A DNA stretch of 64,000 nt, taken from an uncultured Methanosarcinales archaeon (GTDB lineage Archaea > Halobacteriota > Methanosarcinia > Methanotrichales > Methanotrichaceae). Numbering within the stretch: the stretch's first letter is position 1; each line of letters starts with the position of its first letter. The stretch is from positions 64,001 through 128,000 of the forward strand of contig CAWJKV010000003.1 in the NCBI GenBank assembly GCA_963843555.1, written 5' to 3'. Of this stretch, positions 1-64,000 are shown piece after piece. The notes under the pieces are model-generated. The model was not told the origin of the DNA. It did not search any database and saw only the letters and a program-made list of their open reading frames with translations. The position numbers and the translations under genes were made by a program.

Positions 1-436
1 CACAACTGACATGACTCGCTTTCTCCTCAGCCTGGACCAGGCCGTTGACACCATATTCAACGCTTTGCACAATGCAAATAGGGGGGAGACCTTCATACCA
101 AGGGTACCATCATCCAAGGTCGTGGATATTGCGGCCGCTTTGATAGGCGAGCGGCCAATAGAGATGGTAGTGACTGGCATTCGCCCCGGCGAAAAGGTAC
201 ACGAGATTCTCGTATCAGAAGAGGAGGGCCATCGAACTGTGGAGCGTGGGGATTACTATGCCATCTTGCCCATGCTGCCTGAACTGCGCAAATCGGAATT
301 GGAAGGTACGCCTCTTGGGCATGAGTTCAGCTCTTCTGATAATCTTATGTCCCCTGAAGAGGTGGCTGCATTGCTCAAAAGGCATGATCTGATGCTTCCG
401 ATGCGGCCAAGTCTTCAGCCGGAGCTGCTAAGATGA
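1..436 (+). CDS. C-terminal part of a polysaccharide biosynthesis UDP-GlcNAc 4,6-dehydratase (FnlA/CapE/PseB-like), truncated by the window edge
   Basis: Motifs MTRFLLSLDQAV and GIRPGEKVHEIL are typical of the Polysacc_synt_2 C-terminus. The stop overlaps the next gene (ATGA). Confidence 0.8.
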   Translation, partial: TTDMTRFLLSLDQAVDTIFNALHNANRGETFIPRVPSSKVVDIAAALIGERPIEMVVTGIRPGEKVHEILVSEEEGHRTVERGDYYAILPMLPELRKSELEGTPLGHEFSSSDNLMSPEEVAALLKRHDLMLPMRPSLQPELLR

Positions 437-1509
437 AGATCATGACTGTTCTGGGCACCAGGCCGGAGTTGATCCGTCTGAGTTGCGTGATCCCCAGACT
501 GGACAGGCTCTCTGACCATGTATTGGTTCACACGGGACAAAACTTCGATCCCAAGTTAAGCGACCTATTCTTTCAAGAGCTCAGCATCCGCCAGCCGGAT
601 CACTATCTGGGTGTGAAAGGCGCGACGATAGGCGAGCAGATAGGGAAGATACTTTGGGAGTGTGAAAAGGTCATCCAGAGAGAGCGCCCTGACAGGCTCC
701 TGATCCTTGGTGATACCAATAGCAGCCTGGCGGCAATCATTGCCAAGCGCATGGGAATTCCTGTGTTTCATATGGAAGCCGGCAATCGCTGCTTTGACGA
801 CCGGGTTCCTGAAGAGGTAAACCGACGCATAATTGACCACAGCAGCGATATCCTTATGCCTTACACTGAGCGCAGCCGCCAGAATCTCCTCCAGGAGGGC
901 ATACCAGTAGAGAGGATCTATGTAACAGGCAATCCCATCTTTGAAGTGATACAGAATTATGATTCCAAAATAAGGGAGTCCACTATTCTGGATCAACTCG
1001 GCCTGGAACCGCAGGGTTACTTCCTGGTGACCATGCACCGGGCTGAGAATGTGGATGTGGAAGAGCGGCTGCGGGGGCTCGCTCAGGCCTTTGACCTCAT
1101 GCAAAGGAAGTATGATCTGCCCGTGATCGTAAGCACTCATCCCCATACCAAGATGAGAATGGAGGCTTTCGGCATAGATGCCAAGAACGATAATATAAGG
1201 TTCCTTCCTCCATTCGGTTTCTTCGATTTCGTGACGCTGGAGCGAAATGCCTTATGCACCGTAAGCGATAGCGGTACCGTGCAGGAGGAGTGTTGCATCT
1301 TCAAGAGAGCCAATGTCACCATACGAGATGTAACGGAGAGGCCCGAGACCCTGGAATGCGGCAGCAATATCCTTAGCGGTGCGGATCCGGAAGTGGTGCT
1401 AAGGTGTATCCAGACGGTCCTGGAGGGTGTGGTTGATTGGAGGGTCCCTCCTGAGTACCTGGTTCCCCGCCCAAGCAATGCCGTGGTCAAGATTCTGATG
1501 GGATTATGA
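433..1509 (+). CDS. wecB: Non-hydrolysing UDP-N-acetylhexosamine 2-epimerase, FnlC/WbjD/CapG-like
   Basis: GTRPELIRLS, HTGQNFD, GDTNS, HMEAGNRCFD..PEEVNRR, SDSGTVQEE and TERPE motifs. Confidence 0.9.
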   Translation: MKIMTVLGTRPELIRLSCVIPRLDRLSDHVLVHTGQNFDPKLSDLFFQELSIRQPDHYLGVKGATIGEQIGKILWECEKVIQRERPDRLLILGDTNSSLAAIIAKRMGIPVFHMEAGNRCFDDRVPEEVNRRIIDHSSDILMPYTERSRQNLLQEGIPVERIYVTGNPIFEVIQNYDSKIRESTILDQLGLEPQGYFLVTMHRAENVDVEERLRGLAQAFDLMQRKYDLPVIVSTHPHTKMRMEAFGIDAKNDNIRFLPPFGFFDFVTLERNALCTVSDSGTVQEECCIFKRANVTIRDVTERPETLECGSNILSGADPEVVLRCIQTVLEGVVDWRVPPEYLVPRPSNAVVKILMGL

Positions 1510-1625
1510 GATTAGGAGTCGTTATTTGTCAAGCTTCAGATGAAACTCGGGCGACAAAAGTCTCGCCAAATCTTGGCCATTCTCGGACCAGATTGTTATA
1601 AAAGGCTTGACCAGGATTATTCTCT

Positions 1626-3074
1626 ATGAGCGAGTACGGTCTTTTTGCTCAGAGGATCGGGCTGGTTGGACTGGTCAGTCTCTTGTCCAGCCTCAGCGCT
1701 ATGGTAATGCTGCCGGTCCTCACCAAGAACATGTCTCTGTCCGATTTTGGCATTTGGACTCAGGTCAACGTCACCATGGGTCTCGTTTCTACGCTTATGC
1801 TCTTAGGGCTTCCTGATGCCCTTACGAGGTTTGCAGCCGCTGCAAAAACCCGTGCCGAGATGCAGGAGAGCTTCTGGACTATATTTACCACAATTCTAGT
1901 TTGGGGGGGCGCCTTGGCCGTGATCTTTCTCTATTTCTCCGGGACACTGGCAGGGGTTCTCTTTCATGGCGATCTTGCCGTTACTAAAATTGTGCCTATC
2001 ATCATTCTGGTCCATTCGCTAAACATTCTGCTCTCCTATTTCTTCAGGACGGTGCAGCAGATGAAAAGATACTCATTTTTTTCCTTCTTGACCCTTGTTT
2101 TGGATTTGGCCTTCATCTCTGCCCTGGTGCTGACGGGGCACGGCATTCTTGGAGCGGTATTGGCCCTTTTGATTTCCAGGACATTGCTATTCTCGGCCAT
2201 GTTTTACCTCGTAGTCTCGAACATTGGCCTCAGGATGCCGGGGTTCAAGGACATTCGTGCTTACCTGGCATTCGGCCTGCCTATTGTGCCCAGCATATTT
2301 TCCGGCTGGGTGGTAAATTCGAGCGATCGATATGTGATAAACATCCTCCTGGGAACGGCGGCCGTGGCTGTCTACTCCCCCGGCTACATACTGGGCAACA
2401 TTATTGGCATGTTCGCAGGCCCTCTCATGCTCGTCTTGCCGGTTGACCTATCCAAACATTTTGATAGAGATAGAGCGGATATGGTGGAGATCATGTTGAG
2501 CCGTTCGCTGAAGTATTACCTGGCCTTAGCTATACCATCCTTCTTTGGAGTATCTTTGCTGTCGAAGCCTATACTCTCGGTGCTTTCCACAGAGGTTATT
2601 GCCTCTCAAGGGTACCTGATAACTCCATTCATCGCGGCGAGCATGATCCTGTATGGAATCACAACCATATTATCCAATGTTCTCTCACTCCAGAGGAAAA
2701 CTGTGCAGATCGGTCTGATCTGGATGGGTGCAGCTCTCTTGAATTTGATTGCAACTGTGGCTTTGGTTCATTATTTGGGCATAATAGGTGGAGCGATGGC
2801 CACCCTTGTCGCTTTCGCTTTTGTCTTCTTGCTGGTGGCTTATATATCCTCCCGTTATATGAAGATGAGAGTGGACTATGTCTTTCTGACAAAGAGTCTG
2901 GCTGCCTCTTTGCTCATGTCCGGAGTCATCCTGGCCTGGGTACCATCCAGCCTTGTGGAAATATTTGCTGAGATCGGGATTTGTGGCATTATTTACTTTA
3001 GTACCTTATGCATCCTGGGTGGATTTGAGAGGACAGAGATAGAATTCTTAAGAAACACAATATTCAAAAAATAA
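1626..3074 (+). CDS. Oligosaccharide flippase (Wzx/MOP family)
   Basis: 482 aa, many hydrophobic TM segments, SDRYVI..LLG...VAVYS pattern, located in a glycan cluster. Confidence 0.85.
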   Translation: MSEYGLFAQRIGLVGLVSLLSSLSAMVMLPVLTKNMSLSDFGIWTQVNVTMGLVSTLMLLGLPDALTRFAAAAKTRAEMQESFWTIFTTILVWGGALAVIFLYFSGTLAGVLFHGDLAVTKIVPIIILVHSLNILLSYFFRTVQQMKRYSFFSFLTLVLDLAFISALVLTGHGILGAVLALLISRTLLFSAMFYLVVSNIGLRMPGFKDIRAYLAFGLPIVPSIFSGWVVNSSDRYVINILLGTAAVAVYSPGYILGNIIGMFAGPLMLVLPVDLSKHFDRDRADMVEIMLSRSLKYYLALAIPSFFGVSLLSKPILSVLSTEVIASQGYLITPFIAASMILYGITTILSNVLSLQRKTVQIGLIWMGAALLNLIATVALVHYLGIIGGAMATLVAFAFVFLLVAYISSRYMKMRVDYVFLTKSLAASLLMSGVILAWVPSSLVEIFAEIGICGIIYFSTLCILGGFERTEIEFLRNTIFKK

Positions 3075-3129
3075 GTATAAATATATCCATTTTAGCCACG
3101 ATACTTGCAAGGGGGTAATGGTATGTGAG

Positions 3130-4349
3130 TCACCGGGTCTGGTTTTTGGGTTTGGACTTCAAAACGCTTTTGTACACATCATAGATCATCTTCCCCACCA
3201 CAAGAGAGCTGAAGCGGCTCTTTGCGTATTTGGCAATCTCTTTCGAGTCGTATCTCCCGTAGTTATCCAGCATGTAGTCCATGGCTTTGGCCAGTCCCTC
3301 TACATCGCTCTTCTCTACCAGGATCCCACATTTATCATCGACAAATTCCTCCGGCCCTCCGCATCTGGTGGCAATCACAGGTTTGCCGCAGAGTCAGAGA
3401 CTCGGCTGCGGAGACTGAGAATGTCTCGAATTTGCTATTGATTACGGAAAAGTCGGAGCCTTGAATGAAAGTCTCTACCTCGTCTGCATCCACCATGCCG
3501 TGGAAGTAGATCATACTATTGAGGAGGCCGTAATTGCTGGCCATATCTTCGAGTTTCTTCCTGTCGTTTCCATCGCCAATGAGGTGGAGCTCGAAATCGG
3601 ACCTCTTTTGCTTCAATATCCTTATGGCCTCGATTATCCCGGATACATTCTTGACTTCATCTTTCAATAAAGATATGTGAATTATTATCTTTTTGTCACC
3701 ATGCCGGACAAGGGATCTGTCGGGACGCTCTGGGACATCCACTACATTGGGGATGACGAAGAAGTCGATTCTCTATTCCGCAGGCCTTCATGGCATCTCT
3801 CAGCTGCAGCTCACTGCCATTAATGCCAGAGCTTTATTTCCGACAGCTCTGATTAAGTATTTTCCAACGTGAAGAACGCCGATAGAAGGTGCCGTCCTCC
3901 TTTAGATATCCTGCCCAGTGCTCTGTCACTACATAAGGTATACCTCTTAAGAATTTTAGGGCCAGACCCATGAGACCCGATAAAGAATGACATTAACGTG
4001 AGCCAGATCGGGCCTACCGAACTCCTTTTCGATGATCCTGTATCCATAAGTTCAGCTCTGGAAATCAAATTCATAGATTACTATGCTGGTCATAGAAATA
4101 TTTCATCCACTCATTCTTGTATTGCTGCTTCTTTTGTATACCTTGACCTCGATGAGATTGCGTTCTCTTGTTACCTCGGCTTTCGTTTCTGTATCGCCGA
4201 TTTGACGTAAAGCACGGAATATCGCAGTATCTGGAGACTGCAATGGCATGCCTTTCTACAAAGATCCCGCTCACTGGATTCTCCTTATCGGGTACCAGCT
4301 TGCCAAGAACAGAGAATCTTCAGCCTTCAGCTTCTGACTTATCGGCCAA
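3130..4349 (-). CDS. GT4-family glycosyltransferase, with multiple frameshifts in this assembly
   Basis: Fragments in different frames: LFLASWYP/SGIFVERHA (N-term), KNVSGII..LIGDG, SKFETFSV.AAESL and IATRCGGPEEFV. Boundaries are approximate. Confidence 0.75.
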
Positions 4350-4368
4350 CGTACCGCCTCGCAAAAGG

Positions 4369-5605
4369 CTAAAGTCCGCATCGATTGAACAGCAAGCTCC
4401 TGTCCAACGTTTTGATGATTTTTCCTAAAGGCGGCGGACCATTTTGACATCTCAATTTTTGACATCTCAATGATCCTATGATGATTTGATGGCCTCAAAA
4501 GATCACTTCGGCTCGTTTGTTCCAGGTATGCTCTAGCCCTCATGCTCATCATCTTCTTGGAGATCTTCTCACGCATGGAAGGATCGTTTATGAGCTTCTC
4601 TATCTCCTGACGCTAGAGGCGACTTCGTTATAGTCAAAATAGATTATTGCCACCTTGTTTCCCAAGTCCAATGAGAGACTGACACTTGCGTGCACAGTAT
4701 CGATTTTCCAGTTCCAAGGTACTCAAAGATCTTGGTGGGCGAGCTGTAATTAATGTACCCGACACGGCAGATCATAGGGCATCACAAAGACGTCCATCTC
4801 CCTCAAGGCAGCGGGCAGATCCTTCCTGGGAATCGTTGCCCTGTTTTATAAAATTGCTTTTTTCTATAGTATTCTTCAAATCAGGAGAGATTCCATCTCC
4901 ATAAGATCCAAAAATATACAGCTTCAGAAAAGGACACCGCTGCTGCAAGCTCTCGCAGGCCTTCACCAATATATCGATGCCCCGGTTCTTCGTCAGTCCT
5001 CCAATGTAGCAGACGTTAAACCTATTTTCTGCGCTTTTGTAGGGGTCCGGAAAGAGCCGGCAGGAACTTCGTCTTCAAAGGCGTTGGGCAGAAATATTAC
5101 CCGTTTATGGCTGGATATCTTATATTTTTCTGCAAGATAACCCCACATGAAGCTGTTCAAAGCCAGGACAATGGTCGCATTTTTAAAATAATATTCTTCT
5201 TGATATTCATTTAAAGCTGATCCGCTTGAACCGACTGCCTCTCCCTGCTCAACTGTATCGTGAATATCCAGGATTACTTTTAAATCCAGCATTCTGCAAA
5301 ATCGGAAGAGCATTCGATTCTGAACGGTAGTTAAAGAGTGCGGGTAAGCAAAATAGACCAACGGCCGGTAACGAATCAGCGGCAAAGCCGATCGCAGGGC
5401 TACCGCAGTCTTTAGCACGTTGTTGTACAGTATGCCCACTAGTCCTTTTTTGGGGAGCAAATGAAAGCGGATGGCCATCACTTCCATGTCCTCAAAATTT
5501 TTCAGCTCATTTAGCAGGAAATGTATGCGCGTATATGTAGGCGAAGTATTCTCTTCCAGAGCTTTCTATCACCTCGCCGTTTACTACGGCAAAGAGCTTC
5601 GTCAT
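4369..5605 (-). CDS. Glycosyltransferase (GT4-like), with multiple frameshifts
   Basis: ATG at 5605. Fragments include VILDIHDTVEQ and VIFLPNAF, then ACESLQQRCPFLKLYIFGSYG. Boundaries are approximate. Confidence 0.65.
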
Positions 5606-6574
5606 CTAAAAAGCGCCTCTATAGACTCTATCAGGGCCTTTTCTCTTCTTGCAAGAGAGAACTAGATCCTCGATCCGTCTCCTGGCACGGGCTCCGTTGT
5701 CCGATCTCAAGGCCTCTTTGATTCCTCGGGCGGTAGCCATCTCATCCTCATAGGCGACATAGAATCCTGTATCGCCCACAACCTCGGGCAATGCTCCCTT
5801 CTCCGTAACAACAGGCACGCATTCGCAGAGCATGGCCTCGGCCAGGGACATGCCGAAGCTCTCATAGGCAGAAACCTGAACGTAGACCCGGGCCCTCTGA
5901 TACCATAAGAGCAGCTCCTGGTCAGTGACAAAACCGGTGAAGCTCACATTGGGTGATGCGATAGATCTCAGGTGGTTGATGGAATCATCCTGCTCCTTTC
6001 CGATGACAACGAATCTGGCCTCCGGCACCAGACCGGCGGACTTGACGAAAGTCTCCAACCCTTTTCTCGACAGATTGGACCGGCTCACCCCACCTACCGT
6101 TATCACCAGGTCTTCTTTCTCGCCATCTGCCTGGAAACTTTTTATATTGACGCCGTTATATATAACCAGATTTTTCTTTGGTTGAGCCCATCTCAGAACC
6201 TCTTTTTTTGTGAATTCTGAGACGGGCAGAATGAGGTCGGCATATTTCAAAGAAAAAGAAGTCATGAATCTCTTGGCCCGGGAGAGGGTGAATTGGCCGT
6301 AGTTGATCTCAGGAACGCAGGCAACATCGTAGCCGCCTGCAATCACAATGGACTTCTTGCCAAGCAGCTTTGAGAAGAGGACCGCGGCAAAAGAGTGACC
6401 GGATGCAAACCAGGAGAAAGAGACATCGCATTTCAATACTGATTCCAAAATCTTAAATATGTCCGCCGATCGCCTGTAATTAACTCTTATGACTTCAAAA
6501 TGTCGGGCCAGGATCTCTTCATCCTGCCGAACGAAAGACGAAAAATCATAATATATAAAGGCGATCTTCATCAT
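5602..6574 (-). CDS. GT4-family glycosyltransferase, frameshifted near the C-terminus
   Basis: VIYNGV, KGLETFV and SAYESFGMSLAEAMLCECVPVVT (EX7E) motifs. Confidence 0.85.
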
Positions 6575-6581
6575 TGCTATC

Positions 6582-7710
6582 CTAATCCGACGCATTCACC
6601 AGAACTCTTTCATACTTGTCGCAATATTTCTCCAGTCGTACTTCTCGGCCAGGGACCTGTATCTCTTTTCATCAAGTCTTGCGCCCAGCATTATCTTCAC
6701 CTGCGCGATGAAGCTCTCCACATCATCATAATAGTAGATCTCATCTCCCAGCAGCCTCTCCAGGGCGATCATGCGGCTGGAGAGAACCGGCCGGCCGCAG
6801 GCCAGGTAATTGAAGACCTTGCCCCCGGCTGCGTACTCGTTCTTCTTCATCATCTTCAGAGGATTGAGACCGATGTCCATGGCACTGATGTACCGGGAGA
6901 GCTCGGTGTACTTCACAGCACCTGTAAAGATAACCCTGTCTGCCACTCCCAGATCTTCCGCCATCTTCTTTATCGTGCTTCCGTAATCGGTGAATAGCCC
7001 TGGCCCCACTACGAGCAGAGTTGCATCGAGGCTCGGCATCGCCTGCACTACCGTTTCCAGGTCCACCCAGTGCTCCAGAGAGCCGACGTAGCCTAGAACC
7101 ACACCCGTCAGGCCCAGGGAGTTCTTGGCCTCCTCCATGGGCATGGGCATAAGCACCTTGGTATCCACGCCGTTGGGAATCACAGTTATGTCTTTTACTC
7201 CCAGGTCTCCTGCAAAAATTGAGATAGCTCTCTGGGTGACGGTTATGACGGAGCGGGCATGGCGGAGATTGTATCTGGTGATGGAGCTTACTACCCTTCT
7301 TGACGATCTCTCCCAAGGCCGATCCGGGATAGTAGATAGATGCCGATTCTTCCAGGTGATCCAGATAGTCGAAGACCACAGGAACGCCTGCGAAGTTGGC
7401 GGCAAAGGAAGGCAGAATGTTGGTGGAGAGGATGACGTCTATATTCAGGCTCTTCGCCACATTCCTGATCTTCCACAAGTGGTATGGAAAGTTCAAAAGA
7501 TAATAAGAGCGACGGATCATCGAATGCGATCCAGCTCGCGTCTACAAGGCGGCACTTCGTCGTTCTGGCCTCCAGATTCCGGAACCTCTTCAAGCCGAAG
7601 TGCAGTACATATACATCGTGCTCTTCTGCCAGAGTGTCGAAGATGAAGTTGAGCCGGTTGGGAACAGGATGTCTTATCCAGTCCGTAGTCGGTATTACCA
7701 GTATCTTCAT
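6582..7710 (-). CDS. GT4-family glycosyltransferase, frameshifted
   Basis: Starts MKILVIPTTDW; contains VIPNGVD, GYVGSLEHW and KVFNYLACGRPV, spread over three ORF frames. Confidence 0.8.
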
Positions 7711-7896
7711 CTTACCTTTTATCTCGCCTGAATGCATTGTCTCGCCCTGGGGTTATTCGGGCTTCTATAAAAACTTGGGCTTTTTTGATATGCTTATCCG
7801 GTCTTTAGTATGCTCCTTTCATATTTTTTATGAATCCTTGACCGAAAAGATATAAAGCATAGTTCGTTCCATGTATTTGTTTAAGTTATCCTGGCT

Positions 7897-9099
7897 GTGA
7901 TAGATTTGAAGGGAGTCATATTGGCGGCAGGAGAAGGCCGCAGGTGCAGGCCGCTTACCCAGACCAGATCCAAGGTCATGCTGCCCGTAGGTAACCGGCC
8001 TTTCATGGAACATGTCATCCTGGCGTTGGCCGCAAATGGCATTCGAGACCTCTTACGTGGTGGTAGGCTACCAGAAAGAGAGGGTCATGGACCACTTCGA
8101 GGATGGGATCGATTTTGGCGTAAATATCACTTACATCGAGCAGAATGAGCTCCTGGGAACGGCTCATGCCCTGCGCAAAGCTGAGCCATACGTAGATGAG
8201 GAGTTTCTGGTGGTCAATGGAGACAACCTTATAGACAGCAGGGCGATCAAGGAGCTGATCTCGGCGAAGGGAGATAACGTGATCTTAGCCGCTCTTCGCC
8301 AGCACACGGGCGACTATGGTGTTCTGATGGTGGAGCAGCAGCGGGTAAAGGCAATAATCGAGAAGCCGGGAGGCCTTGCGGAGGAATCCTCAATACAGGA
8401 GCCTATAAATTCAGCCCGGCCATCTTCGAAGATCTCTCCAGAACGCCCATCTCAGAGACGCGGTTCTTATGAGCTCACCGAAACCATATCGCAGATGATC
8501 AAAGACGGCAAGGAGATTGTGCCCTTGATCAGCAAGGGCATATGGGCGGATGCCATATTTGCCTGGGATCTGCTCAATGCCAACAGCCTGGCTTTGAGCA
8601 TAAAAGACACGAAGATCTCGGGTGAGGTCGAAGAAGGTGCCAGATTGCAAGGGTCCCGGTGGAGGTCGGAGAGGGCAGCATTGTTCGCTCCGGATCTTAT
8701 CTGGTGGGCCCGGTCTCCATCGGCGAGGACTGCGATATCGGTCCCAACGCCGTCATCCTTCCGTCCACATCTGTGGGGGACTCGGCAAGGATTGGCGGCA
8801 ATTCCGAGATTCGCAACAGCATAATCATGAACGACACCAGGATCGGCTCAGGAACTATCATATCCGATTCGGTCATTGGAGCAAGCTGCACTCTTGGCGA
8901 CCAACTGGTCGTCGAGACGGGTGCCTCTGTGGTGGAGGTGGAGAAAGCCTTCCAGAGAGCAGAGTTCGGCGCTATCTTTGCCGATGATGTATCGGCAGGG
9001 CAAGAGTCCTGGCAAGTCCGGGAACGGTGGTGGGCACGGGCGCGCAGATCGGCTCAGGAGCCGCGATTCGCGGCTGGATCGATCGAGAGAGCAGGGTGA
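7897..9099 (+). CDS. glmU: Archaeal GlmU-like bifunctional sugar-1-phosphate nucleotidylyltransferase/acetyltransferase, frameshifted
   Basis: [31 protein letters not shown] and hexapeptide repeats ([10 protein letters not shown]). Lies directly upstream of glmS. Confidence 0.8.
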
Positions 9100-9106
9100 T
9101 TTGCTA

Positions 9107-10919
9107 ATGTGCGGAATAGTGGCATACATCGGCGACGAATTGGCGGGTCCCATACTCTTTGATACGCTGAAAAGGCTGGAGTATAGGGGTTACGATTCGG
9201 CAGGCATAGCTGTCAAATCCGGTGGGGAGATTGAGGTTCTCAAGTCCGCCGGCCGGATAGCTGATCTGGAAAAGGTCTACAAGAGCCTTGGTTCCCCTGG
9301 AGAGTGCATGGGCATAGGCCATACCCGCTGGGCGACGCACGGCCGGCCAAGCGACCTAAATGCCCATCCTCATACCTCGGGCGAGATCGCCATCGTTCAT
9401 AACGGCATCATTGAGAACTATCTGGATCTGAGAGAACTGCTGACCGAGATGGGGTATGAGTTTCAGTCGGAAACGGACAGCGAGGTTCTGGCACATCTCA
9501 TCCACTTTTATTACCGAGGAGATCTCTATCTGGCCGTCTGCACAGGCCCTGGAGAAGGTGGAAGGCTCCTATGCCGTGGCAGTGCTGGCAGCCAGCTCGC
9601 CCTATCTGGTCTGTGCCCGAAAAGAGAGCCCTCTGGTGCTGGGCAAGGGGGAAGACGCGGTCTATGTGGCATCCGATGTTCCTGCGCTTCTTCCTTACAC
9701 CGAAGATGTGATGCGCATGAAGGATGGACGAGATGGCTCGCCTTTATGCGGATCGGGTAGAGCTGATGGATCATGAAGGCTGTGCTCGCACGGCTGATAT
9801 CGAGCACATCACCTGGGATGCCGATGCCGCGGAGAAGGGTGGCTACGCCCACTTCATGCTCAAGGAGATCCATGAGCAGCCGCGGGCCATTCGCGAGACC
9901 ATCGCCGGCCGGATCTCGGAGATAGATGGCGACGTGCGGCTTGATTTGGGAATGAGCGACGAGGAGATTCAGGGGCTGGAGAGGGTGATCATCATCGCCT
10001 GCGGCACATCATACCATGCCGGATTGCTGGCGCGCTACCTCTTTCCTCGTGCGGCAGGCCTGCCTGTTGATGTGGAGGTGGCCAGTCCGAGTTCCAGAAT
10101 CTGTCCGTCCGGCCGCAGGACTTTGGTCGTGGGCATCACCCAGTCTGGAGAGACCGCCGATACCTTGCTCTGCCCTGAAGAAGGCCAAGACCTGCGGCGG
10201 GCGCAGCCTGGCTATTACCAACGTCGTCGGATCAACGGTGACGGAGCTGGTGGATGGCACCATCTATACTCGCTGCGGGCCGGAGATCGGTGTGGCTGCG
10301 ACCAAGACCTTCACATCTCAAGTGGTGGCGATCATTCTGCTGGCCGTACGCCTGGGCCGGGCCCGCGGCCATCTGACGCCGGATCAGGCCAGGAAGATGC
10401 TCATTGAACTGACCAAGCTTCCGGGACTGGTGCAGAGGGTCCTGGAGAAGAGGGAAGGGATCGAGAAGATCGCCGAGCAGTTTGCGGGATGCCAGCTGCT
10501 ACTTCTTCATCGGTCGGGACTACCTTTATCCCATCTCCCTGGAAGGCGCTCTGAAGATGAAGGAGATCGCCTACATTCCCTGCGAGGGCTATGCAGGCGG
10601 CGAGCTGAAGCACGGGCCACTGGCGTTGATAACGGACAAGACGCCAGTGGTGGCCCTGGCCACCTGCGGCGAGAAGATCCAGTCCAATATCAAAGAGGTC
10701 AGAGCCCGGGGAGCAGAGGTCATAGCTCGTGGCCACAGAGGGCGACGCGGATATCGGCAAGGTGGCCAAGCAGGTGATCGAGGTGCCCGGACTATGCCCA
10801 TCTTCTCAGCCGTTCTCTGCACGGTGGTGGTTCAGCTTCTGGCTTATTATACGGCCAACAAGCTCGGCCTGCCCATCGATAAGCCCAGGAACCTGGCCAA
10901 GTGCGTGACTGTGGAGTGA
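9107..10919 (+). CDS. glmS: Glutamine--fructose-6-phosphate aminotransferase, frameshifted
   Basis: MCGIV start, [45 protein letters not shown] and the C-terminal [11 protein letters not shown]. Confidence 0.95.
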
Positions 10920-10947
10920 AGGGCTCTGCTAACCTTTTGGATGCAAC

Positions 10948-11943
10948 TCAGAGGCTCTCGTAAACCTCTCGGATGATCTTATCGTTCATCTCCCAGAACC
11001 TGTAATCCTCCGGGACCAGCCGCTCGGGCTCTCGCATGAGATTTTCACGTACCGCATTGACAAGTTCTCTTGCCCTCACAACCACCAGGTTCTTTCTTTT
11101 CTCCTCCATGGTCACGCCTGAGGCTACCACAATCTTTCCCAGTGCCAGGTACTCATTGAGCTTCCAGACGCTCTTGTCTGTGGAGTAGGGCGTGAGGGCG
11201 TTTTCTTCCCTGGGTATCAGGCAGAGACGGGCCTTATTCAGCAGAGCTGCTATACTCTCATGGGGCTGCCAGCCCAAATTCTTCACATTATCGGGCTTTC
11301 TCCAGAGATACCACCTGGCAAGAGGCCCACCACCAACTATCCAGAACTCCTGGTCGGGTATGGAACGCGCCACATCCAAGAGCTTTCCAATTCCCTCCTG
11401 GGTGCAGATCCTTCCTATGAAGATTATCGGCTCTCTTCCGGGTGTAACCGCCCATTCCGGACTATCAAGCTCCAGGGACCCTTTGGCAAAGGAGCTATAA
11501 GGATAGTTGGGAATAACGTGCACCTCTTTTTCAGGCGCATATTCTTGCACCTTCCTGCCTAAAGGCGCATTTACCGTGGTGATGATGTCAGCGTTCTTTG
11601 CCAGTTCTTTCTCGAAATGCTCCGCGAATATCATGCCTGGTTTGCCGAAGGTTTGCGCAAACTCGACGCCCCAGGGCGACCTGTAGTCATAGATGAGCTT
11701 TCTGAAGCCTTCCCCCCTCAGACCTGCGAAGCCGTGATAGATCGCATCCGGTACATTGAAGATGTGAACTACATCAGGTTTTTTCTCTCTGGCGATCTTT
11801 TTCGCCATCCCCGCAATTTTGATCCAATTTTTGGTGCCAAAGTTGGGAATTATCACTTCATGTCCCTGGGACTTCAGAGTGCCTCCGAACATCTTCAGCC
11901 GCGTGGTTCTTTCTGGCTGATTGGCTAAAAGAAGTATCCTCAT
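10948..11943 (-). CDS. Glycosyltransferase (GT-B fold)
   Basis: 331 aa with IYDYRSPW, HVIPNY, IFIGRI and KLNEYLALGKIVV. Last gene of the nucleotide-sugar operon. Confidence 0.75.
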   Translation of the reverse strand: MRILLLANQPERTTRLKMFGGTLKSQGHEVIIPNFGTKNWIKIAGMAKKIAREKKPDVVHIFNVPDAIYHGFAGLRGEGFRKLIYDYRSPWGVEFAQTFGKPGMIFAEHFEKELAKNADIITTVNAPLGRKVQEYAPEKEVHVIPNYPYSSFAKGSLELDSPEWAVTPGREPIIFIGRICTQEGIGKLLDVARSIPDQEFWIVGGGPLARWYLWRKPDNVKNLGWQPHESIAALLNKARLCLIPREENALTPYSTDKSVWKLNEYLALGKIVVASGVTMEEKRKNLVVVRARELVNAVRENLMREPERLVPEDYRFWEMNDKIIREVYESL

Positions 11944-11952
11944 GATTTCACT

Positions 11953-13029
11953 CTAATCAAGCGAACCACAAACCAGCTTTTCAATCAGTTCTGCGGTCTT
12001 GATGCTTGCGTCTCCAACGCCGAATGCATCATGACGCTCTTGGCCTGGCTCAAAATGTCTGGCCATCTGAACTATCTTCTCTCTGCTCGAGCCCACAAGC
12101 ACATTCCATCCGTCCGCCACTGTCTCTACCCATTCCGTCTCATCTCTGAGGGTGATGCAAGGGACCCCGAGCAGATAAGCCTCTTTCTGTACGCCCCCCG
12201 AATCGGTAAGAATCTTTTTAGCATTCTTCTCCAGATTGAGCATATCAAGATAGCCCACAGGCTTGATGACTCTGCTGCTCCTGTTCAGGTCATCCCAGAG
12301 CCCGAAATTTCTAAGATATTTCTCTGCACGTGGATGGCAGGGGAAGACTATATCCTCCAGCTCTCCCAACGCCTCTACAATTCCCCTGAGCTTATCAGGG
12401 TCGTCGGTGTTCGACGCTCTATGGATCGTTGCCAGATAGTACTTTTTGGGCTCTATGCCCAGATCCATCAGGATGCGCGATTTATTCTCGGCTACTTTTG
12501 CGCAATCTCTTTGCGCGTCCACCATGACATCTCCTGTCAGGTAAACATTCTTTTCAATGCCCTCTATCTTCAGGTTCTCCACGGCGGTCTTTGTCGGGCA
12601 GAGCAGCAGGTCAGAGCAATGGTCCACAAGCACTCGGTTTATCTCCTCGGGCATGCTTTTGTCATAGGATCTGAGGCCTGCTTCGACGTGAGCTACATTG
12701 ATATGCAGCTTCGCCGCCGCAAGCGCTCCGGCCAATGTGGAGTTGGTGTCGCCAAAGACCAAGACCACATCAGGCTTCTCCAACATTATGACCTCTTCCA
12801 CCTTCTTCAGCATCTCACCGGTCTGGTGGCCGTGGCTTCCCGACCCAATGCCCAGATGATAGTCGGGAGCCGGTATACCCAGGTCATCGAAGAAGATCTT
12901 ATCCATTTCATAATTATAGTGCTGACCGGTATGAATTATTACCTCATCGAACCGTCTTCGCATCTCTCTTGACACGGGAGCAAGCTTGACGAAATTCGGC
13001 CGGGCGCCAACGATAGATGCCACCTTCAT
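11953..13029 (-). CDS. wecB: UDP-N-acetylglucosamine 2-epimerase family protein, WbpI-like by context
   Basis: GARPNFVK, HTGQHY, GDTNSTLAGA, HVEAGLRS..MPEEINR, TDSGGVQKEA and TEW motifs. Confidence 0.9.
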   Translation of the reverse strand: MKVASIVGARPNFVKLAPVSREMRRRFDEVIIHTGQHYNYEMDKIFFDDLGIPAPDYHLGIGSGSHGHQTGEMLKKVEEVIMLEKPDVVLVFGDTNSTLAGALAAAKLHINVAHVEAGLRSYDKSMPEEINRVLVDHCSDLLLCPTKTAVENLKIEGIEKNVYLTGDVMVDAQRDCAKVAENKSRILMDLGIEPKKYYLATIHRASNTDDPDKLRGIVEALGELEDIVFPCHPRAEKYLRNFGLWDDLNRSSRVIKPVGYLDMLNLEKNAKKILTDSGGVQKEAYLLGVPCITLRDETEWVETVADGWNVLVGSSREKIVQMARHFEPGQERHDAFGVGDASIKTAELIEKLVCGSLD

Positions 13030-14237
13030 CGAAGCTCTCCATATCCTTCAGTTTGGCCTGATGCCTCAAACTTCAACTCAAAAGGATCAAAAACCAGATC
13101 TGCATCATCTGGATTGAGATACCTCTGGCCTTTGCCGCGAACCTCTTCTTCGGAGAGGATGGGATCGGCGACGTAGACGTCTAGGCCTTTATCTGCTAGC
13201 AGCTTGGCCAGAGCCAGGTTGCGGCTGTGATAGAACTCTTTTACTCCCGCCCGGAAGGTAATTCCCTTGATGCAGATCTTAACCCGAGAGAGTGGTTTGT
13301 CGAATTTCATACATTCCAGCAATATTTTCTCAGACCAGTACTGAATCATCTCATCATTGACAAGTCTAGAGGTATGCAGCAAACGACATTTATCGAAATG
13401 CTCGCGCATCTCCATCTCTTTTATGAGGAACCAGGGGTAGACGGGAATGCAGTGGCCGCCTACTCCAGTAGAGGGCAGATGAATGTTGCAGAACTGATGG
13501 TTGGCATACTCCCTGGCCTCAAAGAAGTCGATCTCCATCTCCTCGCAGATCTTGAAGAGCTCATTGGCCAGAGCGATGTTCACATCTCTATAGCACCCCT
13601 CCATCACCTTGATCATCTCGGCCGTTTTGGCCGATGAGACCAGATGGAGGTTGGGGATGAATTGTTTGTAGACCTGATAGGCTAAGAGACCGCTCTCTTC
13701 GTCTGTACCGCCTATCACTTTGGGGAATTGCCTGAGCCGTGAGATGCTGTATCCGGTCATTATCCTCTCCGGAGAATAGGCCAGGAAGAAGTCGCCCTGT
13801 TTTAGGCCGCTCGATTCGCATAGCCAGAGCCTCACTTTATCATCGGTCGTTCCTGGTGGAAAGGTGGTCTCCAGCACAACCAGATCTCCCTTCTTCAAGA
13901 TCTGGCCCAAGGACCGCAGGGCCTCTTCCATGATTGAGAAATCTGGGCTGAATCTCTGGTCCACAAAGAGAGGTACGATCACTATGAAGTTCTTACAGAG
14001 TCCGGCATCTATGAAGCGTGATGTGGCGACGAGCCTCTCTCCCCCGTATTGCCTTATCAGCTCTTCTAAACCCTCTTCCTGAGGGATGGGGTTGATCCCC
14101 CGATTTATGAGCTGGCAGCGCTCCTCGTTTATATCAATACCAATGACATTGATGCCGCTGTCGGCAATGACAGCCGCCAGGGGGAGCCCGGCATTGCCCA
14201 GGCCGATCACGGCGATTCTCGCTTTCTCCTCAGACAT
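13026..14237 (-). CDS. UDP-N-acetylhexosamine 6-dehydrogenase (WbpA/WecC family)
   Basis: VIGLG..GLPLA, YSPERI, YRDVNIALANE and GVGGHCIP motifs. Confidence 0.9.
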   Translation of the reverse strand: MSEEKARIAVIGLGNAGLPLAAVIADSGINVIGIDINEERCQLINRGINPIPQEEGLEELIRQYGGERLVATSRFIDAGLCKNFIVIVPLFVDQRFSPDFSIMEEALRSLGQILKKGDLVVLETTFPPGTTDDKVRLWLCESSGLKQGDFFLAYSPERIMTGYSISRLRQFPKVIGGTDEESGLLAYQVYKQFIPNLHLVSSAKTAEMIKVMEGCYRDVNIALANELFKICEEMEIDFFEAREYANHQFCNIHLPSTGVGGHCIPVYPWFLIKEMEMREHFDKCRLLHTSRLVNDEMIQYWSEKILLECMKFDKPLSRVKICIKGITFRAGVKEFYHSRNLALAKLLADKGLDVYVADPILSEEEVRGKGQRYLNPDDADLVFDPFELKFEASGQTEGYGELR

Positions 14238-14273
14238 CTCTATTATCCTTCCTCTCATGCAATTCGTGGGTCT

Positions 14274-14849
14274 TCATTTCGTGATCACGACATCTCTTTC
14301 GCAAGCCGGGCATTTATAAACCATCCTGTCGCTGCCTTCTTGCCAATCTGTCTTCAGACGCCTTCCGCAATAGCAGACCCAACCCTTTTGCCGGCCGGGA
14401 TTGCCCAGGATTAAAGCGTTGGGCGGAACATCTTCGGCCACCAGGCTCCCGGCGCCTATCATCGCATACTCCCCGACAGTTATGCCGCAGACCAGTGTGG
14501 CATTGGCACCGATGCTTGCTCCCTTGGAAATGAGCGTGGGAACAACGTGCTCCTCATCCCAAATAAATGCACGCGGATAGAGGTCGTTGGTGAAGGTGGC
14601 TGAAGGACCTACGAAGACGTCGTCCTCAATGGTGACGCCCTTGTAAACGGAGACGAAGTTCTGGATTTTCACATTGTTTCCGATCTCGGCCCCTATATCG
14701 ATATAAACGCTCTTGCCGATAATGCAGTTCTTGCCAATTTTCGAGCCCTGGCGCACGTGGGCAAAGTGCCAGATCTTTGTTCCCTCTCCTATAACCTCGC
14801 TCTCAACGATCGCCGTGGGATGGGCATAATAGCTTTGCTCGATTGTCAT
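14274..14849 (-). CDS. Hexapeptide N-acetyltransferase (WbpD-like) with a C-terminal Cys motif
   Basis: AHPTAIV, IWHFAHV, VKIQN.VSVY, FTND.YPR, GNP, and GWVCYCG...CPAC. Confidence 0.9.
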   Translation of the reverse strand: MTIEQSYYAHPTAIVESEVIGEGTKIWHFAHVRQGSKIGKNCIIGKSVYIDIGAEIGNNVKIQNFVSVYKGVTIEDDVFVGPSATFTNDLYPRAFIWDEEHVVPTLISKGASIGANATLVCGITVGEYAMIGAGSLVAEDVPPNALILGNPGRQKGWVCYCGRRLKTDWQEGSDRMVYKCPACERDVVITK

Positions 14850-14890
14850 CTTCGGTCCCTTCTCAATCCGGGGTCCTTCCCATTCTAAAT

Positions 14891-15811
14891 TCACGACCCC
14901 AACCGCAATCCCTGCTTAATCTTTTCGCAGATTTCAAGATTATTCAGGGCCTCTCTGGGTGTGACAGGGAAGCTCTTGCCGGATCTCGCGCAGTCTAAGA
15001 AAGTCTTCAGCTCAACCTTAAGAGGCTCCACCTTATTGACCAGAACCTTTTCGATGATGTTCTCTTGCAGGTATCGCTCATTTTCTACACCGTACTTCCC
15101 CGGCTTTCGGTAAATGTAGACCTCCTGGGTCATGAAGTCGCCCTCTGTCGTAAAGTCCTCGGCCTCGACATAAAAGGTCCGGAACTTTTTGGAGGAGAGC
15201 CGACTGGCGGAGATGGAGACGACAGAGTCGCGAAAGACCACCATGGCCTCGCAGACGTTGCGGCTACCGGCAGAGTAGATCTTATATTCATTTTCGCCCT
15301 TGAAGAGGACATTGAAGACGATGTCAATGTCGTGGATCATGAGATCCTCCACCACCGAGGCATCTGTGATGCGGCTTGAGGTGGGATTATGCCGTTTTAT
15401 GGATACGTAATCCGGCCGCTCGGCGATCTTCTTGATCTCCTCCACAATGGGGTTGAACCTCTCGATGTGGCCCACCCCCACAACTATGTCGGTAGCATCG
15501 ACAAGTTCCAGAAGCCTGGCTCCCTCCTCCACCGTCAAGGTGATAGGCTTCTCAATCAGGCAGTCTGTGCCGGAGCTGATGACCTTTTTGGCCGTATCAT
15601 AGTGAAACCTGGTGGGCACACAGATGCTGACTGCCTGGGCATGGTCCAAGAGCTCTTCCTGAGAGCTGCAGATCGTGGCAAACTCCTTCATGCGCTCTGC
15701 ATTTTCGGGAACCGGATCATAGACATACACCGTGTCCACTCCTTTCAGCTCTGAGTAGACGCGCACGTGATTACGGCCCATGACCCCGACGCCGATGACT
15801 CCTACGTCCAT
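14891..15811 (-). CDS. Gfo/Idh/MocA oxidoreductase (WbpB-like by context)
   Basis: GVGVMG, IEKP, GHIERFNP and DLMIHDID motifs. Confidence 0.85.
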   Translation of the reverse strand: MDVGVIGVGVMGRNHVRVYSELKGVDTVYVYDPVPENAERMKEFATICSSQEELLDHAQAVSICVPTRFHYDTAKKVISSGTDCLIEKPITLTVEEGARLLELVDATDIVVGVGHIERFNPIVEEIKKIAERPDYVSIKRHNPTSSRITDASVVEDLMIHDIDIVFNVLFKGENEYKIYSAGSRNVCEAMVVFRDSVVSISASRLSSKKFRTFYVEAEDFTTEGDFMTQEVYIYRKPGKYGVENERYLQENIIEKVLVNKVEPLKVELKTFLDCARSGKSFPVTPREALNNLEICEKIKQGLRLGS

Positions 15812-15813
15812 GC

Positions 15814-16917
15814 TCAGGCCTCGAAGCTATTCAGTGTCTCGGCGATATACATGAGATCCGACTGGCTGAGGGACGGATGCACAGGCAGGCTCATCACCCG
15901 GCGGGAGACGTCTTCGGATACAGGGCAACTTCCATTGCCATAGCCCAATTCCCGGTAGAGGGGCTGCTCGTAAACCGCTTTCGGATAATGGACGGCCGAT
16001 GCAATTCCTCTGGCTTGCAGGAACTCCATCAGCTTCTCTCTGGTAACAGGGAAGCTATCCTCCACGCGAAGGACATACTGATTGTAGGCGTGCCGCACAT
16101 TGCTCGCCTTGTAAGGAGTGGTTAAGCCTTTGATCTTGATATTTTGGTTGAGCTGTCCGGCATTACTGATCCTCTTGGCGATGAAACCCTCCAGCCGCTT
16201 GAGCTGCAAGAGACCAATGGCCCCCTGCAGGTTCATCATCCTGTAGTTATAGCCGAGAGCGACGTGGTTGTATTTTCCCGTGTCTCCGTGATTACGCATC
16301 AGGCGCAGACGCGCTGCCAGAGCATCATCATTGGTGGTGATCATGCCTCCCTCGCCTGTAGTCATGTTTTTAGTGGGATAGAAAGAGAAGCAACCTGTGC
16401 CGAAAGAGCCCACCTTCTTCCCATCGAACTCGGCACCATGAGCCTGGGCGCAGTCTTCTATGAGAGCAATATTATGATCCTCACAGATCTGTACTACCGC
16501 TTTGAGGTCGAAGGGCTGGCCGTAGAGGTGAACGCCGATAATGGCTCGCGTCCGGGGTGTTATCTTCTCTTGCAGGTCATCGGGATCGATATTGAAGGTC
16601 CTGGCATCCACATCTGCAAAGACGGGTTTCAAGCCCTGGTACAGGATGCTGTTGGCAGTTGCGATAAATGTGAACGCGGGCGAGATTACCTCGTCGCCAG
16701 GCCGGAGGCCCAATGCCTTCAGAGCAAGATCCAGGGCGACGGTGCCGTTGTTGACGGCGACGGAGTTTTGCACATCCAGGTACTTTGAGAACTCCTCTTC
16801 AAAACGCAAGACTTTCTCGCCCTGGGTGAGCATGCCACTCCTCAGCACCTCTCCCACGGCTTCGACTTCTTCTTCGCCTATGATGGGCTTGGCTATGGAA
16901 ATAAAATCTCTCATCAA
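15814..16917 (-). CDS. DegT/DnrJ/EryC1/StrS aminotransferase (WbpE-like)
   Basis: NGTVAL, TFIAT, VHLYGQ, EDCAQAHG and SFYPTKNMTTGEGG (PLP lysine). Confidence 0.92.
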   Translation of the reverse strand: MMRDFISIAKPIIGEEEVEAVGEVLRSGMLTQGEKVLRFEEEFSKYLDVQNSVAVNNGTVALDLALKALGLRPGDEVISPAFTFIATANSILYQGLKPVFADVDARTFNIDPDDLQEKITPRTRAIIGVHLYGQPFDLKAVVQICEDHNIALIEDCAQAHGAEFDGKKVGSFGTGCFSFYPTKNMTTGEGGMITTNDDALAARLRLMRNHGDTGKYNHVALGYNYRMMNLQGAIGLLQLKRLEGFIAKRISNAGQLNQNIKIKGLTTPYKASNVRHAYNQYVLRVEDSFPVTREKLMEFLQARGIASAVHYPKAVYEQPLYRELGYGNGSCPVSEDVSRRVMSLPVHPSLSQSDLMYIAETLNSFEA

Positions 16918-16984
16918 GATCTCCTTTCAACCTTGAATCTCTTCATTTCAATTCTATGCTCATCCTCTGCCTTGAAAAGGCTTG

Positions 16985-18226
16985 TTATGTCTGCGAACAA
17001 GAACGGAGTAGACTTGATTGGCTCAGCTCTTTCTCTCTGGAAGCAAGGCCCCTGATAATCGCGGCCGGCAGTCCCCAAAAGCCTGACTCGATGACCGTTC
17101 CCGGGTAGATGGTGGTATTGATGCCGGTCTGCACCTCGTCACCCATGATAACCCCCAATTTGCGCCGCATGCTATCCGTCTTCTGACCTTTGATGTACGA
17201 CTTTATGGTGCCTTTGTCGTGGCGCAGATTGGAGCAGACGGTTCCTGCACCGAAGTTGCATCTCTCGCCGATGACGCTATCGCCTACGTAGGAAAGGTGG
17301 CCGATCTTGGTGCCATTCATAATGGCGCTATTCTTGACCTCCACTGCGTTTCCCACTCGAACATTGTTGCCTATACACGTCGTGGCCCGGATGTAACAGT
17401 TGGGCCCGATATCGCAATCTTCTCCAATCAGAACCGGACCCGTGATATAGGCTCCAGACCGGACAACCGTTCCCCGGCCAATGGACACATTCCCCGATAG
17501 CGTTGCTCCGGGCTCAACCTCTCCAGCAATTTGAGGCGCAACTTCCGGGAGCAGACGCTCATTGGCGGACAGGATGTCCCAGGGCCGGCCGATCTCCAGC
17601 CAGCTCTTGAGCTCTATTATCCTGATCGACTCCCTGGCCGCGGCCCTGTTCAGTGCATCGGTCAGCTCGTACTCTCCTCGCTCCGATTTGGGAATAGCTC
17701 GCAGGTCGTCGAAGATTCTTCGCTCAAAGAGATAGATGCCGGCGTTGGCCAGATTGGAGGGAGGGTTATCGCTCTTCTCCACCACGGATTGAAAAATGCC
17801 CTTCTCCTGCACATAGACGCCGTATCTCTTCGGATCATCGACTTTGATGGCCGAGACCGACGTGCCTCCGGCGGCCATCACCTGCAGGGAGCCGGCATCA
17901 GGGAGGACGTCACCATTTAAAACCATGAATCGATCCTCTGCCTGGCTTTCCGCTGCCATCAGAGCATGGCCTGTGCCCAGGCGCTCCTCCTGGACGGCGT
18001 AGTCTACCTTCACGCCAAGGCGGCTTCCATCTCCAAAGTGGGATCGCACTGAGTCGGCCTCATATCCCACTACCAATACGAAGCTGTCCAGGCCCGCCTC
18101 CCGAGCCCTGAGGATTATATGCTCCAGAAGAGGTCTGCCGGCCACAGGCAGCATTACTTTAGGCATCTTCGCGGTCAAAGGCCGCATCCTGCTGCCTTCG
18201 CCTGCCGCCAGAACTATAGCTTGCAT
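16985..18226 (-). CDS. glmU: Archaeal bifunctional GlmU (second paralog)
   Basis: LAAGEGSRMRPLT..MPKVM, RGEYELTD, VEVKNS, HLSYVGDSVIG, NFGAGT and RRKLG motifs. Confidence 0.9.
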   Translation of the reverse strand: MQAIVLAAGEGSRMRPLTAKMPKVMLPVAGRPLLEHIILRAREAGLDSFVLVVGYEADSVRSHFGDGSRLGVKVDYAVQEERLGTGHALMAAESQAEDRFMVLNGDVLPDAGSLQVMAAGGTSVSAIKVDDPKRYGVYVQEKGIFQSVVEKSDNPPSNLANAGIYLFERRIFDDLRAIPKSERGEYELTDALNRAAARESIRIIELKSWLEIGRPWDILSANERLLPEVAPQIAGEVEPGATLSGNVSIGRGTVVRSGAYITGPVLIGEDCDIGPNCYIRATTCIGNNVRVGNAVEVKNSAIMNGTKIGHLSYVGDSVIGERCNFGAGTVCSNLRHDKGTIKSYIKGQKTDSMRRKLGVIMGDEVQTGINTTIYPGTVIESGFWGLPAAIIRGLASREKELSQSSLLRSCSQT

Positions 18227-18320
18227 TATATCTCCCGTCTGATTGAGGTGCATAAGAGCTTAAAAATGCTTTCGTAAAAAAACCGAAAAGGCTTTAGGGT
18301 TATTTGCCCCAACTACATGC

Positions 18321-18999
18321 ATGTTGGATGAGTTCAGCCGTTACTCTGCCTTGCAGCGCGATCAATTGCCCCTGGCGACGCTGCTGGTCTACCTGAAGCG
18401 CAAGGGAGGCTTTGTGCAGCTCAACCAGATCTGGAGGGAGCTGGGGCCCACCGGCGGCGGCCCTTTCTGGAACCAGACCACTCTTATCAATAAGCTCGAT
18501 AAGCTGGAGCGGATGGAGGTCGTTTCCATGGAACGGAGGATCCTTCCCTCGCCCCGCGCTGAGGCCAAGAAGAAGACCAACACCTTCTACCGGATCAATC
18601 CGTGCGACGCCGCTCTATCCCTACATCTTCGGCATGCTCAAGATCTACAAGGAGGAGCCGGACAGGTACTCATCTCAGCTGGTGGAAAAACCCCTCGATC
18701 ATCTGTGCGATCTGGCAGGAAAGTCCAGTGCAGGGAGCCATATGATCGGAAGAGAGCTGGAGGTGGCCAGGGAATTGATCAGCGAAGTCTTCTCCGTAGG
18801 AAACGACGAAGTGAAGAGGATGATCAAGGAAAGGATGGCCCGCAAAGGCATGATCAAGGATCGCGATCGCAGAAAGGACCTCTCGGAGATTATTCAAGAA
18901 GGACCAAAAAAAGAGCCCAAGACGGCGACCAGCAAGACCCGTAAGCCCTCCAGAAGGAGGCAGAAGATTGAACCCGTTCCCGAAGAAGAGGCGGAATAG
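18321..18999 (+). CDS. Hypothetical protein, possibly with an N-terminal winged helix; one frameshift
   Basis: Two overlapping ORFs (18321 and 18412 frames) join near 18610 into a plausible ~225-aa protein with a basic C-terminal tail. Confidence 0.5.
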
Positions 19000-19013
19000 C
19001 CAGCTATGTTTAG

Positions 19014-20749
19014 CTAGCTCCAGCCTCTCTTCTTCCGATAGAGCCGCAGCATCTCCTCCACGGTATCGGGCGTCACCATTCCCGAAGCGGAGATCGTCTC
19101 GTAGAACCTTTTTGGGATGCGGGCCAAGGCGAGGTCGAATCCCTCCTGCACTTTGAATTTATATTTCTCGTCGAAGATCCGCTTTCCCAGGTCCTCCAGA
19201 TCTTCATGGGTCTTGACGATGCCAACAGCACCTAAAGAGTCGATTATGTTCTCTTCGGTGTAGACGCCCCGGGCAAATAAGCAGCCCACCAGGCTGTTGA
19301 AGACGCCGCGAGAGTTGTCCTCTTTGATAAGTTCATCCACCATTTTTTCCGGGTCCATCGCCTTTTTGACCGCCTTCTGGTCGATGGCGTATCCGCCGTT
19401 ATCCAGATGAGAGTGGCGCACGCCTACCAGCTGGCCCACAATGGAGGCGGGACCCGTATGGTAGCCGGATACCTCATTCTTCCCCAGAGCCATGGCAAAA
19501 TCCTGGCCGCCATACTTTTCAGCCGCGTAGCCCACGCCCCGGGCCAGAGCCTGATAGAACTCATTGGGACCTTTGACGATATTCTCCAGGGCTTGAGTGT
19601 AACCAGCTACATTGTTCCACTGCATAGGCACATCCAGCGTCTCCCGGGCCGTGATGAGACCTTTTTCCAGGGCCTCGGTTGCCCAGGAGAGGACAACTCC
19701 TGCAGACATGACATCCAGTCCCATCCTCTCGCAGACGTCGATCAGCTGCAGTATCCCTTCAGCTGAGCCGACTCCCAGATTTGAGCCCAGGGAATAGATG
19801 GGCTCGTAGTCATAAGAGACCTTTCTCACCTCGAATTCGTGATGGGGGGAAAAGTCCGACTTCAGGGCGGCAATGTGCACGCAGCCGATGGGGCACCCGG
19901 CGCAGGATAGCCTTCGAAACAGGTATTTTTCCGCAAACATCTCTCCACTTATCTTCTCCCCCTCGGGGAAGCTGGAGAGCTGGAAGTTATTGGTAGGCAG
20001 CCCTTTGAGCCAGTTGAGGACGCTGATGTTCACAGATGTTCCGATATCGTGGTACTTTTGCATTACGTCCGTCTGGACTGCGGTCTTGTAGAGGCGGTTG
20101 TATACCTCCTTGTACCTCCGGGGATCGGGGACGTCAACGTGCTCTGTCCCTGAGATCACCAGGCCTTGAGCCGCTTCGATCCGAAGACGGCCCCGAAGCC
20201 TAAGCGCCCGAAGTGCCTGTAGGTGTCCACGACAACACCTGCGTAGCGAACCAGGTTCTCGCCGGCGGGCCCTATGCGAATAATGGACCTTCGGCCCACG
20301 CCTGTCTCGTGCTCGCGCAGGATCACTCCCGTGGTCTGGGCATCAATGCCCCATATCGATGTGGCGTCCTTGATTTCGACTTTATCATCGTTTATGGAGA
20401 TATAACTGGGTCGATCTGCCCGGCCGCGGATAACAATGGCCTCGTGACCTGCGAACCTCATGGCCAGAGATAGCCTTCCTCCGGCGTAGGATTCGCCCAG
20501 CTCGCCGTTGAGTGGCGATTTAAATGTCGCCACGGTCTTGGTGGCCACGGGAAAGATGCCATTGAGAGGACCAATGGAGAGGATTATAGGCGCCTCTGGC
20601 GAGAGCGGATCGGTGCCGGAAGGACACTCTTCCTGGAGCAGCTTGATCCCTGCGCCCGTGCCTCCCATCCAGTTCTCGAAGAGTTCTTGCCTCTCCTCGA
20701 CAAAGGATTCTCCTTTAGAAAGATCGATGTACAGAACTTTTCGCAGCAT
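19014..20749 (-). CDS. Tungsten/molybdopterin aldehyde:ferredoxin oxidoreductase family large subunit (possibly GOR-L type), one frameshift near 20160
   Basis: KSPL.GELGES..GG, IGPAGEN, GR.G.GAVFGSK.LKA, CAGCPIGC, DYEP, GLDVMS and SLVGCLF motifs. Confidence 0.9.
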
Positions 20750-20750
20750 T

Positions 20751-21264
20751 TCATCCTCCCGAGGCGGGGACCTCTTCCATCTCCAGAACGCCATGGGGAC
20801 AGAAGTCCACACAGGCTCCGCAGTGGATGCATTTGATGGGCAGTTTCTCTTTTCCCAGGGTTATGGCGCCCACCAGGCAGGCCTTTGCGCATTTTCCGCA
20901 GCCTTTACATAGATCCTTGTGGAAGACCACTCTGCCGTCCGGCTTCTTCTCAAGTGCACCCTCGGGGCAGGCTCTGGCACAGGGAGGCGTCCTCGCAGCC
21001 GCGGCAGACCACGACCCGGAAGTCGCCTTCGATCCCGCCCTGGGTTTGGACCTTGATGGCGCTATTTTGCAGGGATACGGTTCCGGTACGTATTCTGCTA
21101 CAGGCGAACATGCAACCCAGGCAGCCTATGCAGCGCTCGGGATGGGCGACCTTCAAACGGCGGCGCGTTCTGGGCCTGGCGGCCGGAGAGCCTGCGGTTT
21201 TTTGTTGATCAGGCTCTGGCCTTATCTCTGACGCACCGGACTCATCCGTCTGGATAACAGGCAT
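20751..21264 (-). CDS. Polyferredoxin-type 4Fe-4S small subunit, frameshifted
   Basis: CIGCLGCMFAC, CRGC, CKGCGKC and CIHCGACVDFCP across frames. AGGAGG lies upstream. The stop is adjacent to the AOR start. Confidence 0.85.
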
Positions 21265-21386
21265 CAATAGCATTCCTCCTGGGAAAAATTTGCGATATAA
21301 TGGCAGTAATTGGAATAAAATATTGTCGGGCAAAGTATAAAGCTGCTGCTCTTGTAACGGTTTCAATAAGCAGGGGACATTCTGGG

Positions 21387-22289
21387 CTATTTGCCCTTCA
21401 AATGGAATAAATAGACGAGATTTCTCTTCTCCTCCGGGAGAAGCGACTCTGCTGCCATTTCCACCTTCTTTTGATCCTGTCCGCCAGCGATTATTATCCC
21501 TTCGATTATGGCAAACCAGCCCTCTCTGATGCCAATCTCCTTGAGCCTCTTTCGATACTTCCTGGCCTGAACCCTGCCCATCTCCTCGCTGTACACGGGC
21601 AATAGCTCCGGCTTCTCTCTGAGCAGCTCCTCGATCTCCTGCCAGTGAAAGTCTCGGCTTTCCTGGGATCGCAAAAATGCCCTCAGCCTCTCTGAATCGC
21701 TGGGCGCCGCATCCTGGGGAGAGAAGGGCAGCGAGGTTATTATTCCATAGCTCGCTTTTGCCTGGCGAAAGCTGTCGTTGATGCTGCTCTTCATACCCGA
21801 GCCGAAGAATAGATTGTAGCAGCTGAATGAGCCGTCGAAGATGATCTTCTCCTTAAATGGGAGAAGGGTGGCCTGGACAATTCTGGGCAGATTGCCGATC
21901 AGCTCCCATTGCATGGCCAGCCCCTTCACACCGTAGGCCTTGGGCGGATGGCCTTCATCCATGAAGACCACATGGTCCTTTAGAAAGCGGACGATGTAGA
22001 ATCTGCCTTTGACGAAGTGCCGCCAGCTGGATATGATCTCCAGCTCTTCAGCAGAAAAACCCTCGGGATTCTCCCGGACAAATGAATCGATCTGATCAGG
22101 CTCAGAGTAGAGCTTCTCTTTGAGCTTCTCGATATCTTCCAGATCCTTCCCGAAGAGATCCCTGGGATGATTTAAGTTCTTCAGAATTTTGTGTTTTTTA
22201 TTTACATATATCAATAATGAGTGATACAGCCTTAGAAAGAGCTTTCTATCGGCATCTGGAAGGTTCATGGCAGATTCATGGAGCTGCAA
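21387..22289 (-). CDS. Conserved-looking hypothetical protein
   Basis: 300-aa ORF with normal composition, co-oriented with its neighbours. No function recognised. Confidence 0.65.
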   Translation of the reverse strand: MQLHESAMNLPDADRKLFLRLYHSLLIYVNKKHKILKNLNHPRDLFGKDLEDIEKLKEKLYSEPDQIDSFVRENPEGFSAEELEIISSWRHFVKGRFYIVRFLKDHVVFMDEGHPPKAYGVKGLAMQWELIGNLPRIVQATLLPFKEKIIFDGSFSCYNLFFGSGMKSSINDSFRQAKASYGIITSLPFSPQDAAPSDSERLRAFLRSQESRDFHWQEIEELLREKPELLPVYSEEMGRVQARKYRKRLKEIGIREGWFAIIEGIIIAGGQDQKKVEMAAESLLPEEKRNLVYLFHLKGK

Positions 22290-22432
22290 ATATTTGGCTT
22301 TATTCCCGGAAGGTCATGATGAGCAAATCCCTCCATCCCTTTCATCCGTCGCAGCCAGTGATCCAGGCCTCGCTGGCGTTGAGGGGGCCAGATACTCCTC
22401 CGCGCGCGGCGTCCCACCAAAGCAGATTGCAA

Positions 22433-23549
22433 TTACTCCGTGTCCACAAACCTCTTCGCCAGAACTTTCATGACATGGGGCAGGGTGGTGTACTCCATAT
22501 CCTCCATGGGCAGTCTCCCCGGCTCGAAGGGGCCGTGCGCCCTCATGTAGTCAGTGATCTCCAGGCACCTCTGGCGGGCCCGGTCGAAGGCCACGTCTTT
22601 GAAGAGATCGACGGGACCGACGAATTCTCCATAGGCCATCTGGAAGCCGGCGGCAATGACACGGGGCGGGCCGTCGAACCTTGTGGGGTGGGCCGTCTCA
22701 AAGGAGCAGGGCATGAGGGGGCCATTATGGCTGCCGCGCATCCATCCGCTGACCAGGTGCCCGAGCGCAAAAGGCTCCAGCACCTCGCCTAAAGCGGGCA
22801 GGCCCGGACTGACATCTGACCAGGGCCACGGGGTCATCCTTGCCGACGTACGTCCCGGCCGTCTGGAAGAGCTTCTCAGTGCTGACCACGGCAACGGCCT
22901 CCTGTTCCGATATTTTGCTGTTCGGCTTGCAGAAGACCCTCTTGATCACATAGCGGCTTTTTGCGCCAATGAGCGCCAGCAGGTCGTACATCTCTGCAGG
23001 ACAGTCCATGAAGACCCTTCTGTGCTCCATGATGTCCCAGACCTCGAAGGTGAAGCCGTGGTGGCACGCCGGGTCTATCACCAGTCCGGCGGTGTTGAAG
23101 GGGTCGGCGAAGATCTTGAAGATGGGCAGATTGAAGGCACCGGGCTCGGTCTTGTCCATCATGAAGGCAACGACGGGCTCGCTGGTTCTCTCTTCTATCT
23201 CCATCTCCGCCACGCCCGGTCCCATGCCCCGGATGTTGCCAGAGAAGGCGTCCGCCAGCAAGTCCTGCCCGGCGCCGTAGAGCTTGAGCTTCTTGGCCTT
23301 CTCAGTGGCCTCTTCGAAGGTCTCCCAGGCCAGGGCATGCACCTCACCGTTGTCGCAGCCCTTCTTGTGGCTCATGAGCAGCTCCAGATCGTCGCCGCAG
23401 GCCAGCACTCTGAAGTCCGTCAGAGCTCCTGCCTTCTTTGCCTCTTCCAGCTTCGACTCCGCCGTCTTGATCAATGCGGGATGGACCGAGGAGTGGCCGG
23501 GGTAGCCGCCCACATCGGCCTTTATAAGGCTGATTGTTATCTTTGTCAT
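22433..23549 (-). CDS. fbp: Bifunctional fructose-1,6-bisphosphate aldolase/phosphatase (FBPase class V), one frameshift near 22800
   Basis: SLIKADVG, KLYGAGQDLL, DKTEPGAFN, YVGKDDP, GWMRGSH.GPLMP and EYTTLP motifs. Confidence 0.95.
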
Positions 23550-23632
23550 CTGGATCCCATCTGATGCTCTTTGGCGAATACCGCAGATTTGTCTTTATTA
23601 AGTATTATATTGGGGCTTTTGAGGTCTTAAGC

Positions 23633-25075
23633 CTAATTGTGTGCAGTTTCACGGGAGGATGCTTTACGGCTCAGAGGCTCATCGCCTTTCAGCGCCGCGG
23701 GCATTTTCAGCGGCACATCAGTTGGCTTGATGAATTGATCCAGGATAGATCGGGTGCCTTTGACCTTGAGCTTATCAAATAGAAAGGCAAATTTCCTCTC
23801 CAGCTCATTGCAGATTTCGTCGCGGACGTCATTCGGCAGGTGCCACAGCTCCATTTTGAACGGTCCGAAGCCTTTCTTGCGGGTTTTGTAGATGAACTGC
23901 TCTTCCGTGTCCCTTTCTTTCCATTCGCCTTTCATTTCGGCTAACAGACGATCATAAATTTTTGCCCGCAGCGAAGCTGGGAAAGCTTTACTATCATAGA
24001 TCATGTTTTGGAAACCGGTAGCCAGATGAATCTCGGCCGTTCCGGTAGCAGGAAAGCGGTCAAACGCCTCATCGGGCAGCGTTGAAGCGCCGTGCTGAAC
24101 GGCGCCGGACAGACCGTATTGCGCCCGGGCGGTCTCCGACAGTCTCTGCAGCACGTCAAAATCAATTTTGACTTTCGCGACTGTTCCATCGGCCAGCGGC
24201 ACACCGCCATGCGTCGTCCCGGTCTGCACGCTGATCTTGCTGATACCCTTGAGCTCTTGGCCCCGCTTCTTGAGCTCCTCCAGATAGCCGTCCATGAAGG
24301 TCTGCAATTCATCGACAGTGCTGTTCTTGCCGCCAACCTCGCCGATTTCGCCGCCCACAGAAACAGTGATGCCTTCCGGCTCCAGATCGCGAATAAAGGC
24401 GGTTAACTCCGCCGCAAGCGTAAAGTTTGTTCTTTGCTGGTCTTTGACTGTGGGCTGCGACAGATCAACCAGTGTTGATGTATCGATGTCGATATTGTAA
24501 AAACCGGCCTGGATGGCTTCCCGGATCAAATCCTTAACCGTCTCCGTTTCCTTTTCCGCGTCCGCTGCGAACTTTTTGGCGTTTATCTGAAAATGGTCGC
24601 CCTGCAAAAATACCGGTCCGCGCCAGCCGGATTTAACAGCCGCCGCCATAACAGCACAGGTGTATTCCAGCGGCCTTTGCTTTGTATAGCCTATTTCCGA
24701 ACGGGCGATTTCAAAAAGAACAGGCCCTACATTCCCTTTTATCGCGGCACGAAATACTGCCTGCGCCACGTCGTAGGTAATGCCGCGGATATTGATCGCC
24801 GGAACGGTAAATCCGCCTAGTTCTCTGCGCCCCATGGCTTCATAAAGGGATTGGATCGACGCCTGCCTGATTCCCTGCGCAGCAGCGCCGCGGCGAATCA
24901 GAAACCCCGCTGCTTCCGAAGTTGCAGGGTCGGGACTGAAAACAACCGTATAGATTAAATCATCGATCAACTTTTCCCGAAACCTGGTTTCATCCAAGAC
25001 ACGAACATCTCTGCCGTCACCGGCGAGTATGGATTTGCATCCTTTCTTTAGCTGATCCTTATTCTCGTAAATCAT
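23633..25075 (-). CDS. Class II fructose-bisphosphate aldolase family protein, bacterial-type long form
   Basis: PAINIRG, EIARSE, QGDH, IDIDTS, GEIGEVG, GTTHGG, VQHGASTL and EIHLATGFQ motifs. Confidence 0.88.
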   Translation of the reverse strand: MIYENKDQLKKGCKSILAGDGRDVRVLDETRFREKLIDDLIYTVVFSPDPATSEAAGFLIRRGAAAQGIRQASIQSLYEAMGRRELGGFTVPAINIRGITYDVAQAVFRAAIKGNVGPVLFEIARSEIGYTKQRPLEYTCAVMAAAVKSGWRGPVFLQGDHFQINAKKFAADAEKETETVKDLIREAIQAGFYNIDIDTSTLVDLSQPTVKDQQRTNFTLAAELTAFIRDLEPEGITVSVGGEIGEVGGKNSTVDELQTFMDGYLEELKKRGQELKGISKISVQTGTTHGGVPLADGTVAKVKIDFDVLQRLSETARAQYGLSGAVQHGASTLPDEAFDRFPATGTAEIHLATGFQNMIYDSKAFPASLRAKIYDRLLAEMKGEWKERDTEEQFIYKTRKKGFGPFKMELWHLPNDVRDEICNELERKFAFLFDKLKVKGTRSILDQFIKPTDVPLKMPAALKGDEPLSRKASSRETAHN

Positions 25076-25095
25076 TGCTGCCCCTTCGAATGTAT

Positions 25096-26034
25096 TTATT
25101 GCGACAGGAATTCCCCCGCCATTGTCACTTCCGCAGACGAGCCGATGTAGATGGGCGACCGTTGATTGACGGACGTCACTTTGAGGGAAAGAATATCCTC
25201 CTTCCCATCCGTGGCCCTGCCGCCAGCCTGCTCCACGATGAAAGCCATGGGCTGAAGTTCAAACAGCAACCGCAGCTTCCCCTGGGGCGATTTCTTCAGT
25301 GCAGGATAGGTGAATACGCCTCCCCGCTTGATGATCACCTGGTTGATGTCGGGAACAAATCCGCCGCTGTAGCGCAGCTTGTAGCCGTCTGCCTCCAGCT
25401 TATCGATATACTTGCTATGGTTGTCCGTCCAGTCCTTGCGCAGACCGCCAGGTGAAAAGATCGCTCCATTCTCATTGAGCCGGATATTTTCCTCTGACAG
25501 GACATACTCTCCCTCGCGGTCCAATACGAACTCATGCACGCCCTTTCCGGCTGAATAAATCATAGTGATGAGCGGGCCATAAGTAATATAAAGAGCGGCG
25601 ACCATTGAATTCCGGCCGCAGTCAAATATTGAATTTTTGTGGATGCCGATGATCGTTCCGATGGCCAGATTGGTATCCACCAGGGAAGAACCGTCCACCG
25701 GATCGGCGGTAACAATATATTTTTCCTGCCCTTGACCGATGGTGACGATATCTTTGAGCTCCTCGGAGGCATACTCGCGAACAAATCCGGAGTTCCGCAG
25801 CATATTTTTCAGTATGTCGTCGGAAATGCGGTCCAGCGCCAACTGATCCTCACCGTAAACATTCTTGAAGCCGGCCAGCTTGCGGTTGGATTCGTGGATC
25901 TTTGCGGAAATATATTTGCCGACCACGGCAATCTGCCAGATGAGGCGCCGCAATTCCACCTCGATGCCACCCATCCACATATGGCGCCTCAGATCAACGA
26001 TGTATCGAGTGTGATCATTTATGCCTTCGCCCAT
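25096..26034 (-). CDS. Class I fructose-1,6-bisphosphatase
   Basis: NVYGEDQLALD, ASEE, DPVDGSS, LRYSG..VPD, GKLRLLFE.QPMAF and EQAGG motifs. Confidence 0.93.
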   Translation of the reverse strand: MGEGINDHTRYIVDLRRHMWMGGIEVELRRLIWQIAVVGKYISAKIHESNRKLAGFKNVYGEDQLALDRISDDILKNMLRNSGFVREYASEELKDIVTIGQGQEKYIVTADPVDGSSLVDTNLAIGTIIGIHKNSIFDCGRNSMVAALYITYGPLITMIYSAGKGVHEFVLDREGEYVLSEENIRLNENGAIFSPGGLRKDWTDNHSKYIDKLEADGYKLRYSGGFVPDINQVIIKRGGVFTYPALKKSPQGKLRLLFELQPMAFIVEQAGGRATDGKEDILSLKVTSVNQRSPIYIGSSAEVTMAGEFLSQ

Positions 26035-26151
26035 AGATTCTCCTGATATTTTTTAGCAGTCTGCAGGGTATTCTTCGATAATATAGATGTTGCCCCCGCA
26101 CCGAAAAAAATGTGCTTCAATCCTCTAATTGCTGTTTGCCAGATTTTTCCA

Positions 26152-26210
26152 AAATTTTTGCCCGCAGCTCAGCCTGGAAACCAATGCTATCATAGATCAC
26201 GTTCTGGAAA
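26152..26210 (-). repeat. Diverged 59-bp intergenic copy of class II aldolase coding sequence (23956-24014)
   Basis: Ungapped alignment, 49/59 identical by hand count. Reads FQNVIYDSIGFQAELRAKI versus FQNMIYDSKAFPASLRAKI. Confidence 0.8.
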
Positions 26211-26356
26211 GTCTATCCGGCAGAAGTTCTTATATCCGCCAGAGACTCATCTATGCCCGGAAACGGCCAATGAAGACTCAATGTCATTTTGAGAAGGAGT
26301 TGTCCAGATGGCGGAAGGAGTCCCGCTGGCTGAGAAAAAACATCAGGAGCGGTAAT

Positions 26357-27521
26357 ATGGAACTTGTGGCAAAATATCATGTTGAATCAGACCTTCCCAT
26401 CCGGAAGGCCGCAGCGGCCATAGCCGCCGAGCAGTCGACCGGCACCTGGACAGAGGTGCGGGGCGCAGGACAATCCCCTTGCCGCCCGGGTCATATCGGC
26501 CCAGGGGAACGACGTCGAGATCGGCTTTCCTGAAGAACTCTTTGAGCCGGGAAACGTCCCTCAGTACCTCTCTGTGGTGGCAGGAAACCTCTTCGGTCTG
26601 GGCTCTCTGAAGAAGGTGCGCCTGCAGGACGTCATCTTCCCTGAGAGCCTGCTCTCGGCACACAAGGGTCCTCGCTTTGGGATAGAAGACGCGCGCAAAA
26701 TCTTGGGCGTCTACGACCGGCCTTTGGTCGGCACCATTGTGAAGCCCAAGGTGGGCCTGGACCCGGCTGGGACTGCAGCGGTGGCCGCAGCAGCAGTTCG
26801 CGGCGGTCTCGACCTGGTCAAGGACGACGAGACCCTCACCAATCAGAGCTTCTGCCCTCTCGTTCCAAGGCTGGAGGCGGTCATGAGCGCTCTGGATAAG
26901 GTGGAGAAAGAGACGGGAAAGAAGGCTTTTTATGCTGTCAATGTCACCGCGGGCGCGGACAAAATTTTGGAGCGCGCCCAAGCGGCTGTCGATCACGGGG
27001 CTAACATGGTCATGGTCGATGTCCTGACGGCTGGCTTCTCCGCTCTGGAGGTGCTCAGTCGACATGTGAATGTGCCTGTGCACGTGCACAGGACCATGCA
27101 CGGGGCCTTCACCAGGGACAAGGGCCATGGCATCTCAATGGTTGTCATATCCAAACTCGTGCGCATGATGGGAGGAACTAATCTGCATACGGGAAGCTAC
27201 ATGGGCAAGATGGCGCTGGGAACGGAGGAGAACGACCTTTCCCGGGATGCTCTGCGAGAGGAGTGGCACGGCTATAAGCGGGTCTTCCCCGTGGCTTCGG
27301 GCGGAGTGTATCCTGCCAAAGTCTATGGAAATTTGGACGGCTACGGGATAGACTGCATCATCCAGGCAGGTGGCGGAGTGCATGGCCATCCGGATGGAAC
27401 AGAAGCCGGAGCCAGGGCGATGGTCCAGGCAGCGGAGGCATGGCAAGAGCAAATTCCTCTCAAAGAATATGCAAAAGACCACAAAGAGTTGGAAACAGCC
27501 CTGAGATTTTGGGGATCGTAA
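26357..27521 (+). CDS. rbcL: RuBisCO large subunit, short archaeal form III-like, frameshifted near 26470
   Basis: [46 protein letters not shown] (loop-6 Lys), SGG and [10 protein letters not shown]. Confidence 0.85.
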
Positions 27522-27562
27522 GTGGAAAGAATGGAATTGGGGACATTGCCCAAAAGCAAAAC

Positions 27563-27577
27563 CGAAGAGTTTATATT
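27563..27577 (+). promoter_or_regulatory. Putative BRE/TATA box upstream of the ATP synthase operon
   Basis: Purine-rich CGAAGAG followed by TTTATATT, about 100 nt before the subunit H gene. Confidence 0.45.
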
Positions 27578-27679
27578 GGTAGATGAGGGATGGATCAGAT
27601 CGTTTATCACGAGCCAAAGTGATGTAGCGCTGTTTGAAAAATAGAAATGGTGTAGTGAGGGAGCATGTAGAGGGATCAG

Positions 27680-28006
27680 ATGGCTAGAGACGATATCTTA
27701 TCGAAAATCAAAATGGCAGAGGCTGAAGCCGGGACTGCAGTCCAGCGAGTCCTGGAAGAAAAGGAAAAAAAGATAGCCGCTGCCACTACTGAAGCAATGA
27801 ACCTCGTCAAATCCGCCGAGATTGAATCACAGGACTACTATGACAAGAGCGTTGCCAAAGCAGAGAGCGACGTTATCACCAAAAAGCAGTCAATCATTCA
27901 GAGTGGTGAGAAGAACGTCAACTCGTTAAGCGGCAGCGCCAGCGCAAAGCTGGACAAAGCAGTCGAATATCTTATGAAGGAGTTTATGGGGTTGTTGCAT
28001 GCTTAG
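27680..28006 (+). CDS. atpH: A1AO ATP synthase subunit H
   Basis: 108-aa coiled-coil protein (ILSKIKMAE), first gene of the operon. Confidence 0.85.
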   Translation: MARDDILSKIKMAEAEAGTAVQRVLEEKEKKIAAATTEAMNLVKSAEIESQDYYDKSVAKAESDVITKKQSIIQSGEKNVNSLSGSASAKLDKAVEYLMKEFMGLLHA

Positions 28007-30032
28007 ACCCGTAAAGATGAGTCGCGTAGTCGTCGCCGGGTCAAAGGATGTAATATCTCCTGTTGTTGAAAAGCTGCATGAGTTGCGCTTGTTGCACATT
28101 ATCAACTACGATGGCAGCCAGCCTGAGTTTGAGTTGGGAAAGTCTATCGGTAAAGCTAAGGAATATTCTGAGAACCTCATCAAACTCAGATCCGTCACCA
28201 GGTACCTTGATATCAAGAACAAGGCTCCTGAGAAGACCTATCCTGAGTCGCAGGTTCTATCCGAGATGGACAATCTTCTAAATAATGTCGGCGGGGAAAT
28301 TACCGCTACCTTCGAGCGCATCACTGCGATCGAAGCAGAAGTCAAGTCCAAGCAGGATCAGATAAAGTCTCTAACTCCTTTGTCTGCCTTGCCGCTGCCG
28401 TTAGATGCTTACTATGGTTATGATTCTCTGGCGACCTTTGTCGGCACAGCAGCAACCCCTGTTGATGCTGACGTAGCGAGGGTCTCTCCGGTTAATGAGA
28501 TCTACACAGGAACCGCCAAGAAAGCAACTCTTGTTGCGATATTCGTGCCTGTAGACAAGGCCGGCGACGTATCAACAGTTCTTTCCGAGCATGGGTTTTC
28601 TGAATTATCCGTTCCCAAGCTTGAGGGCAATGTAGACTCGGCAATTGCGACTTTAGAAGGCGGCATCAAATCCCTGGAAGGCGAAATGGCGCCTCTCCAG
28701 AAGAAGCTGGCCGACATGAAGAAGCAGAATGAAGACCTGATACTGGCGACAGACGAATATCTGACGATGCAGACCCGCAAGACTGAGGCACCACTCAGAT
28801 TCGCTGAGACGGCCAATGCCTTTGTGATTGACGGCTATGTTCCGAGCGATCAGTTCAGCAGGCTGAAGAGCGAGCTGGAGAGCGCAGCCGAAGGCCGGCT
28901 AGAAGTACAGTTGATCGCGGACAATGAATCAGAAGAACTCGTAGAGAAGGGCGAAGACATACCGACCAAGATGGATAATCCAAGCCTGGTCAGGCCTTAT
29001 GAACTCGTCACAAGGCTATTTGCCATTCCAGAGTACAAGGAGTTCGATCCGTCATTGCTGATATTCATCTTCTTCCCGATCATGTTCGGCATGATCCTGG
29101 GTGATATCGGATATGGCCTCATGACGCTCGTGGTTCTGATATTGCTCAAGAAAAAGTTCAGAACCGAAGGGTGGCAGCAGCTGATCAACATCGTCATGAT
29201 TGCCAGCGTGTGGTCAATCATATTCGGAATCTTCTACGGTGAGATCTTTGGGCCGTTAGGTCTATGGAATTATATGTTTGGAATGCTGTCTCACGCGCAA
29301 ATTGTGGTGTTGGAAGAGGAAGGCCTGTTCTTTGGTGAAGGTCTCTATGGATCTCTTGGAAGGCTCGGCCCGTTGGATATCTTCCCGTTATATAGATTGG
29401 CAACTAATGCGGTTCTGCTTTTGATAGGCGTAAGTTTGTTTATTGGTGTAGTCCATTGTTCTGTGGGCTCCATTTTGGGAATCAAGACGGAGCTGAACTA
29501 CGGCGAGAAGAAGCATGCCTATTTCGAGCGCCTTCCTGTGATGCTTTTCCAGGTATTCTTTGCTATTGCATTACTTGGACTGGTCATGGGACAGATGCCA
29601 ATGGTAATCCTGGGCGCAATAGTGATCGTTGTCTCCATAGGGATGATGGTTATGGGACCGGAAGGTGCCATGGGACTGGCTCACGTGCCATCCTATGTGA
29701 GCAATCTGATATCCTACCTGAGGCTTCTGGCCATCGGCCTGGCTTCGGTCGGTTTGGCATATGCCGCCAATCAGTTGGCCTTCTATGTCATAATGCCCAT
29801 GTTAAGCGGTGGAGCGACGAATAGTGCTGATTTCACAATACCTGCCATTATCGTGGGTATGGTGGTCTTGGTGCTGGTGCACTTCATCAACTTCCTGCTG
29901 GGAATTCTGTCTCCTTTCATGCATCCTCTCAGGTTGCATTATGTGGAGATGTTCACGAAGTTCTACAGCGCTCATGGTGGTGGAGTGGAATACAGTCCCT
30001 TCGGACATGTCCGGAGGTTCTTGAAGGCATGA
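27999..30032 (+). CDS. atpI: A1AO ATP synthase subunit I (a)
   Basis: PEYKEFDPS, FGMILGDIGYG, SYLRLLA and LRLHYVEMFTKFY motifs. Confidence 0.95.
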   Translation: MLRPVKMSRVVVAGSKDVISPVVEKLHELRLLHIINYDGSQPEFELGKSIGKAKEYSENLIKLRSVTRYLDIKNKAPEKTYPESQVLSEMDNLLNNVGGEITATFERITAIEAEVKSKQDQIKSLTPLSALPLPLDAYYGYDSLATFVGTAATPVDADVARVSPVNEIYTGTAKKATLVAIFVPVDKAGDVSTVLSEHGFSELSVPKLEGNVDSAIATLEGGIKSLEGEMAPLQKKLADMKKQNEDLILATDEYLTMQTRKTEAPLRFAETANAFVIDGYVPSDQFSRLKSELESAAEGRLEVQLIADNESEELVEKGEDIPTKMDNPSLVRPYELVTRLFAIPEYKEFDPSLLIFIFFPIMFGMILGDIGYGLMTLVVLILLKKKFRTEGWQQLINIVMIASVWSIIFGIFYGEIFGPLGLWNYMFGMLSHAQIVVLEEEGLFFGEGLYGSLGRLGPLDIFPLYRLATNAVLLLIGVSLFIGVVHCSVGSILGIKTELNYGEKKHAYFERLPVMLFQVFFAIALLGLVMGQMPMVILGAIVIVVSIGMMVMGPEGAMGLAHVPSYVSNLISYLRLLAIGLASVGLAYAANQLAFYVIMPMLSGGATNSADFTIPAIIVGMVVLVLVHFINFLLGILSPFMHPLRLHYVEMFTKFYSAHGGGVEYSPFGHVRRFLKA

Positions 30033-30099
30033 ATTCGAGATTTCGAATTGAGAGATTGAACCCAAATTGTAATATTAATAAAAAGGAGGATTGAGGAAA

Positions 30100-30366
30100 A
30101 TGGTAGTTGTAGCAGATGCGGGTGTATTGTATGGATTGATAGCTGTCGGCGCTGGCCTGGCTACTGGATTAGCAGGCATTGGTGCTGGTGTTGGTGAACA
30201 GGGTATTGGCGCTGCAGTAGTGGGCGTCGTGGCTGAGGAGCCCGGATTCCTGGGCAAGGGTCTTTTCCTCATGCTTCTGCCCGAGACACTGATCATCTTC
30301 GGCCTCGCTGTATCGCTGATCCTGATGTTCGCCTGGACGCCTTTCGCCCCTATCGTGACACCCTAA
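30100..30366 (+). CDS. atpK: A1AO ATP synthase subunit K (c, single-hairpin proteolipid)
   Basis: Gly-rich first helix GLAGIGAGVGE and PETLIIFG with the ion-binding Glu. GGAGG lies upstream. Confidence 0.93.
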   Translation: MVVVADAGVLYGLIAVGAGLATGLAGIGAGVGEQGIGAAVVGVVAEEPGFLGKGLFLMLLPETLIIFGLAVSLILMFAWTPFAPIVTP

Positions 30367-30393
30367 GTTGGCCATTCCAGAGGGTGAGAGGCA

Positions 30394-30942
30394 ATGGCAC
30401 TAGATGCAGTGGTTGAGTCGGTCCTGGCAACCAGCAAGGACAAGGTCGCTCAGATAAATAGCGAAGCTGACCTAGAGGTTGCAAGGATACTCAATGAAGC
30501 TAGGGAACGTGCCGCAGAGATTAAGTCCAGGAAGGAAACTGAGGTTGGACACACCACAGAGGCAATCGAGCGCAGGGAGATCTCCAGCGCCAATCTCGAA
30601 GTAAAGAGATCGGAGCTTAACGTTCACAAGGATCTCCTGGAGAAGGCCAGGACAAGACTTCTGGAGAAGACCCAAAATCTTCCCAAGAAGGATAACGAGT
30701 CCATGCTGAAAAAGATGCTCGAGCCTTACGATCTCAAGGATATGAAGGTCTTCTCCAATAAGAGAGATGAGGCCTTCATATCCTCTCTCGCCCCCAATTA
30801 CGGCGGGAACCTGGACATCATCGGCGGCGTCGTGATCGAGAGCAAAGATGGGTCTCTGCGTTACGATTTAACCTATGAAACTCTTGCGCGTGAGGTATTT
30901 AATAACCACATGAAAGAGGTTTCCGGGATCTTATTCGGGTGA
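30394..30942 (+). CDS. atpE: A1AO ATP synthase subunit E
   Basis: Operon position, [17 protein letters not shown] and the C-terminal ILFG. Confidence 0.92.
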
Positions 30943-30947
30943 GGACG

Positions 30948-31997
30948 ATGCCTGTACTACGTTTGCCGAAGTTCGGAAAACCGGTGAAGTACGCTTACAT
31001 CACGGGCAGAGTCCGGGCGATGAAAACCAAGCTAGTCCCGGCAGAAATGTATGCCAGGATGATGAACATGGAGATGTCGGAGATCGCCCGATACTTGGAA
31101 GAGACACAGTATAAGGATGAGATCGACGCGCTCTCCAAGGATTACTCTGGGGTGGAGCTGATTGAGCACGCCACCTTTGCCAATTTGGCAAAGACCTTCA
31201 GGAAGCTGGCCGAGGTCTCTATAGACGAGCCGTCATTCCTGATTCTGGAGTACTTGCGGCGCTGGGATGTCTGGAACATCAAGACTCTCTTGCGAGGCAA
31301 GTTCTACGGGGCCACCGACACGGAGATTGTAAAATATCTCGTGCCGGCAGGAGAGTTATCCCCCGAGTACCTCGATGAGCTGGCCAAAAAGGATACCATC
31401 CAGGATATCATATCGGCCTTGGATGGAACTGACTATGCCAGCGCACTGTCGCAGTACGACGGCAAGAATTTGGCGACGCTTGAGAATGCCCTGGACAAGC
31501 TCTATTACTTCAGAATGGAGCGCGCGGTTGGCGGCACATTGTCCGTAGGTGGCGGCCTGCTGCTCAAGTACGTCCGCAGAGAGGTCGATATCAGAAACCT
31601 GATCACTCTCTTCAGGATGAACAGGGCAGGCGTCGATGCAGCCGTGATTCAAGAGAATCTTATCCCCGGAGGAAAGCTGCACGAAGAGCTGGCTCGCATG
31701 GCTGGTCAGCCTTTCGGCGAGTTCCTGCGCGGATTGGAAGGATATCCCTTCTGGTCTTCGATATCTGATATCGCAACAACGGATCTTGATGCCGTCAGCA
31801 GAGTCGAGGCCAGATTGAGGGCTTATCTCATCCGGTATGCATGGGCTCTTTCCAACTATCATCCGTTATCCATCCTGCCTGTGCTCGGATACATGGTGAG
31901 CAAAGAGACTGAAGTTTCCAACATCAGGAAGATTGTGAGGGGAAAAGAAGCCGGACTTCCTGCAGAACTCATCGAGGAGCAATTGGTGGTGGCCTAA
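30948..31997 (+). CDS. atpC: A1AO ATP synthase subunit C
   Basis: [21 protein letters not shown] and [15 protein letters not shown] motifs. Confidence 0.93.
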
Positions 31998-31998
31998 A

Positions 31999-32298
31999 AT
32001 GGAGATTGCTTTTGTGGGAGGCAGCGAGAGCGTCCTCGGGTTCAATCTGGCAGGAATAAAGAAATCTTATGCGGCCAACTCCGAAGAGGAGATGGTCTCA
32101 AAGATTGGCGAAGTCATGGCTGATTCCAATGTGGGAATTCTGGTCTTGAGGCAATCGGATTATAATAAGCTGCCCAAGAGGCTTCAAGAGCAGCTCTCCG
32201 AATCTATCAAGCCTACCATTATTTCCATCGGAACCGAGCAGAGCACAGAGATGAGAGAGAAGATTAAAAGGGCAATAGGTGTTGATTTATGGAAGTAG
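31999..32298 (+). CDS. atpF: A1AO ATP synthase subunit F
   Basis: GFNLAGI and REKIKRAIGVDLW motifs. Confidence 0.95.
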   Translation: MEIAFVGGSESVLGFNLAGIKKSYAANSEEEMVSKIGEVMADSNVGILVLRQSDYNKLPKRLQEQLSESIKPTIISIGTEQSTEMREKIKRAIGVDLWK

Positions 32299-34022
32299 GT
32301 AAAATAAAGCGAGTCGCCGGACCACTAGTTCAGGCTGTTGGCCTGAAGGCTTCCATGTACGACCTGGTTCTGGTCGGCGAGGAAGGCCTGATGAGCGAAG
32401 TCATCGGCATTTCCGGCAATAAACATATCATTCAGGTATACGAGGATACGGGCGGCGTGAGGCCCGGCGAGCCCGTCAAGGAGACAGGAGCTCCGCTCGT
32501 AGCACAACTGGGTCCAGGCATTCTGACCCAGATTTACGATGGTATTCAAAGGCCACTGCCAAAGCTGGCAGAGATGTCGGGAGACTTCATCAGCCGAGGC
32601 CTATTCGTTGACGGCATTGATCACAAGAAGAAATGGGAGTTCAAGCCTGTAGTGAAGAAGGGCGATGTCCTCAAGCCAGGGCAATCCATTGGTGAGGTTC
32701 AGGAGCAGCTGCTCATCAAGCACAAGATCATGGTCCCACCCAAGACACAAGGGCGGAACCATCAAGGAGATCTACTGCTGGAAACTTCAACGTCGATGAG
32801 ACTGTCGCTCGTCTTAGAGGACGGTACAAAGCTCACCATGATGCACAAGTGGCCGGTAAGACAGGCTCGACCTGTGACCGCAAAACTGGCACCCACCATT
32901 CCCCTGAGAACAGGACAGAGGGTAGTGGACGGATTCTTCTCCCTGGCCAAGGGCGGAACTGCAGCCATCCCCGGCGGATTCGGTACCGGAAAGACGGTTA
33001 TGCAGCAGACCCTGTCCAAGTGGGCAGATGTTGATATTGTGGTTTATGTGGGATGCGGCGAGCGCGGCAATGAGATGGCCGATCTGCTGCATGAGTTCCC
33101 CGAGCTGCAGGATCCAAGGACCGGCAGGCCCCTCATGGAGAGGTCCATCGTTTACGCCAATACCTCCAACATGCCTGTGGCTGCTCGTGAGGCTTCCGTT
33201 TACACCGGAATGACCACGTCAGAGTACTACAGAGATATGGGCTACGACGTCCTGATGACTGCTGACTCCACATCTCGCTGGGCAGAGGCCATGAGAGAGA
33301 TGGGCTCGCGTCTGGAAGAGATGCCTGGTGAAGAAGGCTATCCCGCATACCTGGGTGCCAGACTCGCCGACTTCTACGAGCGTGCCGGACGTGCCGAGGT
33401 TTTGAACGGCGGCCAGGGTTCAGTCAGCATTGTAGGTGCAGTTTCCCCGGCTGGCGGAGACTTCACCGAGCCCGTCACTCAGAACACACTGAGAATGGTC
33501 AAGGTATTCTGGGCACTGGACTCCAAGCTGACACAGCGCAGGCACTTCCCGTCCATCAACTGGCTGGATTCCTATTCTCTATACGACCAGATTCTGGAAC
33601 CCTGGTTCGTGGAGAATGTAAGCCCGAACTGGAACAAGAACAAGAGACGCGCCATGGCCATATTGCAGGAGAATGCCGAACTGGAAGAGATCGTGATGCT
33701 CGTCGGTTCCGATGCCCTGCCTGAGGACCAGCAGGTCACACTGGAAGTCGCCAGGATGATCATCAACTTCTGGCTGGCACAGAGCGCATTCCACCCCGTA
33801 GACACATTCTGTCCCTACAAGAAGCAGTACGACCTATTGGATGCGATCCTGAAGTACAGAGACTATGCCTTCGATGCAGTCCAGAAGGGCATACCTGTGT
33901 CGCAGATTACATCTGTTCCATCCAAGGATGCTCTGGCCAAGGTGAGGCTGGAAGCCGAGTATGAGCCCATCCTGGCAAAGGTTTTGGCTCAGATGGACGC
34001 CGAGTTCAAGGCGCTGAAGTGA
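32289..34022 (+). CDS. atpA: A1AO ATP synthase subunit A
   Basis: P-loop GGFGTGKT, GCGERGNEM, NTSNMPVAAREAS and EEGYPAYL. A short out-of-frame-looking patch occurs at about 32745-32810. Confidence 0.97.
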   Translation: MEVGKIKRVAGPLVQAVGLKASMYDLVLVGEEGLMSEVIGISGNKHIIQVYEDTGGVRPGEPVKETGAPLVAQLGPGILTQIYDGIQRPLPKLAEMSGDFISRGLFVDGIDHKKKWEFKPVVKKGDVLKPGQSIGEVQEQLLIKHKIMVPPKTQGRNHQGDLLLETSTSMRLSLVLEDGTKLTMMHKWPVRQARPVTAKLAPTIPLRTGQRVVDGFFSLAKGGTAAIPGGFGTGKTVMQQTLSKWADVDIVVYVGCGERGNEMADLLHEFPELQDPRTGRPLMERSIVYANTSNMPVAAREASVYTGMTTSEYYRDMGYDVLMTADSTSRWAEAMREMGSRLEEMPGEEGYPAYLGARLADFYERAGRAEVLNGGQGSVSIVGAVSPAGGDFTEPVTQNTLRMVKVFWALDSKLTQRRHFPSINWLDSYSLYDQILEPWFVENVSPNWNKNKRRAMAILQENAELEEIVMLVGSDALPEDQQVTLEVARMIINFWLAQSAFHPVDTFCPYKKQYDLLDAILKYRDYAFDAVQKGIPVSQITSVPSKDALAKVRLEAEYEPILAKVLAQMDAEFKALK

Positions 34023-34034
34023 GGTGGGTTCAAA

Positions 34035-35438
34035 ATGACAAAGGAATACAAGACTATTACTGAGATCTCCGGACCACTCCTCTTCGTAGAGAAGACTGAG
34101 CCTGTGGGCTACATGGAGCTCGTCGAGATCAGAACGGGCGGAGAGCTGAAGAGGGGACAGGTGCTGGATTCCTCCGATGAGATCGTGGTTATCCAGGTAT
34201 TCGAGGGAACCGGCGGTCTGTCCAAGGATTCTGCCGTCAGTTTCACCGGAGACGTCATCAAGATGCCACTGTCTCCCGCCATCGTGGGACGTGTTCTGTC
34301 CGGATCTGGAAAGCCCAGAGACGGCGGCCCGGAAATTGTTCCCGAGGTATTGAGAGATATTGCAGGAGCTGCCATCAATCCGGCTTCCCGTGAGAAGCCG
34401 CGCGCTTTCATCCAGACCGGCATCTCCACCATCGACGGCACCAACACACTGGTGCGCGGCCAGAAGCTGCCTATCTTCTCCGGTGCAGGTCTGCCTCACA
34501 ACGACCTTGCTCTGCAGATTGCCAGGCAAGCCAAGGCGCTCGGTGAAGCAGAGTCGTTCGCAGTTATCTTCTGCGCCATGGGCATCACCAACGAAGAGGC
34601 TCAGCACTTCCTGGCTGACTTCGAGAGAACAGGTGCTCTGGAGAGGGCAGTCGTGTTCCTCAACCTGGCCGACGATCCGGCTGTAGAGAGGATTCTGACA
34701 CCCAGGCTGGGCTTGACCACCGCTGAGTATCTTGCCTTCGATCTGGACATGCACGTGCTCATCATCTACACGGACATGACCAACTATTGCGAGTCGCTCA
34801 GGCAGATGGGCGCTGCTCGTGAAGAGGTGCCCGGACGACGCGGCTATCCAGGATACATGTATACCGACCTGGCCATTCAGTATGAGAGGGCAGGAATCAT
34901 CAAGGGCAGAAAGGGTTCCATCACCCAGTTCCCCATCCTGACCATGCCCGGCGACGACATCACTCACCCCATCCCGGATCTGTCCGGGTACATCACCGAG
35001 GGTCAGATCCTGATTTCCAGAGAGCTGCACAGAAAGGGCATCTATCCGCCTGTCGACATCCGCCCCTCGCTGTCCCGACTCATGAACTCTGGAATCGGCA
35101 AGGGCCATACTCGCGAGGATCACAGGGCAGTATCGGATCAGCTCTATGCTTACTATGCAGAGGGCAATGATCTGCGCGGTCTCGCGGCCATCGTCGGCAA
35201 AGAGGCTCTCTCTGAGCGCGATAAATTGGTGCTGGAGTTCGCTGATAAGTTCGAGAAGAGATTCGTCAATCAGGGCAGAGACGAGGATAGGTCTATCTTC
35301 GATACCCTCCAGATCGGATGGGATCTCCTGGCAGACCTGCCTGAAGCAATGCTCACCAGGATTGACGACAAATACATCAAGCAGTACCATCCCAAATACG
35401 CAGGCACAGCCAAGGCTGCACAAGCAACGACGAAGTGA
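34035..35438 (+). CDS. atpB: A1AO ATP synthase subunit B
   Basis: [33 protein letters not shown] and [15 protein letters not shown] motifs. Confidence 0.97.
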
Positions 35439-35442
35439 GATC

Positions 35443-36144
35443 ATGGCCGTAATTCGAGGAACAAAACCGACCAGGGCAGTGCTGATCGCTCTCAAGAAAA
35501 GGATGAAGATCGCAAAAACTGGTCACTCGCTCCTCAAAATGAAGCGTGACGGCCTCATGATTGAGTTCTTCGAGGTGCTAAACAGGGCCAAGACGGTCAG
35601 GAAAGAGCTGGTTGAAGCTCTGCTCATAGCTGAGCAGAGGCTTCAAATGGCTATGGCCATCGAGGGAACAGTTACCATCAGCAGTGTGGCTTATTCCCTG
35701 CAAAAAGAGCCTATCATCCAGCTCGAGTCCAGAAACATCATGGGTGTAGTGGTTCCCAAGATCGCGGCAGAGGCCGTGCAAAAGAAGATGTACGAGCGAG
35801 GCTACGGCATCATCGGAACCAGTGCAGCCATTGATGAGGCAGCTGATGCCTATGAGAAGTTGCTGGATAAGATCATCTTAGCTGCAGAGGTAGAGACCGC
35901 CATGATAAGGCTTGTCGAGGATATCGACAGCACTAAGAGGCGTGTCAATGCTCTGGAGTTCAAGGTGGTTCCTGAACTCAAGGACACCATCAAGTTCATC
36001 GGCATGGCCTTGGAGGAGATGGAGAGGGACAACCTGGTCAAGATGAAGATGCTCAAGGGCAAGTCCGAGAGGAAAGCCGCAGCAGAAGAAGTCAAGAAGG
36101 AAGCTGCCAAGGCCGCAGAAGCAGCCGGCAAGGCAACGGCTTAA
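35443..36144 (+). CDS. atpD: A1AO ATP synthase subunit D
   Basis: KPTR, GHSLLKMKRD, NIMGV.VP and TKRRVNALE. The true ATG is at 35443; the ORF track over-extends it. Confidence 0.95.
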   Translation: MAVIRGTKPTRAVLIALKKRMKIAKTGHSLLKMKRDGLMIEFFEVLNRAKTVRKELVEALLIAEQRLQMAMAIEGTVTISSVAYSLQKEPIIQLESRNIMGVVVPKIAAEAVQKKMYERGYGIIGTSAAIDEAADAYEKLLDKIILAAEVETAMIRLVEDIDSTKRRVNALEFKVVPELKDTIKFIGMALEEMERDNLVKMKMLKGKSERKAAAEEVKKEAAKAAEAAGKATA

Positions 36145-36206
36145 TTCCTGGCGATGTCGAGCTGGTTTGAGCGAAAAGTTCGAAGACTGGTTCGGGACGC
36201 CTGAGA

Positions 36207-36248
36207 AGAAGATGCGTCTTCTGCAGTGGTTGGTGTATATCACCAACC
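36207..36248. terminator. Two adjacent hairpins between convergent atpD and MFS genes
   Basis: AGAAGA-tgcg-TCTTCT and GGTTGGTG-tatat-CACCAACC perfect inverted repeats. Confidence 0.35.
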
Positions 36249-36385
36249 TCTACATTATTTTTGGGATATTTGTTCTGATATGGCTTCTGTACGGCAAATA
36301 TATTATACAGGCGTGGAACCATTTCACAAATGGCAGTTGATTGGAACAACCTATCCATCCAACTTTTATCTCATCCAGATGTCTC

Positions 36386-37909
36386 TTACCGAACCCTATC
36401 CCAGTTGCGGAGAAATGCTGCTACTGTCCCCACTATGCATAAAGCAGCTGCAATGATCATTACATTGCTTATGGTCATGCTGAGCAGTGCTGGGTTTGCG
36501 TCCAAGACAGCTCCGTGATAGCCTGCCAGGTTAAGCTGCTGGTAGAGCAGAAGAGTGGAGACGGAAACCCCCAGGGCCATGCCCATATTCCTCACCGCCG
36601 AGGAGAGGCTGGAAGACGTGCCGAGCATCTCCCGGGGCAGTGCGGTCATGATCTCTGCATTGATGGGACTTTGATAGAGTATGCTTCCTATTCCAAGGAT
36701 TATGAAGGAAATGTAAATCGATGTCATATCATCTCGGCGAATAGCACTGCTCATTATCACCAGAGATAGAGCTACAATTATCATCCCCAGGGCGGAGCTA
36801 TAGCGGTAATGATATCGGTCGTAAAGCCAGCCTCCCAGAGGTGAGCCGAAAACCAATATGGCAGGCACGATGAGAAATACAGTGCCGACTCTTGCAGGCG
36901 AGTAGCCCATGACTCCCTGCAAATAGAAGGGCCCCAGGATGAAGACGGCAAAGCTCGAAATGATGAACAAAATTATGCTGATCACGGGAAGAGTGAACTT
37001 CTTCTCCCTGAAGATTGATAGCTCCAGGAGAGGCGACCTCTTATGTGACTCGATCCAGACAAAGGCCAAAAGGGATGCAAGTGTTAGCAGGGCCAGGAAG
37101 GCTACTGGAGACGTAAATGTGGCGCTGGATCCCAGATCTCCCAGGAATAGCATTAAGGATACTATGAAGACAATGAGCAGGGCTCCACCCTGCCAGTCCA
37201 TGTCCAACTTTTGCGGTTTCACCTCTCTTATTCTCATATACCTGGCAGCAAGGGCCAAGAGCACAATGCCGATGGGAAGGTTGATGAGGAAGATGTATTG
37301 CCAGCCCATGAAGCCCACCAGGTAGCCGCCGAGCATCGGTCCGGCGATGCTGGCCAGGGAGACGGTTGTGCCTATGTAGCCCATGGCTCTGCCCTGCTCT
37401 CCACTATGGTAGAGCTCAAAGATTATGGCGGTGCTGATGGAGAAGGCCATAGCCGCCCCCACTGCTTGAAGAGCACGAAAGAAAATTAGCATGCCAAGGC
37501 TTGAGGAGAGTCCGCAGGCAATGGACGACAGAGTGAAGAGGACGAATCCCCCCAAAAAGAGCCTGACCTTGCCGGTCCGATCTGCTATTCTTCCGAAGAT
37601 CAAGAGAAGGCTTGTCACCGTAACCAGGTATGATGTTATCACCCACTGGGACTGGGCCACATCGGCTCGAAAATAGCCGGTTATGGTAGGAAGGGCAATG
37701 GATACCACTGAGCCATCTATGACGAACATGAAAATGCCCAGCAATATGATGAAGGCGACGATATTTCTGCTTGCGACAGGGGTCTCGCTCGGAATTGACA
37801 CTGCCTGGCCTTCTTGGTATTCGTTTTGCCCTTCTATCATGCCTCGTCCAGAGCCATCAGCGTCGGCATTATTGCCTGCATCTCTCTTTTGGATGAATCT
37901 AGATCTCAC
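36386..37909 (-). CDS. MFS transporter, DHA2/EmrB-QacA type (start uncertain)
   Basis: IDGSVVSIALP, GRIADRTG, RALQAVG and WQYIFLINLPIG; about 14 TM segments. Confidence 0.9.
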   Translation of the reverse strand: MRSRFIQKRDAGNNADADGSGRGMIEGQNEYQEGQAVSIPSETPVASRNIVAFIILLGIFMFVIDGSVVSIALPTITGYFRADVAQSQWVITSYLVTVTSLLLIFGRIADRTGKVRLFLGGFVLFTLSSIACGLSSSLGMLIFFRALQAVGAAMAFSISTAIIFELYHSGEQGRAMGYIGTTVSLASIAGPMLGGYLVGFMGWQYIFLINLPIGIVLLALAARYMRIREVKPQKLDMDWQGGALLIVFIVSLMLFLGDLGSSATFTSPVAFLALLTLASLLAFVWIESHKRSPLLELSIFREKKFTLPVISIILFIISSFAVFILGPFYLQGVMGYSPARVGTVFLIVPAILVFGSPLGGWLYDRYHYRYSSALGMIIVALSLVIMSSAIRRDDMTSIYISFIILGIGSILYQSPINAEIMTALPREMLGTSSSLSSAVRNMGMALGVSVSTLLLYQQLNLAGYHGAVLDANPALLSMTISNVMIIAAALCIVGTVAAFLRNWDRVR

Positions 37910-38019
37910 CTGGTAAGAATGAAGTATGCTGGCATATATATATGCGTCACCGAAAGTTGCAGCATAGTCTTCGCTGCGAATTTTCGCCAGGGGCTTCCCT
38001 TGAGAAAAAATCCTTGGTT

Positions 38020-39168
38020 CTAGGGTTTTGGCTTCAAAAGCCCGGGCAGCATTGACGCTGCGATGGTATCCTTTCTCTGCGCCATTCTGTAGCCCGTCAC
38101 TACCAGCCTATTTCCGCTGAGGTCTCTGTCCAGATCCGGGTCTCCCGTGTCCACCAGGAGGCAAGATAGCTCCGCCAGCTTATGGGGCGTGGATACTATT
38201 ATTAAGTTCTCTGCTCCAGCCCGTCGCAGTACGGCGGAACTTATCTGCTGGCTGCCTCTGCCCAGGATGAAGCCCTGGGCTCCGATGGGGCTGACAATGA
38301 TTTTGACGCTCTTTTCCCTTTCCAGCAACGCCAGGAGATCTCTCTCCGAGGCATCCTTGAGGAGGAGCTTTCCTTCCTGAACTACGTCTACGCCAAGCAG
38401 GGTCTTCTCCACGCCCAGCAGCTTGGCGATGCTGCTGGTGGTAGTCCCTGCTCCCAAGATGTAGGCAGAGCCGTCCCTCATGAATTCGGAGGCAAAGAGT
38501 GCGATCTGGTCCTTGAACTCTTCCTCACTTGAGGAGCTATAGATCCTCTTTCTCTCCTGCACCAGCACAGGTTGGTAGGGCGTTTTGGCTATTGCATAGA
38601 GCCTGGTCTGCATCTCTCCTGCTCGGTAGAGCTCCTCGTCTACATCCACGATCTCCGTCTCTCGTGCCCGAAGTTCGCTTCTTATAAAGCCCTGCGCCAG
38701 CTCTGATGCCGCTTCAGGACTGATGGCAAAGACCCCGGAATGCATTTTCACGCCTGCCGGAATGCCAAGGATAGGCACCTGGCCCGATTGTGACGCCACA
38801 TCCCGTGCTGTCCCGTCGCCTCCGCAAAATAGTATCAAGTCAACCCCTTCTTCCAGGAAAACCTTGCAGGCGGCTTTTGTATCCTGGGAGCTGGACTCGT
38901 CAGTGGATATATGAACTATCTCGCAACTCAGGCCGCACTCTCTTAGAGCTCTCTCACCCATTTCGCCGCTGGCAGTAAAAAAGAGAATGTTTTTCGCTTC
39001 CCGGGAAAGCCTTTGCAGGCATGCTCGGGCCCGCTCAGCCGCCTTAGGATGAGCGCCTCTGGCTCTCGCTTCATCTGCCAGGCCGTCTGTTCCCTTCAGG
39101 CCAACGGCTCCGCCCATACCTGCAATAGGATTGATCAGGAAGCCGATTCTACCAGCTTTCTCTGCCAT
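38020..39168 (-). CDS. ATP-NAD kinase family protein (archaeal type)
   Basis: NPIAGMGGAVGLKGTDG, GGDGTARD, GIPAGVKMHSGVF and LGRGSQQIS motifs. Confidence 0.88.
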   Translation of the reverse strand: MAEKAGRIGFLINPIAGMGGAVGLKGTDGLADEARARGAHPKAAERARACLQRLSREAKNILFFTASGEMGERALRECGLSCEIVHISTDESSSQDTKAACKVFLEEGVDLILFCGGDGTARDVASQSGQVPILGIPAGVKMHSGVFAISPEAASELAQGFIRSELRARETEIVDVDEELYRAGEMQTRLYAIAKTPYQPVLVQERKRIYSSSSEEEFKDQIALFASEFMRDGSAYILGAGTTTSSIAKLLGVEKTLLGVDVVQEGKLLLKDASERDLLALLEREKSVKIIVSPIGAQGFILGRGSQQISSAVLRRAGAENLIIVSTPHKLAELSCLLVDTGDPDLDRDLSGNRLVVTGYRMAQRKDTIAASMLPGLLKPKP

Positions 39169-40522
39169 CAGACCTTAGGTAGCTTGGCGAGGGACTGCTT
39201 CACCAGATCTGCAGGATACTCATAGTCTACCAGCTTGCCGTCGTTATAGGCATCGTAGGCAGCCAGATCGAAGTGGCCGTGTCCTGTCAGGGAGATGAAG
39301 ATGATCTTGTCCTCGCCCGTCTTTTTGCATCTCAATGCTTCATCAATGGCGGGCTTGATGGCGTGAGCGGCCTCTGGTGCTGGAATTATTCCTTCGGTGC
39401 GGGCGAAGAGGGTGGCCGCTTCGAAGACCTCTGTCTGCTGCAATGCGACAGCCTCAATCAGTCTGTCATGGACCAAATTGCAGAGCAGTGGCGCATCTCC
39501 ATGATAGCGCAGGCCGCCGGCGTGAATGCCGGGCGGTATGAAGTCATGGCCCAGGGTGTACATCTTTATCACGGGTGCCATGCCTGCCGTGTCGCCAAAG
39601 TCGTAGGCATAAAGCCCTTTAGTCAGACTTGGGCAGGCGGAGGGCTCACAGGCCACCATACGCAGATCCTTCTTATCCTTCATCTTATCGGGGATGAAGG
39701 GGAAGACCATCCCAGGGAAGTTGCTTCCGCCGCCGCAGCAGCCGAACATGACATCAGGATAGTCTTCAGTCATCTCGAACTGCTTTCTTCAGTTCCAGTC
39801 CCTCAACGGTCTGATGGAGGAGGACATGATTGAGCACCGACCCCAGGGCATAATTAGTATCGTTATGGCTGGCAGCATCCTCTACCGCCTCAGAGATGGC
39901 CATACCGAGGCTTCCTGGTGTGTCTGGAGTCTCGGCCAGGACCTGTCTGCCGTAGTTAGTCCGATCAGACGGGCTGGCGAGGCACTCTGCTCCCCAGACG
40001 CGCATGGCACTCTTGCGGTAGGGTTTGCTGTCAAAGCTGGATCTCACCATGTAGACCGTACATTTCAGGCCGAAGAGACAGGTGGCCAGGCTGAGAGCCG
40101 AACCCCACTGGCCTGCGCCCGTCTCTGTGGCCAGCCGCTCCATGCCCTCTTTCATATTGTAATAGGCCTGGGGGACGGCAGTATTGGGCTTATGGCTTCC
40201 TGCCGGGCTGACGCCCTCATATTTGTAGTAGATTTTGGCTGGCGTCTTGAGCGCCTTCTCCAGGGCGGCGGCTCGATACAGAGGCGTTGGCCTCCAGAGC
40301 CTATAGATGTCGCGTACCTCTTCAGGGATGTCTATCCAACGGTCCGTGCTCATCTCTTGCTGGATGAGCGCTTTGGGAAAGATCATCTCCATATCCGCGG
40401 CCGCAGAGAGGCTTCAGGGTCCCGGGATGCAGAGGCGGGTCCAGGGGCGTGGGCATGTCGGCAGCAACGTTATACCACTTCTTGGGGATCTCTTCCTCGT
40501 CGAGCAGGTACTTGATCTTCAT
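39168..40522 (-). CDS. trpB2: Tryptophan synthase beta chain type 2 (TrpB2), two frameshifts
   Basis: [43 protein letters not shown] and PAPEAAHA over three frames. Confidence 0.93.
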
Positions 40523-40658
40523 CTGGACACTCCATTTTCCTACTTTGATGTAATCTCTTGTACATCGGTGAATTCATCTGTTTTATTTAAAGGCTTTGAA
40601 ATGGTCTGAAGACTTTTCGATTGATTTTCTGGCTCCGCAAGGTTAAGATTTATTTATC

Positions 40659-41948
40659 ATGGATGAGATGGCAATCCTCATGAGTGGCCAAACCCTGTCG
40701 GAGAAGATATTTTCCAGAGCGGCAAATAGAGAGGTGCGAGCTGGTGAGTTCGTTATGGCAAAGATAGACGGAGCCATGATTCACGATATCACCGGTCCTC
40801 TGGCGGTCAAGGGATTCTATGAGATCGCAGGTAAGGACGCAAAAGTCTGGGATCCCTCCAAGATCGTTCTGCTGTTTGATCATCAGGTCCCTGCGGATAG
40901 CCTGAAGGCGGCGGAAAATCATATCATGCTGCGCAAGTTCGCCGCAGAGCAGTCCATCCTCAACTACGATATTTTCTGCGGCGTATGCCACCAGGTCATG
41001 CCTGAGAAGGGCCATGTGCTTCCCGGGAGCATTATCGTGGGCACCGACTCGCATACCTGCACTTACGGGGCTTTGGGGGCTTTTGCCACGGGGGTCGGAT
41101 CAACGGATATGTCGTCCGTCTTTGCTACGGGTAAGCTCTGGTTCATGGTGCCCAAGACCCTGCAGCTCATGATCGAGGGGCGTATGCCCAGGCACGTCAC
41201 CTCGAAGGATGCCGTGCTGCGCATCATAGGCGATATAGGGGCGGATGGCGCCAACTACCTGGCCTGCGAGTTCAAGGGCGAAGCTGCGTCCAGGATGAGC
41301 ATTCCCGAGAGGATGACGGTATCCAATATGGCCATTGAGATGGGGGCCAAGGCCGGCATCTTTGAGCCGGATGAGACCACCATAAATTACCTGGAAGGCC
41401 GGGTGAAGGACAAGGCGGCCATAAGAGCAGGAATTGTGCGGGGAGACGAAGATGCCGAGGTCTCCAGGAAGCACTGGAATGTGGACGACCTCGAACCCCA
41501 GATCGCTATGCCACATAATGTCGATAATGTCCTGCCCATCAGCCAGGTTCCCCCGACCAAGATCGATCAGGTGTTCCTGGGCTCCTGCACCAATGGCCGG
41601 TTCGAGGACCTGAGCCAGGCCTCGGAGCTGATGAAGGGCGAGCCCGTGGCTAAAGGGGTGCGCATGATTGTGGTTCCCGCCAGCCGGGAGGAGTACATGA
41701 AATGCCTGCACGCGGGTCTCGTGGAGAAGTTCATGGAGGCGGGGGCGATGTTCGAGTCGGCCTGCTGCGGTCCCTGCATGGGCGGGAGCTTCGGCCTCCT
41801 GGGCGCAGGAGAGCACGGCCTCTCCACCTCGAACAGGAACTTCGTGGGACGGCAGGGCAGCCCCCAGGCTTTCGTCTACCTCTGCTCGCCAGCCACGGCC
41901 GGTGCCAGTGCCATCACCGGGTACATCACCGATCCCAGGGAGATTTGA
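40659..41948 (+). CDS. 3-isopropylmalate dehydratase / homoaconitase large subunit (LeuC/HacA family)
   Basis: [32 protein letters not shown] and [10 protein letters not shown]. The paralog's specificity cannot be determined here. Confidence 0.92.
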
Positions 41949-41984
41949 AACCGGGCTGAATGCCCGGGACCCTGAAGAGAAGCG

Positions 41985-42107
41985 CTTTGTGCGTTCTTTG
42001 TGAGCTTTTGTGCTCTTTGTGGTAGGAACGATTGGCTGCCCGGGATTCAAAAAGGGTGCCACGAGATCAACCACAAAGCTCACGAAGAGCACAAAGGACG
42101 CACAAAG
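41985..42107. repeat. Imperfect inverted repeat with arms built of ~9-nt units (NNCAC[A/G]AAG)
   Basis: Left arm 41985-42023 has four CTTTGTG-type units; right arm 42070-42107 has four CACAAAG-type units; spacer is 46 nt. Confidence 0.8.
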
Positions 42108-42142
42108 ATTGCTGACCAGAGCGTTTTTGGATTTCGATAAGG

Positions 42143-42952
42143 ATGAAAGTTGCACTCAAGCTCGCCTATCTGGGCGATAACTACTACGGCTTCCAGCGCC
42201 AGCCGGATCTGGTTACTGTGGATAGTGAAGTCAGAAAAGCGTTGACAAAGATCGGCGTCATCCACGGCGACTTCTGCTATGCGGGCAGGACGGACAGGGG
42301 CGTCTCGGCTCTGGGCCAGGTCATCGACTTTTGGATCGATGAGGAAAAAGAGAAATTGACCCGGCCCAGGTGCGTCAACGGCCGGCTGCCCCGCGATATC
42401 TGGACCTGGGCCTGGGCACGGGCGCCTATAGGTTTCAGCGCCCGCTGGAATGCTCAGTGGCGGGAGTACCGCTACCTCCTCTGGCATCCGGGCCTTGACA
42501 CGGAGTCGATGCGCGGCGCTGCTGCGCTCCTATTGGGCGAGCACGATTTCCGGAACTTCTCCTCTGCCAAGGTAGGTACTGTAAAGTCGGTGCAAAAGTT
42601 GGAGATCTCTGAGCAGAATGGCCTGTTCACCTTCGACATTCGGGCGGATGGCTTTCTCTGGAATATGGTGCGCAAGATCGTGGGCGCCCTGGAGAAGGTG
42701 GGCTCGGACCAGAAGGATATGAGATGGTTCAAAGATCTTCTCCGGCCGGAGCTCAACTATGGCGCGCCCACCGCCCCAGCCGAAGGCCTCATCCTCATGG
42801 AGGTTGGCTATAAGGGGCTGGAGTGGCAGGTGGACGGGTACTCCCGGGCACGGGCGGCCAAGGGACTGGCAGCGACGGTGCAGAGCAGGATGGCGGGGGC
42901 GAATGTGGCGAGAGTGATGGAGAGGGCGATGGAATTGGATGCGGGGGATTAG
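42143..42952 (+). CDS. truA: tRNA pseudouridine(38-40) synthase
   Basis: YLG..YYGFQ.QP, AGRTDRGVSA, GEHDF.NF, FLWNMVRKIVG and APAEGLIL motifs. Confidence 0.95.
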   Translation: MKVALKLAYLGDNYYGFQRQPDLVTVDSEVRKALTKIGVIHGDFCYAGRTDRGVSALGQVIDFWIDEEKEKLTRPRCVNGRLPRDIWTWAWARAPIGFSARWNAQWREYRYLLWHPGLDTESMRGAAALLLGEHDFRNFSSAKVGTVKSVQKLEISEQNGLFTFDIRADGFLWNMVRKIVGALEKVGSDQKDMRWFKDLLRPELNYGAPTAPAEGLILMEVGYKGLEWQVDGYSRARAAKGLAATVQSRMAGANVARVMERAMELDAGD

Positions 42953-43280
42953 GAACCTGGGTATGAGGTTCAATTAGGATCAGCTTTTTCTGCAGGGATC
43001 TCCTGGGGCGGATAGCAGTTCTCAACCATGCGGGCTTCAATCTCGCGAAGCATTTCAGGACTATTTTCAGATGATGCATCTTACACGTACTAAATTATAT
43101 ATTTAGGAAATAGGCCACAGAACTTCTTTGAGGGCTCAGGCCAAAACCTGCAAGTTATGCATAGCGCCTTATGCAACCATCCAAGTGGCCTAAAACTGGC
43201 CTTCAAGCCGATGGTGTGGGTGCCCCTGAGCCGCCCTCTTTAGCTTTTCTGGCCCGCTCCTGGGCCTCCTCATCCATGAA

Positions 43281-43955
43281 CTATGTTATGTGGTTATTGA
43301 GATAATCCAGCAAATTATCAAAACTCTTCGCTAGTTCCCCTCCTTTTTTTGTCTCTTCATTGTAAGCAAGGAAGTTGTATAGTTTTGTTTGCTCATCATA
43401 CCATCTTTGTTCAAGTCTATGCTCATCACAATTTTTGATATTGTTTTTAATCTTTTTTGTTGTAGCTTCAATTTCCATTTGAAACTTATCTGCTTCCTTT
43501 TGTTGTTTGCTAATATCGTCAGTTTTGGTTTTTAAATCATCGGAGTAAGGAAATGCCAAGCTAATTGAGCCAATAATAACCCATAAATCTCGATTGGCTT
43601 TAGCTAATTCCAATTCGTATTCATCACTTTTTTTGATTGAATCCCAATACTTTTCAAGAGATTGCGTATACTTTTTTTTGCTATCTGCGTCCGTTGATTT
43701 CTCTAATAATTCGCACCTACAATCCAAAAAACCACTTCTCATATTAAAAGCAAATAAAGAGCCGTATAAGCCTAACATAAGTGATTTTTGGCCTTTTAAT
43801 TGGCTAAAGAGTTGTTGCCGGTTCTTTCGAAAATCGGTTTCGATTTTTTGTCCCTCTATTTTGTATGTAACGATACCTGTAACCAAGCCGCCAACTAAGG
43901 CACCAAGGATGCCAGCAGCTCCAGAGATAACTTCAGGTTGTACCATATATAACAT
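43281..43955 (-). CDS. AT-rich hypothetical protein with an N-terminal membrane anchor and helical/coiled-coil body
   Basis: 224-aa ORF with hydrophobic GAAGILGALVGGLVTGIV and markedly lower GC than the flanks. Confidence 0.7.
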   Translation of the reverse strand: MLYMVQPEVISGAAGILGALVGGLVTGIVTYKIEGQKIETDFRKNRQQLFSQLKGQKSLMLGLYGSLFAFNMRSGFLDCRCELLEKSTDADSKKKYTQSLEKYWDSIKKSDEYELELAKANRDLWVIIGSISLAFPYSDDLKTKTDDISKQQKEADKFQMEIEATTKKIKNNIKNCDEHRLEQRWYDEQTKLYNFLAYNEETKKGGELAKSFDNLLDYLNNHIT

Positions 43956-44403
43956 CTTAGTCTATATGTACTAAAATATTTCTACATATCCTGGCTCGCA
44001 GGTGCAATAGACATGAGCAGCATCCTTTAGCTAGTCAAATTTTCCTTTTTTTGATTATCAAATTTAACGTATTAATCCTGAAAGCATGAACCCTAAGCTG
44101 GTCACCTCTTTAGTTACACCTTCTCCGAGATATTCATTGAGCCCTGAAATGTGCCGCAAGATTACGTTTTTATGTGAGAATTAGTTCTGGTACATTTTGC
44201 ATAAAATTTTTCACAATGACGTAGAACTATTTCCAGTTTTTACGCTCCCCGGCTGTAAGTTACTATACTGTCTTTTTTGTCTGGAGGCGGTTCTGCGAAG
44301 GTCTGGAAATGGAAAAGAAAGCCCTAACATATTTATATAAACATCCTTCTAGTCTCAAATCCTTTGAGGTAATTCTCCCAATTGAGTCTCATTGAGAACT
44401 GAC

Positions 44404-44530
44404 CGGACCTCATCGGCATGCTGCTATCTTCAAAGCTCGTCCCGCGTTTGAGTCGATGAGGTTAGTCAATCGCCCCACCAATCCAGAGACTTCTTTTTCA
44501 ATTCCAGTGAAGCATCATTTTCTATGAACT
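44404..44530 (-). pseudogene. Degenerate relic of the antitoxin/PIN-toxin junction found intact at about 45069-45200
   Basis: Shares CGGACCTCATCGGCATGCTGCT, CGTTTGAGTCGATGAGGT and TCAATCGC.CCACCAATCCAG with the intact locus. Confidence 0.8.
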
Positions 44531-44682
44531 AGCCTGCCGAGGGCTTCATGGATATAGGCTGCAGGGTGCCGGACTCGCATGTGGGCAAGCGCTCGCGGGC
44601 GCGAGCGGCCAAGGGACTGGCAGCGACGGTGCAGAGCAGGATGGCGGGGGCGAATGTGGCCAGGGAGATAGAGAGGGCAATG
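44531..44682 (+). repeat. Diverged copy R2 of the truA 3' end
   Basis: Contains GCGGCCAAGGGACTGGCAGCGACGGTGCAGAGCAGGATGGCGGGGGCGAATGTGGC, identical to truA at about 42854-42909. Confidence 0.92.
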
Positions 44683-44719
44683 AGGCAGTGTGACGAAACC
44701 GCGAGAACAGAGTGTCGCT

Positions 44720-45151
44720 TCAATTATAATCTGCTTTTTCGGCCATGATCATTGCCGGCGTTTTTCTTTGAATATTGGTTGAGTCGAAGTCCTTGTCGAA
44801 GCTCACAAGTATTAGATCATTATTTCGTGCTGCAACATATTGATACGCATCGTCGAAATCCAGATCCTGCTCTCTCATTGCAGATAATAAATCCCGCAGA
44901 TCTGCAAGGCTCAATGCGATTCTCTTGACTCCAGTCTCCTCTAAAAGATCCGATAGAAAAGCTGCAAATACATCTTCCTTTTTCAGGCGAGAAGTTATTA
45001 TTCCAATTGAATAGAGCGTGAATTCCGTTAGAGATATTTCGTCCAACTGAACCATCTGCAAGAACTTGCGGACCTCATCGGCATGCTGCTGCCTTAAGAG
45101 TAATTCTAGCCATACGTTTGAGTCGATGAGGTAGCTCAATCGCTCCACCAA
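44720..45151 (-). CDS. vapC: PIN-domain (VapC-like) toxin
   Basis: YLIDSNVWLE N-terminus, LDFDDAYQY and SFDKDF acidic PIN motifs. Overlaps the upstream small gene. Confidence 0.88.
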   Translation of the reverse strand: MVERLSYLIDSNVWLELLLRQQHADEVRKFLQMVQLDEISLTEFTLYSIGIITSRLKKEDVFAAFLSDLLEETGVKRIALSLADLRDLLSAMREQDLDFDDAYQYVAARNNDLILVSFDKDFDSTNIQRKTPAMIMAEKADYN

Positions 45152-45342
45152 TCCAGGGACTTTTTCTGCAATTCAAGAGAAGTATAATTTTCTTTGAACT
45201 CGGCCAATCCGCCCGCCCAGTCAAACCGTAGCTTTTTGCGCTTGGGTTTGCTCTTTTTTTCAGCGAGGTATTGGGCGAAATCCAGAACCTCTTGCTGGTG
45301 TTGGGAGGAAAGTTTGGCCATAAGTTCGCGGATCTGCTCCAT
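45136..45342 (-). CDS. Antitoxin, DUF2281-like
   Basis: 68 aa with EVLDFAQYL and LRFDWAGGL, directly upstream of the PIN toxin. Confidence 0.8.
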   Translation of the reverse strand: MEQIRELMAKLSSQHQQEVLDFAQYLAEKKSKPKRKKLRFDWAGGLAEFKENYTSLELQKKSLDWWSD

Positions 45343-45445
45343 AGATGTATTTTGGAGGCTTATGGATGATATAATTTCCTATTTGCATCACACAACGCGG
45401 ACCTGAGCACCAGAAGTCTTGCCTAGCTGAACGGGGGATTCAGGC

Positions 45446-45627
45446 AGCCTGCCGAGGCCCCCATCCTCATGGATGCAGGCCACCAGGGGCTGGACTCGCA
45501 TGTGCACGAGCCCTCCCGGGCGCGGGCGGCCAGGGGGCTGGCCAGCGACGGTGCAGAGCAGGATGGCGGGGGCGAACGTGGCCCGGGAGATCGGGCGGGC
45601 GATGGGATTGGATGCGGGGGATTAGGA
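45446..45627 (+). repeat. Diverged copy R3 of the truA 3' end
   Basis: Runs from CCTGCCGAGG..CATCCTCATGGA through CAGCGACGGTGCAGAGCAGGATGGCGGGGGCGAA to TTGGATGCGGGGGATTAGGA, which includes the truA stop. Confidence 0.92.
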
Positions 45628-45696
45628 CGATCTGGTCTAGCAAGGCGAGAGCATAGATGCAAAGATATACTAAACATCAGCATAACATTAGAACAT

Positions 45697-45948
45697 ATGA
45701 GCGAGATAGTTTTGCAGGTGCCGGATGATGCATTACTGGCCCTGAAGATGTCCCCGGATGAATTAGGAAAGGAGCTAAGGTTGGCAGCTGCCGTGAAGCT
45801 CTTTGAATTGGGAAAACTATCATCAGGGGCGGCAGCCAGATTGGCAGGAATACCAAGAACGCTCTTCCTTGCTAAACTTGCGAACTACGGTGTTGATACC
45901 TTTCGCCTGACAGAAGAAGACCTCACGGCGGAGGCACCTCTTGTCTGA
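45697..45948 (+). CDS. UPF0175-family antitoxin-like protein
   Basis: ELRLAAAVKLFELGKLSSGAAARLAG..R..FL..L..YGV. The true start is at 45697; the ORF track extends into repeat R3. Confidence 0.88.
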   Translation: MSEIVLQVPDDALLALKMSPDELGKELRLAAAVKLFELGKLSSGAAARLAGIPRTLFLAKLANYGVDTFRLTEEDLTAEAPLV

Positions 45949-46426
45949 AGTCATATGCAATACATCGCCTTTGCAGTATTTGCATCAGATAGGTCAACTA
46001 AGTATCCTCCAGGCTCTTGTCGGATCTATTATCGTTCCTCCTGCCGTCCTAATTGAACTGGATGCTGGTATGGCAAAAGGACTGGACCTACCACAACCTG
46101 AGAACCTCAAATGGGTCAGAATACAAGCACCTGTCAGCGCCCGGGCCGCATCTCTAATAACAGATCTCGGACCTGGAGAATCCCAGGTACTAATGCTGGC
46201 CCTTGAAATGCCCGGAAGCATTGCACTTCTGGATGATGCACTGGCACGCCGCGTGGCCATAGCAAATGGAATACCGATTAAGGGCACTTTAGGATTGCTT
46301 CTGGACGCAAAACGTGTGGGCCACCTAAATGCGGTGGAGCCTTCTCTTGATAAGCTCCAGGAGCTGGGCTTCCGCCTCTCTCAACAGACACGGGAAGCTG
46401 TATTGAAGCTGGCTGGAGAGTCATAG
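45941..46426 (+). CDS. DUF3368-type PIN-like protein (toxin partner of UPF0175)
   Basis: NTSPL, VPPAV..EL, LGPGE, LLDD..ARR, GTLGLLLDAK, GFRLS and the C-terminal AGE. Confidence 0.88.
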   Translation: MSEVICNTSPLQYLHQIGQLSILQALVGSIIVPPAVLIELDAGMAKGLDLPQPENLKWVRIQAPVSARAASLITDLGPGESQVLMLALEMPGSIALLDDALARRVAIANGIPIKGTLGLLLDAKRVGHLNAVEPSLDKLQELGFRLSQQTREAVLKLAGES

Positions 46427-46477
46427 GGACTCTCACGATCTTTGGTGATGGCGATTTAATCTATAGGATATGGTCTT

Positions 46478-46628
46478 ATGGGCTGCCCGAGTCTGGACTC
46501 ACATGTGCACGAGCCCTCACGGGCGCGGGCGCCGGGGGGTCTGGCGGCAACGGTGCAGAGCAGGATGGCCGGGGCGAATGTGGCCGGGAGATGGAGAAGG
46601 CGATGGGATTGGATGCGGGGGATTAGGA
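46478..46628 (+). repeat. Diverged copy R4 of the truA 3' end
   Basis: CTGGCGGCAACGGTGCAGAGCAGGATGGCCGGGGCGAATGTGGC ... TTGGATGCGGGGGATTAGGAA. Confidence 0.92.
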
Positions 46629-47065
46629 AAGCCGCGTTATCGGCACATTTTCTTTCTGATAAGTCATAAGAATACAAATATCACACTTTATCGCGGTTGG
46701 ATATGATAACGGTTCTCAATTATACCTTTGTTTACAATAATTTAAACGCCTATACCGCATACAAAATACATACAATACAACTTTTTTTTGATAGCTACCA
46801 GTTATTATTATCCGTTATTATTAGTGCAACTCGAGTTTTAACTTCTGCATTTTTGATTCATAAATGTAATAAGATATCAGTAGAACTATCCTTAATTCTT
46901 AGGAACAGTTAAATACTATTATGAAAGATCCTTGATTGTAAAATTGGATGAAATTTGCCTAAGTGATTTGCATATTGGATGAAACTCTCTAATATAGTCA
47001 CTATTGGATTATCCAATATGGCATATACTTAAGACAAAATTCGGCCACATCAAGGAGGGAGAATA

Positions 47066-47569
47066 ACGAACAAATTAATAAAATTATATTTGACCATCGC
47101 TTTGGTCGCGATGGTATCGCTGGTAGCATCAGCATCTGCATCGTCTTTGACTCTGTCCGCGACTATGCCTCAAATTCTCTCGGTTCAATTTCCTGCATCT
47201 AATAACTTCGGGGATTTGATTCCGGGTAATACAGTCACGGCGGGTAACCAGGTTCATATCGAAGGCAACTGCTATTGGGCTTTATCTGTCTATGCCCAGG
47301 ATGACGGATACGGACACCACGGATATCTGACGCAGCAACACCCATCATCTATGCATGACTGGATACGTAATCCTGTATCTATGTACATCCCTACGTATGG
47401 GATAGGTCCAACGTCTCTTGAGTATTATTATAATTATAGCCCAATATCGGTTACGAGTGGCTTTGGTCCCATGGATATATACTATCAGCTTTCAACGATG
47501 TCTTCAGGAAGCGAAGATTCCAGATATCCATACACCATTACACTGGATTTCGTCCTAACTGCACAATAA
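47066..47569 (+). CDS. Secreted small beta-rich protein, candidate major pilin (WxL/Csu-like)
   Basis: Signal peptide ending ASASA. Mature N-terminus SSLTLSATMPQILSV, internal WALSV, C-terminal YTITLDFVL. GGAGG RBS upstream. Confidence 0.65.
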   Translation, partial: TNKLIKLYLTIALVAMVSLVASASASSLTLSATMPQILSVQFPASNNFGDLIPGNTVTAGNQVHIEGNCYWALSVYAQDDGYGHHGYLTQQHPSSMHDWIRNPVSMYIPTYGIGPTSLEYYYNYSPISVTSGFGPMDIYYQLSTMSSGSEDSRYPYTITLDFVLTAQ

Positions 47570-47601
47570 GGCCAGCTGATGATTAAGTGATATGGACAAT
47601 C

Positions 47602-47645
47602 GAGCTGAGCCATTCCTGTATAAGGAAGCTCGGCTCAATTTTTTT
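47602..47645 (+). terminator. Hairpin plus T-tract after the candidate pilin gene
   Basis: GAGCTGAGC..TTCCT-gtata-AGGAA-GCTCGGCTC followed by TTTTTTT. Confidence 0.6.
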
Positions 47646-47959
47646 AAACACGATAATACTTGAAACCCTCAATAATCTATGCTATTTCACTTAAGATTTT
47701 GCAACTCAGAAAATTCTTGCACTATCAAGAGCGATGGTGGTTCAATTGAGAATTAGGAGAGATTTGAACTTCTCTTTACCATAAACTTATTAAAGTAGAA
47801 AGCAATATCTAATATAGCCTTCAAGGGTTAAATAAATGGTGAAAAGACGATATGGCATTAATCGATCGTGTTAAGCTGAATATATTACTACTAAAATGGC
47901 TGTAATTCAGATCGATTTAGCATATAAATTAGAAATTTATTTGAGAGGTGTATTAGAAG

Positions 47960-48778
47960 ATGATATTCAAAAGCGTGGTAGTAGCGCCTGCATTGAGTCT
48001 AGCTCTGATTTTGTTGGCTGTTATGCCTGCTTGTGCAAACCTTACACTGGTTGGAGCGAAATATGAGGCTAATGTTATTCCAGGACAGCATATTGAAGAT
48101 GAAATAGAATTAAACCTCGGGGCTGAAGATCTCCCTGTGGATATAATGACGGAAATTCTTGGTTTAGGCCAGAGTCCTAATGGAGTATATACCATGATCG
48201 AATCTGATCAGGACGATGGACTCTATTCAGCCAAGCCTTTCTTAAATATATCACCCTCTAATTTCCATCTCAATCCTGGTGAATCAAAAAAGATGCTGAT
48301 CAGCGGTGACGTGCCCTTGGACATTGGAGATGGGTCAAGATACGCTCTGGCTAGCATTCGAGGGATATCTAAAGGAAGCGGACCCGTAGGGGTATCACTG
48401 GTGCTTAATGTTCCTATCCTGCTCAATATCACTGGTTCTAAACTCTCCAAAACAGCCGATATTGTGGGCCTGGACACGAGCAAGCCGGTCAATAATAATT
48501 GGAAGAACGCAACGCTTACGCTAAAGAACACCGGAAATACCAATTATGCGACCATAGTTAAGGCTGTCATGAAAGATGGTGAAGGAAATGTCATTGCCAA
48601 TTCTACAACCATCAATCAAGTTCTCCCGCCAATATTACCTGGAAAGTTGAGGGAATATGCGCTTCAGCTCAAATCCAACCGGACAATTGAGCCTGGAAAT
48701 TATGCTCTGAATGCAACAGCCTACTTGGAAGACGGGACTGTTCTAGCCAGCAAAGAAACGGCATTTGATGTTGTTTAA
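47960..48778 (+). CDS. Secreted two-Ig-domain protein resembling pilus chaperones / DUF916 WxL-interacting proteins
   Basis: Signal peptide. ISPSNFHLNPGESKKM in domain 1; LTLKNTGN, ILPG..R and PGNY in domain 2. Confidence 0.65.
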   Translation: MIFKSVVVAPALSLALILLAVMPACANLTLVGAKYEANVIPGQHIEDEIELNLGAEDLPVDIMTEILGLGQSPNGVYTMIESDQDDGLYSAKPFLNISPSNFHLNPGESKKMLISGDVPLDIGDGSRYALASIRGISKGSGPVGVSLVLNVPILLNITGSKLSKTADIVGLDTSKPVNNNWKNATLTLKNTGNTNYATIVKAVMKDGEGNVIANSTTINQVLPPILPGKLREYALQLKSNRTIEPGNYALNATAYLEDGTVLASKETAFDVV

Positions 48779-48796
48779 TTTATACCATCGGGAGCG

Positions 48797-48975
48797 CTGA
48801 GGGTCACGAATACTCCGATCTTTAGGTGGGGATGAAGTGAACCCTCGCACAATTTTTCAGGCTCCATCAATCAATGAACCGTTAATCGTGGAATAAAGGG
48901 GATCCGAGCAATAGGACTCGATGATTTCTGGATTCCGGAAAACGGCGGCGTGCGGCCCGAAGCATACCCTGTCTT
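48797..48975. mobile_element. Probable IS200/IS605-family end remnant or structured non-coding element, with no transposase
   Basis: GAGGGTCAC-gaatACTCCGATCTTTAGGTGGGGATGAA-GTGAACCCTC nested hairpin. It resembles IS200/IS605 subterminal hairpins; this match is from recall, not a search. Confidence 0.5.
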
Positions 48976-49138
48976 TCAATGCATTAGTTATATATATGAT
49001 AAGTAACTTACTCATATTATTATGTGTGTTTCAGTCTTGCCAGTTATTAAAACCAACTCAATTAAATTTTGCTGTACTTCTTTAATTTATTATATAGCGG
49101 AATGGAGAAAGATCAGAATATAATCACCGAAAAACATT

Positions 49139-49747
49139 TTGATAGTATTGCATGGCAAAGGAAAAGGGGAAAAAATGGAGTACATGAAGGATCCAATAGA
49201 CTGGAAGGCTTCACATGGACTCAAATCATTTTTTTTCCTTATTATTATAATAATTCTCTTAACTGAAATCTGCTTTGCAGAACAAACACCAATCATTGAG
49301 GCCGCACCTGGGCAGCCTATCGGAAATGTATTGACTTTAGGCGGGGATTCTGGCGGGATTACGATTGGTGTATCTCCCATTATCTCAGATTGGATCCTGG
49401 ATCCAACTAAACCAATTTGCACCAGGGAAACCACCCTTGAGATAGATTGCAGAGGACCCTGGAGGATCACTGTCTCAGCAGATGTACCAGCTCAAGGTCA
49501 TCTGGCTGAATATGATACATCCAGCTCTGCCTATGTCCCTGACGGAATAAGGCTGAAAGACTCTATGATCGTCATTGCCAAAGGAGGAAACAGCGTCGAC
49601 CTCTCTCATGGGGGAGTGCTTCTGGACGGTGATGGAAGAGCTACTGTTCTATTGACTTTCATCCAGAAGGCATCCTTGGATGATAAATCTCTGCCCTCTG
49701 GCAATATTTATCAAATTAATATAATCTTTAAAGGATTAAAACTCTGA
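49139..49747 (+). CDS. Secreted small beta-rich protein, candidate minor pilin (start probably later than the ORF start)
   Basis: Hydrophobic signal FFFLIIIIILLTEICFA. WRITVSAD...GHL and C-terminal YQINIIF parallel the 47066 protein. Confidence 0.6.
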   Translation: MIVLHGKGKGEKMEYMKDPIDWKASHGLKSFFFLIIIIILLTEICFAEQTPIIEAAPGQPIGNVLTLGGDSGGITIGVSPIISDWILDPTKPICTRETTLEIDCRGPWRITVSADVPAQGHLAEYDTSSSAYVPDGIRLKDSMIVIAKGGNSVDLSHGGVLLDGDGRATVLLTFIQKASLDDKSLPSGNIYQINIIFKGLKL

Positions 49748-49751
49748 GGGC

Positions 49752-52700
49752 ATGATGATCCTTCTATCTAAAACGTTGGCCGGAATCTATCGCTCGCGGT
49801 ACTACTACAAATCGGCCCCGAAATGGATCTCTGCAAAGGGACAGGGAGGACTCAGCAAATGGGGAAAGCATGTATCCTCCTGGATTCAAGCCTTCATGGT
49901 CCTATCCGTATTATTTGCTCTCGCTGAAGCATCAGGTCATGATACTGACCTTTATACTATCCAAATTGACCTTCCCGCAGAGATCATCCATGATGTGATG
50001 ATCATTGATACTCTTCCAAGTGGGCTGGTATATAGTGCAGGCAGCTTGAAGGTGACAGGCGCTGCTACCAATATGTCGGAGACTATAGCCTATCCAAATG
50101 ATGGCAGTCAGCCTGTGACCATAACCTGGAGCTTTGGCGATCTGGACAATTCTGCAGACGAAGACATTTTGATTCAATTTCAGGTTTTGGTAGCTGATAC
50201 GGATCAGAACAGGGATGGAATGATTTTAGCGCCAAGCGTAGCGCTTCTCCAATGGAGGGATCAAGAGGGGTTTGCTCAATCCAGCAGCACCAAATCAACT
50301 GCCGTTAGGATCATTGAGCCCGACCTCCAGATAAAGCAGCGATTCATGCCTCCATCTGCAAAGATCGGGGAGACTGTGACCTGCACCATTTCTCTTTGCC
50401 ACATACCCAGCAGCCACTCAGATGCCTTCGATGCGGAGGTTGTAGAAAACCTTCCTCAAGGATTGATTTACACACCCGGTTCAATGGAGATAGTCGCCGG
50501 GCCCAAAGGGAGGTGTGATGATTCTAATAGCCAAGAGCTACGATGGCACTTTGATAAGATAGATATGTCTTGGGCAAAGACTACCGAGATCCAGCTTAGA
50601 TATAAAGCAACTGTTGATAAAGGAGCTAAGCAGGGTTCAACGCTAAACGGCACTGCTGATCTATCCTGGGCTAGCAGCGTGGGAATCTATCCCGAAAAGA
50701 GAACCTATTTCGAGACGGCTAGTGGAAGCATAACTATCGCTTCCACGCCACCGGCATTCGTCATAACCGTAGCGGATTATCCCAATCCCATTCGCCCCGG
50801 CGATGAACTAACTTATGCAATTAATTACAAAAATATAGGAGGCTATGCTCAAGGCGCCGCAATTCAGGCCACCTACGATCCCAAAGTCGCCTTCGTCTCC
50901 GCCGTCCCCGCGCCCGACCAGGGCTCGGACAGCCAGTGGACGCTGGGCGACCTCATGAACGGGGCTTCGGGCACAATCGAGGTTAAGTTGGGCACCGGAT
51001 CATCTTTAGCGGACGGAACCTTGCTCACCAGTTCGGCCAGGATCGCCGACCAGGACGGCGTTTCTGCCCAGGATACTGCCATCACCAGGGTCATGACCAC
51101 CGCTCCAAACCTCCAGATCGAGAAGGCGGCCTCCGATCGGTTCATCCGGCCGGGAGGCGCTCTCAACTACACCATAACCTACGGCAACTCCGGAAATACG
51201 GAGGCTGAAAATGTCACCATAACCGATCTCGTTGACGGCAACCTTGACTTTGATCCTGCCGACGCCACCCCAAGAGCTAGCAAGATCTGGAGGGATGCAG
51301 AGGGGACGCATCTGTGGTGGAACGCGAGCATCCTAAAATCCGAGAGGCTCTCGCCGGGCGGTTCAGGCAAAATAGATATTCGCGTAGGCCTGCCCCCAGT
51401 TCCCGAACATCCCCGGTTCGACTGGGTTTACAACAACTACAAGATCGATTCAGACCTGAGTGAGGGCAAGTTCAAGATGCTGGAGACTGCAGTTATCCAC
51501 TCCCTCTATGTGAGGAAGATGGCGGAGGCGCAGGCCTATTTTGCGAATGAGATGGTTAACTACACCATTATTTACGGAAACGACCTGGCACTTGATGCCG
51601 ATAGAGCGGTGGTGATGGATGTTCTCCCTGATCCGGAATTTATGGAGTTCATCGAGGCAAATCCGCAGCCAACCGCCATAAAGAATAACGTTTTGGTTTG
51701 GGCACTGGGCACAATTCCTCCCAAAAGCAGTGGAACCATCAAGGTCTATCTGAGAATCAAAGAGAACCATTCTGATATCCGATTCAGATCCACCCAATCC
51801 GTCTCCGGCCAGGGCTACGTCCATTTTGACCAGAGGCTGGACACTGCCCAAAAGCCCAACAGCCTGACCAATTTCGCCAACATTACCGCCAGCTACATGG
51901 GTATGCCCGAATCCGATGAAAGCTCTGCAACTATAATGCTTGCTGATGCCCTGGGAACGGCAGTAAGCATCGTAGGCCACGGCAGCGGAACATATTCCAG
52001 GGATGAGGAGTCCCAGCTCTACTCCAAGGACAAGACAATTCAGATGAAGACCAGCCTCAAAGAGAGATACCGGGCATCCACTTTCTCTCTGCCCCGGGGC
52101 AGGTCCATAAACTACGACTCCAAATGGTCTGAGGTCCAGAGCGCCGAGAACCGGGTGACCGGGGCCTCTATGATTGAGCGTTATACGTATGCCAGCAGAA
52201 TCGACCGAAATAGTACCTTGAGCCTGGACAAGAACGGCTCTATCCTTGCCTCAGATACATCCTTCGAGGGAGCGGGCCATGTAGGACTGACGAAGCGCTC
52301 CAACGCAAACCTTCCATATTCATTTCAGGGAGCTTTTACCTACGAGTCGCAGGAGGACTACCTGGGCAGCTTCAAGGTCTCCACCAAATTTGATGAGTAC
52401 GGCAAGAATGCCAAATCCAGCCGCTCTGCCTCAGGAGTGGGTTATGCTGCTTCCGACAAACGCATCGGCACGAGCCAGAGAAGCTACGAATCTGGAACAG
52501 GCAACTATCAGGTAGAGGATCGCATTGAAACTCAAACCAACTACCTGGCCAAATACATAAACGCCTCATATGGATCCCTGAAATACAACTACACTCAGGA
52601 TTTTAGAGTACCTCTTTCCCAGAAATGGAGCGAAGGCATGTGGTCCAGATCGGGCACTCTGCCCGTCAAGGATTCGAATAGCTCTGAGCCAGCCAGTTTC

Positions 52701-53852
52701 ATTGGCGAGAAGTTCTCTCAGGCAGATTATCTCAAGAAGAACACTACAGCTAAAGGCCTTGACGAGATGGATACCGAGGCAGAGTTCTCAGGACGTGCTC
52801 AGTTCAAATCGCAATATGTCAAGTCAAAGGATCAGACCAGAGATGAGCTCAGCCTCTATGATGAATATGTTGGAAAATACAAAATAAACCGCAAGTTAAC
52901 GCTCAATGGGGCTGCAACATTCAATGAACCGCACCTTAGCATAAGTAAAGTTGGCAGCATGGATCCTGCGGGAGGCAGCTTCATCAACTACGTCCTGACT
53001 GTGGTAAATGATGGCAACCGCGCTCTAGGGCCGGTCTATGTCCTGGATCTCTTCCCACCTGGCACAGAGTATGTCTATTCCTCTTTGAGACCCTCAGAGC
53101 TCGCCTCCAACTCCGCCCAATGGACGTTGGTCAACCTGGGCATCGGATCAAGTTCTACCATCGAGCTGAAGCTCAATGCCACGGAGGATCAGGATAATCT
53201 AGTAAATCGAGTGCAAGCCCGCGGTGGCTATAACGATGAGTGGGTAAGCGCTCAGAATTATTCCGCCCTGCAGCTCAATTGGCTCTCCTGTTGTCCCCGG
53301 CAGTTGCGAGCTATCAAGACTGGCTACGTAGATGCCAATGACAGCACGCTGGTGCATTATAGAATTGCACTCAAGAACCGGGAGAGTTACATCATGGCGG
53401 CCACCATCAACGATGACTTGCCAGGTGGAATGAAGTTCATCAACTCCACAATGCAGCCGTCGGACTGCAGCTCCGGCCATGTGAGATGGAATGCCATAGA
53501 CCTGAAACCTAATGAGGTCAAAGTCATCGATTACTTGGCCAGAGCTCTTCAAAACGGTGTGTTCGTGAACCAGGCCCAGATAGAGACCACATCGTTCAAT
53601 GGATCTGATAGTGCATTTGCGGATGTCTCCTGTCAGGTGCAGATCAGGAGCAGCTCCAACTCTGGATCGGATTCGAACTGGAAGCCTCCTGCATGCTTTG
53701 GCCTCAACTGCACCCAGCAGGAATTTGAGAAGGACTGGAACGCTTGCGTAAGCTGCGCCGCTCAGGAACCAGAGACAGTACCCCAGGCGGGTCAGACCTG
53801 TCCAGCCTGCTCAGGAGGGAGCGGAGACGACGAAGGATATGATATTCCTTGA
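49752..53852 (+). CDS. Large cell-surface protein with multiple DUF11/Ig-like repeats and a Cys-rich tail
   Basis: Repeated PG..L.YTI.Y.N.G...A.NV.I.D.LP.G..F motifs, hydrophobic signal-like segment near the N-terminus, C-terminal CxxxxC/CxxC/CxxC. Confidence 0.85.
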   Translation: MMILLSKTLAGIYRSRYYYKSAPKWISAKGQGGLSKWGKHVSSWIQAFMVLSVLFALAEASGHDTDLYTIQIDLPAEIIHDVMIIDTLPSGLVYSAGSLKVTGAATNMSETIAYPNDGSQPVTITWSFGDLDNSADEDILIQFQVLVADTDQNRDGMILAPSVALLQWRDQEGFAQSSSTKSTAVRIIEPDLQIKQRFMPPSAKIGETVTCTISLCHIPSSHSDAFDAEVVENLPQGLIYTPGSMEIVAGPKGRCDDSNSQELRWHFDKIDMSWAKTTEIQLRYKATVDKGAKQGSTLNGTADLSWASSVGIYPEKRTYFETASGSITIASTPPAFVITVADYPNPIRPGDELTYAINYKNIGGYAQGAAIQATYDPKVAFVSAVPAPDQGSDSQWTLGDLMNGASGTIEVKLGTGSSLADGTLLTSSARIADQDGVSAQDTAITRVMTTAPNLQIEKAASDRFIRPGGALNYTITYGNSGNTEAENVTITDLVDGNLDFDPADATPRASKIWRDAEGTHLWWNASILKSERLSPGGSGKIDIRVGLPPVPEHPRFDWVYNNYKIDSDLSEGKFKMLETAVIHSLYVRKMAEAQAYFANEMVNYTIIYGNDLALDADRAVVMDVLPDPEFMEFIEANPQPTAIKNNVLVWALGTIPPKSSGTIKVYLRIKENHSDIRFRSTQSVSGQGYVHFDQRLDTAQKPNSLTNFANITASYMGMPESDESSATIMLADALGTAVSIVGHGSGTYSRDEESQLYSKDKTIQMKTSLKERYRASTFSLPRGRSINYDSKWSEVQSAENRVTGASMIERYTYASRIDRNSTLSLDKNGSILASDTSFEGAGHVGLTKRSNANLPYSFQGAFTYESQEDYLGSFKVSTKFDEYGKNAKSSRSASGVGYAASDKRIGTSQRSYESGTGNYQVEDRIETQTNYLAKYINASYGSLKYNYTQDFRVPLSQKWSEGMWSRSGTLPVKDSNSSEPASFIGEKFSQADYLKKNTTAKGLDEMDTEAEFSGRAQFKSQYVKSKDQTRDELSLYDEYVGKYKINRKLTLNGAATFNEPHLSISKVGSMDPAGGSFINYVLTVVNDGNRALGPVYVLDLFPPGTEYVYSSLRPSELASNSAQWTLVNLGIGSSSTIELKLNATEDQDNLVNRVQARGGYNDEWVSAQNYSALQLNWLSCCPRQLRAIKTGYVDANDSTLVHYRIALKNRESYIMAATINDDLPGGMKFINSTMQPSDCSSGHVRWNAIDLKPNEVKVIDYLARALQNGVFVNQAQIETTSFNGSDSAFADVSCQVQIRSSSNSGSDSNWKPPACFGLNCTQQEFEKDWNACVSCAAQEPETVPQAGQTCPACSGGSGDDEGYDIP

Positions 53853-53872
53853 ATTGAATAGAACGGAAGTCA

Positions 53873-53901
53873 CTGGCGGCAACGGCCCCGGGAGATGGAG
53901 A
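53873..53901 (+). repeat. Short, internally deleted copy R5 of the truA-tail repeat
   Basis: CTGGCGGCAACGG (13 nt) and CCGGGAGATGGAGA (14 nt) both match R4 exactly and in the same order, with the middle missing. Confidence 0.65.
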
Positions 53902-54070
53902 GGAGGACGCTTGTATTAGATAGACTGCAGAACCCGGGGATTTTTTGACTGGCTGCGACTCTGGAGGCTCTTCTTGCTTACTCCCTATATTCAATAAAGA
54001 CTTATATCTACGAGAATCCAAAAGTACAAGGGTCTATTGCCTGTAAGCTCTCTAATAACGGGACGATCTC

Positions 54071-54805
54071 ATGAAAAACGAATCCATCCGACTCATATGC
54101 CTCCTCTGTTTATTCCTGGTGATACTGGCCTCTCTGGGATGCATCCAGCCTGTAGAGCAGCCCGGGCCTATGCAGAATGAATCTCGTTACGTACCTTTGG
54201 GGGATGCCAAATCAGCGAATGCCAGAGTGGCTATGGGAGTGGGAATGCTCACCCTGGAAGGCGGGGCCAAGAACTTGATGGATGCAAACTTCATCTACAA
54301 CATAGCTTCCTGGAAGCCTGATGTCAGCTATTTTGTCTCCAATGGGGTGGGAGATCTGCAGGTTCATCAGCCATCTGGCACAGGAGCATATCTAAATGGT
54401 GTTGTTCGCAATGATTGGAATCTCCGGCTCAACGATGAAGTTCCCACAAACCTCATCCTGGAACTAGGGGCAGGAGACGGCGCCCTGCGTTTTGGAGGAC
54501 TCTCTTTGACAGGACTCGACGTGAAGTCGGGAGCTGGCACGCTAGCAATGGACTTCGACGGAATCTGGAAGAATGATCTCAACATAAGTATAGAGTCTGG
54601 AGTTGGCGAACTGACCATCGTGCTGCCCCAGAATACCGGAGCCATAGTTGAAGTCAGCCAGGGAATAGGCACTACTGAGGTGGGCAGCGGCCTGAAGGCC
54701 AATGGCGACTATTATAGCAATGACGCCTATGGAAAAACCGGCACGACACTGAGGATCAAAGTTACGTCTGGAGTGGGCAACACCAAACTCAGCCTTGCGT
54801 CTTGA
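54071..54805 (+). CDS. Putative lipoprotein with beta-solenoid repeats (toast-rack/DUF2154-like)
   Basis: Lipobox-like ASLGC and repeated G(V/A)G.L.L units. Confidence 0.7.
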   Translation: MKNESIRLICLLCLFLVILASLGCIQPVEQPGPMQNESRYVPLGDAKSANARVAMGVGMLTLEGGAKNLMDANFIYNIASWKPDVSYFVSNGVGDLQVHQPSGTGAYLNGVVRNDWNLRLNDEVPTNLILELGAGDGALRFGGLSLTGLDVKSGAGTLAMDFDGIWKNDLNISIESGVGELTIVLPQNTGAIVEVSQGIGTTEVGSGLKANGDYYSNDAYGKTGTTLRIKVTSGVGNTKLSLAS

Positions 54806-54962
54806 AAGGTGTGGCCGCCCCACTCTGCCAGGCAGCTCAAGGCTGGCAGGGCTATGAATAAGTGGACCGGTGTTCAGGATCGACCATCCGTTCTTATTCG
54901 CAGAGATGGAACATGCAAATGCCGCTTTCTGCTATCTTTCCAAATCCGACTCAGGCTTTATG

Positions 54963-55828
54963 TTATCGCTCCCTTGCGTCCTCATCAATCCTGAACGCAG
55001 GCGGCTGCTTTCCGTCGATATCGGTAAAGCCGTACTCCCGCGCCAGATCGCCCACTGCCATCACCTCGCCGGATTTCTGCATCACCTGCGGGTCCCCAGC
55101 CAGATGGGCCACTGCTCGGCCTACATACTCAGGTGACTCAGTGCGGTCCAGCGGGAAAGGCTGCAGGGCATGCGCTGCCATCACGCGCTCTGTACGCACG
55201 AATCCCGGTGCCAGCGAAAGAGCTGCCACGCCATGCGGCCGCAGCTCCTCTGCCATGCCATAGGACATGCGAATGATGGCCGCTTTGGCCACGTCATAAA
55301 AGAGGTTGCCCAGGTACTTGCCCCTGTCCCAGGCCACGGTGTTGATGATCAGACCCCGGCGCTGCTGCAGCATGAGCGGCGCAGCGTAGCGGCTGGCCAC
55401 CAGGTGCGCCCGCAGGCCCGCCTCGAACATGCCTTGCCAGTGCCGGAGCGGCTGATCCCAAAAAGGCGCCGTGAAGCCCTCAAACTCGTATTGCTCATAT
55501 CCGCCCCAGACGTTGTTGACCAGCAGATCAAGCCGGCACTGTTCCTCTTGCACGCGCTGAAAAAGAGCCTGGACATCATTGTCCACTGTATGGTCGCAGC
55601 GAACAGCGATGCCTACCCCGCCCCGCATTGTCACTGCCTCTGCCGTCTCGTCGATGCTGCCCGGCAGGTTTTCGGTCCTGCTGCTCCTCTGGCTCCGACC
55701 AGTTACGTAAACCGTGCTCCCTGCTTCCCCCAAAACGATGGCGATGCCCCGTCCTATGCCGCGGCTGGCGCCGGTGACAACGGCAACCTTGCCTTCCAAA
55801 TTGGGTGCTCTAAAACGTCTGATGTCAT
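54963..55828 (-). CDS. Short-chain dehydrogenase/reductase (DHRS1-like)
   Basis: TGASRGIG, LLVNNV and YDVAK. The start is probably ATG 55828 with a 1-nt indel. Confidence 0.9.
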
Positions 55829-55860
55829 CACCAGTGATGCTGTTTTCAGAATAATTATAA

Positions 55861-56856
55861 TTAACGCACAAATGACTCAATGAGATCCAGTGATGTCGTC
55901 TCCATGCCGCACTGCTGCAGGTGATGTGCCAGCAGGCTCGACCTCTCTCCCTCCGGATGGTAGACCAGAATCTCCTGGGGCGATATATGCTCGATCATCT
56001 TCATCAGGCCGCGAAAGTCCAGGTGGTCGCTGAGCTGAATGGTTGGGTATGACGTGTCCCTCCGCCCGGTCAGGAAATACTTGTTTCTTCCCGGCACCTG
56101 TGATAGGTTCCAGGGCGTGACCACATTGTATCCGTCTCCATTGACCTCCGTCAGCGGCCCGGCCAATTCCTTCATCAGTTCACGGGTCAGGATCAGGCTC
56201 TTCTCGTCCATGCCTATCTCACCTTTGTAGCCCATAGCCCTCATCAGAGCCACAGCCCTCTGGGCTTTGCCAAAGGCATAGGCACCGAAGCTTGCCCCTG
56301 ACTCCAGTGCCTCGTAGAAGCCCGCCAGGTCATCCTCGAAGATGCAGGATGGATCATAAGGGTCTCCGTAGTTGGCTTCCGAAACCAGGTAATCGCAGCG
56401 GGGAAGTTGATGATAGTCTTTTACATCCCCGGTTACAAGCACACGCTGTCCAGTCTCCGTCTGCCAGGAGAAAGCAGACGATCCGATGGTGTGGCCCGTG
56501 GGGTGGGTGTCGACTTTGACATCGCCTACCATAAAGCTCTCTCCCACGGAAAAGGTGCGGCCTTTGTACTCCCGATCGTAGCGAATCTCCAGAGCGCGAG
56601 CGGTCTCAATGGAGGCCACAGCTTTGGCCGAATTCATGGCCGACTTGCCGTAATGATCGCTATGGGCATGGGTGATGAGGTAGGCATCGGGTTGAATGCT
56701 GGCCTTGGGAGCGCGGCTGGTGTCGATGGAAAAGAGATACGAATCGAAGCGGATGCAGAGATGAGGAGCGCAGCCTCCACGGCCATTGATCCTTCTCACC
56801 GCCTCCAGATCACAATCCATCCCCATCCTGATCCGACCCCCCCTGATGATCCTCAC
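55861..56856 (-). CDS. Metallo-beta-lactamase fold protein (beta-CASP-like nuclease)
   Basis: THAHSDH, GHTIGS, TGD, EANYG, GKAQR and LSDHLDF motifs. Confidence 0.85.
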   Translation of the reverse strand: MRIIRGGRIRMGMDCDLEAVRRINGRGGCAPHLCIRFDSYLFSIDTSRAPKASIQPDAYLITHAHSDHYGKSAMNSAKAVASIETARALEIRYDREYKGRTFSVGESFMVGDVKVDTHPTGHTIGSSAFSWQTETGQRVLVTGDVKDYHQLPRCDYLVSEANYGDPYDPSCIFEDDLAGFYEALESGASFGAYAFGKAQRAVALMRAMGYKGEIGMDEKSLILTRELMKELAGPLTEVNGDGYNVVTPWNLSQVPGRNKYFLTGRRDTSYPTIQLSDHLDFRGLMKMIEHISPQEILVYHPEGERSSLLAHHLQQCGMETTSLDLIESFVR

Positions 56857-57125
56857 TTTAGAGCTTCATTGATGGCAAGAGTCAGCTCTTCCTTGCTGGT
56901 GACGCCCGCCCACTTCTTCACTTCCACGCCATCCTTTTCCAGAATGATGGTGGGAACGACGAAAATACCCTTCTCTATGGCCAGATCGCCTTCTTTGTCG
57001 ACGTTGATCTTCTTGAACTCCACCTTATCCTTAAACTCGTTCGCCAGATCCTCAAAGACGGGTCCCTGCATCTTGCAAGGTCCGCACCAGTCCGCATAAA
57101 AGTCCATCAGAATGGGTTTTGCCAT
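56853..57125 (-). CDS. trxA: Thioredoxin
   Basis: DFYADWCGPCK motif. Confidence 0.95.
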   Translation of the reverse strand: MAKPILMDFYADWCGPCKMQGPVFEDLANEFKDKVEFKKINVDKEGDLAIEKGIFVVPTIILEKDGVEVKKWAGVTSKEELTLAINEALK

Positions 57126-57189
57126 AATTCTCTCTCCTCACAAACTATTCGGGCAAGAGCCCGGTTTAAAGAACGCCCTTCCTAGTATA

Positions 57190-57639
57190 TCAAATTATAT
57201 CGAATTTGACACCGATCTTGAATATCCTGCCTGTAGGCAGAACCAGCATCTCTCGTCCCGTTCGTATTTTGATCTCCTGCAGTATTTCCTGGATCCTCTC
57301 TTCACTTGCTGAGACTGTAAACCACAGATTGTAGCCGCTCGCATTCGGTCGCAGATAATCATGCGATACTTCCTTATACTCGTTAACTACCCTGGCCGCG
57401 CCATCGGCTTCTTCCGGGGAGATTCGCAGAGCCGCAAGAATTCCGCTCCTTCCTAATTTGCGCAGATCGAGAATGGGCCCAATCCTTCTCACCAGGCCCT
57501 CCTTCTGCAGCCCTGCCAGTCGCTCAATGACTTCTTTTTCGTCCAGGCAGAGGGCCTTTCCCAGATCCTGGAATGGTCTGGAGGTCAGCGGAAAGCTGTC
57601 TTGAACCAGCGCCAGCAGCTTGAGATCTATCTCGTCCAT
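57190..57639 (-). CDS. ahbA: Siroheme decarboxylase subunit (AhbA, NirD/G-like Lrp/AsnC fold)
   Basis: QDSFPLTSRPF, VRRIGP, VSHDYLR and YNLWFT. Directly follows a radical SAM heme gene. Confidence 0.85.
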   Translation of the reverse strand: MDEIDLKLLALVQDSFPLTSRPFQDLGKALCLDEKEVIERLAGLQKEGLVRRIGPILDLRKLGRSGILAALRISPEEADGAARVVNEYKEVSHDYLRPNASGYNLWFTVSASEERIQEILQEIKIRTGREMLVLPTGRIFKIGVKFDII

Positions 57640-57641
57640 GG

Positions 57642-58604
57642 TTATGCCTCCAGGAGGCAAGACGGGTCGGGTCCCAGATAATCCCCCGTCTTTGCATAGG
57701 CTCGGGCCCGGCAACCTCCGCAGCTCTTGGAAAAACTGCATCTTCCGCACTTTCCTTTGAGGTTTCGCTCTCGAAGCGCCTGAAGCTCTGCAGAATTCTC
57801 CCATATGTCGATAAAATTATTCTCCCTGATGTTCCCTACTCGGAGTGGAAAATAGCCGCATGGATAGACATCTCCTTTCCGTGAGACGAAGACGAAGCTC
57901 TTGCCCGCCAGACAGCCTCCCTTGCGTCTATCCTTTCCCTGTCGGGCCAGGCGGGCGTACTGGGGTGCGCAGGTGACCTGTACCTCCATCCCTCGCAATC
58001 GCTCCTGGTCGATCTGTATGAGAATTTCCTCCTGTCTCTCGGGAGTGATCAGATCCACCTCCTGGCCACGGCCAGTCGGGACCAGGAAGAAGAAATGAAG
58101 TGCCTTGGCGCCTACCTTTTCGGCGAGGTCGAAGATATTCGAGACCTCTGACTCATTCTTCTTGGTGATGGTGAAATTGATCTGAAAATCAACTTTGCCG
58201 CGCAGATTTTCCACTCCATTCAAGGCCGCCCGGAAGCTTCCGGGACCGCGGCTCAGGTCATGCTTTTCGGCTGAGGCGCCATCCAGGCTGATGCTGACCC
58301 GGGTGACGCCGGAGGCGGCTATCTCATCTGCAACCTCCGGTGTTATCCGGGTGCCATTGCTGGCCAGGGAGACGCGCATGCCCGATGATACAGCATGCCG
58401 GATAATTTGAAAAATATCCGGCCGCAGCAGGGGCTCACCACCGCTGAGGATGAGCATGGGCTGCAGGGGCGCAATGCTGTCGAGGAATGCCAGCGCTTCC
58501 TCTGTGTTCAATTCGTCCGGCTCTGGCGCAGGCGTTGCACAGGCACGGCAGTATCGGCATGATAGATTGCAGGCAGCCGTCGTCTCCCAGGCGACAATGA
58601 GCAT
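57642..58604 (-). CDS. ahbD: Radical SAM/SPASM protein, AdoMet-dependent heme synthase-like
   Basis: AWETTAACNLSCRYCRA, FFLVPTGRG, TCAPQY, GCLAG and CGRC...CGGCRARA. Confidence 0.8.
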   Translation of the reverse strand: MLIVAWETTAACNLSCRYCRACATPAPEPDELNTEEALAFLDSIAPLQPMLILSGGEPLLRPDIFQIIRHAVSSGMRVSLASNGTRITPEVADEIAASGVTRVSISLDGASAEKHDLSRGPGSFRAALNGVENLRGKVDFQINFTITKKNESEVSNIFDLAEKVGAKALHFFFLVPTGRGQEVDLITPERQEEILIQIDQERLRGMEVQVTCAPQYARLARQGKDRRKGGCLAGKSFVFVSRKGDVYPCGYFPLRVGNIRENNFIDIWENSAELQALRERNLKGKCGRCSFSKSCGGCRARAYAKTGDYLGPDPSCLLEA

Positions 58605-59632
58605 TAAAGCAGGCCTTTCTTCACCAGCAGCTCGGCATTGAGAATGCTCGCTCCTGCTGCGCCGCGCACGGTGTTATGGCCCATGCAGATGAACCTTATT
58701 CCGGACCTGATTCTTCCTACAGATACGGACATGCCATTGCCACGGCCGCGGTCCAACCTGGGTTGGGGTCGATCTGGCTCATCCTTGACGATGAGTGCCT
58801 TCTTGGGCGAGGTGGGCAGATCGCCGAGGCCCGGGTCGAAGTTCAGCATGGCCTTCCTGACCTCTTCTGGGGTGGGGTTGTCCCTCATGGTCACCCATAC
58901 GGCCTCAGTGTGGCCGTCCATGACCGGCACCCTGTGGCAGCTCGCGCTCACGGCAAAATCTGCGTTCACTATTCTTTCGCCGTCGAAGTGGCCGAGGATC
59001 TTCTGGGGCTCGGTCTCCACCTTCTCTTCTTCGCCACCTATGTAGGGAATAACATTTCCCAAGATCGCCATGGAAGGCACTCCTTCGTATCCGGCTCCGC
59101 TCACTGCCTGCATAGATGCCACATGTACGCTCTCTATTCCGAACTTCATGAGCGGCTTCAGGGGCAGGGTGAACATTACAGTTGTGCAGTTGGGATTGGT
59201 GGTGAGATATCCTTCCCAGCCCCTCTTCTCTCGCTGCACCTTTATGAGATCCAGGTGCTCGTAGTTGCATTCCGGTATGAGGAGGGGCACGTCTTCAACC
59301 ATACGGTAAGAGCTGGTATTGCTGGCTACGGCAAATCCCGCTGCCGCGAAGGCAGGCTCGACGGTCATGGCATCTGACGCCGGAAGTGCCGAGAAGACGA
59401 TATCAGCGTCGACCTCCCTTGGATCGACATTGACCACAGTCATCTCTCCGATATCCTCCGGAAGCTCGCTCTCCAGGCGCCACTTGGCAGCTACACTGTA
59501 CTTCTTGCCTGCGCTCCTCTCCGATGCAGCCAGGCTGGTGAGCTCAAACCAGGGATGATCCTTCAGTCCTTCAATGAAACGCTGTCCTACGGCACCGGTG
59601 GCACCTAAGACGCCTGCTTTGATCTTGGCCAT
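58604..59632 (-). CDS. asd: Aspartate-semialdehyde dehydrogenase
   Basis: [32 protein letters not shown] and HNTVRGAAG motifs. Confidence 0.96.
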
Positions 59633-59754
59633 TAACAATCTCCTTGCTAGTTTGGGGCATAACGGCCCGGATGTATATATTTCTTGTCCGAACGAATGGA
59701 AGAATGAACTCTTAATATTTGCCTGGAAAAAAGAGATTCTGTTTAGATAATGAA

Positions 59755-60324
59755 TTAGTCTCCCGCACAGGATCTTTTCAGGATAGCGTAGCTCTTAGCA
59801 AACTCCTTATTCACGTGGACCACTTCTTCATTGAAGTGCTCGAGGCTCTCCGGAACAGGTCCCAGCGCATCGGCCTTCTCTTGCGTATCTACTAATGCGC
59901 CGTGAGGCACGAATTTGCCGTCAGCGAGCCGGACGCCTATGACCAGAGCCGCGTGGCCGACAAAGCACTTCTTGCCCAGAGTAGAGGCGTGAACCACGGA
60001 GTTGAAGCCTACAAAGCTCTCGTCTCCGATCTTCATGGGTCCGTGAATTACAGCACCGTGGGCGATGGAGATCTGCTTTCCCAGTTCAATTGCGCTGCCC
60101 ATCAAGCCGTGAAAGACGACGCCGTCCTGTATGTTGCATTCATCGCCGATGATAATGGGATGCGCCTCGTCCGCTCGCAGGGAGACGCCGGGTGCCACGT
60201 AAACCTGCTCGCCGATGCGCACGTCACCTATGAGCGAGGCTCCGTCATCCACGTAAGCCGAAGCAGGAACTATCGGTATGCATTCTGTGCTATTCCATGA
60301 GGTCTTGGGATTGGCCTTAAGCAT
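59755..60324 (-). CDS. Gamma-class carbonic anhydrase (Cam family) with no signal peptide
   Basis: [14 protein letters not shown] and [10 protein letters not shown] (three His ligands), plus hexapeptide repeats. Confidence 0.9.
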
Positions 60325-60670
60325 TTTAGCATCACCTTCTCAGGTATTCATCATTCACCTTAAAGAGCTTGCCATTAATGGTGTTTCTAGCGATTGGCAG
60401 AATCCATCGTGAAATGCATCCTGAAAATAGGGGCTCTGATTCTTGCGATATGCTTAATATTATAATCTATAATCGCGATAATTGCCGCCAAATTTAAATA
60501 TATGAGGGACGAAATTAGGCCAAAGCCATTGAATAATCTTCAAGGGTGATGGAGGGATGAGGAGTATTAATAGAGTTATCTTTATAGTTTGGGTTGGACT
60601 TATATATTATTTATATTTACCTTATGTATCGAATAAGAATGGGCAGTATCAATCTTTAAGGTGTTGACTT

Positions 60671-61987
60671 ATGGAAGATAATGTGAAGTTATTTGGCATG
60701 CCTGCTGAATCAGGACGCTGGGTCCTGGTTGTTGTTGGTATGATGATTCAGCTTTGTCTTGGTGCCATCTATGCATACGGTGCACTGAGGGGCAGTATTG
60801 AGGCTTACTTTAAAACGCTTGGTCTGACTCCAACTCCAATGGATATGACCTGGCCTTTTATCGTATTTCTGGCAGTGTTTGCAATAACCATGCCAATAGC
60901 CGGCCCGTACATCCAGAAAATGGGGCCTAAAAAGGTATGTATGGTAGGAGGAGCACTTTGCGGCCTGGGTTGGATCGCAGCCTCTTTTGCACAATCGCCT
61001 GCGGCGCTTATCCCCCTATATGGCATAATTGGGGGCCTTGGTGTCGGCATTGCATACGGTTGCCCTATTGCCGTTTCTGCGCAATGGTTCCCGGATAAGC
61101 GAGGGCTTGCCGTTGGAACAACAGTTCTGGGATTCGGTCTCTCATCAGCTGTTGTAGCATATTCTAGTAAATATATGCTGGGGAACAATACGGGTATAAT
61201 GGATATCCTGAAGATCTTTGGCATCGCATTCCTCATCATCACAGTTGTATTATCCATATTTCTGGTCTTTCCGAAAGCTGGCTGGAAGCCGGCCGGTTGG
61301 GTTCCCCCCGCGCCTAAGCCTGGGGCCGCTGCTAAAATGGATTTCATGCGCAATGAGATGACAAAGACAGGGACCTTCAAAGGCCTCTGGCTATGCTACA
61401 CCATTGGAGCTCTAGCTGGGCTTACGGCTATTGGAATTGCTGGGGCAGTGGGAACGGAGGTATTCACGCCAATCAAGGCTGCGGAACTTGGCCTGCCCGT
61501 AACCGATCCTGCAGTTGCACTTGCAGTGAAAAATTTGATCTTCCTTCTGATAGTCCCATTTGCCCTGGTTAATGGCTTAGCCAGGCCTGTCTTTGGATCG
61601 CTGACGGATAAGCTGGGCACAAAAAATACAGCAATTCTATCGTTCGGGCTCATCTTCGTGGCATGCATGCTGATGTATATGTTTTATACCTCTGGGAACG
61701 CATACATATTAGCATTTGCCATTCTCTGGGCATGCCTGGGTGGCTGGCTGGCCATTGCGCCCACAGCTACGGCAAGCTACTTCGGTCTGAAGGACAATGC
61801 TAAAAACTACGGCCTCGTCTTCACAGCCTACGGCGCAGGTGCCGTTATCGGAGGAATAGTCTCGGCTCAGGCCAAGATGCTCTTGGGCGGCTACCAGCCA
61901 TTCTTCCTGATTGTGGCCGTGCTGGCACTGATTGGCGTAGCTGTTGCCTTTATGCTGATGAAGCCGCCTGTCAAGAAGACAGCATAG
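60671..61987 (+). CDS. MFS transporter, oxalate:formate antiporter / monocarboxylate-type
   Basis: LCLGAIYA, GLGVGIAY.CP, WFPDKRGLA.G, NGLARP.FG.LTDK and NYGLVFTAYG; 12 TM segments. Confidence 0.9.
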   Translation: MEDNVKLFGMPAESGRWVLVVVGMMIQLCLGAIYAYGALRGSIEAYFKTLGLTPTPMDMTWPFIVFLAVFAITMPIAGPYIQKMGPKKVCMVGGALCGLGWIAASFAQSPAALIPLYGIIGGLGVGIAYGCPIAVSAQWFPDKRGLAVGTTVLGFGLSSAVVAYSSKYMLGNNTGIMDILKIFGIAFLIITVVLSIFLVFPKAGWKPAGWVPPAPKPGAAAKMDFMRNEMTKTGTFKGLWLCYTIGALAGLTAIGIAGAVGTEVFTPIKAAELGLPVTDPAVALAVKNLIFLLIVPFALVNGLARPVFGSLTDKLGTKNTAILSFGLIFVACMLMYMFYTSGNAYILAFAILWACLGGWLAIAPTATASYFGLKDNAKNYGLVFTAYGAGAVIGGIVSAQAKMLLGGYQPFFLIVAVLALIGVAVAFMLMKPPVKKTA

Positions 61988-62014
61988 CTTAAAAAATCTT
62001 TTTCTATTTTTTCT

Positions 62015-63445
62015 TCAAGCGTTCTCTTTTGTTGCTTCTAGAATGTATTCAGAGAGCTTGGTCTGGGCCGCCATGCACTTCTCGCCCGGAATCTCCACCG
62101 GATATAATCCAGTCAGACATCCCATGCAGAGGTTCTCTTTGGGTATGCCTACCGCATCCACCAATCCCTTGTGGCTTACATAGCCCAGGGAGTCGGCATT
62201 GATGACCGCCTCGACACCAGCAACCGTCTTGTAGGCAGCAATCAGCTCCTCGCGGCTGGCCATGTCGATGCCAAGGTAGCAGGGAGCAAGGATGGGCGGG
62301 CTGCCTATGCGGACGTGCACTTCCTCGGCGCCTGCTTTTCGGACCATATTCACGATCCTCCGGCTGGTGGTGCCCCGCACAATTGAATCATCTACCATGA
62401 CCAATTTGTGGCCCTCGATGTTGGGCCGGATGGTATTCATCTTCAGGCGAACGGCCGCCTCCCGCATGCTCTGATCGGGCATGATGAAGGTTCTGCCTAT
62501 GTAGCGATTCTTCATCAGACACTCCCGGTATCTGATCCCGGATCGCTGGTGGTATCCCACGGCCAGAGTTATGCCCGAATCTGGAATGGGCGTGACGGTG
62601 TCCGCACAGGCCGGATGCTCTTTGGCCAGGTTGGAGCCGATGTTCACTCTCACATCGTAGATCAGCCGCCCATCCATGATGCTGTCCGGCCGGGCGAAGT
62701 AGATGTACTCGAATATGCAGTGAGCCGGATGGGGAAGTCGCGCCAGTTGGTAGGACTTCATCTCACCATGCCTGATAACCACGAGCTCGCCGGGCATAAC
62801 ATCGCGGATGAGGCGGCCGTTCAGCGTATCTATGGCCACGCTCTCTGAGGCCACCATGAAGCCGGAGTCGATCTCGCCAATGCAAAGAGGCTTGATCCCC
62901 AGCGGGTCGCGCACGGCCAGGACCGTATCTCCCCACAAAAAGACGAGCGAATAGGAGCCCACGATCTTGCGCATCAAAGCGCGAACTGCTTCTTGAAGGT
63001 CATAACGCAAGAGCTCTTTTACAAAAAGGTGTGCGATAACTTCGGTGTCAGAGGTAGAATAGAATATGTCCCCTGCCTGCTCCAGTTGCTCTCGAAGCTG
63101 ACAGGAGTTGACCAGATTTCCGTTGTGCGCTATGGCAATAGCCCCGTCTTTGTATTTTACCAACAAAGGCTGGCTATTTTCGATGCACGATCTGCCTGAG
63201 GTCGGATACCTGACGTGGCCGATGCCCACCTGACCGCGCAGCATGGCAATCTGAGCATCGTCGAATACTTCCGATACAAGACCCATACCCCGGTGGGTGC
63301 GGATGGATTTGCCATCGTGCACCGATATGCCTGCCGCCTCTTGTCCCCGATGTTGCAGGGCATAGAGGGCGTAATAAATGGACTTGGCTACGTTATTGCC
63401 CGTCTCATTGAAGGAAATCCCGACAACGCCGCAGGCATCGTGCAA
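62015..63445 (-). CDS. purF: Amidophosphoribosyltransferase
   Basis: MHDA-CGVVG, LQHRGQEAAG, GHVRYPT, CIFEYIYFARPDS and VDDSIVRGTT motifs. Confidence 0.97.
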   Translation of the reverse strand: MHDACGVVGISFNETGNNVAKSIYYALYALQHRGQEAAGISVHDGKSIRTHRGMGLVSEVFDDAQIAMLRGQVGIGHVRYPTSGRSCIENSQPLLVKYKDGAIAIAHNGNLVNSCQLREQLEQAGDIFYSTSDTEVIAHLFVKELLRYDLQEAVRALMRKIVGSYSLVFLWGDTVLAVRDPLGIKPLCIGEIDSGFMVASESVAIDTLNGRLIRDVMPGELVVIRHGEMKSYQLARLPHPAHCIFEYIYFARPDSIMDGRLIYDVRVNIGSNLAKEHPACADTVTPIPDSGITLAVGYHQRSGIRYRECLMKNRYIGRTFIMPDQSMREAAVRLKMNTIRPNIEGHKLVMVDDSIVRGTTSRRIVNMVRKAGAEEVHVRIGSPPILAPCYLGIDMASREELIAAYKTVAGVEAVINADSLGYVSHKGLVDAVGIPKENLCMGCLTGLYPVEIPGEKCMAAQTKLSEYILEATKENA

Positions 63446-63455
63446 CTTTTTTCCT

Positions 63456-63626
63456 CTAGTAATCCGCCTTTCTCATCCACTTGTAACTTCTGAGCTTTGT
63501 AGAATTGCCAAAGCCGCACTTAACGCATACTTTTCTCTTGAAATTGAACGAGATACTGCCACAGCGTCTGCATCTGATATGAGAACTCTTGTGGCGCCTG
63601 CCCATTGAAGGAGTACCCTTGGTCAT
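63456..63626 (-). CDS. rpl37e: 50S ribosomal protein L37e (absent from the ORF track because it is <60 aa)
   Basis: Manual translation gives [23 protein letters not shown]...CVKCGFG...RSYKW, 56 aa. Confidence 0.96.
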
Positions 63627-63636
63627 CTAAAACACC

Positions 63637-63999
<363 letters not shown>

Positions 64000-64000
64000 C

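Follow-up and report, generated by a model that had tools for sequence, protein, structure and literature searches.

Gene organization of the locus

The window, a 64,000-nucleotide stretch of the genome of an uncultured Methanotrichaceae archaeon of the acetate-consuming methanogen genus Methanothrix, had been described in the first-pass annotation as carrying rbcL divergent from a co-oriented run of FBPase I, class II aldolase, FBP aldolase/phosphatase (FBPA/P), hypothetical, polyferredoxin (here WorS) and AOR-family large-subunit (here WorL) genes. We found all of them at the coordinates that it gave (Table 1). The 322-bp region between FBPase I and rbcL presumably carries the promoters of both genes. 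Downstream of rbcL, the genes of A-type ATPase subunits H and I adjoin it in all relatives' loci too.

Table 1. Features of the locus and its immediate context (positions in the window).
Feature	Position	Strand	Remarks
Conserved hypothetical beside WorL end (context)	18276..18966	+	frames +3 then +1
WorL	19014..20749	-	large pyranopterin subunit, AOR/WOR-family oxidoreductase; intact length 578 aa, ATG at 20749
WorS, polyferredoxin small subunit	~20751..21366	-	~16 Cys
Hypothetical, 300 aa	21387..22289	-	outside conserved core
FBPA/P (FBP aldolase/phosphatase)	22433..23549	-	PF01950; ORFs 22725-23549 and 22433-22894
Class II (metal-dependent) aldolase-like, divergent, 480 aa	23633..25075	-	PF01116
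Class I fructose-1,6-bisphosphatase (FBPase I)	25096..26034	-	PF00316, PF18913
Divergent intergenic region FBPase I/rbcL, 322 bp	26035..26356		sequence read
rbcL, short form III RuBisCO large chain, ~387 aa	26357..27521	+	ORFs 26129-26533 and 26574-27521; PF02788, PF00016
A-type ATPase subunits H and I (context)	27680..30032	+	PF01496; downstream of rbcL

The match of FBPA/P to PF01950 is divided between its two ORFs (positions 1-242 and 242-360), and an intact orthologue scored 578.5 on NF041126 against a cut-off of 520. The aldolase-like gene reached 67 bits on PF01116 (cut-off 25.5) and stayed under the cut-off of all NCBIfam aldolase models, the best being TIGR00167 cbbA with 57.5 bits; against the PDB it matched KbaY with only 26.5 bits, and the motifs DH, GEIG, GTTHG and QHGAS were recognized by eye. 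FBPase I scored 124.7 bits on PF00316, 143.3 bits on PF18913 and 355.6 bits on NF006783, the last under the cut-off of 521. These two genes are restricted to one subclade of the genus. An intact rbcL orthologue gave 409.9 bits on TIGR03326, under the cut-off of 497; the motifs KPK, KDDE, HR, GK, SGG and GGG are present in the translation, and the start at 26357 was confirmed. The 300-aa hypothetical protein had no match in Pfam, NCBIfam or PDB and matched unnamed clusters only in the Atlas; its gene is found in the congeners G015, G012, G005 and G022, and not in G019 and G024.

Frame changes in the locus genes

WorL, WorS, FBPA/P, rbcL and the conserved hypothetical gene beside WorL are each split over two frames in the window, and relatives carry the locus genes as single open frames. 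WorL passes from frame -1 to -3 near 20160, and WorS from -2 to -3 near 20960-20987, as located by tblastn of intact orthologues. Near-identical contigs covered the other three of the five sites: the shift in FBPA/P at 22806 is one extra base that contigs X14, X8 and X2 lack, that in rbcL at 26465 is one extra base that the X14 contig lacks, and that in the hypothetical gene at 18603 is one extra base that the X8 contig lacks. Against short-read contigs of at least 97% identity, all six indels lie at short homopolymers where the window has a single base too many; three of them coincide exactly with these frameshift sites. Outside the locus, 28 of 151 sampled orthologues carried frame changes (44 in 160 kb, 0.27 per coding kb), compared with 5 in 16.8 kb (0.30 per kb) at the locus. 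Genome-wide, strongly conserved genes are among those hit, as many as four times in some cases, and the source genome has a 'completeness' of 82% with only 18 contigs.

Since the density equals the genome-wide rate and every indel is one extra base in the window, the frame breaks in WorL, WorS, FBPA/P and rbcL are assembly artefacts. That the locus is decaying and these four are real pseudogenes would agree with the packing of the five changes into 8.2 kb, with two sites (~20160 and ~20975) lying beyond the near-identical contigs, and with the congener G005 (99% complete, 2 contigs), in which rbcL has truly decayed and the WorS-WorL pair (WorSL) is lost. However, a density equal to the genome average, the hits in conserved genes, the one-sided indels and a completeness of 82% with just 18 contigs make decay very improbable.

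Conservation of the gene arrangement

FBPA/P-WorS-WorL occurs in 11 of the 11 Methanotrichaceae loci with enough flank, and rbcL is divergent in ten of these, the eleventh contig beginning inside FBPA/P. The same arrangement was present in four separately fetched genomes of the same genus (G019, G015, G012 and G024). The conserved core across Methanotrichaceae is rbcL / FBPA/P-WorS-WorL, and its recurrence in all these loci and genomes places the arrangement beyond chance; the synteny that the first-pass annotation had put up for checking is thus family-wide.

Within the genus, a WorL orthologue is missing from 9 of 24 congeners. Three of them (G017, G020 and G022, 93-95% complete) keep intact rbcL and FBPA/P without WorSL, and G005 keeps FBPA/P beside its degraded rbcL. 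From these genomes it follows that WorSL is dispensable in the genus.

Family placement of WorL and WorS

WorL matched AFOR_N (PF02730, 20156-20812(-), 224.5 bits) and AFOR_C (PF01314, 19014-20159(-), 222.6 bits). The intact orthologue P0001 has 578 aa and is 98% identical, and the ATG at 20749 was confirmed as the start. Four [4Fe-4S] cysteines align to 1AOR, and T, E, Y and H align to the second-shell residues T243, E313, Y427 and H448 of PfAOR; in the alignment, WorL thus retains the cluster cysteines together with the complete second-shell set of four catalytic residues known from WORs that oxidise aldehydes. The GOR clade keeps all four of these residues, whereas GAPOR keeps only T and E (PMC12096430).

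WorS ends 1 nt before the WorL start, and its own start falls within 21156-21366. Its ~16 Cys suffice for four [4Fe-4S] clusters, its orthologues have 16-17 Cys, and against NCBIfam it gave sub-threshold matches to Fe-S subunits only. The gene immediately upstream of WorL is a WorS in 77 of the 80 loci, and the remaining three are cut at the contig end. The two-subunit (Class II) form is found in 40 of the 92 WOR clades, so this architecture alone is not diagnostic, and one characterised enzyme of this class, PfASOR, uses sulfonates and not GAP (PMC13328260).

Where the first-pass annotation had asked for placement against the AOR and FOR clades, WorL grouped with neither PfAOR nor FOR and formed a separate clade, which had 100% local support when compared with the ten closest representatives of the rest of the family. 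The best PDB match was PfAOR with only 275 bits, compared with 427-692 bits within the clade; PfASOR/WOR5 (PDB 6X1O) gave only 147 bits with a WorL orthologue, over the first 411 residues. An identity with archaeal GAPOR was rejected, the model NF040818 giving only 29 bits over the first ~125 residues, the Tyr/His region being kept and WorS being present. The tree and comparisons were made without the C. bescii GOR sequence, so that likeness to GOR means architecture, residues and gene context. Two further AOR paralogues in the genome score 402 and 398 bits on AOR models, compared with 223 for WorL.

Gene context of the WorL clade in other lineages

FBPA/P-WorS-WorL is also found in a Methanocellales MAG (L069), and in a bacterial MAG (L121) WorS is immediately preceded by a 35-aa FBPA/P 3' end at the edge of the contig. 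As a label on the WorL tree, this linkage needs at least three changes, so it does not go back to a single inheritance. Elsewhere, WorL is directly followed by a PF00365 PFK gene (L098 and L134) or by a 1-PFK/hexose-phosphate kinase gene (L066 and L067; TIGR03828 303.6, cut-off 292). L101 has ADP-PFK/GK and class II FBP aldolase genes on the same strand 4-6 kb upstream; pyruvate kinase is near WorL in L110, L119, L131 and L118, alpha-amylase and GH57 genes follow it in L097 and L100, and L093 has PGM/PMM. The contexts outside Methanotrichaceae are otherwise heterogeneous, with many short contigs, and no sugar-phosphate gene was seen in ~53 of 66 such loci within at most five called ORFs on each side of WorL. 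The context in unrelated lineages points to the EMP trunk, and the adjoining PFK, 1-PFK, ADP-PFK/GK with aldolase, pyruvate kinase, glycogen and FBPA/P genes support GAP as the substrate.

That WorSL acts ferredoxin-dependently on another aldehyde or acid, such as formaldehyde (from the hexulose-phosphate step), glycolaldehyde or glyceraldehyde, or in general aldehyde detoxification, with a historical rather than functional adjacency to FBPA/P, is possible but doubtful. The role of most WOR clades is not known, and several take broad aldehyde sets (PMC13328260); among solved structures the broad-spectrum PfAOR is the nearest relative, the neighbours are unrelated at most loci of the clade, and several congeners dispense with the pair. 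Against this, at least five separate lineages have EMP or glycogen genes immediately beside the pair (Methanotrichaceae/Methanocellales, the M. harundinacea subgroup, L121, L098 and L134), where we would roughly expect ~1% per locus by chance, an estimate made without a formal test, and the two AOR paralogues could handle general aldehyde oxidation.

Pathway genes and the proposed role of WorSL

The genome was searched for the partner genes that the first-pass annotation had named. PRK is present (NF005655, 314 bits, cut-off 236), as are Fae-Hps-like genes. The genes of PRK and PGK lie away from the locus, and so does a divergent GAPDH-like gene. The latter carries an SCNTT motif and is ~90% conserved over the genus, whereas the canonical GAPDH C domain (PF02800) was missing from all 25 genomes of the genus and present in 16 of 16 in sister families. 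AMP phosphorylase and ribose-1,5-bisphosphate isomerase are also encoded away from the locus, so RuBisCO could receive its substrate without PRK. With PRK, PGK and the GAPDH-like gene present, no bypass is required.

We give an even chance to the reading that the locus is a conserved Methanotrichaceae sugar-phosphate island, with the two-subunit, tungsten-type WorS-WorL as a predicted ferredoxin-linked GAP/3-PGA oxidoreductase working like C. bescii GOR. Its substrate is likely GAP, most probably oxidised. The pair would run mainly as GAP -> 3-PGA with reduction of ferredoxin, for example during glycogen breakdown, while FBPA/P, FBPase and the aldolase may work the other way, in gluconeogenesis from 3-PGA, a compound that RuBisCO would also supply. 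The island may thus bring together, around the product of RuBisCO, the enzymes by which the flux from triose to hexose is set. Because FBPA/P works only in the gluconeogenic direction, having it as a neighbour is in itself no sign of an oxidative role. Only 0.05-0.06 of the words were present in the RNA runs. Methanothrix stores glycogen (cited in PMC12525153), and for the GAPOR reaction, said to run one way only in vivo, oxidation is put at an estimated -26.1 kJ/mol (PMC12525153).

The last figure bears on the opposite direction, in which reduced ferredoxin made by cleaving acetate would power an ATP-free step 3-PGA -> GAP, pulled by the irreversible FBPA/P beside it and replacing PGK and GAPDH as a ferredoxin-linked short-cut. 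Here 3-PGA could come from RuBisCO or PEP, and in Methanotrichaceae, where the arrangement is conserved, the enzyme has its place exactly between the 3-PGA producer rbcL and the GAP consumer FBPA/P; the genus-wide absence of PF02800 and the joint rbcL decay and WorSL loss in G005 are also in line with it, and members of the AOR family can use low-potential donors to reduce acids (PMC9295118). Yet besides the energetics, PGK and the conserved GAPDH-like gene are present, the genes that accompany WorL in other lineages (PFK, 1-PFK and pyruvate kinase) are catabolic, and three congeners retain rbcL and FBPA/P without WorSL, so that reductive operation appears unlikely. The earlier reading therefore stands in part: the placement outside AOR and FOR, the presence of PRK and the conserved synteny agree with it, whereas its PGK/GAPDH bypass is unsupported.

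Comparison with known systems

The closest counterpart of the proposed oxidative WorSL is C. bescii GOR (formerly XOR), a heterodimeric tungsten GAP:ferredoxin oxidoreductase of Class II WOR, clade 20. Both combine an AOR-family large subunit with a small polyferredoxin of four [4Fe-4S] clusters, with the ferredoxin gene first in the operon (PMC6391272, PMC13328260); both retain all four second-shell residues, and WorSL is likewise cytoplasmic, no signal peptide being seen by eye. As with GOR, glycolytic genes adjoin the WorL clade in several lineages. The WorSL host differs in being archaeal and mesophilic, and its pair clusters with RuBisCO and gluconeogenic FBP enzymes instead of the tungstate transport and pterin genes of C. 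bescii.

The archaeal GAPOR of P. furiosus and M. maripaludis (Class I WOR, clade 23, NF040818) shares the AOR/WOR family, the proposed conversion of GAP to 3-PGA with ferredoxin, and a proposed role in methanogen glycogen or sugar catabolism. In contrast to WorSL it is monomeric and without WorS, and WorL keeps the Tyr/His region (PMC12096430). PfASOR/WOR5 (Class II WOR, clade 40) resembles WorSL in its WorL and WorS subunits and its link to ferredoxin, but its substrates are aliphatic sulfonates and aldehydes. To our knowledge, no sugar-phosphate gene context has been reported for it.

The RHP pathway of methanogens has the same form III-a-type RuBisCO and archaeal PRK, Methanosaeta PRKs being active (Kono et al. 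2017, PMC5241800), and the present genome has Fae-Hps-like and PGK genes as well; it differs in also having AMP phosphorylase and R15P isomerase. A word search of the text of PMC5241800 returned neither the present gene cluster nor any WOR enzyme. Bacterial cbb (Calvin cycle) operons likewise place RuBisCO beside class I FBPase and a class II cbbA-like aldolase. Unlike them, the present cluster is without PRK, transketolase, GAPDH and PGK, its aldolase-like gene is far under every equivalog cut-off, and its FBPase I and aldolase-like genes occur in only one genus subclade.

Gene Order of the RuBisCO/FBP Island

We translated the genes at 19014-27521 and ran profile searches on them, and the identities that the first-pass annotation had given them (RuBisCO, FBP enzymes and a two-subunit AOR-family oxidoreductase) hold. 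The WorS stop codon lies 1 nt ahead of the WorL ATG, and an A-type ATPase operon follows rbcL in the window. For the 300-aa hypothetical protein (hyp300), no family, no structure match and no named Atlas cluster were found. Literature searches combining Methanothrix or Methanosaeta with RuBisCO, AOR, gluconeogenesis and GAPOR returned no description of the cluster; subscription journals, the C. bescii source papers and bioRxiv supplements were outside their scope. Elsewhere in the window, a PIN-domain gene stands beside UPF0175 and DUF3368 genes (44720-46426). These genes look like toxin-antitoxin pairs. The GC content around them is lower (0.43-0.48 from 42 to 50 kb), and a DUF11 surface-type protein of 1366 aa is encoded just after this stretch (49752-53852).

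Genes of the RuBisCO/FBP island in window coordinates
Feature	Position	Strand	Remark
Class I FBPase (FBPase I)	25096-26034	minus	first in transcription order
Divergent class II aldolase-like protein, 480 aa	23633-25075	minus	
FBPA/P, bifunctional FBP aldolase/phosphatase	22433-23549	minus	
Hypothetical protein, 300 aa (hyp300)	21387-22289	minus	
WorS, polyferredoxin	about 20751-21366	minus	
WorL, AOR/WOR-family large subunit	19014-20749	minus	last in transcription order
Gap, 322 bp	26035-26356		between FBPase I and divergent rbcL
Short form III RuBisCO (rbcL)	26357-27521		divergent from FBPase I

Broken Frames Are Assembly Errors

The genome holding the window (2.68 Mb, 18 contigs, 82% complete) belongs to the genus Methanothrix, judged by the names that near-identical proteins carry. 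It has many frame errors, and within the island WorL, WorS, FBPA/P, rbcL and a neighbouring hypothetical gene (18276-18966) are read in two frames. We mapped the ORFs of 20 evenly spaced 20-kb stretches of the complete congener G019, together with its syntenic stretch, onto this genome and found frame changes in 33 of 165 orthologues. Outside the locus 28 of 151 orthologues were affected (44 changes in 160 kb, 0.27 per kb), and inside it there were 5 changes in 16.8 kb (0.30 per kb). The PGK gene of the genome is likewise split by a frame change. Compared with contigs of at least 97% identity from four public runs, all six indels were one extra base in the window (18252, 18603, 22308, 22806, 26465 and 27531) at short homopolymers. 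Three of the six coincide exactly with frame breaks, namely those in the hypothetical gene, in FBPA/P and in rbcL; these contigs do not reach the breaks near 20160 and 20975. Relatives carry single open frames, among them a 578-aa WorL (98% identical) and the intact genes of G019. Given the genome-wide density of frame changes, the extra bases relative to near-identical contigs and the intact relatives, the broken frames of the island are assembly errors, and its genes are almost certainly intact in nature. Locus-specific pseudogenisation was ruled out by the equal density across the genome and by the single extra bases against near-identical contigs. Since the checkable frame changes are all single extra bases at short homopolymers, the many split genes of this window and genome should not be taken as pseudogenes. 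Split genes elsewhere in the window lie at 8012-10777 (NTP-transferase and glmS-like pieces), 3130-4576 (glycosyltransferase pieces) and 39168-40515 (a PALP fragment).

WorL and WorS as a Two-Subunit AOR-Family Enzyme

WorL matched PF02730 (AFOR_N, 224.5 bits) and PF01314 (AFOR_C, 222.6 bits), both far above cut-off; the domains are on two frames in the window and on one 578-aa frame in the intact orthologue P0001. The [4Fe-4S] ligands C283, C286, C290 and C490 do not vary across 18 clade members. Through alignment by hand, we found that the second-shell Thr, Glu, Tyr and His of WorL correspond to T243, E313, Y427 and H448 of PfAOR (1AOR); the second-shell and ligand residues of aldehyde-oxidising members are listed in PMC13328260 and PMC12096430. 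PfAOR is also the closest solved structure (275 bits), with FOR, WOR5 and BamB scoring lower. Two further AOR paralogues in the genome are 26% identical and reach about 400 bits on AFOR_C, versus 223 for WorL.

Among the 80 loci from named genomes that we kept of 558 relatives, WorS is directly upstream of WorL in 77, and the other three end at a contig edge. The six WorS orthologues read contain 16-17 Cys. By eye, the RRRLKV stretch of WorS leads directly into the first Cys motif, and nothing hydrophobic lies between them; a Tat signal or membrane anchor on WorS would indicate Class V. Judged from sequence, WorL plus WorS has the architecture of a Class II WOR (PMC13328260), a cytoplasmic, ferredoxin-linked class in which WorL is encoded beside a small subunit with four [4Fe-4S] clusters.

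A search of 1.84 billion representatives gave a sharp score step: about 15 full-length clusters scored 427-692 bits (41-54% identity), and the rest of the family scored about 280 bits or less. In a FastTree phylogeny of 77 WorL sequences plus outgroups, built without L075 (a 412-aa fragment), L103 and L135 (no full ORF called), the WorL clade was monophyletic relative to ten of the next-best representatives (SH-like support 100%). Bacillota subgroup L136, L139 and L121 is the sister of the methanogen subgroup. In the same 80 of 558 relatives, the clade ranges over Methanosarcinales, Hydrothermarchaeota, Bathyarchaeia, Thermoproteota, Chloroflexota, Desulfobacterota, Nitrospirota, Atribacterota and Bacillota.

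No full-length GAPOR match to WorL was obtained: NF040818 gave 29.2 bits over model positions 5-126 (cut-off 1300), and none of 14 control genomes passed either. Caldicellulosiruptor did not occur among the cluster names of 20 representatives, the Atlas search returned generic AOR clusters only, and the C. bescii GOR was not one of the 80 loci that we took from the 558 relatives. Neither sequences nor clade lists for Methanothrix or Caldicellulosiruptor appear in the supplements of PMC13328260 and PMC9424855.

Conservation and Loss of the Island

The gene order is the same in congeners G019, G015, G012 and G024, and FBPA/P-WorS-WorL occurs in all 11 Methanotrichaceae loci with enough flank among the 80 of 558 relatives (Methanothrix spp., M. 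harundinacea and Methanocrinis; WorL 67-86% identical). Divergent rbcL-atpH-atpI was found in 10 of these 11; the eleventh contig begins inside FBPA/P. FBPase I and the aldolase-like gene lie between rbcL and FBPA/P in one subclade only, and only some genomes carry a copy of hyp300. Because these three genes are patchy, the conserved core is rbcL divergent from FBPA/P-WorS-WorL.

The FBPA/P-WorS-WorL order is also present in the Methanocellales MAG L069. In the bacterial MAG L121, the last 35 FBPA/P residues stand at the contig edge directly before WorS, and in L122 FBPA/P is 10 kb from WorL. On the WorL tree, FBPA/P linkage requires at least three state changes.

A WorL orthologue is missing from 9 of 24 congeners, and three genomes of 93-95% completeness (G017, G020 and G022) keep rbcL and FBPA/P without it. 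In G005 (99% complete; L140, G005:C1:2156000-2175000), the rbcL orthologue next to atpH has decayed: it is spread over two frames and has an in-frame TGA. WorS is lost, and all that is left of WorL is a 47-aa C-terminal relic. FBPA/P, FBPase I, the hypothetical gene and the aldolase-like gene are intact there. Since WorSL is absent from congeners that keep rbcL and FBPA/P, it is an accessory and not an obligatory partner of RuBisCO. G005 also has a second RuBisCO elsewhere in its genome (483-aa frame, 41% identical). The FBPA/P of G024 (98% complete; L016, G024:C12:542500-562000; gene at about 12779-13333) is missing residues about 71-250, owing either to a deletion within the gene or to a fault in the assembly.

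RuBisCO, FBP Enzymes and the Supply of RuBisCO

The RuBisCO translation contains KPK, KDDE (with the carbamylated Lys), HR, H, GK, SGG and GGG, which we take to be the catalytic-residue motifs of the enzyme. The intact rbcL orthologue is a short form of 387 aa and scored 409.9 bits on TIGR03326, below the cut-off of 497.45. For FBPA/P, the intact orthologue of L072 reached 578.5 bits on NF041126 (cut-off 520), and the two pieces in the window scored 389.3 and 164.1 bits over model positions 1-242 and 242-356. The class II aldolase-like protein matched PF01116 (67 bits, cut-off 25.5) and fell far below cut-off on all 13 NCBIfam aldolase models; on visual inspection, the alignment showed DH, GTTHG and QHGAS motifs.

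About 56 kb from the island, the contig also encodes PRK (NF005655, 314.4 bits, cut-off 236). A Fae-Hps-like gene (128 bits, cut-off 200) and the best PHI score (55.9 bits, cut-off 160, in a genome 82% complete with frame errors) were below cut-off. AMP phosphorylase (G000:C18:63646-65136; 740 bits, cut-off 535) and ribose-1,5-bisphosphate isomerase (G000:C6:14812-15705; 433.5 bits, cut-off 314) both exceeded theirs, so a pentose-bisphosphate route coexists with PRK, and RuBisCO can be supplied through PRK, as in the RHP route, or through the AMP route. The RHP route, which the first-pass annotation had cited as background, feeds RuBisCO through PRK (Kono et al. 2017, PMC5241800); the text of the supplement to that paper shows no gene table for M. 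concilii. Of the RHP set of RuBisCO, PRK, HPS, PHI, PGK, GAPDH and FBP enzymes, RuBisCO, PRK, PGK and FBPA/P were found here; no canonical GAPDH domain was found in this incomplete genome, but it encodes a divergent GAPDH-like protein.

Gene Context Points to GAP as Probable Substrate

We clustered the ORFs around WorL in all loci and scanned the non-Methanotrichaceae and M. harundinacea-type representatives against Pfam (292 cluster representatives: 54, 148 and 90); the second-round scan left out two of 240 (L085:9392-11578 and the 2911-aa L096:12154-20889). The results showed a PF00365 phosphofructokinase right after WorL in L098 (Desulfobacteria) and in L134 (two copies), and a 1-PFK/hexose-phosphate kinase in the same place in M. 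harundinacea-type L066 and L067 (about 11835-12770; TIGR03828 303.6 bits, cut-off 292). A DeoC/LacD aldolase lies two genes further on in Methanocrinis (L068:12666-13601), which, taken with the kinase, suggests a catabolic FBP-forming and FBP-cleaving pair beside the tungstoenzyme. In the M. harundinacea/Methanocrinis branch the island thus extends beyond WorL. In L101, an ADP-PFK/GK and a class II FBP aldolase lie upstream of WorL, at a distance of 4-6 kb and on its strand. Pyruvate kinase is encoded near WorL in four loci, three from Bathyarchaeia and one from Bacteroidota; L097 and L100 have alpha-amylase and GH57 genes after WorL, and L093 has phosphoglucomutase. Roughly 53 of 66 loci, many of them short, showed no EMP/glycogen gene among the ORFs called around WorL. 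In the RNA runs X19 and X20, only 0.05-0.06 of the words were found.

EMP/glycogen genes are immediately adjacent in at least five separate lineages, versus about 1% per locus expected by chance (a rough estimate and not a formal test). Because this adjacency is far above the chance expectation, the gene context gives moderate support to GAP as the probable substrate of WorSL. What the first-pass annotation observed holds, and its interpretation is supported in part; the bypass of PGK and GAPDH that it raised as a possibility has no support.

Direction of the Reaction

PGK is kept in the genome. Within the genus, none of 25 genomes matched the canonical GAPDH C-terminal domain PF02800, versus 16 of 16 in two sister families. 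A divergent type II GAPDH-like protein of 384 aa (G000:C5:318836-319990, locus L033:1339-2493) shows about 90% conservation across the genus, and the sources name it GAPDH. It keeps the SCNTTGL motif and scored 90.5 bits on NF003251 (cut-off 185), with no Pfam hit and no obvious N-terminal GxGxxG. A second GAPDH-like paralogue is also present, with G000:C2:94375-95263 recorded for the same observation. The conserved GAPDH-like protein with its catalytic SCNTT motif rules out the idea that Methanothrix lacks GAPDH and must replace it with GOR, and its presence together with PGK argues against the proposed bypass.

WorSL might instead reduce RuBisCO- or PEP-derived 3-PGA straight to GAP, with reduced ferredoxin from acetate cleavage and an irreversible FBPA/P pulling the unfavourable equilibrium. 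Such a reaction would be the ATP-free, ferredoxin-driven reduction phase of a Calvin-like or RHP route and would account for a genus without the canonical GAPDH domain. Two things speak for it: WorSL sits between an enzyme that makes 3-PGA and one that consumes GAP, and the genus shows the PF02800 pattern. AOR-type enzymes are also able to reduce acids (PMC9295118). We nevertheless consider it improbable. We favour an oxidative, glycolytic role, in which WorSL would convert GAP to 3-PGA, because most WorL partner genes outside Methanotrichaceae are catabolic, PGK and the GAPDH-like protein are kept, and, according to PMC12525153, the GAPOR reaction has an estimated value of -26.1 kJ/mol and runs in one direction only, and Methanothrix stores glycogen (citing Pellerin 1987). 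The GAPDH-like protein and PGK, together with FBPA/P, would then serve gluconeogenesis. We infer both substrate and direction from sequence and gene context.

Comparison with Known Systems

Methanothrix is a major acetate-consuming methane producer and among the most energy-limited organisms known, and to our knowledge its central carbon metabolism is known almost solely from genomes. If WorSL is a ferredoxin-linked GAP/3-PGA enzyme connected to RuBisCO and FBPA/P, it would rank as the first assignment of a GOR-type enzyme to a mesophilic archaeon. One of the many WOR clades still uncharacterised would gain a function, and the supply of tungsten/molybdenum would be tied to how methanogens store carbon and use RuBisCO. 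WorSL, encoded in a conserved RuBisCO/FBP island, is a candidate for an archaeal enzyme of the GOR type. According to PMC12096430, the clade of GOR, the heterodimeric enzyme of C. bescii, keeps all four second-shell residues, and GAPOR, the archaeal counterpart, only Thr and Glu. GAPOR is monomeric and has lost the Tyr/His region, whereas WorL has a WorS partner and keeps both Tyr and His.

Follow-up and report, generated by a model that had tools for sequence, protein, structure and literature searches.

The last ~150 bases of truA, a tRNA pseudouridine synthase gene, have probably served small modules in this methanogen group as a repeated point of entry, building behind the gene an integron-like array without integron machinery. 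The window, a 64,000-nucleotide stretch of a contig from an uncultured Methanosarcinales archaeon, carried such an array, in which diverged copies of the truA tail alternated with accessory genes (Table 1). As the preliminary description had it, R2, R3 and R4 repeated the 3′ end of truA in direct orientation, with identities to the truA tail of 82.5% over 137 nt, 83.3% over 180 nt and 82.6% over 138 nt, respectively (E-values of 1e-33 to 1e-48 in a search of the whole genome). The deleted stub R5 went undetected by itself with blastn or nhmmer, and is regarded as a real eroded copy because it aligned to R4 in three short blocks of exact match, with two deletions, ending at ~53921, and because the closest relative, G077, had a ~165-bp tail copy at the orthologous place, preceding the same toast_rack gene. 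Likewise, no integrase or transposase was found in the window among the four families scanned (PF00589, PF00239, PF01609 and PF13358). An assembly artefact was rejected: the copies differed from one another, recurred in relatives, and the vapC-DUF2281-R3 junction was present in contigs of two public sequencing runs. The assembly does seem to contain indel errors, since trpB and thrS are split, and errors of this kind may account for the 1-nt shifts of R3 and R4 and for a break in the recombinase at C16.

Table 1. Features of the truA array, numbered from the first base of the window.
Feature	Position	Strand	Evidence
truA, tRNA pseudouridine synthase, intact, 269 aa	42143..42952	+	PF01416, E 6e-29
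R1, truA tail (gene nt 634-812), homology anchor	42776..42954	+	sequence alignment
Spacer, start resembling a decayed vapC 3′ end; also behind tail copies in four relatives	42960..43130	.	72-88% matches at L016, L021, L022, L035, L037, L038
Weak 11-6-11 palindrome; limit of homology to the off-site units with tails in G030 and G079	43078..43105	+	7.9 bits
Truncated B/C repeat end with perfect 11-6-11 tyrosine-recombinase-type palindrome at 43152-43179	43132..43196	+	nhmmer E 1e-7
Orphan 224-aa ORF, 35% GC, N-terminal hydrophobic stretch	43281..43955	-	no family match
vapC-DUF2281 remnant, internally deleted, fused to R2	44357..44530	-	same junction at C5 and in G027, G030, G079
R2, tail copy	44531..44682	+	sequence alignment
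DUF2281 antitoxin-like gene (45136-45342) and PIN/VapC gene (44720-45151)	44720..45342	-	93% identity to G009 module
R3, tail copy; right half and flank match truA end of G077	45446..45627	+	alignment
UPF0175 and DUF3368/PIN pair, PADLOC PDC-S70 match	45697..46426	+	98.4% identity to G077
R4, tail copy; truA homology from 46493 onward	46478..46628	+	alignment
Four-gene cell-surface cluster, last gene a 1366-aa DUF11 protein	47090..53852	+	other cargo at that place in G077
R5, eroded tail copy	53873..53921	+	alignment to R4 and G077 copy

Five pairs of filled and empty genomes (window/G077, G012/G072, G009/G031, G013/G029 and L171/G010) displayed the geometry of entry. In each pair, a single stretch of the truA tail from the empty genome aligned twice to the filled genome, and the new module lay nearest truA, the Campbell pattern of a duplicated tail; G008/G026 was excluded as a pair because its far flanks were unlike. 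These pairs bear out two earlier proposals, that truA repeatedly receives insertions and that its tail acts as a recombination anchor. Modules were also exchanged between species. The vapC-DUF2281 modules of the window and G009 were far more alike than the truA and leuC genes of the same genomes (only 79-81%), and R3 and the G009 copy shared a DUF2281-tail junction at truA nt 634, so modules bring their own left piece of the tail. One two-gene module preceded four different neighbours in G012, G013, G066 and L171, and TruA C-termini varied freely past the last conserved Met. Across the genus, 11 of the 32 truA loci inspected had a downstream tail copy.

The copies themselves were mosaics, with left halves that belonged to a repeat family found across species and right halves resembling truA. 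Over nt 640-715 the best match was a copy from another genome in 24 of 29 copies, and over nt 716-789 it was a truA gene in 17 of 26. One left-half clade united 26 of the 29 copies (support 0.87) in a tree of only 79 columns, where long-branch attraction could inflate the clade; R5, C16a and G027_C56b were too short or weak for the tree and the identity counts. The copies were only 72-90% identical to each other, shared derived letters (22 of 29 have CG in place of TA at nt 697-698, for example) and started at nt ~388, 508-514, 609-621, 634-637 or 664-676. Because of this separate clade and these varied starting points, fresh integrase-made duplicates of the resident gene end, as envisaged in the preliminary description, found no support. 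Mosaic copies and variable starts fit homologous recombination of tail-carrying circles better than a single integrase att site.

Homology-anchored accretion of modules behind truA is, in our judgement, likely to be the best explanation; accretion of this type is already known, and the truA array would be a variant of it. A piece of the truA 3′ region would have been duplicated once behind the gene, giving the ancestor of most present copies. DNA between two direct tail copies could then loop out as a small circle, laid out as the right part of the tail, the cargo and the left part of the tail, and enter another cell or species by a single, presumably RadA-type, crossover in the resident truA tail, mostly at gene nt ~676-790. 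Such an event would keep the truA frame while supplying a new C-terminal tip, placing the module closest to truA and pushing the old flank behind a hybrid copy. Repeated rounds would yield an array in which older copies erode and toxin-antitoxin cargo favours persistence. Later gene conversion or allele exchange could have blurred an initially sharp crossover. Modern homologous recombination would be poorly served by copies that differ so much. A C-terminal tyrosine-recombinase remnant in G077's array also counts against accretion, as does the lack of a plasmid or viral carrier (no plasmid match, no viral locus with a 20-nt tail pattern, and 43 candidate viral stretches free of TruA relatives).

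The best word share of any public run was 0.18, so none represents this strain, and the contigs examined came from related strains. True tails made up 6 of 103 loci in a metagenome pattern scan, and no circle or junction reads were seen in the contigs of related strains. A skip from 42923 to 45597, left uncounted, occurred in a single contig, where one side of it spanned 25 letters, and back-joints were explained by truA-type letters of other strains.

Among the cargo, PIN/VapC, DUF2281, UPF0175, DUF3368 and DUF11 were confirmed. The "pilin/chaperone" label given earlier to the cell-surface cluster stands only as a lead: the genes so labelled had no Pfam match, ESM look-alikes of 47960-48778 included WxLIP- and PapD-named clusters, and a single-sequence fold prediction for 47090-47569 was unusable (pLDDT 38). 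Nor did each interval hold just one module as described, since the first also contained the vapC-DUF2281 remnant and the recombinase-type end. Searches of Pfam (E<=0.01), NCBIfam and PADLOC gave no family for the orphan ORF, and the vapC likeness of the spacer behind truA was read from its sequence.

Tail copies were not confined to truA. Three occurred at two other loci of this genome (C5:24632-24793, C5:27603-27782 and C16:91214-91308), with weak nhmmer matches at C12:74188 and C10:41763. The repeat is thus partly independent of truA, a pattern that had been named as evidence against the insertion hotspot, but off-site copies were few, lay beside accessory genes and were common to one clade.

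A second system overlapped the array, comprising a ~300-bp B/C repeat flanked by 11-6-11 palindromes and a linked ~200-aa tyrosine recombinase. Its truncated end lay 200 bp past truA and held the best site of the genome (32.5 bits with a matrix trained on other genomes); the other sites at the array were the one at 43078 and a weak one inside the orphan ORF. B/C ends accompanied the off-site tail copies. The recombinase domain PF00589 matched three times in the genome (82% complete), each time outside the window. The linked enzyme scored 62 bits against TIGR02249 (cut-off 265), and no protein of this genome matched above the XerA cut-off. In favour of accretion, the C16 recombinase had no match at E<=1e-10 in 9 of 11 tandem-array genomes, although four of the 11 were <76% complete and misses there are no proof of absence. 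Folding of B/C repeats reached a z of about -2 in 2 of 16 and fell short of it in the others. As a process secondary to accretion, B/C-ended elements with this recombinase may have inserted beside the array and taken a unit containing a tail to other loci, where tails would then become new anchors. A broader reading, which we consider doubtful, is a two-layer form of archaeal gene capture. The truA-tail family would be retained as a portable homology anchor from which polarised cassette arrays form with no integrase at work, and a ~200-aa tyrosine recombinase specific to Methanotrichaceae, with its 11-6-11 sites, would plant the anchor at new loci and so seed new arrays. If so, the shared derived letters of the copies would be selected, not merely inherited.

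We think it improbable that this recombinase moves all modules at B/C sites, as a dedicated dif-module or integron-like system with the truA tail as passenger. All three perfect palindromes of the genome lay at tail-copy loci and none occurred at 13 other spacings, for a motif derived from these loci, which favours such a system, as do the off-site units of G027, G030, G079 and C5, which shared sequence from a C-end site onward, and the point at which G030 and G079 homology with the window stops. Moreover, B/C ends adjoined the recombinase at C16, in G077's array and at 7 of 18 archaeal loci, and G082 carried one recombinase module twice with matching ends. However, the R2-R5 junctions had no 11-6-11 site, the five filled/empty pairs broke within the tail, no site at <=2 mismatches was found in the array loci of G009, G012 and G013 or the second copy of G005, and G009, G010 and G066 had no B/C match. 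Accounts of Acinetobacter dif modules describe Xer-type 11-6-11 sites whose two arms differ and which surround accessory modules, toxin-antitoxin pairs among them (PMC13141974, PMC2958812, PMC8371274). The B/C repeat shares these features, but is chromosomal and archaeal, with sites inside a ~300-bp repeat, spacers unequal between its two ends, an enzyme under the XerA cut-off, and array boundaries without sites.

Nor is truA likely to be a classical integrase target. Here the core would lie in the APTAPAEGLIL codons (nt ~610-640), each element would supply a new 3′ end and displace the old, and the array would be a graveyard of islands without integrases. Escherichia coli prophage e14 is described as flanked by icd and its C-terminal fragment icdC, with recombination yielding a chimeric working gene (PMC13626634). 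The geometry agrees, in that truA is made whole again and a piece of its 3′ end remains beyond the insertion; nt 609-637 is where many copies begin, the remnant in G077's array is that of a recombinase, and an integrase could well account for the first copy. But e14 is one prophage with its own recombinase, whereas here there are many modules of 0.5-7 kb, a cross-species repeat family and variable boundaries. Displacement should leave a fragment of host type from the very first base. Left halves were instead family-type, and in G009 the copy carried foreign letters at nt 639 and 675, the second a position where the truA of that genome was host-type, on 11 informative sites that are few and patchy. 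Longer copies began at 388-514, most modules were 0.5-3 kb and without an integrase, and no carrier was found. A tRNA target was rejected, as neither the array nor the C5 or C16 copies had a tRNA. Very unlikely, finally, are scars alone, that is, local tandem duplications of a truA-vapBC junction that were later reshaped by deletion, insertion of unrelated DNA and chromosome rearrangement, with the tail never a repeated entry point: G019 and G026 have vapC-DUF2281 straight after truA with no copy, several copies are flanked by vapC remnants and other genes of the genome (18 of 1886) likewise have downstream copies of their tails, but the 93%-identical module at one junction in ~80%-alike genomes and the two-gene module before four different neighbours are left unexplained.

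Accretion behind truA resembles several known systems. Unconventional circularizable structures hold cargo without a recombinase between long direct repeats, as here, but the present repeat comes from the end of a core gene on the chromosome, the array is polarised, and no circle was observed. Orphan modules of polymorphic toxins (rhs, cdiA, mafB) displace C-termini through downstream pieces that are homologous to, and can recombine with, the upstream gene (PMC4436062). The truA modules carry such pieces, but they are anchored in a housekeeping gene for tRNA modification, bring separate genes as cargo instead of a new tip for a protein, and reside in an archaeon. Integrons, including archaeal integrons and CALINs, are ordered arrays with addition at one end and cargo rich in toxin-antitoxin pairs (bioRxiv 2022.02.06.479319). 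The truA array agreed in order, one-end addition and cargo; a strict integron is unsupported because there was no attC fold, no R boxes (neither RYYYAAC nor GTTRRRY in R2-R4) and no adjacent IntI. Unlike in integrons, cargo lay in both orientations. An attC-like or RNA structure in the copies was rejected: R2-R4 had folding z values of -1.0 to +0.9 on both strands, tail copies folded no better than shuffles (p=0.35 against truA), and no Rfam family matched.

How archaea take up and retain accessory genes without integrons is poorly mapped, and a core gene tail would here be a genus-wide landing pad, where recent exchange of toxin-antitoxin modules among distant acetate-using methanogen species is visible at one address. 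The truA tail is a possible neutral integration site in these organisms, and mosaicism is a warning for TruA C-termini and truA-based comparisons. The small recombinase family and its ends merit separate study. With regard to the idea of a small protein encoded by the tail, the truA frame was open in R2 and in G077's R4, but many copies had 1-nt indels.

The last ~140-180 bases of truA recur behind the gene as three direct copies (R2-R4), each 82-83% identical and matched at E <1e-32 in a search against the 2.68-Mb genome, so the recurrence claimed in the preliminary description is borne out. A fourth stub, R5, gave no match when scored alone genome-wide, its erosion having gone too far; it can still be accepted as a tail copy, since short exact blocks align with R4 and a ~165-bp copy occupies the equivalent position in G077, the closest relative. 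Scanning the window for tyrosine and serine recombinases and for PF01609 and PF13358 transposases returned none, and for these families the described lack of integrase and transposase ORFs holds. The intervening modules carry the cargo first assigned to them, except that the pilin/chaperone label is a lead only. The UPF0175-DUF3368 pair (window 45697-46426) matches the PADLOC candidate defence system PDC-S70 (E 9e-53) and was found again in other contexts (fetched loci L040, L132 and L153). A different dispersed repeat lies within the surface-protein cluster (window 48776-48969), with further copies on contigs C2 and C5, and contigs of public runs cover it at very high depth. Upstream, a trpB-like gene (window 39168-40392) that is whole in relatives appears as two ORFs, probably through an assembly indel.

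Tail copies cluster behind truA, as had been supposed, but two further loci in this genome also carry them. The tail was matched in 54 of 59 genus genomes by BLAST, with a second real match in 12 (a 23-bp match in G020 was left out), and a profile search of fetched loci added G066 and G067 to those with a second match. A direct copy lay within ~10 kb downstream of truA in 11 of 32 fetched loci, which were chosen partly for multiple hits and include contigs that stop near truA. Genes downstream of truA vary widely across the genus, including toxin-antitoxin pairs, CHAT and AAA proteins, methyltransferases and surface proteins. Only 18 of the 1886 called genes in this genome have a downstream copy of their own last 200 nt, and truA alone has more than one, repeat-protein genes aside. 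A 932-aa ORF has ~14 tandem copies of its 3' end, spaced ~370 bp apart (C9:43270-48264). In G005, an off-site truA fragment (L030:7959-8229; nt 388-444 of the gene fused to 579-791) adjoins IS-like genes 470 kb away from truA.

Coordinates of truA, off-site tail copies, B/C repeats and recombinase modules
Feature	Location	Remarks
truA	window 42143-42952	PF01416
Off-site tail copies (n=2)	C5	between cbiT and conserved ORF adjoining thymidylate synthase
Off-site tail copy (n=1)	C16	adjoins deleted vapC-DUF2281 pair
Dispersed B/C repeat	C7:111823-114801, C3:177853-181033, C5:24778-27353	this genome (G000)
Dispersed B/C repeat	C10:19529-24134, C16:88097-90580; window 43132-43196	this genome (G000)
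Small tyrosine recombinase	L002:3377-3982 = G000 C16:88377-88982	frameshifted near end, possibly sequencing error
G082 recombinase module, two loci	L085:5620-9497 and L086:8563-12488	both ends within B

Five pairs of genomes with and without an extra module behind truA (window/G077, G012/G072, G009/G031, G013/G029 and L171/G010) were compared. In each, one tail stretch of the empty genome aligned twice to the filled genome, inside its truA and beyond the extra module, which in all five adjoined truA, the nearest position. Relative to G077 the window has two additional modules, placed from the tail within truA (R1) to R3, and the right half of R3 with its flank is the truA end of G077. In G009 the copy bears the former truA end together with the flavodoxin flank known from G005 and G031, and truA of G009 finishes in R2-like sequence followed by vapC. 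The TruA reading frame was kept at the inspected loci (G065 lay outside this comparison) except in G030 and G077, which show apparent sequencing shifts; the C-terminal tip varies between genomes. The five pairs, with the module nearest truA, support the suggestion of a recurrent insertion hotspot anchored by the tail, though not a strict integron nature.

Modules were also shared between species. The vapC-DUF2281 pair of the window is 93% identical to that of G009 (leuC 81%, truA 79% in the same genomes), and the UPF0175-DUF3368 pair 98.4% identical to that of G077 (core genes 93-96%). The region upstream of DUF2281 is joined to tail nt 634 identically in R3 and G009, a junction that contigs span in two of the four public runs compared, and a single two-gene module, tail copy included, sits before four different neighbours (G012, G013, G066 and L171).

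Of 29 copies compared over truA nt 640-715, 24 matched best to another genome's copy and four to a truA gene, with one tie; over nt 716-789, a truA gene was the best match in 17 of 26. In a FastTree tree of nt 637-715 (32 truA genes and 29 copies, three short copies excluded), 26 copies grouped together with support of 0.87, on a short alignment where long branches may attract, and those of G005, G008 and G009 fell among truA genes. Left boundaries spread from ~nt 388 to 676, clustering at 609-621 and 634-637. Mosaic copies with variable left boundaries are the outcome expected from circles that would carry cargo plus a left tail piece of their own and cross over within the right part of the resident truA tail. 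We regard the truA tail as a real, genus-wide landing pad and consider, with moderate confidence, that it most likely grows by homologous recombination of such circles. Against this reading stand the scarcity and patchiness of informative sites in G009, the chance that later conversion blurred an originally sharp crossover, and the lack of any circle among contigs of the public runs. If an integrase core were fixed at the left boundary of the copies, these would instead be predicted to be wholly of host type, a pattern that they do not show.

The truA array is overlapped by a small-recombinase element family. Its ~300-bp repeat, B, follows the tail in G027, G077 and G030 and, together with its diverged inverse, C, was matched in 31 of 59 genus genomes, most often in G027 (at least 12 matches); it looks like an undescribed mobile-element family. 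Inverted B/C pairs, which bear 11-6-11 palindromes and a TATA-like box, enclose 2-4 kb of cargo coding for secreted or TPR proteins. The ends are palindromes (GTTRYRYA-N8-TRYRYAAC) in the same 11-6-11 layout that two sources give for dif sites (PMC2958812, PMC8371274), and are reminiscent of dif modules (PMC13141974). Three perfect sites occur in this genome, each at a locus that has tail copies, and 13 other spacings gave no site, the motif having been derived from the same tail-copy loci later searched. A matrix trained on 14 sites, all from other genomes, ranked window 43152-43179 first in this genome, with seven sites >17 bits (three shuffles gave 0-2 sites >18 bits), and found no 11-6-11 site in R2-R5. 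A strong site at C2:301114 (22.6 bits) had no B/C repeat detected around it.

Outside the window, at C16, B has a ~200-aa tyrosine recombinase gene converging on it; within the G077 truA array, a remnant of one, interrupted by a DDE transposase, likewise converges on B. The C16 gene adjoins thrS, and a vapBC remnant flanked by tail sequence lies 1.6 kb away. An intact 203-aa recombinase (P0001) is present twice in G082, in a module whose ends fall inside B and which also encodes a GDSL-domain protein and a 275-aa ORF; at L085 a right-hand fragment of B precedes each of two more genes, much as in a cassette array. The family is large, with 325 relatives at E<=1e-30, and all but one of 19 genome loci carry the label Methanotrichaceae or Methanosarcinales; in seven of these 18 (two identical to the query), a B/C end or site lies within ~1.2 kb of the recombinase gene end.

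From a C-end site onward, off-site tail units share sequence that spans the vapC remnant and the tail, and we infer that B/C-recombinase elements moved the tail to other loci. These tails also act as anchors, because the C5 locus is vacant in G026 and holds different cargo between its two tails in G000, G027 and G079. G026 carries the conserved ORF-cbiT pair twice with equal scores (L113 and L114; C1:517391 and 3597401). By sequence comparison, the same elements do not appear to explain the truA arrays, because nine of 11 array genomes gave no match to the C16 enzyme and G009, G010 and G066 none to B/C. Nor is the array an integron, because R boxes are absent from R2-R4, which fold no better than shuffled sequences (derived letters of the copies form short palindromes, yet stability is not above shuffles) and an Rfam search of the tail copies was empty.

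Unconventional circularizable structures are a further known system for comparison. A literature search, mostly without the subscription journals or supplements where island tables could name truA as a target, returned nothing linking Methanothrix, truA and duplication and nothing on the locus. The array resembles integrons in polarity and toxin-antitoxin cargo only (bioRxiv 2022.02.06.479319), E. coli icd and its C-terminal fragment icdC in geometry (PMC13626634), and polymorphic-toxin orphan-module arrays in how it works (PMC4436062).

What the first reader, a model, noticed from the sequence alone, without database searches (positions are those of the whole stretch)
47066..53852. Candidate usher-less chaperone/pilin fibre system in a methanogen
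Seen: four co-oriented genes for secreted-looking proteins. They are a small beta-rich protein with its own RBS and terminator, a two-domain protein with P..F.L.PGE and L.N.GN motifs, a second small protein sharing W.(I/L).V.A...G.L and a terminal Y.I.(I/L).F pattern, and a 1366-aa DUF11-repeat protein. Known: PapD-like chaperones and the DUF916 proteins of Firmicute WxL (csc) clusters carry such motifs. Donor-strand pilins have an alternating-hydrophobic N-terminal extension, like SSLTLSATM here. Inference: this is a major pilin + chaperone + minor pilin + adhesin cluster building a non-type-IV archaeal filament. No usher, sortase or prepilin peptidase is present in the locus. It could be relevant to granule adhesion or syntrophic contact.
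Basis: inference. Interest (0 to 1): 0.75.

Follow-up and report, generated by a model that had tools for sequence, protein, structure and literature searches.

The report
Archaeal chaperone-built pilus with adaptor-linked tip
A methane-producing archaeon carries a conserved four-gene cassette whose products are predicted to fold as two strand-swapping pilus subunits and a pilus chaperone, next to a large surface protein that lacks its first strand, so it likely builds a thin surface fibre by a chaperone-assisted route that my literature searches found described only in bacteria.

Summary
Confirmed and extended. Protein B (272 aa) is predicted to fold like the chaperone of Gram-positive WxL pili (Z 17.4). 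Protein A is predicted to be a six-stranded pilin body with a loose N-terminal strand, like FimG or CsuA/B. A and C belong to one family. Chaperone and pilins co-occur: 31 genomes have both, 3 have one, 71 have neither, and 60 of 62 chaperone genes have a pilin within 3 kb. C carries a distinct N-terminal cap and travels with the DUF11 protein D. D's first domain lacks its first strand (0 of 28 have it, against 19 of 19 controls), so C likely donates a strand to D, making D the tip. In this family the chaperone has no membrane anchor and no anchor subunit was found. Usher-less chaperone pili were published in 2026 for Bacillota and CPR bacteria, not archaea in my searches. The scan noted the membrane-anchored form in other methanogens before. 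This is a candidate for the unexplained pili of Methanocrinis alkalitolerans (untested). New variant of a known kind.

The parts
47054..47058 (+). Ribosome-binding site GGAGG, 7 nt before an ACG codon that is the likely start of gene A
   Evidence: sequence; ACG kept in G085 while the neighbouring ATA is not; homologue P0023 has Met here
47066..47569 (+). Gene A: predicted shaft pilin; signal peptide 47066-47140, mature protein 142 aa
   Evidence: model pLDDT 90; fold matches FimG, CsuA/B, CsuE, FimA, CfaB, TasA
47141..47173 (+). N-terminal extension of A, predicted donor strand, pattern hydrophobic-x-(A/G)-x-hydrophobic-P
   Evidence: not in a strand, pLDDT 65; in 61 aligned pilins position 5 is large hydrophobic in 93%, position 7 is A/G in 51 of 61, position 9 hydrophobic in 88%
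47602..47645 (+). Hairpin plus T run after gene A, likely terminator or attenuator giving A its own short transcript
   Evidence: z -5.1
47960..48778 (+). Gene B: two-domain WxLIP/PapD-like chaperone with signal peptide and no C-terminal membrane helix
   Evidence: model pLDDT 96; WxLIP 9i25 Z 17.4, 233 aligned, rmsd 5.3; no membrane tail
48386..48412 (+). Residues 143-151 of B: candidate chaperone donor strand
   Evidence: positions 143, 145, 149, 151 large hydrophobic in 82-90% of 141 homologues, position 147 only 48%; residues 137-147 are outside a strand in the monomer model
49175..49747 (+). Gene C: second pilin-family protein with capped N-terminal extension (AAPGQ-x-V-x-G-x-I-x-L type); predicted adaptor to D
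   Evidence: same family as A; cap P10/G11 invariant in 14 aligned C-type proteins; linked to D
49752..53852 (+). Gene D: secreted 1366-aa protein with seven DUF11-type domains, a ~320-aa unassigned central region and a Cys-rich acidic tail; no membrane helix; predicted tip protein
   Evidence: starts 4 nt after the stop of C
49932..50321 (+). First domain of D (D1): DUF11-type domain lacking its first strand; candidate acceptor groove
   Evidence: aligns to domain 2 from residue 18 onward (hhalign 97.8%); preceding strand absent in 28 of 28 C-linked D proteins, present in 19 of 19 internal repeats of other DUF11 proteins

Best explanation
[quoted passage not shown] All four proteins would leave the cell through Sec (inferred from signal peptides). 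A and C would each fold as an Ig-like body missing its last strand (predicted for A; inferred for C from family membership). B would lend its 143-151 strand to that groove until the N-terminal strand of the next subunit displaces it (inferred from WxLIP and PapD). C's capped strand would complete the truncated first domain of D, placing D at the far end (inferred from gene linkage and the missing strand; probability about 0.55). A's own RBS and terminator would give the excess of A needed for a shaft (inferred). How the fibre is held on the cell is open: B is soluble and no anchor subunit was found, so the base may stay capped by B and be trapped under the S-layer or sheath, or the fibre may be shed into the matrix.
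For: Fold of B: the top three Foldseek hits are WxLIP chains, followed by FimC, CfaA, FaeE, CsuC; VIA Z 17.4 over 233 residues against at most 12.7 for CU chaperones; 15 of 141 B homologues match Pfam WxLIP_PGBD and 4 match WxLIP_HBD at E<=0.01. Fold of A: all 14 Foldseek hits at E<=0.001 are donor-strand fibre subunits (TasA, FimA/FimG, CfaB, CsuA/B, CfaE); A residues 10-142 align to N-terminally truncated FimG 13-144, Z 8.4, rmsd 3.3, 115 aligned. Co-occurrence in 105 family genomes: B in 33, pilins in 32, 31 shared. 60 of 62 B genes have a pilin-domain gene within 3 kb. Relatives show the full WxL plan: 11 large proteins carrying a pilin domain, membrane-anchored B in 22 of 23 complete sequences, and 11 membrane-tailed proteins that begin with a donor-like motif but lack a pilin body. 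C-D link: five pilins lying far from any B gene, fetched as an out-of-sample test, were all capped C-type and all directly upstream of a D1-bearing D (L104-L108); a capped pilin has D1 within 5 kb in 25 of 28 cases and D1 has a capped pilin in 25 of 29. Precedent: Elr pilus (10.64898/2026.10.17.759780) and Pam pilus (PMC13278184).
Against: No filament, binding or expression was observed. The pilin fold scores are modest: Z 8.2-8.6, where the tool says unrelated models typically reach 7-8, and PapD-like ASH domains and glycosidase Ig domains score 7.0-7.7. No WxL chain appeared among A's listed matches, and A and C match no Pfam or NCBIfam family. The pilin profile was built from neighbours of B, so adjacency counts are partly circular, and related genomes are not independent. 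Two B homologues have no pilin nearby (L085, L090). No anchor or terminator was found in the family loci or the genome, unlike Elr and Pam. DUF11 repeats were judged not to be the aggregation determinant in Methanothermobacter CaT2 (PMC6759345, passages), and D1-like domains also occur in genomes lacking the cassette (70 of 105 genomes). D is split into two genes in some loci (L031, L035, L040).
Confidence: 0.75

Rival explanations
1. The subunits polymerise by strand exchange, but the product is a shed matrix or sheath-associated fibre (TasA-like), not a cell-attached pilus; B acts as nucleator or permanent cap.
For: No membrane anchor on B (36 of 37 full-length family copies) and no anchor gene. 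TasA is A's first Foldseek hit. Archaeal bundling pili and cannulae are close in fold (Z 7.6-7.8), and cannulae assemble without a chaperone (10.1101/2024.12.30.630787, passages).
Against: B is closest to a proven fold-completing chaperone type. Relatives keep membrane-tailed donor proteins. An anchor may be encoded elsewhere in an 82% complete genome.
Confidence: 0.14
2. The proteins form only a short complex that displays D (a few pilin domains held by B), like the older static-platform model for WxL clusters, with no long filament.
For: C and D move as a unit apart from A and B in several genomes. There is no expression evidence that A is abundant.
Against: A has both a donor-type N-terminus and an acceptor-type body, the recipe for open-ended polymers, and its own terminator. 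B plus A-type pilin clusters exist with no C or D nearby. The platform model was overturned for Elr.
Confidence: 0.08
3. D is not the tip: it is an independent secreted protein, or the base element, and its first domain is completed by another partner (B, or its own chain).
For: No C-D binding test was possible. In 3 loci an uncapped pilin is the direct neighbour of D, and 4 of 29 D1 genes had no regex-capped pilin within 5 kb. C's cap resembles the A'-turn-B motif of Ig domains more than the missing Lys strand.
Against: 19 of 28 capped pilins lie within 400 bp of a D1 gene against 3 of 61 uncapped ones. The five stand-alone C-D pairs. D has no membrane tail to act as a base.
Confidence: 0.3
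4. These are unrelated Ig-fold surface or S-layer accessory proteins, and the pilus resemblance is fold convergence.
For: Ig folds are common and A's Z-scores are near the tool's background. B's second domain alone matches glycosidase Ig domains at Z 13-14.
Against: Both proteins independently match the two partners of one system, over both domains for B. The linkage holds across two domains of life, with large pilin-domain proteins and membrane-tailed donor proteins in the same loci.
Confidence: 0.04

Closest known systems
Elr / WxL pilus of Enterococcus faecalis and other Bacillota (ElrE = WxLIP DUF916-DUF3324 chaperone; ElrD/C WxL pilins; ElrA tip; ElrB LPxTG terminator); bioRxiv 10.64898/2026.10.17.759780 (read: abstract, passages, sections 8, 15, 52); PDB 9i25, 9i1y
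   Same: [quoted passage not shown] B's best structural match is WxLIP. Relatives of this cassette also have large pilin-domain proteins and membrane-tailed donor proteins.
   Different: Archaeal host (the preprint, using Pfam cut-offs, calls the system confined to Bacillota). Pilins are ~140 aa, match no WxL profile and resemble CU pilins more closely. Chaperone has no membrane helix. No LPxTG protein or sortase. The candidate tip has a truncated DUF11 domain, not a pilin domain.
Pam pilus of CPR bacteria (PamA/B pilins, PamC/D chaperones, PamT tip, PamR anchor); PMC13278184 (read: abstract, passages)
   Same: Usher-less donor-strand pilus with PapD/FimC-like chaperones in a cell without an outer membrane.
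   Different: Pam pilins have two domains, the chaperones are membrane-anchored, there is an RbmA-like anchor, and the paper reports them as CPR-specific. No sequence comparison with Pam proteins was run.
Chaperone-usher pili (archaic Csu, type 1 Fim, class 5 CFA/I)
   Same: A's closest folds are CsuE, CsuA/B and FimG; B has the two-domain PapD-like plan; the chaperone is soluble, as periplasmic CU chaperones are.
   Different: No usher, no outer membrane, and PapD_N matches B only at E 0.22.
Archaeal donor-strand filaments: cannulae (10.1101/2024.12.30.630787, passages), tafi (PMC11821415, abstract, passages, section 17), bundling pili AbpA and thread (search listings and PDB hits only)
   Same: Archaeal non-type-IV fibres joined by strand donation; A matches AbpA, cannula and thread subunits at Z 6.4-7.8.
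   Different: Cannulae assemble without a chaperone; tafi clusters carry a signal peptidase and DUF5305 protein rather than a PapD-like protein. Here a dedicated chaperone-fold gene is the core of the cluster.

Membership tests
WxL/Elr pilus | Chaperone carrying PF06030 and PF11797 above gathering thresholds | tested here: not met
   Window B matches neither at E<=1; 15 and 4 of 141 homologues match at E<=0.01, scores against cut-off not shown
WxL/Elr pilus | Chaperone with the WxLIP two-domain fold | tested here: met
   Z 17.4, 233 aligned, rmsd 5.3 to 9i25_C on a predicted model
WxL/Elr pilus | Pilin with WxL domain PF13731 | tested here: not met
   No match in A, C or the genome; Atlas gave only a weak lead, a cluster with 20% WxL at score 0.91
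WxL/Elr pilus | Chaperone anchored by a C-terminal membrane helix | tested here: not met
   Absent in window B and 36 of 37 full-length family copies; present in 22 of 23 copies from other families and Chloroflexota
WxL/Elr pilus | LPxTG terminator and sortase (optional in the preprint) | tested here: not met
   No sortase in G000, 82% complete; no membrane-tailed donor protein in family loci except outlier L045
WxL/Elr pilus | Chaperone within 10 kb of small pilin genes | tested here: met
   60 of 62 within 3 kb
Donor-strand pili in general | Subunit = N-terminal alternating-hydrophobic extension plus Ig-like body ending at strand F | tested here: met
   Predicted model and alignments; groove not inspected directly
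Donor-strand pili in general | Polymerisation by strand exchange; chaperone-subunit binding | not testable with these tools
Chaperone-usher pili | Outer-membrane usher PF00577 | tested here: not met
   None in G000; control E. coli positive
Chaperone-usher pili | PapD_N chaperone profile above cut-off | tested here: not met
   12 bits against cut-off 23
Pam pilus (CPR) | Two-domain pilins and membrane-anchored chaperones | tested here: not met
   A is single-domain; B has no membrane helix
Type IV pili / archaella | Class III signal peptide pilin and prepilin peptidase | tested here: not met
   No PF01478 or PF07790 match in G000; A and C have Sec-type leaders
Tafi / DUF1102 clusters | Dedicated signal peptidase and DUF5305 gene in the cluster, DUF1102 subunits | tested here: not met
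   No such gene or Pfam match in the locus

The most novel reading that the evidence does not exclude
This is the gene set behind the thin, ~10 um, non-type-IV pili seen on Methanotrichaceae cells, and it is an archaeal chaperone-guided pilus that has lost both membrane anchors, works with a soluble chaperone under the sheath, and captures a giant DUF11 protein as its tip by inserting an adaptor pilin's strand into a deliberately truncated DUF11 domain, a tip-docking mode not seen in CU, WxL or Pam pili.
Probability: 0.3. Interest if true: 0.82.

Novelty: new variant of a known kind. Interest (0 to 1): 0.66.

Why it matters
The archaeal donor-strand filaments covered in the papers I read are described without a fold-completing chaperone, and the October 2026 WxL pilus preprint calls its chaperone-pilin system confined to Bacillota. 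A WxLIP-fold chaperone with its own pilins in about a third of the genomes of this methanogen family (33 of 105), in other families of the phylum and in some Chloroflexota widens that picture. It also makes a stated open question testable: Methanocrinis alkalitolerans M04Ac shows ~10 um thin pili for which the authors found no pilin genes and proposed an unknown archaeal filament type (PMC10598746, passages). Acetate-using methanogens are scaffold organisms of anaerobic granules (general knowledge), so a named adhesive fibre would be a handle on aggregation. The truncated DUF11 acceptor would give DUF11 a new role.

Tried and rejected
No RNA run was listed for the stretch. Sequence searches of PDB with B, A and D gave nothing significant. 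No WxL chain appeared in A's structure lists; that is inconclusive. The Atlas gave no usable hit for D's central region; a lectin profile matched it only far below cut-off. An intermolecular isopeptide link between C and D1 was considered and dropped: C's extension has no conserved Lys. The downstream lipoprotein gene (54071-54805, toast-rack family) was rejected as a member: no such gene was noticed beside the cassette in the fetched neighbourhoods (part was cut from view). A terminator profile from other families found nothing in G000 (best E 2.4); a motif scan hit 1 of 21 membrane-tailed secreted ORFs, an S-layer-like protein, judged chance. A tree of 62 B sequences groups the unanchored copies in one clade but with support 0.37, so no order of anchor loss or direction of transfer is claimed. 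The many weak B matches in the phylum search (120 of 401 at E<=0.001) were not counted as members; only 24 reach E<1e-50. Whether strain M04Ac carries the cassette was not tested. Literature searches for a published archaeal or Methanotrichaceae version listed none; the library lacks most subscription papers, and bioRxiv supplements were not seen.
Full report
Host and observation. The window is G000:C3:64001-128000 of a 2.68 Mb, 82% complete genome. It has mcrA and several acetyl-CoA synthetase genes, two above cut-off and adjacent. From this and my own knowledge I infer the family Methanotrichaceae; no tool named it. The four ORFs are as described. A, B and C are single-copy and match no Pfam or NCBIfam family above cut-off; D has 7 DUF11 stretches. 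A has an RBS, a probable ACG start kept in G085 and a strong hairpin with a T run. C and D are 4 nt apart. No usher, WxL domain, sortase, prepilin peptidase or archaeal type IV pilin was found in the genome, with positive controls in each search.

B is a WxLIP-like chaperone by fold. A 141-sequence alignment gave a model with pLDDT 96 and two beta domains. Foldseek ranked three WxLIP chains first, then FimC, CfaA, FaeE and CsuC. VIA-align gave WxLIP Z 17.4 (233 aligned, rmsd 5.3) and 16.7, glycosidase Ig domains 13-14 on the second domain only, and CU chaperones at most 12.7. Residues 143-151 alternate in hydrophobicity across the family, except position 147 at 48%, and 137-147 lie outside a strand in the monomer model, as expected of a free donor segment (inference). 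The family is large: 370 clusters at E<1e-30 and 7555 at E<0.001.

A and C are pilin-like. Iterating a profile from A over 20 fetched neighbourhoods gathered 52 small secreted proteins, 51 of them before window C entered the seed. The A model (61 sequences, pLDDT 90) has a confident core and an unpaired N-terminus. All 14 Foldseek hits at E<=0.001 are donor-strand fibre subunits. In the unbiased search of 48,161 chains the top rows were CsuE (Z 8.5), CsuA/B (8.2), TLP-1b and archaeal bundling pilin (7.8). A 10-142 overlays truncated FimG 13-144, so A ends where CU pilins end. These Z values are only a little above the tool's stated background, so the case rests on the consistent class of hits, the N-terminal pattern and gene context.

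Gene context. Among 105 genomes of the family, B is in 33 (E<=0.001) and pilins in 32 (E<=1e-5). Comparing the lists, 31 have both, two have only partial or broken B matches (G062, G101), one has only a partial pilin match (G033), and 71 have neither. Of 62 B genes in fetched regions (duplicate locus L100 dropped), 60 have a pilin-domain gene within 3 kb. The profile came from B neighbours and genomes are related, so this shows linkage, not a p-value. In a phylum sample of 401, 24 genomes match B at E<1e-50, 19 outside the family. Named records include Dehalococcoidia, Chloroflexia and Methanocella; 4 of 301 genomes in the phylum of G489 match at E<=1e-25. Those relatives show the whole WxL plan: small pilins, 11 large proteins carrying a pilin domain (Pfam CARDB, DUF3344, PKD and FG-GAP in the two scanned), chaperones with a membrane tail (22 of 23 complete sequences; one just under threshold; one truncated and two duplicate rows dropped), and 11 hand-picked membrane-tailed proteins starting with a donor-like motif but no pilin body.

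What is particular here. In the window's family 36 of 37 full-length B proteins lack the membrane tail (the exception, L045, has the other cluster type), and no terminator was found in family loci or in G000. Instead there is the C-D pair. C-type pilins carry a cap, xAPG(Q/E), before a V-x-G-x-I-x-L strand. In the first 20 loci the cap and D went together. As an out-of-sample test I fetched pilins lying far from any B: five on long contigs were all capped and all directly upstream of D (L104-L108), a sixth on a short contig likewise (L112), and the uncapped ones (L110, L111) had no D beside them. Over all 40 family loci, 25 of 28 capped pilins have D1 within 5 kb (two misses are contig ends) and 25 of 29 D1 genes have a capped pilin (two misses have variant caps); 19 of 28 capped against 3 of 61 uncapped pilins are within 400 bp of D. 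D's first domain aligns to its second from residue 18 onward and starts a few residues after the signal peptide in 28 of 28 cases with a visible N-terminus (one keeps a short turn motif; one truncated row dropped). The same domain inside other DUF11 proteins is preceded by the missing strand in 19 of 19 cases. A conserved missing strand next to a dedicated donor-strand protein is best read as an acceptor site, which would put D at the tip. This was not modelled.

Mechanism. Shown: genes, motifs, linkage, absence of usher and anchors in what was searched, truncation of D1. Predicted: folds of A and B. Inferred: Sec export, chaperone complementation, strand exchange, A as shaft, C as adaptor, D as tip, adhesion. 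D's binding function is unsupported: its central region has no assigned family, and DUF11 repeats were not the aggregation determinant in Methanothermobacter CaT2 (PMC6759345, passages).

Comparison with what is known. [quoted passage not shown] The Pam pilus is an usher-less CPR system with anchored chaperones. Cannulae are chaperone-free and tafi clusters differ in gene content. This cassette works like Elr but fails its sequence-level membership tests, so I file it as a variant, not a member. Eight searches listed no paper on an archaeal version. Earlier notes of this scan describe the membrane-anchored form in other methanogens and archaea; look-ups by place and by the sequence of C found nothing. 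Those notes are not independent support. A 2023 paper reports thin ~10 um pili of unknown genetic basis on Methanocrinis alkalitolerans M04Ac (PMC10598746, passages); this cassette is an obvious candidate, but I did not test that genome.

Mobility. The cassette follows the fourth copy of the 3' end of truA in a run of small cargo genes. In G085 the same block, 78-87% identical, sits among genes that lie on other contigs in G000. With its patchy distribution this suggests a mobile accessory module.

Verdict. Real, coherent and probably a pilus (0.75). New variant of a known kind. Interest 0.66: the general principle was published in bacteria this year and the anchored archaeal form was noted before in this scan, but the anchor-less form, the C-D module and the link to an unexplained methanogen filament are new and testable.

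Noticed in passing
window 42795-42954, 44546-44705, 45453-45627, 46470-46629: Four decaying copies (64-89% identity) of the 3' end of truA separate small cargo blocks: a 224-aa ORF, a PIN toxin with a 68-aa partner, a UPF0175-DUF3368 pair, then the pilus cassette. Looks like repeated integration at the truA end. A fifth, weaker copy is on contig C5.
   Followed up: partly
window 47066: Gene A probably starts at ACG: it is 7 nt after GGAGG, kept in G085, read through as Thr in P0028, and aligns with Met in P0023.
   Followed up: partly
L076-L093: Other methanogen families carry the anchored version: membrane-tailed chaperone, large pilin-domain proteins of 394-1230 aa and membrane-tailed proteins starting with a donor-like strand followed by PKD or Fn3-like domains.
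   Followed up: partly
L085:8043-9032, L090:8174-9178: Two membrane-tailed chaperone homologues with no pilin gene within 3 kb.
   Followed up: no
L045 (G091:C53): A genome of the window's family carries a cluster of the anchored type, suggesting transfer from another family or a binning error.
   Followed up: no
window 51951-52916; G000 C3:229200-230963, C9:32552-34836, C17:23831-24769; L030:683-1339: D's ~320-aa central beta-rich region has no family and recurs in other secreted proteins of the genome and as small stand-alone genes.
   Followed up: partly
L125, L126, L129, L133: Giant DUF11 proteins in open frames of 2886-5826 aa with near-identical ~286-aa repeats whose domains keep the Lys strand.
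   Followed up: no
L137:3845-9530 (Deinococcus plasmid NZ_CP140100.1): A weak B homologue (25% identity, E 9e-4) lies in a run of hypothetical genes ending in a large carboxypeptidase-regulatory-domain protein; possibly another pilus-like cluster.
   Followed up: no
window 54071-54805: Lipoprotein with toast-rack (DUF2154-type) domain directly downstream of D; not treated as part of the cassette.
   Followed up: partly
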